This document shows positions 1-37,509 of a stretch of 37,509 bases of DNA, piece by piece (position 1 is the first letter of the stretch; the number at the start of each line of letters is the position of its first letter). The translations under genes and the position numbers were made by a program. The notes under the pieces were generated by a model. That model saw only the letters and a list, made by a program, of their open reading frames with translations. It was not told the DNA's origin and searched no databases. This DNA is from Robiginitalea sp. (GTDB lineage: Bacteria > Bacteroidota > Bacteroidia > Flavobacteriales > Flavobacteriaceae): NCBI GenBank assembly GCA_050290125.1, contig JBNKHB010000001.1, positions 1 through 37,509 of the forward strand. The letters run 5' to 3'.

Positions 1-1
1 A

Positions 2-394
2 TACAAAGTGCGCCGCTTTAACTGGTTCCTCTACAACGACAACGAGGAGTTCGATTACCATATGAATAACGACCTGGGCAAGATGGTCCTGAACCCGGAC
101 GTGAACGTACGTTCCCGCGGGGTGATGGAAAAATGCTCCTGGTGTATCCAGATGACGCAAAAGTCTATCCTGGATGCCAAGCGCGACGGCCGCACCGTTA
201 CTGACGACGAGTTCCAGACGGCATGCTCGAACGCCTGCAGCTCCGGAGCCATCGTATTCGGGGATATCAACGATAAGGAAAGCGAGGTCTCCAAATTGGC
301 GGAGAGCGACCGGATGTACCACCTGCTCGAACACGTCGGCACCAAGCCGAATGTGTTCTATCACGTAAAAGTCCGCAACACAGACCAAGCATAA
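2..394 (+). CDS. actB: Alternative complex III subunit B (molybdopterin-oxidoreductase-like Fe-S subunit), C-terminal fragment; gene starts before the window
   Basis: Frame is open from the window edge (YKVRRFNW...); LNPDVNVRSRGVMEKCSWC...TACSNAC Fe-S motifs; lies directly upstream of NrfD-like actC. Confidence 0.9.
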   Translation, partial: YKVRRFNWFLYNDNEEFDYHMNNDLGKMVLNPDVNVRSRGVMEKCSWCIQMTQKSILDAKRDGRTVTDDEFQTACSNACSSGAIVFGDINDKESEVSKLAESDRMYHLLEHVGTKPNVFYHVKVRNTDQA

Positions 395-419
395 CACTAA
401 GCAACGAAAACAAGATTCT

Positions 420-2159
420 ATGGCGTCGCATTACGAAGCACCGATACGCAAACCCCTGGTACTGGGTGACAAAGGCTATCACGACGTTTCCGTCGATATC
501 GCCGCCCCGGTTGAAGGCCGCGCCAACCGGCAGTGGTGGATTGTGTTCACCATCGCCTTTGTGGCATTCCTGTGGGGGATCGGTTGTATCATTTACACCA
601 TCTCGACCGGTATCGGTACCTGGGGTCTGAACCGGACCGTAAACTGGGCCTGGGACATTACCAACTTCGTCTGGTGGGTGGGTATCGGCCACGCCGGGAC
701 CCTGATCTCGGCCGTACTCCTGCTGTTCCGCCAGAAGTGGAGAATGGCGATCAACCGCTCTGCGGAAGCCATGACCATCTTCTCGGTAATCCAGGCGGGG
801 CTTTTCCCCATCATCCACATGGGGCGTCCCTGGCTGGCCTACTGGGTGGTGCCGATCCCGAACCCGCTCGGGTCGCTTTGGGTGAACTTCAATTCCCCGC
901 TGCTCTGGGACGTATTTGCGATCTCAACGTATCTGTCCGTATCGCTGGTATTCTGGTGGACGGGGCTGTTGCCGGATTTCGCCATGATCCGCGACCGGGC
1001 CGTGAAGCCCTTCCAGAAAAAGATCTACAGCCTGGTGAGCTTCGGCTGGAGCGGCCGGGCCAAGGACTGGCAACGCTTCGAGGAAGTATCCCTGGTACTC
1101 GCCGGTTTGGCGACCCCGCTGGTACTTTCCGTACACACCATCGTATCCTTTGACTTTGCCACCTCGGTGATCCCCGGATGGCACACCACCATCTTCCCGC
1201 CCTACTTTGTTGCGGGGGCCATTTTCTCCGGGTTCGCCATGGTACAGACCCTGCTGATCATCATGCGGAAGGTCTGCAACCTGGAAGCGTACATCACCGT
1301 ACAGCATATCGAATTGATGAACATCGTCATCATGATCACGGGTTCCATCGTGGGATGCGCCTATATCACCGAGCTGTTCATCGCCTGGTATTCCGGCGTG
1401 GAATACGAGCAGTACGCCTTCCTGAACCGGGCCACCGGTCCCTATTGGTGGGCCTATACCCTGATGATGACCTGTAACGTGGTCTCCCCGCAGGTCATGT
1501 GGTTCAAAAAAATCCGGACCAGCATCATGGTTTCGTTTATTATCTCCATCGTGGTGAATATCGGGATGTGGTTTGAGCGTTTCGTGATCATCGTGACCTC
1601 GCTGCACCGCGATTACCTGCCGTCTTCCTGGACCATGTTCTCGCCCACATTTGTGGACATCGGGATCTTTATCGGGACCATCGGTTTCTTCTTCACCTTA
1701 TTCCTGCTCTACGCGCGCACCTTCCCGGTGATCGCCCAGGCGGAGGTGAAGTCCATCCTGAAGGCATCCGGGGAGCGCTACAAGAAACTGCGCGCAGCCG
1801 GTAAGCCGCTCTACAGCATTTCAACAACGGCCAGCGTTACGGCCGAGCCGGCAGCTCCTGTAGCCCCTGCTCCGGCACCGGATCCGGCGGCCGCAGAAGC
1901 ACAGGTGAGCAGCCTGCTGGATAGTCTGGGGACCTTTGATCCGGCTACGCAAACGGCGGATGACCTTAAAAAAGTGAAAGGGATCGGACCACAGATGGAA
2001 CGTACCCTCAACCAGATCGGCATTTACACTTTTGCCCAGGTGAGCCGGATGACCCAACGGGAATACGACCTGCTGGATTCTATTACGGGCTCCTTCCCGG
2101 GCCGCGCCCAACGGGACGACTGGGCCGGGCAGGCAAAACGCTTAAACGAAAACAAGTAA
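420..2159 (+). CDS. actC: Alternative complex III subunit C (NrfD/PsrC family quinol-binding membrane subunit) with an extra C-terminal Ala/Pro linker and helix-hairpin-helix-like domain
   Basis: WDITNFVWWVGIGHAGTLISA, RSAEAMT, HMGRPW and SPLLWDVFAI motifs; many TM helices; operon position. Confidence 0.93.
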   Translation: MASHYEAPIRKPLVLGDKGYHDVSVDIAAPVEGRANRQWWIVFTIAFVAFLWGIGCIIYTISTGIGTWGLNRTVNWAWDITNFVWWVGIGHAGTLISAVLLLFRQKWRMAINRSAEAMTIFSVIQAGLFPIIHMGRPWLAYWVVPIPNPLGSLWVNFNSPLLWDVFAISTYLSVSLVFWWTGLLPDFAMIRDRAVKPFQKKIYSLVSFGWSGRAKDWQRFEEVSLVLAGLATPLVLSVHTIVSFDFATSVIPGWHTTIFPPYFVAGAIFSGFAMVQTLLIIMRKVCNLEAYITVQHIELMNIVIMITGSIVGCAYITELFIAWYSGVEYEQYAFLNRATGPYWWAYTLMMTCNVVSPQVMWFKKIRTSIMVSFIISIVVNIGMWFERFVIIVTSLHRDYLPSSWTMFSPTFVDIGIFIGTIGFFFTLFLLYARTFPVIAQAEVKSILKASGERYKKLRAAGKPLYSISTTASVTAEPAAPVAPAPAPDPAAAEAQVSSLLDSLGTFDPATQTADDLKKVKGIGPQMERTLNQIGIYTFAQVSRMTQREYDLLDSITGSFPGRAQRDDWAGQAKRLNENK

Positions 2160-2162
2160 CAG

Positions 2163-2684
2163 ATGGCATCTAAAGTTATACAGGCATTTTACGACGACGA
2201 TGACGTGCTGATGCATGCGGTCAAGAAAGTCAGGGCTGCCCATCACCATATCGAAGAGGTGTATTGCCCCTTCCCGGTACACGGGCTGGACAAGGCCATG
2301 GGCCTTGCACCGACTCGGATCGCGATTACCTCCTTCATGTACGGCTGTCTGGGTCTTACGGTAGCCATCGTTATGATGAATTATATCATGATCCAGGACT
2401 GGCCGCAGGACATCGGGGGGAAACCGAGTTTCAGCTATATCGAGAACATGCCGGCCTTTGTGCCCGTCATGTTTGAAATGACCGTGTTCTTTGCCGCCCA
2501 CCTCATGGTGATCACCTTTTACCTGAGAAGCCGGCTTTGGCCGTTCAAGAAGGCGGAGAATCCGGATGTGCGCAGCACAGATGACCATTTTATCATGGAG
2601 ATCGAGGCGCACGGAGACCTGTCCGGCCTGACCGATTTGCTCCGGGAAACCGGCGCGGTAGAAATCAATACTGTAGAAAAGTAA
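2163..2684 (+). CDS. actD: Alternative complex III subunit D (DUF3341)
   Basis: PFPVHGLD, WPQDIGGKP and PVMFEMTV motifs; two TM helices; between actC and actE. Confidence 0.9.
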   Translation: MASKVIQAFYDDDDVLMHAVKKVRAAHHHIEEVYCPFPVHGLDKAMGLAPTRIAITSFMYGCLGLTVAIVMMNYIMIQDWPQDIGGKPSFSYIENMPAFVPVMFEMTVFFAAHLMVITFYLRSRLWPFKKAENPDVRSTDDHFIMEIEAHGDLSGLTDLLRETGAVEINTVEK

Positions 2685-2693
2685 GCCAGCGCA

Positions 2694-3254
2694 ATGAAGA
2701 AGACGCTCTATACCCTTTTAACGCTCACCGGTCTGTTGGCTTTGTCGTCCTGCCAGGACACGAAGGAACCCAACTATCAGTATATGCCCAACATGTACGA
2801 GACGGTCGGTTACGATGCGTACCAGCCATCGGCTATCATGCCCAACGGGGCTTCTGCCATGACTCCTGCGGACCATACGGTCGCACGCGGCAAGAAGCCG
2901 TACCAGCTCGAGAATACCCTGGAGGGTAAGGAACTGGCGCGGGCCATGACCAGCCCCCTGGATTCGCTCCAGCGGGAAGATAACCTGGCTGTGGGAGCTG
3001 AGCTTTACGCCATTTATTGTGCCATCTGCCACGGGCCCAAAGGGGACGGGCAGGGACGTCTGGTGCAGCGCGAAAAAATCCTGGGAGTGCCTTCTTACGA
3101 CGACGCCGGAAGGAATATTACCGTGGGGACCACCTATCATGTGATCTACTACGGCCAGAATGCCATGGGCTCTTATGCCAATCAGCTCAGCGAGACAGAA
3201 CGCTGGCAGGTATCCGAGTACGTCATGAAACTCAAGGAAGACTTAACAAACTAA
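2694..3254 (+). CDS. actE: Alternative complex III subunit E, monoheme cytochrome c lipoprotein
   Basis: Lipobox LSSC; YMPNM motif; heme motif CAICH; distal Met in AMGSYA. Confidence 0.9.
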   Translation: MKKTLYTLLTLTGLLALSSCQDTKEPNYQYMPNMYETVGYDAYQPSAIMPNGASAMTPADHTVARGKKPYQLENTLEGKELARAMTSPLDSLQREDNLAVGAELYAIYCAICHGPKGDGQGRLVQREKILGVPSYDDAGRNITVGTTYHVIYYGQNAMGSYANQLSETERWQVSEYVMKLKEDLTN

Positions 3255-3267
3255 GACAGCTTAGCAG

Positions 3268-4602
3268 ATGTATACCTTCTCGAACAGACTGAAAATAGGT
3301 TCCTTCATCCTGATGGCCGTTGGCCTGCTGGGGATGGCGATCGGTTTTGTAGCGGCGCCTTCCAATGTGGAGGAGGCCAAAGCCCTGGTGGCGGCGGCTC
3401 ACGACGATGGCCACGGAGGCGGACACGGCGAAGCTGCCACTCACATGGAGGCGGAAGCGGATCACGGCGCTGCCGCGCATGATGCGGACCATTCGGCCGA
3501 ACACGATGAGCATTTGCTGCACCAACTGCAGAACCGCCCCTGGACGGCCCTCTATGTAGCTGCCTTCTTTTTCTTTATGATCGCACTGGGAACGCTTGCT
3601 TTTTACGCAGTGCAGCGCGCCTCGCAGGCGGGCTGGTCCCCGCTGCTGTTCCGGGTCATGGAAGGCATCACGGCCTACCTGGTGCCGGGCGGCATCATCG
3701 TTTTTGTGATCCTGGTACTTTCCGTGATGCACATGAACCACTTGTTCGTGTGGATGGACGCGGATACGGTGGCGCACGACGAATTGTTGCAGGGTAAGGC
3801 GGGCTATCTGAACCCCTGGTTCTTCCTGATCCGGGCCCTGATCTTCCTGGGAGGCTGGATCGGCTACCGCGAGGTATCGCGTCGCCTGTCACTTGCCCAG
3901 GACCGTTCTGACGACAACACCAACTTCAAGAAAAATTTTAAATGGTCCGCTGGCTTTCTGGTATTCTACCTGGTGTCCGAGTCCATGATGTCCTGGGACT
4001 GGATCATGAGCGTTGACCCGCACTGGTTCAGCACCCTCTTCGGTTGGTATTTATTTGCCAGTATGTTCGTATCCGGCATCACCACCATTGCAATGGTGAC
4101 CATTTACCTTAAATCACGCGGGTATCTGCCGGATGTCAACGACAGCCATATTCACGACCTGGCCAAATTTATGTTCGCGATCAGTATTTTCTGGACCTAT
4201 CTCTGGTTCGGTCAGTTCATGTTGATCTGGTATGCGAACATCCCGGAAGAGGTTACTTATTTCGTAACGCGGATCGAGGACTTTAAGCTCGTATTCTTCG
4301 GAATGGTTGCCATGAATTTCCTGTTCCCGCTGCTGGTATTGATGAACAGCGATTACAAGCGGGTGAACTGGTTTGTGGTAATGACCGGGATCGTGGTGCT
4401 CGTCGGGCATTACCTGGACGTGTATTTAATGGTTACGCCGGCTACGGTAGGCGATCAATGGTATATCGGTATTCCCGAAATCGGAGCGGTCTGCTTTTTT
4501 GCAGGAGCCTTCATCTTCTGGATCTTCCGGGCCATGACCAAGGCGCCGTTACAGCCTACCCGAAACCCGTTTATCGAAGAGAGCCGACAGTTTCATTATT
4601 AA
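3268..4602 (+). CDS. actF: Alternative complex III subunit F (quinol:cytochrome c oxidoreductase membrane subunit)
   Basis: DWIMSVDPHWFSTLFG and QFMLIWYANIPEE motifs; about 10 TM helices; His-rich loop near the N-terminus. Confidence 0.9.
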   Translation: MYTFSNRLKIGSFILMAVGLLGMAIGFVAAPSNVEEAKALVAAAHDDGHGGGHGEAATHMEAEADHGAAAHDADHSAEHDEHLLHQLQNRPWTALYVAAFFFFMIALGTLAFYAVQRASQAGWSPLLFRVMEGITAYLVPGGIIVFVILVLSVMHMNHLFVWMDADTVAHDELLQGKAGYLNPWFFLIRALIFLGGWIGYREVSRRLSLAQDRSDDNTNFKKNFKWSAGFLVFYLVSESMMSWDWIMSVDPHWFSTLFGWYLFASMFVSGITTIAMVTIYLKSRGYLPDVNDSHIHDLAKFMFAISIFWTYLWFGQFMLIWYANIPEEVTYFVTRIEDFKLVFFGMVAMNFLFPLLVLMNSDYKRVNWFVVMTGIVVLVGHYLDVYLMVTPATVGDQWYIGIPEIGAVCFFAGAFIFWIFRAMTKAPLQPTRNPFIEESRQFHY

Positions 4603-4635
4603 AAACAGCATTAGCGAATTATATCCGATCCTGAT

Positions 4636-5796
4636 ATGACTGCATTATTGACGATCACTGTTTTAGTTCTGGTAGCCATCGCCATCTGGCAGATGACCAA
4701 GATCTTTGAATTTTCGCAAATCCAAACTAAAGCGGCTGATTCGGGGATTGCCAATGCCGAGGACAACAAGAACAACGGGTACCTGATGTTCGGTTTCCTC
4801 GTCTTTATCTACCTGCTCACGATTTTCTGTTTCTGGAAATACAGCAAGTTCCTGCTTCCCGAAGCGGCCAGTGCGCACGGTGGCCAGTATGACACCCTCA
4901 TGTGGTGGAGCTTTCTGATCATTTTTATCGTTCAGTTCATTACCCAGGCCCTGCTCCACTATTTTGCCTTTAAATACAGGGGTAAAAAAGGAGGGAAGGC
5001 GTTGTTCTATGCGGACAACGACCGCCTGGAGTTTATCTGGACCATCATCCCGGTGGTGGTTCTCGCAGGCCTGATCCTGTGGGGGCTCTACACATGGACC
5101 AACATCATGGACATTAACGAGGAGGACGATCCGCTGATCGTGGAACTCTACGCCCAGCAATTTAACTGGACCGCCCGCTACGGAGGCGGCGACAATGTGT
5201 TGGGAGAGGCAAACGTCCGCATGATCGACATCAACCGGGCCAATGTGCTCGGGCTGGACGAATCCGATCCGAACGGCGCCGACGATGTCATTGTAAAAGA
5301 ACTGCACCTGCCCGCCGGCCGGAAAGTGAATTTTAAGATCCGGTCCCAGGACGTTCTGCACTCCGCGTACATGCCCCATTTCCGGGCGCAAATGAACTGT
5401 GTGCCGGGGATGATCACCGAATTTTCGTTTACTCCTACCGTGACCACCGCGGAAATGCGGCAGCGGCCGGAAGTCATCGAAAAAGTAGCACGGACCAATG
5501 CCCTCCGTGCGGAGCGCGCCGCTCTGGGCGAACCCAATTCGGAGCCCTGGGAATTCGACTATGTGCTGCTCTGTAACAAGATCTGCGGCAAGTCCCATTA
5601 CAACATGCAAATGAAGATTATCGTGGAGCCCGAGGCCGACTTTGAGGCATGGCTGGCCAGCCAGCAAACCTTTGCCCAAATGGTCGCCCCTGCCGAGGAG
5701 CCGGAAGCGGAGATGGAACCGCCAATGGCCATGGAAACATCGGCGGAAGGCGATGAGGATCACGGAGGACCGGTTGAAGCCGAAGCCCACGAATAA
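4636..5796 (+). CDS. coxB: Cytochrome c oxidase (aa3-type) subunit II
   Basis: LEFIWTIIP, QFNW, DVLHS and CuA motif CNKICGKSHYNM. Confidence 0.93.
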   Translation: MTALLTITVLVLVAIAIWQMTKIFEFSQIQTKAADSGIANAEDNKNNGYLMFGFLVFIYLLTIFCFWKYSKFLLPEAASAHGGQYDTLMWWSFLIIFIVQFITQALLHYFAFKYRGKKGGKALFYADNDRLEFIWTIIPVVVLAGLILWGLYTWTNIMDINEEDDPLIVELYAQQFNWTARYGGGDNVLGEANVRMIDINRANVLGLDESDPNGADDVIVKELHLPAGRKVNFKIRSQDVLHSAYMPHFRAQMNCVPGMITEFSFTPTVTTAEMRQRPEVIEKVARTNALRAERAALGEPNSEPWEFDYVLLCNKICGKSHYNMQMKIIVEPEADFEAWLASQQTFAQMVAPAEEPEAEMEPPMAMETSAEGDEDHGGPVEAEAHE

Positions 5797-5828
5797 AGCT
5801 ATAAAAGGAAAGAATAAACAAAGAGATT

Positions 5829-7652
5829 ATGTCTGCAAGTGCGCACGCCATAGCCGATGATCACGCCCACGATCACGGACATCACCACAAGGAAACCTTC
5901 GTAACGAAGTACATCTTTAGCCAGGATCACAAGATGATCTCCAAGCAGTACCTGATTACGGGTCTGATCATGGGGACCATCGGGATAGCCATGTCTATTA
6001 TGTTCCGGATGCAACTGGCCTGGCCGGGCGAATCCTTTACCATCTTCGAAGCCCTGCTGGGCAAATGGGCGCCGGATGGGGTAATGGACGCGGACATGTA
6101 CCTGGCCCTGGTAACCATCCACGGTACCATCATGGTATTCTTTGTGTTGACGGCCGGATTGAGCGGTACCTTCAGTAACCTGCTGATCCCGCTGCAGATC
6201 GGAGCGCGGGATATGGCCTCCGGGTTCCTGAACATGATCTCGTACTGGTTGTTTTTCCTTTCCAGCGTGATTATGACCATCTCCCTGTTTGTGGAGGCGG
6301 GGCCTGCGGCGGCCGGATGGACCATTTATCCGCCCCTGAGCGCGCTGCCCATGGCACAGCCGGGTAGTGGCGCGGGGATGACACTTTGGCTGGTCTCCAT
6401 GGCCATCTTTATCGCCTCGTCCCTGCTCGGATCCCTCAACTATATCGTAACGGTAATCAACCTGCGGACCAAAGGCATGTCCATGACGCGGTTGCCGCTG
6501 ACGATCTGGGCCTTCCTGGTGACCGCTGTAATCGGTGTGGTTTCCTTCCCGGTGCTGTTGTCGGCTGCCTTATTGCTGCTTATGGACCGGAGCTTCGGTA
6601 CCTCATTCTTCCTGTCCGATATCTTTATCCAGGGCGAGGTGCTGCACTATCAGGGTGGTTCGCCGGTACTCTATGAACACCTGTTCTGGTTCCTGGGACA
6701 CCCCGAAGTATACATCGTGATCCTGCCTGCGATGGGGATCGTTTCCGAAGTGATGTCGGTGAACGCCCGGAAACCGATCTTCGGGTATCGCGCCATGATC
6801 GCATCCATCCTGGCCATTGCCTTCCTCTCCACCATCGTTTGGGGGCACCACATGTTCGTTTCCGGGATGAATCCGTTCCTGGGGTCGGTATTTACCTTTA
6901 CCACCCTGCTGATCGCCATCCCGTCAGCGGTAAAAGCCTTTAACTGGATCACGACCCTCTGGAAGGGGAACCTGCAGCTAAACCCTGGCATGTTGTTTTC
7001 CATAGGCATGGTTTCCACCTTTATCACAGGGGGCCTTACGGGGATCATCCTCGGTGACAGCACGCTGGACATCAACGTTCACGATACCTATTTTGTGGTA
7101 GCCCACTTCCACCTGGTAATGGGTATTTCCGCACTCTACGGCCTGTTTGCCGGCGTATACCACTGGTTCCCGAAAATGTTCCAGGGCCGCATGATGAACA
7201 AGAACCTGGGCTTTATCCACTTCTGGGTAACGGCCATCGGGTCCTACGGCGTTTTCTTCCCCATGCACTTTGTGGGGATGGCCGGAGTTCCTCGCCGTTA
7301 TTACGAAAACACGGCTTTCCCCATGTTCGACGAACTGGTGGACGTGCAAGTGCTCATGACCGTATTTGCCATTATCACGGCTGCCGTTCAACTGGTATTC
7401 CTGTTCAACTTTATCCGCAGCATCTTCTATGGGGTGCGCGGACCTCAGAACCCCTGGGGCTCCACTACCCTGGAATGGACCGCTCCGCAGGAGCACATGC
7501 ACGGGAACTGGCCCGGTGCCATCCCCGAAGTACACCGTTGGTCTTACGATTACAGCAAGACCTACGAGAACGGGGAATACATCCTTCCCGGCCAGGATTT
7601 TGTCCCGCAGCACATCCCGCTGCAGGAAGGCGAAGAGGAGTTGCGGCACTAA
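5829..7652 (+). CDS. coxA: Cytochrome c oxidase subunit I, type A1
   Basis: FWFLGHPEVY, VWGHHM, HDTYFVVAHFH and GVPRRY motifs. Confidence 0.96.
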   Translation: MSASAHAIADDHAHDHGHHHKETFVTKYIFSQDHKMISKQYLITGLIMGTIGIAMSIMFRMQLAWPGESFTIFEALLGKWAPDGVMDADMYLALVTIHGTIMVFFVLTAGLSGTFSNLLIPLQIGARDMASGFLNMISYWLFFLSSVIMTISLFVEAGPAAAGWTIYPPLSALPMAQPGSGAGMTLWLVSMAIFIASSLLGSLNYIVTVINLRTKGMSMTRLPLTIWAFLVTAVIGVVSFPVLLSAALLLLMDRSFGTSFFLSDIFIQGEVLHYQGGSPVLYEHLFWFLGHPEVYIVILPAMGIVSEVMSVNARKPIFGYRAMIASILAIAFLSTIVWGHHMFVSGMNPFLGSVFTFTTLLIAIPSAVKAFNWITTLWKGNLQLNPGMLFSIGMVSTFITGGLTGIILGDSTLDINVHDTYFVVAHFHLVMGISALYGLFAGVYHWFPKMFQGRMMNKNLGFIHFWVTAIGSYGVFFPMHFVGMAGVPRRYYENTAFPMFDELVDVQVLMTVFAIITAAVQLVFLFNFIRSIFYGVRGPQNPWGSTTLEWTAPQEHMHGNWPGAIPEVHRWSYDYSKTYENGEYILPGQDFVPQHIPLQEGEEELRH

Positions 7653-7678
7653 GCGCAACGGTAACACATCTAAAAATG

Positions 7679-7703
7679 GCCCATCGTTTGATGGGCTTTT
7701 TTT
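7679..7703 (+). terminator. Intrinsic terminator of the act-cox operon
   Basis: GCCCATC-gttt-GATGGGC stem followed by a T7 tract, 27 nt after the coxA stop. Confidence 0.85.
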
Positions 7704-7788
7704 ATGCCCGCGCGTAAATGGGGCATTTGTAATACCTTTAATACCGAAGCGGTATAAACCAATTCATTGGATGAGTAAATCAATAAGA

Positions 7789-8625
7789 ATGAGACGAACC
7801 GGAATCATAGGTCTTCTGCTGCTGGCCATCCTGGCAGGCCCGGAAGCCCTGGCGCAACGCAAACCAAGAATTAAAGGGAACCGGCAGGTAGTCGATGTAT
7901 CAAAGTCACTCCCGCCCTTCAAACACATCCGGCTTACCGATGATCTGGAGGTAAAGATCCGGGAGCGGGCTACCGAGGGTTATTTGCTGGAGGTGGACGA
8001 CAACCTGGTAGATGTGCTGCGCCTGGAGGTCGAGGACAGCACGCTGCGCATCTCGTCCTTTTATAACATCACCCGAAAAAAGGCATTGAACATCACGGTA
8101 TATGTTAATGAACTCGCCTCGGCGGAAGTTACCGCGGGTACGCTGGTCAGCGAGGAGGTGATCGCCCTGGACCTGTTTGCACTCAGGCTGAGCGAAGCCG
8201 CTAAGGCCCGGATGCGACTCCGTACAGAGGTTATGACCCTGCACATGGAAGACAATAGCGCTGCGGACCTGAATGTGGAGGCGGATTCGTTAAGCGTGCA
8301 AATGCTGGACCGCACGGATGCCACCCTCTATTCGGTAAACGCGGATATGAGCGTTGCCTTGCAGGATAATGCGTCCCTGAACCTGGAAGGGATCACTGAG
8401 ATCATGGAGGCCACGGTGTCCGGAAATGCCGGCCTGAAAGCTTCAAAAATGGATGCCGACCGAGTGAAGACCGTGCTGGATGGTGCCGGTATGGCCCGGT
8501 TGCGGGCCCTTGGTGAAGTGGAGCTGGATGCTTCCGGCCAGTCCCGGACGTACATCTACGGGGAACCGGCGATCCGCCTTACCGGCTTCAGGGATCGGAG
8601 CGAATTGCATAAAGAGGAGGACTAG
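7789..8625 (+). CDS. Secreted GIN-domain (DUF2807, putative auto-transporter adhesin head) protein
   Basis: Sec signal peptide ending ALA/Q; IKGNRQV, EVDDNLVD and IYGEP motifs with beta-helix-like repeats. Start at 7789 or 7771; the longer 7366 ORF overlaps coxA and its terminator. Confidence 0.75.
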   Translation: MRRTGIIGLLLLAILAGPEALAQRKPRIKGNRQVVDVSKSLPPFKHIRLTDDLEVKIRERATEGYLLEVDDNLVDVLRLEVEDSTLRISSFYNITRKKALNITVYVNELASAEVTAGTLVSEEVIALDLFALRLSEAAKARMRLRTEVMTLHMEDNSAADLNVEADSLSVQMLDRTDATLYSVNADMSVALQDNASLNLEGITEIMEATVSGNAGLKASKMDADRVKTVLDGAGMARLRALGEVELDASGQSRTYIYGEPAIRLTGFRDRSELHKEED

Positions 8626-10889
8626 CGGGTGATCGGCACTTCCCGGAGCCGGGCTTCCGGAATCCCGAATCCTGCAACCAGCGAGTCGGCATGGGGCCGC
8701 AGCTCGCTCGCCAGGCGTTCGACCCGTCCCCTTATCGCCTTGGACTTCGTACGCCCGATATAGCCCTGTTCCAGATACCACTCTGCATGGTTGCGAATGA
8801 CGGAAAGCGCATGCAGCGTTCCCAGCCGGTCCAGCAGCAACCGGTATTTTTCGTCGGAAACCGTTTCTGCGTACTCCCTGTAAATCGTATACGCCAGTAG
8901 ATCACTGTAAGCCCTGCCGAGCTCGATCAGGTGCGTCTGCACTTTCAGGAACGCCTGGTAGGAAGGCATGCCTTTCTTGATGTAATCCCGGATACGGCGG
9001 GCCAGGGTAAATGTCAATCGGTCCGTGCGGTAGTTCAGGGCATGCAGGTGGAAGGCCGGGTTGTACAAATGCGCCCGATCCGTCTTTTGGGTATAGGCCG
9101 GATTGATGGCGGACAGTCGTTTGCCCAGCTGGCTGCCCAACAATCGCAGTACCCCTATGAAATCGTCGGCGTTGAATTCGGCCCGGAAGTCCGTGAGTTT
9201 TCCCTTGGCGGCCAGCTGCAGCAGGACCGTATTGTCGCCTTCAAAGGTGGTGAAGATGTCAATATCATTCTTTAAACCGCCGATACGGTTCTCCAGCAGG
9301 TAGCCTTTTCCGCCGCAGGCTTCCCGGCACTCCTGCAGGCAACGGTCCGAGAATTCCGTGACCACCGCCTTGATGCCGGCCACCTGGGCCTCCAGTTGGC
9401 GGGTATCCTCCCCTTCGTGCCCGTGGTAATCCGCCAGTAAGCGCTCCAGGGCGCGGTGATAGACGTAAGAACTGGCCACCGCCGGTAGCAGCCGCATCTG
9501 ATGCGAGGGATAATCCATGATCAGGTCCTCCTGCATCCGCTGGGCATCGTTGAACTGCCGGCGCTTTAACGCGTACTTTACGGCGATGGCCAGTCCGAAG
9601 CGGGCCCCGGCCAAGGCGCCTTTGGCCACGCAGATCCGTCCCCCTACCAGGGTGCCCAGCATGGTGAAAAACCGTTTGTTCGGATTTTCGATGGGTGAAC
9701 GGTACTGGCCGTCGTCCCCGATACTCCCGTACCGGTCCAGCAGGTTGGCCCGTGGTACCCGTACGCTGTGGAACCAGATCTTGCCGTTATCCACCCCGTT
9801 CAAGCCGAGTTTATACCCGTTGTCCTCTATGCGGATGCCCGGAAGCAGCCGGTGCTGCGCATCCCTGAGCGGGACCAGGATGGCGTGAACGCCCTGGTTC
9901 ACCCCGTCCACGATCAGCTGCGCAAAGACCGTTGCCATCCGCGCGTGCAGCGCATTGCCGATATATTCCTTATTGTCTTCCTCCCCCGGGGTGTGGATGG
10001 CCAGTTCATCGGAATCCCGCAGATAGGTGGCCGTGGTACGGATTCCGCGTACGTTGGAACCGTGGCGGGTTTCCGTCATGGCGAAACATCCCAGCAGGCG
10101 GGCGCTGCCTGCATCGGCCAGGTAGGTGTCCCAATGGCGTTTGGTCCCTAGTTTCTGGATGCTTCCGCCAAAGAGGCCGAACTGCACCCCGAATTTTACG
10201 CACAGGCTGGGATCGGTGAATATAAGGTTCTCAAATACGGCCGCATAGGCGGGCATATCGGACTTCCCGCCGTAGGTTTCCGGATAGGCCAGTGCACCGT
10301 AGCCTTCCCCGGCCAGGACTTTGAGTTGCTCCAGCACCCGATGCCGGTGATCTTCCTTATCCCTTTGGATCCGGAATTCAAATTCCGGCTTTCCCAGTAA
10401 AGCTTGTGCCCGTCGGTAGGTTTCCAGGTGCGGATGCAGCAGCACTGAAGCCAGCTGCCCGGCAGCGTAATAGGACGAGCCCACCGCCGCCCCGGAGGCC
10501 TGCGGAAATAAATGACGGTAATGGTTCGGCTGGATCCCCAGGTTCAGTTCTATTTGCTCCAGGGCAGGGTTGACCTCCAGCTCGGGGGCATAGTGCCGGG
10601 CCACCCGATGGCTGAAAGCCGCTAAGGGAAACGGGTCTGATGGTTCATAAAGTGCCTGGCTGCTGGCAATAAGATGGCCCCATTGCCGGATTTCATCCTG
10701 CTCCGGCGGGTGGTCCCGGTCCAGCCAGCTGAGGAGCAGTTCGCGGTCACGGGCCGGCAGGGCTTCATCCTGGTCCATCACGCCCCTGACCACCGCGATT
10801 TCCGATGCGGATAACAAGTCGTCCGACCAGATAACATAGAAAAACGTAAGGTAGGGGTAGATCCCTTTGGGGTAGGCCAATGTTTGCAT
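8622..10889 (-). CDS. Acyl-CoA oxidase / acyl-CoA dehydrogenase family protein with an N-terminal extra domain
   Basis: GCFAMTETRHGSNVRGIRTTATY, KLGLNGVDNG, CREACGGKGY and TFEGDNTVL (catalytic Glu) motifs. Start placed at MQTL (10889) because the upstream ATG lies in the pckA terminator region. Confidence 0.85.
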   Translation of the reverse strand: MQTLAYPKGIYPYLTFFYVIWSDDLLSASEIAVVRGVMDQDEALPARDRELLLSWLDRDHPPEQDEIRQWGHLIASSQALYEPSDPFPLAAFSHRVARHYAPELEVNPALEQIELNLGIQPNHYRHLFPQASGAAVGSSYYAAGQLASVLLHPHLETYRRAQALLGKPEFEFRIQRDKEDHRHRVLEQLKVLAGEGYGALAYPETYGGKSDMPAYAAVFENLIFTDPSLCVKFGVQFGLFGGSIQKLGTKRHWDTYLADAGSARLLGCFAMTETRHGSNVRGIRTTATYLRDSDELAIHTPGEEDNKEYIGNALHARMATVFAQLIVDGVNQGVHAILVPLRDAQHRLLPGIRIEDNGYKLGLNGVDNGKIWFHSVRVPRANLLDRYGSIGDDGQYRSPIENPNKRFFTMLGTLVGGRICVAKGALAGARFGLAIAVKYALKRRQFNDAQRMQEDLIMDYPSHQMRLLPAVASSYVYHRALERLLADYHGHEGEDTRQLEAQVAGIKAVVTEFSDRCLQECREACGGKGYLLENRIGGLKNDIDIFTTFEGDNTVLLQLAAKGKLTDFRAEFNADDFIGVLRLLGSQLGKRLSAINPAYTQKTDRAHLYNPAFHLHALNYRTDRLTFTLARRIRDYIKKGMPSYQAFLKVQTHLIELGRAYSDLLAYTIYREYAETVSDEKYRLLLDRLGTLHALSVIRNHAEWYLEQGYIGRTKSKAIRGRVERLASELRPHADSLVAGFGIPEARLREVPITR

Positions 10890-10934
10890 AGCCAAAAAAT
10901 ACGATTTCTGCCGCAGCGAGAAAAGGCTGATCCA

Positions 10935-10970
10935 AATGAAAACTCCGCCTTCCCAGGCGGAGTCTTCATT
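10935..10970 (-). terminator. Intrinsic terminator downstream of pckA
   Basis: ACTCCGCCT-tccc-AGGCGGAGT stem extended by AATGAA/TTCATT; short U-rich run on the minus strand. Confidence 0.7.
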
Positions 10971-10986
10971 CAAACCGACCAGGGGA

Positions 10987-12567
10987 TTATTTGGGTCCCG
11001 CTGCGATGATATCGGCGTTTACCCCGGCCTCGAATTTCTTGAAATTCTCATTGAAAAGGGCCACCAGTTTCTTTTTGGTAGCATCATAGGCCTTTTTGTC
11101 CTCCCAGGTATTTTTCGGGACGAGGACTGCGGAGGGCACATCCGGGCAGGTTTCCGGCACCATAAATCCAAAGGCCTCGTCTTTTTGATAGCTGACCCCG
11201 TCAAAATCGCCGTGGTGGATGGCATCGATCATGGCGCGTGTGTATTTCAGCTTGATCCTGGATCCTTTACCATGGGCCCCGCCGGTCCATCCGGTATTCA
11301 CCAGCCAGGCGGTCACCTCGTGCTTCCGGATCTTTTCGGCCAGCAACTCCGCGTATTTATTGGGATGCCACATCATAAAGGCAGCCCCAAAGCAGGCGCT
11401 GAAGGTGGCCTCGGGTTCGGTGACGCCCATCTCGGTACCGGCTACCTTGGCCGTGTACCCGGAGATAAAGTGGTAACTCGCCTGTTCCGGAGTGAGCTTA
11501 CTCACCGGTGGCAGCACCCCGAATGCATCGCAGGTAAGGAAGATGATATTCTTGGGATGACCCGCCACACAGGGCATCTGTACATTGTCGATATAGCGGA
11601 TCGGATAGGATGCCCTGGTGTTCTGGGTGATGGAGGTGTCCGTATAATCCACCTTGCGGCTGGCCGGGTCGTACACCACGTTCTCCAGGACGGTTCCGAA
11701 ACGGATCGCATTGAAGATATCCGGCTCGTTTTCTTGCGAGAGGTTGATGGCCTTGGCATAGCAGCCGCCTTCAATGTTAAAGGTGCCGTCGTCCGTCCAG
11801 CAGTGTTCGTCGTCGCCGATGAGCTTGCGTTTGGGGTCGGCGCTGAGCGTGGTCTTGCCGGTACCGGACAGGCCAAAGAGGATGGTTACGTCCCCGTCCT
11901 TTCCCACATTGGCGCTGCAGTGCATGGGCAGAACGCCTTCGAGCGGCATCAGGTAATTCATTATCGAGAAGATACCCTTCTTCATTTCCCCGGCGTACTG
12001 GGTGCCCAGGATCACGATCTCCCGGCGCTCCAGGTGTACGTCGATGGAAGTTTTAGAGGTCATCTCTGAAGTGTAGATGTTGGCCGGGAAGCCGCCGCCG
12101 TTAAAGATGACGTAATCCGGTTCGCCGAAGTCGGCCAGTTCTTCCGCCGTGGGCATGATCAGCATGTTCTGCATGAAGAGCGCATGGTAGGCGCGCGTAC
12201 AGATCACCCGCACTTTGATGCGGTAAGCTTTATCCCAACCGGCAAAGGCATCCACTACGAAGAGGTGCTCGCAAACATTAAGGTAATCAATGGCGCGCTC
12301 CCGTTTGATCATAAATATATGCTCATCCAGTTCGATATTGATGGGTCCCCAGTCGATATTTGCTTCGGAATCCGGGTGGCGGACCACCCGTTTGTCCTTG
12401 GGGCTCCGTCCGGTCTTTTCTCCGGAATAGACCAGTAAGGCGCCAACGTCGGAAATGGCGGTTCCGGCTTCCTTACGGAGTCCGATCTCGTAGAGGACGG
12501 GGACGGCGGTGTTGCGGTGAATATTGGTTACGTTTATACCATACTTAGAGAGGTCGAAAGCGGCCAT
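10987..12567 (-). CDS. pckA: Phosphoenolpyruvate carboxykinase (ATP)
   Basis: TGRSPKDK, YAGEMKK, HCSAN, P-loop GLSGTGKTT, IGDDEH and NIEGGCYAK motifs. Confidence 0.96.
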   Translation of the reverse strand: MAAFDLSKYGINVTNIHRNTAVPVLYEIGLRKEAGTAISDVGALLVYSGEKTGRSPKDKRVVRHPDSEANIDWGPINIELDEHIFMIKRERAIDYLNVCEHLFVVDAFAGWDKAYRIKVRVICTRAYHALFMQNMLIMPTAEELADFGEPDYVIFNGGGFPANIYTSEMTSKTSIDVHLERREIVILGTQYAGEMKKGIFSIMNYLMPLEGVLPMHCSANVGKDGDVTILFGLSGTGKTTLSADPKRKLIGDDEHCWTDDGTFNIEGGCYAKAINLSQENEPDIFNAIRFGTVLENVVYDPASRKVDYTDTSITQNTRASYPIRYIDNVQMPCVAGHPKNIIFLTCDAFGVLPPVSKLTPEQASYHFISGYTAKVAGTEMGVTEPEATFSACFGAAFMMWHPNKYAELLAEKIRKHEVTAWLVNTGWTGGAHGKGSRIKLKYTRAMIDAIHHGDFDGVSYQKDEAFGFMVPETCPDVPSAVLVPKNTWEDKKAYDATKKKLVALFNENFKKFEAGVNADIIAAGPK

Positions 12568-12663
12568 GAGTTGCTGTTTTTAGTGGTTTTCAGATTCTCA
12601 GGGAACAGGGTCCCGGAGCAAAATGTATACTGCAAAGTAGCGGAAAAACGGATGGGATAAAAA

Positions 12664-12675
12664 TGATAAATATCA
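12664..12675. promoter_or_regulatory. Putative Crp/Fnr-family box TGAT-N4-ATCA between divergent pckA and ruvB
   Basis: TGATAAATATCA inverted repeat. Confidence 0.45.
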
Positions 12676-12730
12676 CGGATTTGTAAAGAAATAGGCCCAT
12701 ACGGCCCGGAGTTGTGACCACCGCTTTTCC

Positions 12731-12738
12731 TATCTTTG
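12731..12738 (+). promoter_or_regulatory. Bacteroidota sigma70 -7 element for ruvB
   Basis: TATCTTTG matches TAnnTTTG; ends 7 nt before the ATG. Confidence 0.7.
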
Positions 12739-12745
12739 TTTTAAG

Positions 12746-13768
12746 ATGAACGAATACCTGGATCCAACTTCGGAAGGCCTCTCACCGGAAGAACTCGATA
12801 TCGAACGGGCGCTTCGCCCGGTCTCCTTCGACGATTTTGCCGGACAGCGACAGGTTCTGGAAAACCTCCGGGTCTTTGTACAGGCTTCCAACATGCGGCA
12901 GGACGCGCTGGACCATACCCTGCTGCACGGGCCTCCCGGCCTTGGGAAGACCACCCTGGCGCATATCCTTGCCAACGAGCTCGGGGTAGGGCTGAAGGCC
13001 ACCTCCGGACCAGTGTTGGACAAACCCGGAGACCTGGCAGGCCTGCTCACCAACCTGGAGCCCCGGGATGTGTTGTTCATTGACGAGATCCACCGGTTGA
13101 GCCCCGTGGTGGAGGAATACCTGTATTCCGCCATGGAGGATTTCAAGATCGACATCATGATCGAATCAGGCCCTAATGCGCGCTCCGTGCAAATCCACCT
13201 GAATCCCTTTACCCTGGTGGGGGCCACCACGCGCTCCGGACTTTTGACCGCACCCATGCGGGCGCGTTTCGGAATTTCCAGCCGCCTGGAATACTACGAT
13301 ACCGAACTCTTGGCGACCATTGTGGAGCGTTCCGCGGAGATCCTGAAAGTGCCCATTACCGAGGATGCCGCCATTGAGATCGCCGGACGCAGCCGGGGCA
13401 CCCCCCGGATCAGCAACGCACTGCTTCGCCGGGTACGGGATTTTGCCCAGATCAAGGGCAACGGCAGCATTGATATGGAAATTTCCAAATTCGGCCTGAA
13501 GGCGCTTAATGTAGACGCCTACGGCCTGGATGAAATGGACAACAAAATCCTGGCAACGCTGATCGATAAATTCAAGGGCGGCCCGGTTGGGATCACGACC
13601 CTGGCCACGGCCGTATCCGAAAATGCGGAAACCATAGAGGAAGTATATGAACCCTTCCTCATCCAGCAAGGCTTTATCATGCGTACGCCCCGTGGCCGTC
13701 AGGTAACCGAGTTAGCCTATAGGCATTTAGGCCGAAACCAGGCCGGTGAGCAGCCAGGTTTGTTCTGA
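12746..13768 (+). CDS. ruvB: Holliday junction branch migration helicase RuvB
   Basis: LRP, Walker [10 protein letters not shown], Walker [14 protein letters not shown] and RGTPR motifs. Confidence 0.97.
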
Positions 13769-13845
13769 CAATCAGCGCTTTAACACCTCCTGAAACCCGA
13801 ACTCCGGTTCTCCGGCCCGCAAGCTCCTTTCGTTGTTTTTATTGG

Positions 13846-13911
13846 TGACACAATTCTTACAGCTATTGAATCATTTGTGGTAGCGGCACCGTGGATTATA
13901 TGTTAAATTGC
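13846..13911 (+). promoter_or_regulatory. Putative AraC-activated promoter 1 (tandem boxes plus -7-like element)
   Basis: TGACACAATTCT (13846) and TGAATCATTTGT (13867), 21 bp apart; TAAATTGC at 13904 (+37). Confidence 0.55.
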
Positions 13912-14049
13912 TGTAAAAGGCGATGGAAGAAGGAACTTAATATTTGTAGGAAAACCCTCATAATCAAACAAAAAGGAACGAGATACAGAGGTATCACCCT
14001 TAATATTTTGTAACTTATTAGTTTATCCTCCACCACAACTTTATTTACC

Positions 14050-15132
14050 ATGCCGTACTTTATGGATTTCCACATTTTTGACCAGGTAACCGTAGAGGAG
14101 GTCAAACAGGCACATGTGGCCGATCGCTCCGTGCAAAATAGGTACGGCGTAAAATACCTGCAGTTTTGGGTAAATGTGGACATGGGCACCGTATTTTGCC
14201 TGATGGAGGGTCCTAACGCGGAAGCCTGTGCGAAGGTCCACCACGAGGCGCACGGCAACGTAGCCTGCAATATTACCGAGGTACAAAGGGGATTCTACGA
14301 ACAGTTTATGGGAGAAGCCCCGCTGCTGGACCACGGGCTGGTCCTGAAGCAAAACGGAAGGGTGGATACCGGGCTGCGCTACCTAATGGTAGTGGACCTG
14401 GTGAATCTAACCCAGGTATCGCACCCCGGGGAATACCGGAAATTGCTGAATCCGTTACGTCCGCAGGCGATCGTTTGCAACACTATCCGGGAATTCAAAG
14501 GCAAGGAGATCAAGAACCAGTGGGATAACAGTATCCTGGCCGTCTTCGATGAGGAAGATTTCGCGCTGTTATGCGCCATGGAAATACAAAAACTGCTTGG
14601 GGATATCAGTGAATCCGTCCGCTATAAGATTGCCCTGGCCACAGGGCAGCCGGTTTCCGAGCGCCAGGGCTTTTTTGAGGAATCCCTGGCGGAATGCCAA
14701 CGCCTTAATGTAGTGGCGCAGGAGGGTGAGGTATTGCTGGACACCCGCATTGGCGTGTCGCAAAAAATGAAGGAACGAATGGCATTGAAGCCGGGCATCC
14801 GTCAGCTGACCAAATCGCAAAGCTCCTTTGCACAAACCTTTTTTGAGCTCGTTACCAGGCACCTGAACGACTCGAATTTTTCAGTGAATTTTATGACCTC
14901 CCAGCTTGGGATCAGCCGTCCCCAACTGTACAGGAAGATCACCGATCTTACCGGGCGTTCCCCTAACCAGTTCCTGCGTGACATCCGATTGCGGAAGGCC
15001 CTGGCTCTGATCCGTGAGAACAAGTACAATGTCTCGGAGATCGCCTATGAAGTGGGCTTCGGGAATCCATCCTATTTCACCAAGCGCTTCCAGGAAAAAT
15101 ACGGGATCTCCCCTTCCAAGGTAGCCGGTTAG
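14050..15132 (+). CDS. Transcriptional regulator: SCO4226/DUF4242 (nickel-binding-like) sensor + degenerate class III nucleotidyl-cyclase-like domain + AraC HTH
   Basis: N-term MPYFMDFH...AHVAD...TVFCLMEGP...HHEAHG; centre VVDL...SILAVF...IALATGQPV...GEVLL; C-term LGISRPQLYRKI and SEIAYEVGFGNPSYFTKRFQEKYG. Confidence 0.82.
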   Translation: MPYFMDFHIFDQVTVEEVKQAHVADRSVQNRYGVKYLQFWVNVDMGTVFCLMEGPNAEACAKVHHEAHGNVACNITEVQRGFYEQFMGEAPLLDHGLVLKQNGRVDTGLRYLMVVDLVNLTQVSHPGEYRKLLNPLRPQAIVCNTIREFKGKEIKNQWDNSILAVFDEEDFALLCAMEIQKLLGDISESVRYKIALATGQPVSERQGFFEESLAECQRLNVVAQEGEVLLDTRIGVSQKMKERMALKPGIRQLTKSQSSFAQTFFELVTRHLNDSNFSVNFMTSQLGISRPQLYRKITDLTGRSPNQFLRDIRLRKALALIRENKYNVSEIAYEVGFGNPSYFTKRFQEKYGISPSKVAG

Positions 15133-15168
15133 GCACAATGGTAACCATCCGGCCGGCAAGCCTGCCTT

Positions 15169-15234
15169 TGACCAAAATGTGCGAACATTTGAAACATTTG
15201 TACCAGTTTATCTAGCGGGGAATCCCCAATTTCG
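15169..15234 (+). promoter_or_regulatory. Putative AraC-activated promoter 2
   Basis: TGACCAAAATGT (15169) and TGAAACATTTGT (15190), 21 bp apart; CAATTTCG at 15227 (+37). Confidence 0.55.
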
Positions 15235-15301
15235 TACATATGTTTCATAAGGAGCCCGATGAGTCCACTTGGGTTTTGGTCCCTTCTTAAAATCCCGGAA
15301 T

Positions 15302-16387
15302 ATGCCACTTTACATGGACCTGCACCACATTGATCCCGACATCACGCAGGAGGACCTGTTGGCGGCGCATATGAAGGATATCGAGGTCCAGGATAAATAC
15401 GGGCTGGAGCATAAGAAATACTATGTAAACTTTGAGGAGAAAACGGTTTTCTGCCTGATCAACGCGCCCGACAAGCAATGCCTCCACAATAGCCATGCGG
15501 AGGTCCATGGCGTTGGCCCATGCAATATTATCGAGGTTTCCTCACTGACCCCAACCTTTGACTTCAATACCATGATCGGGGAGGAGGGCGGAAAGAATGA
15601 ATGGGATGTAGCCCTTACCCGCTCCGGTGAGATCGACACGGGGTATCGCAGTTTACTGCTCACGTCACTTTATGATTTTACAGGCACCCATGAAGAAGCC
15701 CAACGGGTGCTTTTCAACATGATCGAACGTTATGACGGCAGGATAGTGATGCAACCTGATGAAAAGATCATGGCGTCCTTCCTGCATGCCCAGGACGCTG
15801 TCTTCTGCGGCCAGTCCATGGCTTCCTACCTGCAGGCCACGGATCCTTCCATGGAATTTTGCATCGGGATCGTTACCGGCAAGCCAGTGGACGAAACAGG
15901 CTCCTTATTGTTCCAGGAAGCGGTGGAGCGATTGAAAAACCTGGTACTGCTCGGATCCACCGGAAAGATCTACCTGGACGCGTTCACCCAACAGCTATTT
16001 GAAAAGGGACGGGACCCTTCGGATTCCAACGAAGGGGGACGTACGCGGTTGGTGAGTCCGGATGAGATCCATTTATTCGGCAAGCTCAGCCGGATCCTTC
16101 GGGAAAACCTTCGCAATTCAGGCTTTAGCAGCGAGGAGCTCGGGAGCATGCTGGGTTTGAGCCGTGCCCAGGCCTACCGGCGAATCAAGTCCCTGACCGG
16201 GATGTCCCCGAACGTGCTTATCCGCGAATACCGCCTCCGGCGATCCCTGCCGGAACTCCTGCGCAAGGATCAAACCGTGGCCCAGGTTTCCTACGAGGTC
16301 GGGTTTAACAGCCCCACCTATTTTACCCGGATGTTCCGCAAACGCTACGGTATCCTGCCCACTGCATTCTCCAAACTGGCGAGTTGA
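15302..16387 (+). CDS. Paralogous regulator: SCO4226/DUF4242 sensor + degenerate cyclase-like domain + AraC HTH
   Basis: MPLYMDLH...AHMKD...TVFCLINAP...HAEVHG; IGIVTGKPV; QVSYEVGFNSPTYFTRMFRKRYG. Start at ATG 15302 by alignment with the upstream paralog. Confidence 0.82.
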   Translation: MPLYMDLHHIDPDITQEDLLAAHMKDIEVQDKYGLEHKKYYVNFEEKTVFCLINAPDKQCLHNSHAEVHGVGPCNIIEVSSLTPTFDFNTMIGEEGGKNEWDVALTRSGEIDTGYRSLLLTSLYDFTGTHEEAQRVLFNMIERYDGRIVMQPDEKIMASFLHAQDAVFCGQSMASYLQATDPSMEFCIGIVTGKPVDETGSLLFQEAVERLKNLVLLGSTGKIYLDAFTQQLFEKGRDPSDSNEGGRTRLVSPDEIHLFGKLSRILRENLRNSGFSSEELGSMLGLSRAQAYRRIKSLTGMSPNVLIREYRLRRSLPELLRKDQTVAQVSYEVGFNSPTYFTRMFRKRYGILPTAFSKLAS

Positions 16388-16438
16388 CAGCCTCTTATGT
16401 ACCCTAATTAAAGTGCGATCTGAGGGCTGAACAGAGAA

Positions 16439-16504
16439 TGAAACAAATGTTGCAGGATTTGATCGGATTGATACAGCCGCGGTGGCGGAAGTAGGGTACC
16501 TTTA
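16439..16504 (+). promoter_or_regulatory. Putative AraC-activated promoter 3 (tsdA operon)
   Basis: TGAAACAAATGT (16439) and TGATCGGATTGA (16460), 21 bp apart; TACCTTTA at 16497 (+37). Confidence 0.55.
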
Positions 16505-16623
16505 GAGTATAGCTTCACCCACTCCCCCGAAGCGGGCGCTACAGCAGGATTCCCCCAAATAACAGGCATGATAAAACAGGCGTATCAGGCGCCCAGGGCT
16601 CAAATTGCCCAAACTGAAATACA

Positions 16624-17700
16624 ATGGAACAAGGATTATCCGGAACAAAAAAGGCATCTGAAAAACCGCAGGAAGCGGTAGTGCGGGGTATGCGGCGGCT
16701 ATGCCGGCAAGTCGGGGTCTGTGTTTTCCTTTTGATCTCCCTGGCGCTGTGTATCGTGATAAGGGCCTTTGGGATGGGGCAGCCCGCCCAGGAAGAGGGC
16801 AGGGTGCCGGACGAGGTCTTTCTGATGAACTACGATGTGAACCGCCTGTCCGACAGCCCGAAGGACCTGGAGATCAAACTGGGATACGACATCTTCCGCA
16901 ATACCTCCCGGCATCTGGGACCGGACCAGCCGGATCCTGCGGGTCGTTTTGCGGGCAACCGCCTGGCGTGTGCCAATTGCCACCTGGATGCCGGCACCCG
17001 ACCCTATGCGGCGCCCCTGATCGGGGTGATCGAGCGGTTTCCCCAGTATCGGGGCCGTGAGGATAAGATCGGTACGATAGAGGAGCGCATTAACGGCTGT
17101 ATGGAACGCAGTATGAACGGCCGGATGATGCCAGAGGACAGCCCGGAAATGAAAGCGATGATCGCCTACCTGAAGTGGCTGGGCCGCTACGCGCCCGAGG
17201 ACGGCGCGGTAACGGGCAAGGGCTTTGCAGGTCTTGTCATACCGCAGCGGGCGGTAGACCTGGATCATGGCGAACGCGTCTTCCGCCTGCACTGTACGGT
17301 CTGCCATGGCAGCAATGGGCAGGGAAGGCTATCGGATCTGGGGGTGGGCTATCTCTACCCGCCGCTCTGGGGTAGCGATTCCTATAACAATGGGGCCGGG
17401 ATGACCAGGGTCATTACCGCGGCTTCCTTCATTAAAAGCAACATGCCTTATGGCACGCGTTACGACCGACCGGTTTTGACCGACGAGGAGGCTTTTGACG
17501 TGGCCGGGTATATCAATCAGCGGGATCGGCCGGAGAAACCTAACCGGGAGGCGGATTTCCCGGACCTCACCCGAAAACCCGTATCCACGCCCTATGGCCC
17601 GTATGCGGATACTTTTTCGCCGGAACAGCATCAATTGGGGCCGTTCCAGCCGATCATGGACTATTACCTGAGCACCTATAATCTCAATAAATCTAAATAA
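16624..17700 (+). CDS. tsdA: TsdA-type diheme cytochrome c thiosulfate dehydrogenase / tetrathionate reductase
   Basis: Two heme motifs CANCH and CTVCH; YRGR...EERINGCMERSMNG with the Cys ligand; YPPLWGSDSYNNGAGM; NMP; hydrophobic N-terminal signal or anchor. Start could be 16690. Confidence 0.82.
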   Translation: MEQGLSGTKKASEKPQEAVVRGMRRLCRQVGVCVFLLISLALCIVIRAFGMGQPAQEEGRVPDEVFLMNYDVNRLSDSPKDLEIKLGYDIFRNTSRHLGPDQPDPAGRFAGNRLACANCHLDAGTRPYAAPLIGVIERFPQYRGREDKIGTIEERINGCMERSMNGRMMPEDSPEMKAMIAYLKWLGRYAPEDGAVTGKGFAGLVIPQRAVDLDHGERVFRLHCTVCHGSNGQGRLSDLGVGYLYPPLWGSDSYNNGAGMTRVITAASFIKSNMPYGTRYDRPVLTDEEAFDVAGYINQRDRPEKPNREADFPDLTRKPVSTPYGPYADTFSPEQHQLGPFQPIMDYYLSTYNLNKSK

Positions 17701-17710
17701 ATCACACACA

Positions 17711-18388
17711 ATGAAAACATCGCAAATTCACTCAAGAAGAAATTTCATGGGCACGGTAATGCTCGGCGCAACCGCCAGCACCCTGTCCATGCTCACCGAC
17801 CCGCTCCTGGCGCGTACCACCCAATTCAGCCCAAAGCAGATGTCCGAAGCAGAAGACTGGTTTGACAATATCAAAGGGGCACACCGGGTGGTCTTTGACG
17901 GCTCCATGCCGCACTATGGCTTTCCGGTGATCTGGAACTGGGCCTATTACCTTTCCAACAATGAGACCGGCGCAGGCGACGAGGAGGTGACTGCCATGAC
18001 TGTGTTGCGGCATGACGCCATTCCCTTTGCCATGCACTCCGACCTCTGGGCAAAATACGATCTCGGCAAACGCTTCAAGATCCATCAGGCGGACGGAACA
18101 CCCTACACGCGCAATCCGTTCTACGAGCCACAGGAGGGCGATTTTCCCCTGCCGGTCATCCAGGGCATCAAGGACCTGCAGACCCGCGGAGCCATGTTTT
18201 GCGTCTGTAACCTGGCCATGGGCTTTTACAGCAACATGGTAGCCCAGGAACTGGGGCAGGATCCCCAGGCCGTATACAGTGAATGGGCCGCGGCCGTTTT
18301 GCCGGAGATCCAGGTAGTGCCTTCAGGGGTTTGGGCCCTGGGCCGTGCGCAGGAAAAAGGATGCGGTTATGTATTTGCCGGCGAATAA
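17711..18388 (+). CDS. Tat-exported DsrE-fold protein with CxC motif
   Basis: Twin-arginine SRRNFMG plus hydrophobic stretch; HRVVFD, VLRHDA, RGAMFCVCNLAM and VVPSGVWALGRAQEKG follow the DsrE/F topology. Confidence 0.65.
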   Translation: MKTSQIHSRRNFMGTVMLGATASTLSMLTDPLLARTTQFSPKQMSEAEDWFDNIKGAHRVVFDGSMPHYGFPVIWNWAYYLSNNETGAGDEEVTAMTVLRHDAIPFAMHSDLWAKYDLGKRFKIHQADGTPYTRNPFYEPQEGDFPLPVIQGIKDLQTRGAMFCVCNLAMGFYSNMVAQELGQDPQAVYSEWAAAVLPEIQVVPSGVWALGRAQEKGCGYVFAGE

Positions 18389-18409
18389 TCAACATCTAAC
18401 TGCTGAGAA

Positions 18410-18823
18410 ATGAAAAGGTATATACTGGTTGTGCTGGCCGTGATGGGCACGCTGGGTGCAACTGCCCAGGAGAATCCCATTCGGATCGTCTTTGACGTAA
18501 GCAGCGAGAACCCTGAGGTCCACCGGTCCGCTGCAAGGCATTTGAGACTGATGTCCGAATCGTACCCGCAATCCCAGTTTGAAATGGTGGTTTACGGGGG
18601 AGCTGTAGAAATGATTGACCGGAAGCGGTCGGTTGCCGGGGAAACGCTGGCGGCGGTCGCCGGAATGGAAAATGTCAACATCCTGGTTTGCCAGCAAACG
18701 CTGAACCGCCACAATATGGGGCCGGAAGACCTGATACCCGGAGTGGGTACCGTACCCGACGGCATTTACCAGATCGTTGCACGGCAACAGGAAGGCTGGG
18801 GCTATATCAAGGAAGTAAAATAA
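18410..18823 (+). CDS. Sec-exported DsrE/DsrF-like protein
   Basis: Signal peptide ending ATA/Q; IVFDV, EMVVYGGA, ILVCQQTL (conserved Cys) and VPDGIYQIVARQQEGWGYIK. Confidence 0.8.
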   Translation: MKRYILVVLAVMGTLGATAQENPIRIVFDVSSENPEVHRSAARHLRLMSESYPQSQFEMVVYGGAVEMIDRKRSVAGETLAAVAGMENVNILVCQQTLNRHNMGPEDLIPGVGTVPDGIYQIVARQQEGWGYIKEVK

Positions 18824-18842
18824 GACAGAGGGAAGCAGCACA

Positions 18843-19649
18843 ATGGAACTATTTGAAATGCTGGGCTATGCCGGAGCCGTTGCCGTAGGATTGGTCCTGG
18901 GGTTAATGGGGAGCGGGGGTTCCATAATGGCGGTGCCCATTCTCAGCTATCTGTTCCACATCAACCCGGTGACCACAACGGCGTACTCGCTATTTGTAGT
19001 GGGGACTTCCGCCTCCGTGGGTTCCCTTCGGTTCCTGAAACAGGGCCTGATCGACCTGAGGACGGCGGGCTGGTTTGCGCTGCCTGCCGTGATCGGGGTA
19101 TTTGCCGTGCGCCGTTTCCTGATTCCCATGTTGCCGTCAGAGTTCAGCCTGAATGATTTCCTGGCCATCGACCGGGACCGGGCGATCATGGTGCTTTTTG
19201 GGATCGTCCTCTGTCTGGCTGCCCTGACCATGATCCGGAACCGGGGTTACCACGACCGGATGCCGCGCCTGGCAGGCAACCCGGCAGTTCTTGTAGCCAT
19301 GGGCGCAGGGGTCGGATTGCTCACCGGGATCGTAGGTGTTGGCGGCGGTTTTCTGATCGTGCCCGTGCTGGTCGGAATTTCCGGTATGCCGATGGCGCGT
19401 GGCGTGGCTACTTCCCTGTTCATCATTGCGGTGAATGCCCTCATTGGCTTTACCGGGAATCTTGGCTACCTGGAGATCGACTGGTATTTCCTGCTCTGCT
19501 TTACGGGCCTATCCCTTGCCGGGATCCTGATGGGGACCTTTATGGCGAGGAGGATCCGGGGTTTCAGGCTTAAAAGGGGTTTCGGGTGGATGTGCCTGGC
19601 CACTGCCGGCTTCATCCTGTGCAGGGAACTCGTCGGATTCGGGATATGA
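18843..19649 (+). CDS. TauE/SafE family sulfite/sulfur-oxyanion exporter
   Basis: GLMGSGGSIMAVP and GIVGVGGGFLIVP repeats; ATSLFII; about 8 TM helices. Confidence 0.88.
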   Translation: MELFEMLGYAGAVAVGLVLGLMGSGGSIMAVPILSYLFHINPVTTTAYSLFVVGTSASVGSLRFLKQGLIDLRTAGWFALPAVIGVFAVRRFLIPMLPSEFSLNDFLAIDRDRAIMVLFGIVLCLAALTMIRNRGYHDRMPRLAGNPAVLVAMGAGVGLLTGIVGVGGGFLIVPVLVGISGMPMARGVATSLFIIAVNALIGFTGNLGYLEIDWYFLLCFTGLSLAGILMGTFMARRIRGFRLKRGFGWMCLATAGFILCRELVGFGI

Positions 19650-19691
19650 AACAAATGAACCAGCCCGAACGGAAGGTTTGGCCTACCTTAC
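19647..19691 (+). promoter_or_regulatory. Putative promoter 4 (single box plus -7-like element) for the ACAD-fold gene
   Basis: TGAAACAAATGA at 19647 (overlaps the TauE stop); TACCTTAC at 19684 (+37). Confidence 0.4.
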
Positions 19692-19734
19692 AAAAAGGCC
19701 TATTTTAAGCAATAACAACCTATATCATCAGATC

Positions 19735-20931
19735 ATGATTGAAGCAGCACAAAAGAACAAAGAAGAACTGAGCGCGCGCCTGGAATCGATATTTGCCGCC
19801 TGCGGCGAACGGGCCGCGCATTATGATGCCAACAACCTCTTCTTCCAGGAGGATTTTGACGCCCTTAAGGATGCAGGGTATCTGCTGATGGCCGTGCCGG
19901 AAGAATTCGGGGGGTATGGTATGAACGTTGCCGAGACTTCCCAACTAACACGCAAACTGGCCTATCATGCGGCGCCCACGGCCCTTGCGCTAAATATGCA
20001 CGTTTATTGGACAGGGCTTATCTCCGACCTGTGGCGCGGCGGGGACGATTCACTGGTCTGGGTGCTGGAGGAAGCGGGCAAGGGCAAGGTTTTTGCCGCA
20101 GGCCACGGAGAATCCGGGAATGACAGCCCTGGGCTGTTCTCCACCTGTAAAGCCGAAAAAGTGGATGGCGGTTACAAATTCACCGGTCATAAAATGTTCG
20201 GCAGCCTCACCCCGGTATGGGATTATATGGGTCTCCACGGGCAGGACAACAGCGACCCGGATAACCCGGTGGTGATCCACGCATTTATGCCACGTGACAC
20301 CGAAGGCTATGAGATCAAGGAGACCTGGGACGATGTACTGGGCATGCGTGCCACCCGTTCCGATGACACCATCCTGAACGGCGTGTTTATCCCTGATGAA
20401 TATATCGCCCGGAAGGTGCCTGCGGGCTTCCAGGGGGTGGACGGATTCGTGCTCGGCATCTTTATCTGGGCGCTTTTTGGCTTTGCCAATGTATACTACG
20501 GTCTGGCGCAGCGCATTTTTGACTTTGTCGTGGAGAAAGTGCAGAAGAAGACATCGATCTCTCTGGGACGCCCCTCAATGGCGTATCACCCGGGGGTGCA
20601 GCGGGATATTGCGGAAATGGTCCTTCGCCTGGAGGCGATCGGGCCTCATATCGATACCCTGGCCCGGGAATGGAGCGAAGGCGTGGACTACGGTCCGGCC
20701 TGGGGCGTTAAGATCGTGGCGGCCAAATGCCATGCCGTAGAAGGCAGTTGGGAGATCGCCGACCGTGCCCTTGATGTCCTGGGCGGCATGGGCCTCTCCC
20801 GCAAGGCCGGGTTTGAGCGTCTCTTCCGCGATATGCGCCTGGGCAAGATCCACCCGGCGAACAGTTATTATGCCCGGGAGGTGATGGCCAAAGGGATGCT
20901 GGGTCTGGACCTGGATTACCGGCCCAGGTAA
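19735..20931 (+). CDS. Acyl-CoA dehydrogenase-fold flavoprotein, probably a DszC/SfnB-like flavin-dependent monooxygenase
   Basis: VPEEFGGYG, ALNMH, GHKMFGSL, GMRATRSDD and ERLFRDMRLGKIHP (His where true ACADs have IYEGT). Confidence 0.7.
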   Translation: MIEAAQKNKEELSARLESIFAACGERAAHYDANNLFFQEDFDALKDAGYLLMAVPEEFGGYGMNVAETSQLTRKLAYHAAPTALALNMHVYWTGLISDLWRGGDDSLVWVLEEAGKGKVFAAGHGESGNDSPGLFSTCKAEKVDGGYKFTGHKMFGSLTPVWDYMGLHGQDNSDPDNPVVIHAFMPRDTEGYEIKETWDDVLGMRATRSDDTILNGVFIPDEYIARKVPAGFQGVDGFVLGIFIWALFGFANVYYGLAQRIFDFVVEKVQKKTSISLGRPSMAYHPGVQRDIAEMVLRLEAIGPHIDTLAREWSEGVDYGPAWGVKIVAAKCHAVEGSWEIADRALDVLGGMGLSRKAGFERLFRDMRLGKIHPANSYYAREVMAKGMLGLDLDYRPR

Positions 20932-20945
20932 ACGGGGGATTGGGC

Positions 20946-21551
20946 TCAGGCGGGTGGATCGCTTGTGAGGACCCCGTTAAGAAGGCATTGAAGCCCCCAG
21001 GCAAGGGTATCGTCAGCGGCTTGTGTATTCAAACCGCAAACATCTTTCATCACAATATAGGCCTCTATCCCCATCAGCAGGGTGGCGATATGCACAAACC
21101 GTTCACGGTGTTCCTCCGGAATCAACCTGCCTTTGTCCTGCAAGGCGCGCTCCAAGGTTTGAACGCGCCTTGCACCGCGTTGATTCACCTCGTTGTCTGC
21201 ACTCAGGATTACGCTGAGGTAGGTGCGGAAGGCTGCCTCATTATCTGCCGTAAGCTTGTTATAGTAATTCAGGATCCCGGCAAGGGTGGTTCTGAGATCC
21301 TCCTGTTCAAGGGTTTCCAGGATGGCGTCGGGATGCCGGGTACGCATGTCCAGGACGGCCTCTGCGGATAAGACGTCTTTGTTGGAATAATAGCGATAAA
21401 CCGTGGCCCGGCTGACCCCGGCCCGCTCGGCCACCGCTTCCAGGCTGAATTCACCCCCTTCGCGCAGCAAACTGTGCGCCGCATCCAGCAATTTATCCCG
21501 CGTGCGACGCTTCTGGCCGCTACGTCCTTTTTCCAGGTAAGTCTCTTTCAT
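20946..21551 (-). CDS. TetR/AcrR family transcriptional regulator
   Basis: HTH SLEAVAERAGVSRATVYRYY; divergent from the cupin gene. Confidence 0.92.
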   Translation of the reverse strand: MKETYLEKGRSGQKRRTRDKLLDAAHSLLREGGEFSLEAVAERAGVSRATVYRYYSNKDVLSAEAVLDMRTRHPDAILETLEQEDLRTTLAGILNYYNKLTADNEAAFRTYLSVILSADNEVNQRGARRVQTLERALQDKGRLIPEEHRERFVHIATLLMGIEAYIVMKDVCGLNTQAADDTLAWGLQCLLNGVLTSDPPA

Positions 21552-21620
21552 AAGACAAAAATCTTATAAAATTTTGATATTTCAAAATCGTTCCTTATGT
21601 TTGTGAGACAAAAATCTCAT
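21550..21620. promoter_or_regulatory. Divergent tetR/cupin control region with two TetR-like operators and back-to-back promoters
   Basis: ATAAGA-caaaaa-TCTTAT (21550-21567) and gTGAGA-caaaaa-TCTCAt (21603-21620); central palindrome ATTTTGA-tatt-TCAAAAT (21571-21588); TTTG-N19-TATGTTTG on the + strand. Confidence 0.7.
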
Positions 21621-21623
21621 AAA

Positions 21624-22082
21624 ATGAAGCAATCACAAGCCATCTGGGTGCTTGGGCACCACATCACCCCCTACAAAACCGCGGGGAATTACAATCTGGT
21701 CATAGGAGAAACGCCTGCCGGGGCACAGGGTCCGCCCCCGCACAGCCATAGCCGCTACGATGAGGTTTTCCTGATCATTGAAGGCGAGGCCGAATTTGTG
21801 ATCGACGGCCAGGCCCGAACGTTCAGGGCAGGCGAATGTGCGGATCTCCCCCGCGGCGCCATCCACACCTTTAACAATGTTTCCGACCAGCCTTGCCGTT
21901 GGGTGAACATCCATAGCCCCAAAGGCTTTCAAGGTTTTTTTGACACCTTCGGCGTACCGGAAACGGAGGCGGATGCGATCGCCAAGTCCCTGGATCCTGA
22001 ACGGATCGGACAAGTAGTGGCCCGCGCCGCCGAATTTGATATGGCGCTGCAACCACTGCCCGAAGCGGCCCGGCCGGAGTGA
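21624..22082 (+). CDS. Cupin-domain protein (QueD/quercetin dioxygenase-like)
   Basis: GPPPHSHSRYDEVFLIIEG and LPRGAIHTF (3-His-1-Glu metal site). Confidence 0.82.
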   Translation: MKQSQAIWVLGHHITPYKTAGNYNLVIGETPAGAQGPPPHSHSRYDEVFLIIEGEAEFVIDGQARTFRAGECADLPRGAIHTFNNVSDQPCRWVNIHSPKGFQGFFDTFGVPETEADAIAKSLDPERIGQVVARAAEFDMALQPLPEAARPE

Positions 22083-22139
22083 AGTTCCATAGGGCACCAA
22101 TGAACCCATTAAATCCTAAATAACTTGAACCGCTCTCCC

Positions 22140-22760
22140 ATGAGAACCATACAATTCGTACACCCCCGGATGTACCTCCTGATGATCCCCTTCCTTCTGA
22201 TTTTCCTTTCCTGCAAACAGGAGAAGGAGTCTATGACTGCCCTCTCGGAAGCCGAACGATCGGATCCCGGATCCATGTTGCCGGAAGCCGATCCGGTCAA
22301 ACGGGGCGAGTACCTGGTGTCTGTTATCGGTTGCGCCGACTGCCATACCCCTAAAAAGATGACCGAGCGGGGGCCGGCCCCCGACCTGGACAAATACATG
22401 ATGGGTTTTGACAGCTCCCGCCCGATGCCCCCGGTTCCCGACGGGGTGCCGATGGGTCCCTGGGTATTGTTTAACGGCGAACTCACCGCCGCAGTCGGGC
22501 CTTGGGGGACTTCTTACGCCGGTAATATCACCCCGCATGAAACCGGTATCGGGAACTGGACCTTTGAACAGTTCAGAAAAGTAATGAAGGAGGGGAAGTA
22601 CAAGGGAATGGACCAGGGCCGTCCGATCATGCCACCCATGCCCGTTGAGGCTTACAAAAATTTTTCGGATGATGACTTGCAGGCCATTTTCGCCTATCTG
22701 AAGTCCATCAAACCTATTGAGAATATCGTTCCGGGATATCAGCCGCCGGCGGGGAGCTGA
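22140..22760 (+). CDS. Monoheme c-type cytochrome lipoprotein
   Basis: Lipobox FLSC; RGEYLV...CADCHTP; YAGNITP...TGIGNWT; MPPMP; DLQAIFAYLKS. Start 22140 or 22170. Confidence 0.8.
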   Translation: MRTIQFVHPRMYLLMIPFLLIFLSCKQEKESMTALSEAERSDPGSMLPEADPVKRGEYLVSVIGCADCHTPKKMTERGPAPDLDKYMMGFDSSRPMPPVPDGVPMGPWVLFNGELTAAVGPWGTSYAGNITPHETGIGNWTFEQFRKVMKEGKYKGMDQGRPIMPPMPVEAYKNFSDDDLQAIFAYLKSIKPIENIVPGYQPPAGS

Positions 22761-22796
22761 CTTTCCGGATCCGGAATTTCCACCTACCTTCGGGAT

Positions 22797-23717
22797 GTGA
22801 ACCGGAAGCAATCCACTGAAATGATCAAGGCCGAGGCTGCACGCCTCGGCTTTCTGTCTTGCGGGGTCTCCCGGGCGGAATTCCTGGAGGAGGAAGCGCC
22901 CCGGCTGGAGCGCTGGCTCAAGGCCGGGATGCACGGGGAGATGGCCTATATGGAAAACCATTTCGACATGCGCCTGGACCCCCGTAAACTGGTTCCCGGC
23001 GCCAAATCCGTCATATCCCTTCTATTGAACTATTACCCTTCCGCTTCCCAAGAGGCGGATTCCTATAAGATCTCCAAATACGCCTATGGCGAGGATTACC
23101 ACCACGTCATAAAATCCAAATTGCGGGAACTGCATCACTTCATTACCGAGCAGATCGGGGAGGTGCACGGAAGGGCCTTTGTGGACTCTGCGCCCGTTTT
23201 GGACAAAGCCTGGGCGGCCCGCAGTGGCCTGGGATGGATCGGCAAGCACAGCAACCTGCTTACCAAGGAGGCCGGGTCCTTTTACTTTATCGCGGAACTG
23301 ATCCTGGACCTGGACCTGGAATACGACCACCCGGTGACGGACCATTGCGGTACCTGTACGGCCTGCATCGACGCCTGCCCCACCCAGGCCATTGTGCAAC
23401 CTTATGTGGTGGATGGCAGCCGCTGCATCTCGTATTTCACCATTGAATTGAAGAACGAGATCCCAACCGCGTTCAAAGGCCAATGGGACGACTGGATCTT
23501 CGGTTGCGATATTTGCCAGGACGTCTGTCCCTGGAACCGGTTTTCTACCCCCCACCGTGAATCCCGGTTCGAGCCCCATCCGGACCTGACCGCCATGGAC
23601 CGGGCCGATTGGGAGGAAATCACTGAGGAAGTTTTCCAACGGATCTTTAAGAAGTCCGCGGTTAAACGAACCAAATTCGAAGGGCTCAAACGGAATATCC
23701 GGTTCCTGCAGGACTAA
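22797..23717 (+). CDS. queG: tRNA epoxyqueuosine(34) reductase QueG
   Basis: [32 protein letters not shown] and [12 protein letters not shown] motifs. Confidence 0.95.
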
Positions 23718-23726
23718 GCAACCGGA

Positions 23727-23742
23727 ACTCAAACGTTTGCGT
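23727..23742. promoter_or_regulatory. LacI-family-like operator upstream of the sugar MFS gene
   Basis: ACTCAAACGTTTGCGT, near-perfect palindrome with central AAACGTTT. Confidence 0.5.
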
Positions 23743-23827
23743 TGTCCGAAACGGCCACTTTTTGGGCACATTCGGGCAAAGAAAGCACAGAATCCGCTAT
23801 ATTAGGTACCATAACCAACTAAGCCAA

Positions 23828-25153
23828 ATGACCATTCCAAAACCAAAACTGAGTTTCTGGCAGATCTTCAACATGAATGTCGGTTTCCTGGGGATTCAGT
23901 ACAGCTTTGGGTTGCAGCAGAGCGCCATAAACCCGATTTTTTTGTTTCTGGGGGCTTCTGAGGAACTCCTGCCCATCCTGAATATCGCGGGCCCGGTAAC
24001 CGGGTTGATCATTCAGCCCATTATCGGGGCGATTTCCGACAAGACCTGGTCTCCCAGATGGGGTCGGCGGAAGCCGTTCTTCCTGATCGGGGCCTTGCTG
24101 GGGAGCATCTGCCTCTTCCTCTTCCCCCTGAGCCCGGCACTCTGGTTTGCCGTTGGCTTATTGTGGATCCTGGATGTGGGCAACAATATGGCAATGGAAC
24201 CCTACAGAGCTTTTGTGGGGGATAAGCTGCCGGATCAGCAGATGAACCTGGGCTACCAGATGCAAAGCCTTTTCGTTGGGGCCGGTATTCTGTTGGCCAA
24301 TGCTTCCATCTTCATTTTCCAGGATTGGTTTGGCGGAGGAGAGGAGATCACCGGCGCCGTACCCAAATGGCTGTATTATTCCTTTTTTATCGGATCGTTC
24401 CTGTCGCTTTCCACCATCCTGTGGTCCGTATTGAAGACCCCGGAGATCCCGCCGAGCCAGGAGGAATTCGACCTCATCCGCAAGCACCGGTCCCTTCCGT
24501 TTTCGGAGCGGTTCAAGATCCCGTTCATCGAGATCAAGCACGCGGTCAAGGACATGCCCAACTTCATGTGGAAGCTGGCCGGGGTTTACTTATTCCAATG
24601 GTATGCCCTTTTCATTTATTGGCAGTTCATTACCCCGCTGTTCCGCACGACCATGGGCTTTGATACCTCGCAGGCAGCAGCCCAGGCCGCAAAGATGAGT
24701 ACCACTTACAACATCGTGACCACCGTGGTAGCCCTTATCCTCGTTCCGCTGACCATGCGCTTCGGTGGGAAAAAGGTCTATGCGCTGAGCCTGATCGGCA
24801 CTGCATTTGCCCTGTTTGCCATCCCGCATATCACCGATCCGGTCTATGTGCTCTTCCCTATGGTATTCTTCGGGATCGGCTGGGCGGCCATGATGGGCAT
24901 CCCGTATAGTATGGTATCCAAGATCGTCCCGCAGGAACGCAGGGGGGTATATATGGGCATCCTCAATATGATGATCGTGATCCCAATGGGGATCGAAACG
25001 CTGACCTTTGGCGCCATTTATAAGAACCTCCTGGGCGAAAATGCGGTGAATGCCATGCTGTTTGCCGGGGTGTTCTTCACCATTGCCGGTTTGCTGGCCC
25101 TCCGGCTGAACGTGCAAAAGGCAAAGGCCGAGGTAGCGACAGAGGATCTGTAG
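23828..25153 (+). CDS. MFS sugar transporter (maltose/alpha-glucoside, SLC45/GPH-like)
   Basis: LSFWQIFNMNVGFLGIQ, WGRRKPF and GVYMGILN motifs; about 12 TM helices. Start at ATG 23828. Confidence 0.85.
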   Translation: MTIPKPKLSFWQIFNMNVGFLGIQYSFGLQQSAINPIFLFLGASEELLPILNIAGPVTGLIIQPIIGAISDKTWSPRWGRRKPFFLIGALLGSICLFLFPLSPALWFAVGLLWILDVGNNMAMEPYRAFVGDKLPDQQMNLGYQMQSLFVGAGILLANASIFIFQDWFGGGEEITGAVPKWLYYSFFIGSFLSLSTILWSVLKTPEIPPSQEEFDLIRKHRSLPFSERFKIPFIEIKHAVKDMPNFMWKLAGVYLFQWYALFIYWQFITPLFRTTMGFDTSQAAAQAAKMSTTYNIVTTVVALILVPLTMRFGGKKVYALSLIGTAFALFAIPHITDPVYVLFPMVFFGIGWAAMMGIPYSMVSKIVPQERRGVYMGILNMMIVIPMGIETLTFGAIYKNLLGENAVNAMLFAGVFFTIAGLLALRLNVQKAKAEVATEDL

Positions 25154-25259
25154 GGGAGGCAATGCATAGGTTTACGTAGCCGACGGAACCCCCCTTCCCT
25201 CCCCCCAGGATTAAGATAGGTGGCAAAAACGCATGTTGTTTGCAGTTCCAAGCTGCCCG

Positions 25260-25297
25260 TTTTCAAATTTTCAATTTTTCAAATTCCCAAATTCAAT
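25260..25297. repeat. Degenerate short tandem repeat (TTTTCAAA-like units)
   Basis: ttttcaaattttcaatttttcaaattcccaaattcaat. Confidence 0.5.
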
Positions 25298-25306
25298 CCT
25301 CCCGCG

Positions 25307-25314
25307 TACCTTTG
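25307..25314 (+). promoter_or_regulatory. -7 promoter element for maeB
   Basis: TACCTTTG, 18 nt upstream of the ATG. Confidence 0.65.
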
Positions 25315-25332
25315 CTTTAGAAGCCAACCTGT

Positions 25333-27627
25333 ATGAGCAAGGAGAAAAAGAGGAGAGAAGCCCTGGTATACCATGCCAAGCCCCGGCCCGGTAAGATCGA
25401 GATCGTCCCCACCAAACCCTATTCCACCCAGCGCGATCTGGCCCTGGCCTATTCCCCGGGGGTAGCCGAGCCCTGCCTTGAAATTGAAAAAGACCGGGAA
25501 CAGGTTTACAAATACACCGCCAAAGGCAATATTGTGGCGGTGATCTCGAACGGGACGGCAGTACTCGGACTCGGGGATATCGGTCCGGAAGCTTCCAAAC
25601 CGGTCATGGAGGGGAAAAGCCTGCTCTTTAAGATCTTTGCGGACATCGATGGCATTGACATTGAGCTGGATACCAAGGATGTGGACAAGTTCGTGGAGAC
25701 CGTCAAGATCCTGGCACCCACCTTTGGCGGGATCAACCTGGAAGACATCAAAGCGCCCGAAGCCTTCGAGATCGAGCGGCGGCTCAAGGAAGAACTGGAC
25801 ATTCCCGTCATGCACGACGACCAGCATGGGACGGCCATCATTTCAGCGGCTGCGTTGCTCAACGCACTGGAACTGACCAAGAGGAAGATCGGGGAGGTAA
25901 AGATCGTGATCAGCGGGGCAGGGGCGGCGGCCATTTCCTGCAGCCGGTTGTACCGGTCCTTTGGGGCCTCCTCCGAAAATATGGTAATGCTGGACAGCAA
26001 AGGGGTGATCCGCAAAGACCGGGAAGGGCTGTCTGCGGAAAAGAAAGAATTCGCTACGGACCGGAAGATCGATACCCTGGAGGAAGCGGTCAAAGGCTCG
26101 GATGTTTTTATCGGCTTGTCCATTGCGGACATCCTCAGTGCGGACATGCTCAAGACCATGGCCCCGAACCCCATTGTCTTTGCCATGGCGAACCCGGACC
26201 CTGAGATCAATTACAACCTGGCCATGAAAACACGGAAAGACATTATCATGGCTACCGGGCGTTCCGACCACCCGAATCAGGTGAACAACGTCCTGGGATT
26301 CCCGTTCATCTTCCGGGGGGCGCTGGACGTGCGCGCTACAAAGATCAATGAGGAAATGAAAATGGCGGCGGTGAAGGCCCTGGCCAGCCTGGCCAAGCAA
26401 CCGGTACCGGAACAGGTGAACGTGGCCTATGGCGAAACGCGCCTGACCTTTGGAAAAGAATACATCATCCCCAAACCCTTTGACCCCCGGCTTATTGCCG
26501 AGATCCCGCCGGCGGTGGCCCGGGCGGCCATGGAAAGCGGGGTGGCCCGTGACCCCATTGCGGACTGGAACCGTTACCGGGAGGAGCTGCTGCAACGTTC
26601 CGGAGACGACAAGAAGGTGATCCGCTGGCTCATGAACCGGGCCAAGTCGGATCCCAAAAAGATCGTTTTTGCCGAGGCAGACCAGCTGGACGTGCTCAAG
26701 GCGGCGCAGATTGCCTGTGAAGAGGGGATTGCGCATCCCATCCTGTTGGGCAGCCGCGAAAAGATAGAGAAGCTCAAAAAGGAACTGGAATTTGACACGG
26801 AAGTACCCATCGTGGACCAGTACACTGCGGATTCTTTGGAAAAGCGGGATGCATATGCCAAACGCTATTGGGAACTCAGGCGGCGCAAGGGTTGTACGCT
26901 GTACAGTGCGAAAAGCCGGATGCGGGAACGGAACTACTTCGGGGCCATGATGGTGCTTGAAGGGGATGCCGACGGGATGATCTCAGGATATTCACGCTCC
27001 TACGCATCCGCCGTGAAGCCCATCTTTGAAGTGATCGGCAAGGGGACGGACGTTTCCAAGGCCGCTACGGTGCACATCATGATCACTTCCCGGGGGCCGC
27101 TTTTCCTGGCGGACACTTCCATTAATATCGACCCCACTGCAGAGGAACTGGCGGAGATCACGCGCATGACGGCCAACCTGGCCAACGCCTTTAATTTTGA
27201 CCCGGTGATCGCGCTGTTGTCCTACGCCAATTTCGGTTCCTCCTCCCACCCGCAGGCAAAAAAAGTCCGCAAGGCGATCCAACTGCTTCACGAGGAAAAC
27301 CCGGACCTGGTGGTAGACGGCGAGATCCAGACCGATTTTGCCCTGAACAAAAAACTTCGGCAAACCCAGTTCCCGTTTTCCAAACTGGCCGGCCAGCAGG
27401 TGAATACCCTGGTATTCCCCAATCTGGATGCTGCGAACATCACCTATAAGCTCATCAAGGAACTACAGGCTTCCGATACCATCGGACCGATCATGTTGGG
27501 GCTCCGGAAGGCGGTCCACATCCTGCAGATGGGTGCCAGCGTGGAAGAGATGGTGAATATGACCGCGGTGGCGGTGATTGACGCCCAGGAACGCGAGAAA
27601 CGACGCAAAGCGCGGAAGAACCAATAA
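25333..27627 (+). CDS. maeB: NADP-dependent malic enzyme with phosphotransacetylase-like C-terminal domain
   Basis: LAYSPGVA, NGTAVLGLG, INLEDI, HDDQHGT, GAGAA and TGRSD motifs; PTA-like domain with DGEIQ and FPNL. Confidence 0.95.
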   Translation: MSKEKKRREALVYHAKPRPGKIEIVPTKPYSTQRDLALAYSPGVAEPCLEIEKDREQVYKYTAKGNIVAVISNGTAVLGLGDIGPEASKPVMEGKSLLFKIFADIDGIDIELDTKDVDKFVETVKILAPTFGGINLEDIKAPEAFEIERRLKEELDIPVMHDDQHGTAIISAAALLNALELTKRKIGEVKIVISGAGAAAISCSRLYRSFGASSENMVMLDSKGVIRKDREGLSAEKKEFATDRKIDTLEEAVKGSDVFIGLSIADILSADMLKTMAPNPIVFAMANPDPEINYNLAMKTRKDIIMATGRSDHPNQVNNVLGFPFIFRGALDVRATKINEEMKMAAVKALASLAKQPVPEQVNVAYGETRLTFGKEYIIPKPFDPRLIAEIPPAVARAAMESGVARDPIADWNRYREELLQRSGDDKKVIRWLMNRAKSDPKKIVFAEADQLDVLKAAQIACEEGIAHPILLGSREKIEKLKKELEFDTEVPIVDQYTADSLEKRDAYAKRYWELRRRKGCTLYSAKSRMRERNYFGAMMVLEGDADGMISGYSRSYASAVKPIFEVIGKGTDVSKAATVHIMITSRGPLFLADTSINIDPTAEELAEITRMTANLANAFNFDPVIALLSYANFGSSSHPQAKKVRKAIQLLHEENPDLVVDGEIQTDFALNKKLRQTQFPFSKLAGQQVNTLVFPNLDAANITYKLIKELQASDTIGPIMLGLRKAVHILQMGASVEEMVNMTAVAVIDAQEREKRRKARKNQ

Positions 27628-27657
27628 AGGGGGATCCCCCTGTCCAAATCCGGACCC

Positions 27658-28239
27658 ATGATAGACCACTTAAGCGGCAGGCTTATCGAAAAGCACCCCA
27701 CCCACCTGATCGTGGAATGCGGAGGGGTGGGTTATTTCGTGAACATCTCCCTGTATACCTATGCCGCCGTACCCGATCAGGAAAACCTGAAAATTTACAC
27801 CCATCTGCAAATCCGGGAAGACGCCCATACCCTGTACGGATTTCACACCAGGGCGGAGCGGGAGACTTTCCGCCTGCTTATCTCCGTATCCGGGGTAGGG
27901 GCCAGTACCGCGCGCACCATGCTGTCCTCCATGACGCCCCAGCAAATCCGGGAGGCGATCGCCGGTGGCGACGTCCCATCCATACAGTCCGTCAAGGGCA
28001 TTGGTGCCAAGACGGCGCAACGCGTAATCCTGGACCTGAGGGATAAAATTTTGCGTATTTACGACCTGGACGAACTTTCCCACAAATCAGACAATACAAA
28101 TAAAGAAGAAGCGTTATCTGCTTTAGAGGTTCTTGGCTTTACCAGAAAGCAATCCGAAAAGCCCGTAGATGCGGCCCTTCGGCAGGATCCTTCGCTAAGC
28201 GTCGAGGGCATTATCAAGATGGCGCTTAAAAATTTGTAA
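27658..28239 (+). CDS. ruvA: Holliday junction DNA-binding subunit RuvA
   Basis: GGVGY, REDAHTLYGF, VSGVG, VKGIGAKTAQR and ALEVLGF motifs. Confidence 0.96.
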   Translation: MIDHLSGRLIEKHPTHLIVECGGVGYFVNISLYTYAAVPDQENLKIYTHLQIREDAHTLYGFHTRAERETFRLLISVSGVGASTARTMLSSMTPQQIREAIAGGDVPSIQSVKGIGAKTAQRVILDLRDKILRIYDLDELSHKSDNTNKEEALSALEVLGFTRKQSEKPVDAALRQDPSLSVEGIIKMALKNL

Positions 28240-28244
28240 AAAGT

Positions 28245-31200
28245 TTGAAAAAAGGGGCATCGGCATTTTACATCCGTTACCGTAAACTGTTTCTTTTCCT
28301 TTCCTTTTCGCTGCTGGCGGCCATGAGCCCGCTGGCTGCGCAGGATACGGAAATACCAGCCGATTCGGTTCAGGTTGATTCGGTCAAGACCGGATTCGAG
28401 CTGGGCCGTCTTCGGATGGAGAATCCCTCCAGCATTGTATCCAAATACACCTACGATCCGCAGCTGGATCGCTATATCTACACCGAATCCGTCGGCGACT
28501 ACGACATTTCCTACCCCATTATCCTGACCCCGGAACAGTATCTGGAACTGGTCCGCCAGGGCGATATCAAGTCTTATTTTAAGGAGAAGATCGACGCCTT
28601 CAGCGGGAAGAAGGAGGGCAGCGAGGAGGCCCGGAAGAACCTGCTCCCGAATTTCTACGTAAACAGCAGCTTTTTTGAGACCATCTTTGGCGGGAATACC
28701 ATTGAAGTGGTGCCCCAGGGGTCGGTAGCCATGGACCTGGGGGTGATCTGGCAGAAGAATGACAACCCGGCGCTCTCGCCGCGAAACCGCACCAACCTGG
28801 CCTTTGACTTTGACCAGCGGATTAGCCTCAGCATGCTGGGCAAGATCGGGGAACGGCTGCAGGTAACCGCCCAGTACGATACGGAAGCCACCTTCGATTT
28901 CCAGAACCTGATTAAGCTGGACTATACGCCTACCGAAGACGATATCATCCGGAAGATCGAGGTGGGGAATGTGAATATGCCGCTGAACAGCTCCCTGATC
29001 ACGGGGGCCCAGAGTTTGTTCGGGGTAAAAACGCAATTGCAGTTCGGACGTACGACCGTTACCGCTGTATTCTCCGAACAACGCTCCCAAAACAATACGG
29101 TGGTGGCGCAGGGAGGCGGGACCCTGAACGAATTTGAACTGACGGCCCTGGATTACGACGAGGACCGGCACTTTTTCCTGGCCCAGTATTTCCGCGACCG
29201 CTACGACGCCGCGCTGGCGAACTACCCTTATATCAATAGCCAGGTGCAGATCACCCGCTTGGAGGTCTGGGTGACCAACCGCAGCCAGCAGACCCTGAAC
29301 GTGCGGAACATCGTGGCCATCCAGGACCTTGGGGAAGCCATATCCGACCTGACCCGCATCGGCATAGCGGGCGGCGCGCAAGCCGGCTTTTTCAATACGG
29401 GAACGGGCGGCGATTTGCCGCGAAACGGGGCGAACGATTACGACCCGGCCCTGATCGGCAGCGGCGGGGTCCTTACCCCGGACATCCGCGATATCGCCAC
29501 GGTAGACGATGGCTTCCAGATTCCGGGCGGTTACGTGGCCAACCAGGGATTTGACTATGCCATTCTGGAGAATGCGAGAAAACTGGAACCCGGCCGGGAC
29601 TACAGCTACCATTCCCAGTTGGGCTACATCTCGCTGAACCAGCGGCTGAGCAATGACGAGGTGCTGGCGGTGGCCTTCCAATACACCATCGGCGGGCAGG
29701 TTTTCCAGGTAGGGGAATTCGCCAACGGAGGCCTGGACGCGACCACGGTAAGCCCGGGTGCCCAGATAGAGATCAACAACAACAACCTGGTGCTGAAGCT
29801 CCTCAAGAGCAACATCACCAACGTCGGGGATCCCATATGGGACCTGATGATGAAGAACATATACGCCACCGGTGCGTTCCAGCTGAGCCAGGATGATTTT
29901 AAGCTGAATATCCTGTACTCGGATCCCACCCCGCGGAACTACATTACCCCCGTAAACCCGGATGTGGGCTGGCCGGATGTCCCCAAACCCTTGGAGGAGC
30001 GCATCCTGCTGGACGTCTTCAACCTGGACCGGCTCAATGTGTACAACGACGTGCAACCCGGCGGGGACGGCTTCTTTGATTTTGTGCCCGGCCTCACGGT
30101 AAACACCGAGAACGGCCTGATCATCTTTACCAAGGTGGAGCCCTTCGGGTCCTACCTTTTCGAGCTCATGGGCGGTGGCACCTACGATGTGGCCAACGAC
30201 CAGGGCTACAACGAGAACCAGCAGAAATACGTGTTCCGCAACATGTACACCCAGACCAAGGCGGCTTCCCTTCAGGATGCGGAAAAGAACCGCTTCCGCC
30301 TCAAGGGGCGCTACAAGTCCGAAACCGGCAGCGGCATCCCCATCGGGGCCTTTAACGTGCCCAGGGGATCGGTGCGGGTAACCGCCGGGGGAAGGCAGTT
30401 GCAGGAAGGCATCGATTACACGGTGAACTACCAGGCGGGAACGGTCCAGATCCTGGACCCCAGCCTGCAGGCTTCCAATACGCCCATCAACATCTCTGTG
30501 GAGAACAATGCCGTGTTCGGACAGCAGACGCGGCGCTTTACCGGGGTAAACGTGGAACACCAGATCAGCGAAAAATTCGTACTGGGGGCCACGCTGCTGA
30601 ACCTGAACGAACGCCCGCTCACCCAGAAAGCCAATTTTGGGGTAGAGCCGGTTAATAACACCATCTTTGGCCTGAACGGGAATTTTTCTACGGAGGTGCC
30701 CTTCCTTACCCGTCTGGCCAACATGCTCCCCAACGTGGATACGGATGTGCCCTCAAACGTATCCGTTAGGGGAGAGGTGGCGTTCCTGAAACCTAATTCA
30801 CCCAAAAATGCGGACTTCCAGGGGGAGACTACCAGTTACCTGGACGACTTTGAAGGCGCCCAGGCCCTGATCGACATCCGTTCTTCGCTCGGATGGAGCC
30901 TGGCCAGTACGCCTTTGGAATTCCTGGACGAAGGGGAGGACGACCTGGCCACCGGTTATGAACGCGCCAAGTTGGCGTGGTATACCATCGACCCGATTTT
31001 CTACACGAACCAGCGCCCCTCGGGGATCAGCGACAACGACATCTCGCTCAACTCCACCCGCCGGATCTTTATAGACGAAGTCTTCCCGCGGATCGATATC
31101 GCCCAGGGGCAGACGCAGGTGCAGAATACCCTGGACATTGCCTATTACCCCAACCAAAAAGGACCGTATAATGCCAACCCCAACTTTGCCGGGGAATCTC

Positions 31201-34200
31201 CCCAGGAAAAATGGGCGGGGATCATGCGGTCGCTCTCCAGTACCAACTTTGAGCAGTCCAACGTGGAGTTCGTGCAATTCTGGGTCCTGGACCCGTATGT
31301 GGACGGGGAAGCCACCGGCCCGGGCGAACTGGTGCTCAACCTGGGGAACATCAGCGAGGACATCCTGGCCGACGGCCGCAAACAATATGAAAACGGCTTA
31401 CCCGGCGTAAGCTCAAACGACCTTACCGCCAGCACGGTCTGGGGACAGGTGCCCGCCACCCAGGCGCTGGTATATGCCTTTGACGCCGACGAGGCCAACC
31501 GCAGCCTGCAGGATATCGGCTTTGATGGCCTGGACGATAGCGAGGAGGCCGCCCAGGGGTATAACGGCCCGGCGGAAGACCCGGCCCTGGACAACTACGT
31601 GTACTACCTGAACCGGGAGGGCAGCGTGCTGGAGCGCTACCTGGATTTCAACAACACGGACGGGAACTCCCCGGTAGCCGTAACCAATACCAACCGCGGG
31701 AATACAACCCTGCCGGACGTGGAGGACGTGGACCGGGACCTGACCATGAATACCGTGAACAGCTATTACGAGTACCGCATCCCCATCCGTCCCGGCATCA
31801 CCATCGACGACCCGTATGTAACGGATATCAAGGACGGCGTTACCCCGAACCTGCCCAACGGCAGCCAGCTGAACCGCCGCTGGATCCAGTTCAAGATCCC
31901 GCTCAGCGACTTTACCGATGCGGTGGGCGGCATTACCGATTTCCGCTCGATCAGCTTTATGCGGATGTACCTGACCGGCTTTGCCGATCCGGTGGTGCTG
32001 CGTTTTGCCACCCTGGACCTGGTGCGCGGGGACTGGCGGACCTATACCAAGACGCTGCAGACCAACAACGACAACCCTGCCGACGATGCCACCACCGTAG
32101 ATGTAAACACGGTAAACGTGGAAGAGAACGAGGCCCGGATCCCCATCCCCTACGTGCTGCCTCCCGGCGTATTCCGCGAGCAGTTGAACAACAACAATAC
32201 CATCGTCCGGCAGAATGAGCAGTCGCTTTCCTTCCTGGTGGACATGCTGGAGCCTCAGGACGCCCGTGGAGTCTTCAAGAACGTAAGCATGGACATGCGG
32301 CAGTACGAACGCCTCAAGATGTTCATGCACGCCGAAAAGATCGTGGAGTCCGACCCCTTTACCGACGGGGAGTCCCTGGTCGGGTTCCTTCGGATCGGAA
32401 CCGACTTTTCTGAAAACTTCTACCAGTTGGAAGTCCCGCTTGAGTTTACCCCCTTCTCGGCCGCTACCGCCGAACAGGTGTGGCCGGAGGCCAACGAACT
32501 GGATGTGGCGCTGTCCGACCTTAACAAGGTGAAATCTGCCGGGATCGCCAACCAAACCCTTGGGCAGGTAACCTATTACGAGGTAGTGGACGGCGAAGCG
32601 GTTGAGGTCCCCGAATTCGCTCCCCGCCAACCCGGCCGCGTGCGGATCGGGATACGGGGGAATCCGTCGCTGGGGAGCATCCGCAGCATGATGGTGGGGG
32701 TCAAGAATATAGACAACATTCCGCTGAGGGCCGAGGTGTGGTTTAACGAACTGCGACTGGCCGGCCTGGACAACCAGGGAGGGTGGGCCGCAGTGGCGGC
32801 CATCGACGCCAACATGGCGGACTTCGCTAACGTATCGGCCACGGGTAACACCAGTACCTCCGGCTTTGGGGCCATCGACCAGATGCCGAACGAGCGGGCC
32901 CGGGAAGATGCTATCTCCTACGACGTGGTGACCAATGTGGAGGTGGGCAAACTATTCCCCGAGAAGTGGAACCTGCAGATTCCGTTCAACTACGGCATTT
33001 CCGAACAACTCATCACGCCCGAATTCGATCCGGTCTACGACGACCTGAAGCTGCAGGACCGCATCGATGCAGCGGCCACTGCCGAGGAGGCGGAACAGAT
33101 CCAGCGTCAGGCCGAGGATTATACCAAGCGCACCAGCATCAACTTTATCGGGGTTCGAAAGAACCGCGGGGAGGAAGCCGAGGCGAACTTCTTTGACATC
33201 GAGAATTTCACTTTCAACTACTCCTATAACGAAACGGACCACCGGGATTTTGAGGTGGCCTCCCTCCGCGATCAGAACGTACAGGCGGGCGTGGTATACA
33301 ACCACAACTTTAAACCGGCCACGGTGGAGCCCTTCGCCAAGAACGACTCGCTCTTCAGGGGAAGTTACTGGCAGTGGCTCAAGGAGCTGAATTTTAACCT
33401 GCTCCCCACCAGTATTTCGCTGCAGTCCGACATCAACCGGCAATTCAACCAGCAGCGTTTCCGCGACGTATTGGAGCCCGGGGTGGAAAGCCTGGAATTG
33501 CCGCTGCTGCAACAGCGCAACTACCAGTTCAACTGGCAATACAATCTGAATTACGCCCTTAGCAAGTCGCTGCGGGTACAACTGACAGGCTCCAACAACA
33601 GCATCATACGGAACTACTATGAAGAGGTGGGCAACCCCTTCTCGGACATACTGGAAGACCGAACCCTTTGGGACGGCTTTTTTGACATCGGGGAGCCCAA
33701 CCGGCATTCGCAGCAAATGACGCTCAATTACGAACTGCCGCTGAGCAAGATCCCGATCCTGGACTTTATCAATGCCCAGTATACCTACACCAGCAACTTT
33801 GAATGGCAGCGCGGAGGGGACGCCCTGAACCTGGCGGTGGCCCAGGCCCAGAATCCCGGCGTACCGGACGACCAGCTGAACCTGACCTCTATCAACACGG
33901 TACAGAACGCCAATACGCATACCCTGACCGCCGCCCTGAGCATGCAGCGCTTTTACGACCGGATCGGGCTGAAGAAATCCAGCGGGAAACCCACCACGGG
34001 CATCGCCCCGCCCCGTTCGGACAAGGCCGGCAATACCCGGGAAGGCGAGGCTGCAAGCGGGGAGAAGAAGACCGGGAAGCTCTTTAACACGGTGGTGGAT
34101 GTGATCACCATGGTCAAGCGCCTGAACGTGAACTACAGTGAAAACAACGGGACGGTACTGCCGGGCTATACCCAGTCCATCGGCTTTATCGGCACCACCC

Positions 34201-35441
34201 GGCCCACCCTCGGCTTTGTATTCGGGAGCCAGAGCGACGTCCGCTTCCTGGCCGCGCGGAACGGCTGGCTCACCAACTTCAACGCCTTCAACGAGCAGTT
34301 CATCCAGCGTACCAACAAGCAACTCAACATTACGGCCACGGCCCAGCCCGTGCCCGAGCTTACCATCGACCTGCTGGCGGACCGGCAGTATTCGGAGAGC
34401 TTGCAGGAGAATTTCTCCATTGTGGACGGAGTCTACGAACCGGAGGCGCCCAACACCTTCGGAAATTTCAGCATCTCCACGCTGATGATCGCTACCGCCT
34501 TCAACAAGAGCGACGAGAGCAGTTCCGAGGCCTTTCAAACCTTTAAGGACAACCGGATCGTGATTGCCAACCGGCTGGTGTCGGACCGTTCAGAACCCGA
34601 TAACGGGGTGGATGCCGACGGCTTTCCGACCCGGTACGGCAAGACCCAGCAGGAAGTGTTGCTGCCCGCTTTCTTCGCGGCTTATACGGGCCAGGATGTC
34701 AACCGGGTAAACCTGGACGCTTTCCGCGACATCCCCATCCCCAACTGGAATATCAAGTATACGGGGCTTATGAAGAACAAGTGGTTCAAAAAGCAATTCA
34801 AACGCTTCTCTATCAGCCATGGCTACCGGGCCGCCTATAGCATCAATTCCTTCCAGACCAACCTGGAGCGAAATCAATTGCTCAACGACGACGACGACAA
34901 TACGCAAGCCATTGAGGCCGAAACCCAGGACCGGATGCCGGAGCAACTCATCAACAACGTGGTACTGAACGACCAGTTCAACCCCCTGGTGCGGGTGGAT
35001 TTTGAGATGCAGAGTTCGCTAAGCGTCCTGGCTGAGATCCGGACCGACCGCGCCCTCTCATTGAGCTTCGACAACAACCTGCTCACCGAGATCAACGGCA
35101 AGGAATATACCCTGGGCCTCGGGTACCGCTTCAAGGATGTGCAGTTCGTGACCCGGATCGCTGGGGAGCGCCAGCGGCTGAAGGGCGACCTGAATCTCAA
35201 AGCGGACTTTAGCCTGCGGGACAACATCACCATCATCAGGAACCTGGATATCGACAACAACCAGATCACCTCCGGGCAGAACCTGTTCTCGGTGAAGTTC
35301 ACCGCGGATTACGCCCTGACCAAGAACCTGAATGCCCTCTTTTTCTACGACCATTCCTTCTCCAAATTCGCCGTCTCCACGGCCTTCCCGCAGACCACCA
35401 TCAATACGGGGTTCACCCTGCGGTATAACTTCGGAAACTAG
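28245..35441 (+). CDS. sprA: Type IX secretion system outer-membrane translocon SprA
   Basis: 2398 aa with signal peptide; FDFDQRI, IEVGNV, SLITGAQSLFG and WFNELRL motifs; C-terminal LRYNFGN; ruvA-sprA-gcvH synteny. Confidence 0.93.
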   Translation: MKKGASAFYIRYRKLFLFLSFSLLAAMSPLAAQDTEIPADSVQVDSVKTGFELGRLRMENPSSIVSKYTYDPQLDRYIYTESVGDYDISYPIILTPEQYLELVRQGDIKSYFKEKIDAFSGKKEGSEEARKNLLPNFYVNSSFFETIFGGNTIEVVPQGSVAMDLGVIWQKNDNPALSPRNRTNLAFDFDQRISLSMLGKIGERLQVTAQYDTEATFDFQNLIKLDYTPTEDDIIRKIEVGNVNMPLNSSLITGAQSLFGVKTQLQFGRTTVTAVFSEQRSQNNTVVAQGGGTLNEFELTALDYDEDRHFFLAQYFRDRYDAALANYPYINSQVQITRLEVWVTNRSQQTLNVRNIVAIQDLGEAISDLTRIGIAGGAQAGFFNTGTGGDLPRNGANDYDPALIGSGGVLTPDIRDIATVDDGFQIPGGYVANQGFDYAILENARKLEPGRDYSYHSQLGYISLNQRLSNDEVLAVAFQYTIGGQVFQVGEFANGGLDATTVSPGAQIEINNNNLVLKLLKSNITNVGDPIWDLMMKNIYATGAFQLSQDDFKLNILYSDPTPRNYITPVNPDVGWPDVPKPLEERILLDVFNLDRLNVYNDVQPGGDGFFDFVPGLTVNTENGLIIFTKVEPFGSYLFELMGGGTYDVANDQGYNENQQKYVFRNMYTQTKAASLQDAEKNRFRLKGRYKSETGSGIPIGAFNVPRGSVRVTAGGRQLQEGIDYTVNYQAGTVQILDPSLQASNTPINISVENNAVFGQQTRRFTGVNVEHQISEKFVLGATLLNLNERPLTQKANFGVEPVNNTIFGLNGNFSTEVPFLTRLANMLPNVDTDVPSNVSVRGEVAFLKPNSPKNADFQGETTSYLDDFEGAQALIDIRSSLGWSLASTPLEFLDEGEDDLATGYERAKLAWYTIDPIFYTNQRPSGISDNDISLNSTRRIFIDEVFPRIDIAQGQTQVQNTLDIAYYPNQKGPYNANPNFAGESPQEKWAGIMRSLSSTNFEQSNVEFVQFWVLDPYVDGEATGPGELVLNLGNISEDILADGRKQYENGLPGVSSNDLTASTVWGQVPATQALVYAFDADEANRSLQDIGFDGLDDSEEAAQGYNGPAEDPALDNYVYYLNREGSVLERYLDFNNTDGNSPVAVTNTNRGNTTLPDVEDVDRDLTMNTVNSYYEYRIPIRPGITIDDPYVTDIKDGVTPNLPNGSQLNRRWIQFKIPLSDFTDAVGGITDFRSISFMRMYLTGFADPVVLRFATLDLVRGDWRTYTKTLQTNNDNPADDATTVDVNTVNVEENEARIPIPYVLPPGVFREQLNNNNTIVRQNEQSLSFLVDMLEPQDARGVFKNVSMDMRQYERLKMFMHAEKIVESDPFTDGESLVGFLRIGTDFSENFYQLEVPLEFTPFSAATAEQVWPEANELDVALSDLNKVKSAGIANQTLGQVTYYEVVDGEAVEVPEFAPRQPGRVRIGIRGNPSLGSIRSMMVGVKNIDNIPLRAEVWFNELRLAGLDNQGGWAAVAAIDANMADFANVSATGNTSTSGFGAIDQMPNERAREDAISYDVVTNVEVGKLFPEKWNLQIPFNYGISEQLITPEFDPVYDDLKLQDRIDAAATAEEAEQIQRQAEDYTKRTSINFIGVRKNRGEEAEANFFDIENFTFNYSYNETDHRDFEVASLRDQNVQAGVVYNHNFKPATVEPFAKNDSLFRGSYWQWLKELNFNLLPTSISLQSDINRQFNQQRFRDVLEPGVESLELPLLQQRNYQFNWQYNLNYALSKSLRVQLTGSNNSIIRNYYEEVGNPFSDILEDRTLWDGFFDIGEPNRHSQQMTLNYELPLSKIPILDFINAQYTYTSNFEWQRGGDALNLAVAQAQNPGVPDDQLNLTSINTVQNANTHTLTAALSMQRFYDRIGLKKSSGKPTTGIAPPRSDKAGNTREGEAASGEKKTGKLFNTVVDVITMVKRLNVNYSENNGTVLPGYTQSIGFIGTTRPTLGFVFGSQSDVRFLAARNGWLTNFNAFNEQFIQRTNKQLNITATAQPVPELTIDLLADRQYSESLQENFSIVDGVYEPEAPNTFGNFSISTLMIATAFNKSDESSSEAFQTFKDNRIVIANRLVSDRSEPDNGVDADGFPTRYGKTQQEVLLPAFFAAYTGQDVNRVNLDAFRDIPIPNWNIKYTGLMKNKWFKKQFKRFSISHGYRAAYSINSFQTNLERNQLLNDDDDNTQAIEAETQDRMPEQLINNVVLNDQFNPLVRVDFEMQSSLSVLAEIRTDRALSLSFDNNLLTEINGKEYTLGLGYRFKDVQFVTRIAGERQRLKGDLNLKADFSLRDNITIIRNLDIDNNQITSGQNLFSVKFTADYALTKNLNALFFYDHSFSKFAVSTAFPQTTINTGFTLRYNFGN

Positions 35442-35513
35442 GCCTGCTGCGGTCCTGGCCGGCACGCTGCGAAATTGACCCCGCCGGCGTTGGAGCTTAC
35501 CATTGGAATACGT

Positions 35514-35521
35514 TACATTTG
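35514..35521 (+). promoter_or_regulatory. -7 promoter element for gcvH
   Basis: TACATTTG, 25 nt upstream of the ATG at 35547. Confidence 0.6.
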
Positions 35522-35546
35522 CGGCACTGCTAAAATCTTAGAGCCG

Positions 35547-35927
35547 ATGAATATACCAGCCGATCTCAAATACACAAAGGACCACGAATGGGTGCGTGTG
35601 GAAGGGGACGTCGCCACGGTGGGCATTACCGATTTCGCCCAGGGCGAGCTTGGGGATATTGTCTATGTGGAGGTGGACACTCTGGATGAAACTCTGGAAC
35701 GCGAAGCGGTGTTCGGCACGGTAGAAGCCGTAAAGACCGTTTCGGACCTGTTCCTGCCGCTCAGCGGGGAGATCATTGAATTTAACGAGGCACTCGAGGA
35801 CGAGCCGGAGAAGGTGAATACCGATCCTTACGGCGCGGGCTGGATGGTTCGTATCAAATTTTCGGACCCCAGCGAAGTGGAGGAGTTGCTTTCGGATGCC
35901 CAGTACAAAGAACTTATCGGAGCCTAG
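35547..35927 (+). CDS. gcvH: Glycine cleavage system H protein
   Basis: YTKDHEW, GITDFAQ, lipoyl-Lys motif EAVKTVSD and NTDPYGAGW. Confidence 0.96.
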
Positions 35928-36321
35928 GACCGCTTGGGCCATCCCGGCCTTCTTTATCTGGATGGCTGCCGTGACCTTTGCCTGCCTGGCCTCTTTGGAC
36001 GAGCTGGATACAGGAGGTCTTAACCTGCCTTACGGTGATAAGGTGGCGCATTTCGGTTTTTACATGGTTGCCATGGTCCTCGCCTTGCTGGCTATCCGGG
36101 CCCGTAAAAGGGGCCGGGTCGGTTTTACAGGGACTGCCCTGGTAGCCTTTGCCGTCCTGTTGGCCTACAGCGGCATTATTGAGTTGCTCCAGGACCAAAT
36201 GGACAACGGCCGGGCCGCCGAATGGGCGGATATGGCGGCCAATGCCCTGGGTCTTTCAGGAGGCGTTGCCTCAACGAAAGTGCTGTTTCACGCATTCCCG
36301 TGGGGAAAATGGGAGAATTAG
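35896..36321 (+). CDS. VanZ-like membrane protein
   Basis: DKVAHF, IELLQ and R...DMAAN motifs; start overlaps the gcvH 3' end and is uncertain. Confidence 0.8.
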
Positions 36322-36376
36322 TTGCGGATTTTATAAAAGAATAGTTAAATTAGCGAACACTTAAATCGTTAAAAGC

Positions 36377-37081
36377 ATGGAATCTAAAAAGAATCCGAAA
36401 GCCGATCTTAGAAGGAACAGCGGGCTGTACTTTGTGCTGGGATTGGCTCTGGTAATGGCGCTGGTGTATGTGGCACTGGAATGGAAAACCTATGATAAGG
36501 TGAATGACTACGACATCTCCATGGATGTGGAGGATTTGCTGGACGAGGAAGTTCCGATGACGGAACAGATCAAAACCCCTCCGCCGCCCCCTCCGCCCGC
36601 CGCCCCCGAAGTAATCGAGGTGGTTGAGGACGAAGAAGAAGTGGAAGAAACCGTTATTGAGTCCACCGAGACCAGCCAGGAAGAAGAGATCATTGAAGTG
36701 GAAGACGTGGAAGTTGAAGAGGTGGAAGAAGATATCGACGTACCCTTCGCCGTCATTGAAGACGTACCGATCTTCCCGGGCTGCGAAGGCGCCAGCGATA
36801 AGCGCGCCTGCTTTAACGAAATGATGCAGGAGCATGTGCGGAAGAATTTCCGTTATCCTGAGATTGCCCAGGAGATGGGGATCCAGGGAAGGGTGTCCGT
36901 AATGTTTACCATCCAGAAGGACGGCAGCATCGGAAACATTCGCATGCGCGGACCGGACAAGAACCTGGAAGCTGAAGCCCGCAGGATCATCGAGCGCCTG
37001 CCGAAAATGACACCCGGAAAACAGCGGGGTCGTGCCGTACGCGTACCCTTCAGCCTTCCGATCATGTTCAAGCTGCAATAA
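36377..37081 (+). CDS. tonB: Energy transducer TonB
   Basis: N-terminal TM helix; poly-Pro and acidic linker; YPEIAQEMGIQGRV and PGKQRG TonB C-terminal domain. Confidence 0.9.
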   Translation: MESKKNPKADLRRNSGLYFVLGLALVMALVYVALEWKTYDKVNDYDISMDVEDLLDEEVPMTEQIKTPPPPPPPAAPEVIEVVEDEEEVEETVIESTETSQEEEIIEVEDVEVEEVEEDIDVPFAVIEDVPIFPGCEGASDKRACFNEMMQEHVRKNFRYPEIAQEMGIQGRVSVMFTIQKDGSIGNIRMRGPDKNLEAEARRIIERLPKMTPGKQRGRAVRVPFSLPIMFKLQ

Positions 37082-37113
37082 GCGTAACTACGCTCAACAA
37101 TACTACACTCAAG

Positions 37114-37142
37114 AAAGCCCCGGCCCAGCGCCGGGGTTTTTT
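37114..37142 (+). terminator. Intrinsic terminator after tonB
   Basis: GCCCCGGC-ccagc-GCCGGGGT stem followed by a T tract and preceded by AAA. Confidence 0.85.
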
Positions 37143-37184
37143 ATTGCCGGCCTTCACAAATTAGCACATTTGCAAATTGACCTG

Positions 37185-37192
37185 TATCTTTG
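37185..37192 (+). promoter_or_regulatory. -7 promoter element for cyoE
   Basis: TATCTTTG, 17 nt upstream of the ATG at 37210. Confidence 0.65.
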
Positions 37193-37209
37193 CGGCCCGA
37201 TCAGCGCGT

Positions 37210-37509
37210 ATGAAACCCGCAACAGGTACCGTTCAGCCAGGCGCTATTCAGCTGGCTTTCACCGACTTCAAGGAGATCACCAAGGCCAAACTGGCGATAA
37301 GCGTGGTATTTTCCGCGGTGGCCGGCTATTTCCTGGGTGCGGAGAGCTTCCGCCTGGGTCCTTTGCTGTTACTGATCCTGGGCGGCTATTGTATGGTCGG
37401 CGCCTCCAATGCTTATAACCAGATCATAGAAAGGGACCTGGATGCCCGGATGCACCGCACGCGTCACCGCCCCATACCCTCCGGACGGATGCGGGTTCCG
37501 CAGGCCTTG
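37210..37509 (+). CDS. cyoE: Protoheme IX farnesyltransferase (heme O synthase), 5' part, runs off the window
   Basis: Hand translation: MKPATG...EITKAKLAISVVFSAVAGY...GASNAYNQIIERDLDARMHRTRHRPIPSGR (UbiA/CtaB motif); not in the supplied ORF track. Confidence 0.92.
   Translation, partial: MKPATGTVQPGAIQLAFTDFKEITKAKLAISVVFSAVAGYFLGAESFRLGPLLLLILGGYCMVGASNAYNQIIERDLDARMHRTRHRPIPSGRMRVPQAL

What the first reader, a model, noticed from the sequence alone, without database searches (positions are those of the whole stretch)
14050..20931. Candidate undescribed periplasmic thiosulfate/tetrathionate sulfur-relay system in a flavobacterium
Seen: a co-oriented block of two sensor-AraC regulators, tsdA-like diheme cytochrome, Tat-exported DsrE-fold protein, Sec-exported DsrE, TauE/SafE transporter and ACAD-fold flavoprotein, with gaps of only 10-21 bp from tsdA to tauE. 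Established: TsdA interconverts thiosulfate and tetrathionate; DsrE proteins carry sulfur on Cys, and archaeal DsrE3A reacts with tetrathionate to form Cys-S-thiosulfonate; TauE/SafE proteins move sulfur oxyanions. Inference: TsdA makes or consumes tetrathionate in the periplasm, the exported DsrEs capture and shuttle the sulfane/thiosulfonate, and TauE moves it across the membrane, under dedicated sensor regulators. No sox, dsr or tsdB genes are in this window. I do not know of this combination being characterised in Bacteroidota.
Basis: partly seen in the sequence, partly recalled or inferred. Interest (0 to 1): 0.85.

Follow-up and report, generated by a model that had tools for sequence, protein, structure and literature searches.

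The report
Thiosulfate enzyme with exported cysteine helpers
A flavobacterium encodes a predicted thiosulfate-oxidising cytochrome (TsdA) beside two likely exported single-cysteine proteins, a grouping kept across many Bacteroidota that probably handles thiosulfate and tetrathionate outside the cytoplasm, while the neighbouring regulators and flavoprotein also occur without it.

Summary
The seven genes are there as described, but they are not one system. The conserved core is three genes: TsdA with every catalytic residue, a Tat-signal DsrE-fold protein (Cys166) and a Sec-signal DsrE (Cys94). In 250 Flavobacteriaceae genomes, all 28 with the Tat protein have TsdA, and 26 of 28 have it adjacent. 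Across the phylum 16 of 20 do, in shuffled orders. The Tat protein is a remote relative of the haem-free Acidithiobacillus 'thiosulfate dehydrogenase' family NF052225, whose true members sit beside DoxD or TsdBA. TauE is accessory (6 of 26). The regulators and flavoprotein also occur without tsdA, beside non-sulfur genes, although a shared promoter motif suggests the regulators do control tsdA here. Best reading: membrane-anchored TsdA oxidises thiosulfate, and the cysteine proteins likely bind thiosulfonate as helpers. Direction, binding and sulfur import are untested. This scan noted the TsdA plus Tat-DsrE pairing before on other DNA. I found no paper on it. New variant of a known kind; interest 0.5.

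The parts
16624..17700 (+). TsdA diheme cytochrome c (358 aa), core gene. Predicted N-terminal membrane anchor (about residues 30-48); haem 1 C116/C119/H120 with distal C159; haem 2 C224/C227/H228 with K271-S-N273-M274; active-site R145, R155, S163, R262
   Evidence: residue roles from PMC4423706 and PMC5146829 (passages)
17711..18388 (+). Tat-signal DsrE-fold protein (225 aa), core gene. RR at 9-10, C166 in 145 of 146 homologues; remote relative of NF052225 (Acidithiobacillus-type haem-free 'thiosulfate dehydrogenase')
18410..18823 (+). Sec-signal DsrE/DsrF-like protein of the MTH1491/ST0148 type (137 aa), core gene. C94 and Q20 in 68 of 68 aligned neighbours
18843..19649 (+). TauE/SafE-family transporter (268 aa); accessory, probably co-transcribed here (19-bp gap)
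14050..15132 (+). SCO4226-like/DUF4242 + AraC regulator 1 (360 aa); variable neighbour
15302..16387 (+). SCO4226-like/DUF4242 + AraC regulator 2 (361 aa); variable neighbour, likely regulates tsdA in this genome
16442..16474 (+). 33-bp motif upstream of tsdA, shared with promoters that follow AraC2-type regulators elsewhere (score 15.0; second-best + strand site in the window); candidate regulator site
15172..15204 (+). Same motif upstream of AraC2 (score 17.8, best in the genome); a weaker copy (13.4) lies at 13849-13881 upstream of AraC1
19735..20931 (+). Acyl-CoA dehydrogenase-fold flavoprotein (398 aa); probably a passenger, below all NCBIfam cut-offs including SfnB, DszC and 3-sulfinopropanoyl-CoA desulfinase

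Best explanation
The window holds a three-gene module, tsdA plus two DsrE-fold single-cysteine proteins with export signals, that likely oxidises thiosulfate to tetrathionate in the periplasm, with the two cysteine proteins predicted to bind thiosulfonate (Cys-S-S-SO3-) as helpers. Shown: the genes, the complete TsdA catalytic and haem-ligand set, the DsrE folds, the conserved cysteines and the phylum-wide linkage. Inferred: TsdA is membrane-anchored and, with no TsdB found, passes electrons to the cell's cytochrome c/terminal oxidases. Its thiosulfate comes from outside or from the SQR-like, MBL-rhodanese and sulfurtransferase genes elsewhere in the genome. The Tat protein (C166) and Sec protein (C94) take up thiosulfonate from tetrathionate or from TsdA's Cys159 adduct and release thiosulfate again, which would feed or reset the enzyme and buffer a thiol-reactive product. 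TauE is an optional sulfur-oxyanion transporter. The regulators and the ACAD are passengers of a variable slot between ruvB and queG; the regulators have probably captured the tsdA promoter here.
For: TsdA residues: C159, R145, S163, R262 and M274 are invariant in 107 of 107 aligned Bacteroidota-linked TsdAs, R155 is R/K, and these match A. vinosum C123/R109/R119/S127/R224 (PMC4423706 passages). An N-terminal hydrophobic segment is present in 101 of 107. Linkage: all 28 of 250 family genomes with the Tat protein have TsdA, 26 adjacent, and 25 of those 26 have the Sec DsrE next. In the phylum draw 16 of 20 Tat genomes have TsdA within 1.5 kb, in at least four arrangements. Of 67 well-flanked genome loci, 58 have TsdA and 60 the Sec DsrE within 2.5 kb. 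Pairing extends to long-branch TsdA clades. 129 of 146 family members hit NF052225. Four over-cutoff NF052225 proteins are hit full-length by the family profile (E 1e-16 to 5e-19), with the Cys aligned in the three alignments printed; three of the four sit beside DoxD or c-type cytochromes (TsdA confirmed at L276). AFE_0042 is a Tat protein in the sulfur-induced doxDA operon (PMC2754497, table rows). DsrE3A forms Cys-S-thiosulfonate from tetrathionate (PMC4175335 passages). In 9 of 101 loci the module lies among YeeE/YedE halves, rhodanese, MBL-rhodanese or Crp genes. The genome has SQR-like, SorA-like, sulfurtransferase and YeeE genes on contig C84.
Against: No activity, expression or binding was measured. 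14 of 42 TsdA-bearing family genomes have no Tat protein; a porin-linked TsdA clade and three nested losses show TsdA does not need it. Distant Tat homologues had TsdA in the locus in only 7 of 71 metagenome loci, many of them short, and scanned neighbours showed no other recurring sulfur gene. DsrE2B, a DsrE with Cys, reacted with none of six sulfur compounds (PMC4175335), so a fold and a Cys do not prove carrier chemistry. The closest structures (MTH1491, ST0148) have no known function. Direction is unresolved: the K-x-N-M haem 2 motif equals that of the C. jejuni tetrathionate reductase (PMC5146829), although a TsdB-linked proteobacterial TsdA also has N-M. No thiol-disulfide reductase recurs beside the Bacteroidota module except a thioredoxin in 3 loci, so how the cysteines would be recycled is unexplained.
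Confidence: 0.5

Rival explanations
1. The same three-gene module runs mainly the other way: TsdA reduces tetrathionate (respiration at low oxygen, or detoxification), and the DsrE-fold proteins capture tetrathionate as thiosulfonate and protect periplasmic thiols.
For: Haem 2 environment K271-x-N273-M274 equals C. jejuni K252/N254/M255 (PMC5146829 passages); N in 99 of 107 homologues. No TsdB acceptor was found in the genome. DsrE3A reacts with tetrathionate, not thiosulfate (PMC4175335).
Against: In C. jejuni the N254K change did not switch direction (PMC5146829), and a TsdB-linked TsdA also has N-M, so the residue is not diagnostic. The window encodes alternative complex III and an aa3-type oxidase, which fits aerobic electron disposal. 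No electron donor to TsdA was identified.
Confidence: 0.2
2. The Tat protein is itself a second, haem-free thiosulfate dehydrogenase, as reported for Acidithiobacillus AFE_0042, and uses TsdA (or DoxD elsewhere) as its electron acceptor.
For: Remote homology to NF052225 with the Cys aligned. The review says AFE_0042 is about 25 kDa and reduces neither ubiquinone nor horse cytochrome c, so a physiological acceptor is missing (PMC6335251 passages). True family members lie next to DoxD or TsdBA.
Against: The window protein scores 13 bits against a 300-bit cut-off. It has no haem motif. TsdA here keeps its own full active site, so it does not look reduced to an electron acceptor.
Confidence: 0.12
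3. One reading: all seven genes form one dedicated system in which the DsrEs shuttle sulfur to TauE for passage across the membrane, under sulfur-sensing regulators, with the ACAD taking part.
For: Gaps of 10-21 bp from tsdA to tauE. The regulator(s)-tsdA-Tat-Sec-tauE-ACAD order recurs in L075, L078, L086, G615, G621 and G670. A regulator-linked motif precedes tsdA in 7 of 7 regulator-adjacent loci against 2 of 111 others, and precedes several ACAD genes.
Against: TauE follows the core in 6 of 26 family loci and 8 of 67 genome loci. AraC2-type regulators lie away from tsdA in 7 of 13 genomes, beside BBE oxidoreductases, nitrilases or a hydrolase. The ACAD is in 6 of 250 genomes, 2 with no tsdA match. 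The closest relatives G016 and G017 keep the core but show no TauE or ACAD beside it (the G017 contig is only 2.8 kb). Most of the seven-gene loci fall in one TsdA clade.
Confidence: 0.1
4. The DsrE-fold proteins are general periplasmic thiol-redox or stress proteins that stay near tsdA by ancestry, with no sulfur-transfer role.
For: 64 of 71 distant homologues showed no TsdA in their locus. Second stand-alone copies exist in G463, G532, G542 and G438. The closest structures are of unknown function.
Against: Adjacency survives reversals of order and strand across several families. Related proteins pair with an unrelated thiosulfate oxidase, DoxD.
Confidence: 0.08

Closest known systems
TsdA thiosulfate dehydrogenase/tetrathionate reductase (A. 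vinosum 4wq7, 4v2k, 4wqc; M. purpuratum TsdBA 5lo9; C. jejuni TsdA)
   Same: Two CXXCH motifs, distal Cys on haem 1, Met on haem 2, Arg/Arg/Ser/Arg active site.
   Different: Predicted N-terminal membrane anchor; Asn in place of the A. vinosum Lys before the Met; no TsdB found; two DsrE-fold partners encoded next to it.
Acidithiobacillus ferrooxidans TSD (AFE_0042; NCBIfam NF052225) in the tsd-sbp-doxDA cluster
   Same: Tat signal, similar size, homologous over the full length by profile with the Cys aligned, encoded beside a thiosulfate-oxidising enzyme and a transporter.
   Different: Far below the family cut-off (13 against 300 bits). Paired with TsdA rather than DoxDA. No solute-binding protein or Dsb/TlpA-type reductase beside it. 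Has a second, Sec-exported DsrE.
Metallosphaera DsrE3A/TusA thiosulfonate relay
   Same: DsrE fold (3mc3, Z 9.5) and a conserved Cys; the proposed chemistry is borrowed from it.
   Different: Cytoplasmic, Cys-X7-Cys motif, linked to sHdr and TusA. The window proteins have one conserved Cys at that position, export signals and no TusA or sHdr beside them.
SoxAX-SoxYZ
   Same: A SoxA-family cytochrome encoded beside an exported Cys protein; suggests a carrier model.
   Different: No SoxY found and no over-cutoff SoxB. TsdA keeps Ser163, the TsdA-specific residue thought to hold the second thiosulfate where SoxA makes room for the SoxY arm (PMC4423706).
MTH1491 / ST0148 DsrE-like proteins (1l1s, 2pd2)
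   Same: Closest solved structures for both proteins; Cys aligned with the MTH1491 Cys.
   Different: Those are short archaeal proteins of unknown function; the Tat protein carries insertions of about 60 residues in all.

Membership tests
TsdA | Two CXXCH haem motifs | tested here: met
   C116-C119-H120 and C224-C227-H228
TsdA | Cys distal ligand on haem 1 with Arg109, Arg119, Ser127 (A. vinosum precursor numbering) | tested here: met
   C159, R145, R155, S163 at the same spacing
TsdA | Met distal ligand on haem 2 | tested here: met
   M274, preceded by N273
TsdA | Thiosulfate/tetrathionate interconversion and its direction | not testable with these tools
   needs enzyme assay
TsdBA | tsdB upstream of or fused to tsdA | tested here: not met
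   No cytochrome gene upstream. A TsdB-like query gave only a 73-aa hit at E 6e-4 in the 83%-complete genome.
Acidithiobacillus-type TSD (NF052225) | Score over the 300-bit cut-off | tested here: not met
   13 bits, E 0.046; best family member E 8.3e-20
Acidithiobacillus-type TSD (NF052225) | Tat signal, homologous domain, aligned Cys | tested here: met
   Family profile hits four over-cutoff members at E 1e-16 to 5e-19; AFE_0042 itself was not available to compare
Acidithiobacillus-type TSD (NF052225) | Adjacent solute-binding protein and DoxDA | tested here: not met
   No hit with two SBP queries or with DoxD in an incomplete genome
DsrE/DsrF-like fold | Fold and conserved Cys | tested here: met
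   Tat protein Z 13.5, rmsd 1.6, 107 aligned; Sec protein PF02635 over cut-off; profile-profile 96.7% between the two
DsrE3A | Cys-X7-Cys motif and linkage to dihydrolipoamide dehydrogenase/sHdr/TusA | tested here: not met
   No second Cys at +8 in either protein; no such neighbours recur
DsrE-type sulfur carrier | Forms and transfers Cys-persulfide or thiosulfonate | not testable with these tools
   needs mass spectrometry
Sox system | SoxYZ and SoxB | tested here: not met
   SoxY 0 matches; SoxB best 78 bits against 550; genome 83% complete
SCO4226 nickel-binding equivalog (NF033706) | Score over cut-off; nickel binding | tested here: inconclusive
   Domain over the Pfam cut-off but 59 and 39 bits against 125 for the equivalog. 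H8, H23, C51, H65 invariant in 30 regulators. The sensed ligand is unknown.
Sulfur-related ACAD-fold enzymes (SfnB, DszC, 3-sulfinopropanoyl-CoA desulfinase) | Score over equivalog cut-off | tested here: not met
   59/431, 70/850 and 69/600 bits

The most novel reading that the evidence does not exclude
The Tat-exported DsrE-fold protein is a general periplasmic thiosulfate carrier, a functional stand-in for SoxY, that plugs into either TsdA or DoxDA; the Acidithiobacillus 'thiosulfate dehydrogenase' is then such a carrier rather than a free-standing enzyme. In Bacteroidota it forms a two-protein periplasmic relay with the Sec DsrE that takes thiosulfonate from membrane-anchored TsdA, so that tetrathionate is not a dead end in Sox-less heterotrophs.
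Probability: 0.25. Interest if true: 0.8.

Novelty: new variant of a known kind. Interest (0 to 1): 0.5.

Why it matters
TsdA is usually treated as a one- or two-protein route ending at tetrathionate, and what heterotrophs without SoxB or TetH do with it is open (raised in PMC12345210, passages). About one in nine sampled Flavobacteriaceae genomes (28 of 250) carries this module. If the cysteine proteins are carriers, they would be DsrE-type sulfur carriers working outside the cytoplasm, which I found no paper on. They would also offer an explanation for the acceptor-less Acidithiobacillus TSD. Cultured Flagellimonas, Maribacter and Winogradskyella strains carry the core genes, so it is directly testable.

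Tried and rejected
Complex prediction of TsdA (56-358, two haems) with the Tat protein (40-225): no answer, score 0.00 in two runs, controls not folded. RNA runs: no RNA holder listed. Sigma-70 promoter and terminator scan: at chance level (9 against 6.3; 7 against 9.9). Obligate hand-off of sulfite to a SorA-like enzyme: rejected as obligate, since it is in 14 of 28 Tat genomes against 56 of 222 others (kin are not independent). Haem 2 Asn as a marker of direction: rejected. Functional link to the nearby ACIII/aa3 genes: not claimed, as they flank the ruvB slot with or without the module. The window Tat protein alone found nothing in Pfam, PDB sequences or plasmids. The Atlas gave only unnamed clusters and a DsrE lead at 0.84 for homologue P0011. 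A direct six-frame NF052225 search found nothing in the genome and 1 of 120 phylum genomes. The TsdA tree is the quick version, 101 rows, with 21 near-duplicate Flagellimonas-type rows and duplicate loci dropped; most rows were found through the Tat gene, so the label counts are biased. Literature: ten full-text searches listed no paper on tsdA paired with exported DsrE-fold proteins or on TsdA in Bacteroidota; most hits were seen only as listings and abstract starts. Not held and not seen: Kikumoto 2013, Kurth 2016 JBC, Brito 2015, and a flavobacterial thiosulfate-oxidation paper sought under a recalled id. These and their supplements may list tsdA neighbourhoods. No supplements were read.
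Full report
Observation. The window is contig C1 of an 83%-complete genome whose nearest named relatives in the searches are Flavobacteriaceae. Between ruvB and queG lie, on the + strand, two SCO4226-like/AraC regulators, a diheme cytochrome, a 225-aa Tat-signal protein, a 137-aa DsrE, a TauE and an ACAD-fold protein, then a convergent TetR, a cupin and a monoheme cytochrome. Gaps from tsdA to tauE are 10, 21 and 19 bp; the regulators are 169 and 236 bp from their neighbours, and the ACAD ATG (19735) is 85 bp after tauE.

The cytochrome is a TsdA. It matches solved TsdAs at E 9e-53. C159, R145, R155, S163 and R262 correspond to A. vinosum C123, R109, R119, S127 and R224 (PMC4423706, passages). 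All but R155 (R/K) are invariant in 107 aligned homologues. Haem 2 reads K-S-N-M, as in C. jejuni K252/N254/M255 (PMC5146829, passages). That paper found N254K did not switch direction, and a TsdB-linked proteobacterial TsdA also has N-M, so direction is open. An N-terminal hydrophobic segment (KD19 2.7 at residue 30; at least 1.6 in 101 of 107) suggests a membrane anchor. No clear TsdB was found in the genome.

The two small proteins have the DsrE fold. The Tat protein has no Pfam hit, but its model (pLDDT 89.8) matches ST0148 (Z 13.5, rmsd 1.6, 107 aligned), MTH1491 (Z 12.2), YchN and DsrEFH, well above unrelated rows (Z 5.5 or less). C166 is kept in 145 of 146 homologues and the twin arginine in 136. 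The Sec protein is MTH1491-like with C94 and Q20 in 68 of 68. Glutamine after the cleavage site as a Bacteroidota export sign is recalled, not from a call. The two conserved cysteines align with each other. That this Cys is the DsrE active-site position is inferred from the fold; no residue-level alignment to DsrE was printed.

What travels together. In an even draw of 250 family genomes, 42 have TsdA and 28 the Tat protein. All 28 have TsdA, 26 adjacent; G575 has both genes at contig ends and G660 has them apart (coordinates compared by eye). The Sec DsrE follows in 25 of the 26. In 400 phylum genomes 20 have the Tat protein, 16 with TsdA within 1.5 kb, in tandem either way round, convergent, or with TauE between. 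Of 80 genome loci kept from 115, 67 had 2.5 kb on both sides: TsdA 58, Sec DsrE 60, TauE directly after 8 (14 within 7 kb), SCO4226-AraC 4, ACAD 3 (many are close kin). In 9 of 101 loci the module lies among YeeE/YedE halves, rhodanese, MBL-rhodanese or Crp genes. Against obligate partnership: 14 of 42 TsdA genomes lack the Tat gene, a separate TsdA clade pairs with an OprD-like porin, and three TsdAs inside the Tat clade have lost it. Among 71 metagenome loci of distant homologues only 7 showed TsdA, though many contigs are short; Pfam on 81 ORFs from 15 of them showed no other recurring sulfur gene.

What does not. TauE follows the core in 6 of 26 family loci (short flanks could hide some). 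SCO4226-AraC regulators occur in 59 of 250 genomes. The closer AraC2 type occurs in 13, within about 6 kb upstream of tsdA in 6, and in the other 7 beside FAD/BBE oxidoreductases (4), nitrilases (2) or a hydrolase and the ACAD (1) (only 8 candidates per genome were scored). The ACAD is in 6 of 250: three beside the module, one on another contig, and two in genomes with no tsdA match, where it sits beside a SCO4226-AraC. The ruvB-queG interval holds different cargo in different genomes. A 33-bp motif trained on six promoters that follow AraC2-type regulators away from tsdA gives its three best + strand window scores just upstream of AraC2, tsdA and AraC1. It precedes tsdA in 7 of 7 regulator-adjacent loci against 2 of 111 others. 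Six of those seven share one TsdA clade, the motif occurs 21 times in this genome at that threshold, and the training set is small. So the regulators probably control tsdA here, as one of several kinds of target, and nothing shows that they sense sulfur. SCO4226 itself binds nickel weakly (PMC4186839, passages).

The nearest characterised relative. Earlier scan notes pointed to the Acidithiobacillus haem-free 'thiosulfate dehydrogenase'. I tested this. 129 of 146 family members hit NF052225 at E 0.05 or better (best 8.3e-20); the window protein scores only 13 bits against 300. Four plasmid proteins found with member P0180 score 375-418 bits and are hit full-length by the family profile at E 1e-16 to 5e-19, with the Cys aligned in the three alignments printed. 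They lie in Tat-SBP-DoxD (L275), DsbC-DsrE-TlpA-SBP-Tat-SBP-TsdB-like-TsdA (L276), DsbD-DsbA...Tat-SBP-SoxB-like-two cytochromes (L273) and a DsbA-linked locus with neither (L274). AFE_0042 is annotated as a Tat protein in the sulfur-induced doxDA operon (PMC2754497, table rows). A review says it is about 25 kDa and reduces neither ubiquinone nor horse cytochrome c (PMC6335251, passages). The primary paper was not held. One protein family thus sits beside two unrelated thiosulfate oxidases, which fits a shared substrate-side helper better than a coincidence.

Mechanism. Most likely (0.5) TsdA oxidises thiosulfate to tetrathionate at the outer face of the inner membrane and feeds the respiratory chain. 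The genome has SQR-like, SorA-like, sulfurtransferase, YeeE and MBL-rhodanese genes that could supply thiosulfate (SQR and SorA below equivalog cut-offs), and no SoxY, DoxD or true SoxB was found. The two cysteine proteins would bind thiosulfonate as DsrE3A does (PMC4175335, passages) and feed, reset or protect the enzyme; this step is inference. DsrE2B did not react in that study, which shows the limit of the analogy. The bolder SoxY-like model, in which TsdA loads the Tat protein directly, is weakened by the retained TsdA-specific Ser163. Rivals are tetrathionate reduction (0.2), a second dehydrogenase (0.12), the full seven-gene relay (0.1) and no sulfur role (0.08).

Novelty. TsdA, TSD and DsrE carriers are each known. 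Ten literature searches listed nothing on this pairing, but key subscription-era papers were not held. The scan has recorded the TsdA plus Tat-DsrE pairing several times in other phyla. What this window adds is the Bacteroidota form: anchored TsdA, no TsdB or binding protein found, a second Sec DsrE, optional TauE, and local capture by SCO4226-AraC regulators. New variant of a known kind; interest 0.5.

Noticed in passing
L023:9874-11211, L266:8095-9438, L267:5302-6645, L268:5469-6809, L269:5328-6674: A second Flavobacteriaceae TsdA clade (46-59% identical to the window's) lacks the Tat protein and is followed by a ~447-aa protein, OprD-like in 3 of 5 scanned. In G016 it faces molybdenum-cofactor genes and a TauE; in G460 it lies among SQR-like, rhodanese, MBL-rhodanese and DsrE genes. 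This genome has a 29% homologue of the porin on C97.
   Followed up: partly
G621:C16:172309-176671; G615:C7:76670-79963; G655:C133:37629-39794; G575:C187: Tandem arrays of two to four SCO4226/DUF4242-AraC regulators, with invariant H8, H23, C51 and H65 in the sensor domain; ligand unknown.
   Followed up: partly
window 13768-22797: The ruvB-queG interval is a variable slot: P450, FAD/BBE oxidoreductase, SnoaL-like, TetR-cupin, monoheme cytochrome, ACAD or the tsdA module in different genomes.
   Followed up: yes
G000:C84 (L270:1259-6438): Cluster of sulfurtransferase, monoheme cytochrome, SorA-like molybdoenzyme with a twin-arginine-like start, SQR-like flavoprotein and split YeeE/YedE. The SorA-like gene is in 70 of 250 family genomes at 65-79% identity, below all named cut-offs.
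   Followed up: partly
G000:C381:603-1142; G000:C326:705-1034: A further DsrE-family protein with an apparent signal peptide, and a stand-alone SCO4226-like protein.
   Followed up: no
L120:7001-7671; G543:C19:120546-121202; G475:C23:169856-170694: Broken copies: a frameshifted Tat gene, a Tat match with an internal TAG, and a split tsdA; may be decay or assembly error.
   Followed up: no
L221, L225, L222: Outside the close family: sdhA-sdhB-tsdA-Tat-...-nuo order in L221/L225, and a Tat homologue directly before a fused cbb3-type oxidase in L222.
   Followed up: no
G000:C147:469-3512: Two ORFs with 23 and 16 CXXCH motifs: large multiheme cytochromes, unexpected to me in an aerobic flavobacterium.
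   Followed up: no
window 420-7652: Alternative complex III (ActC, D, E) and aa3-type oxidase subunits, 9 kb upstream of tsdA; a possible electron sink, not shown to be linked.
   Followed up: no
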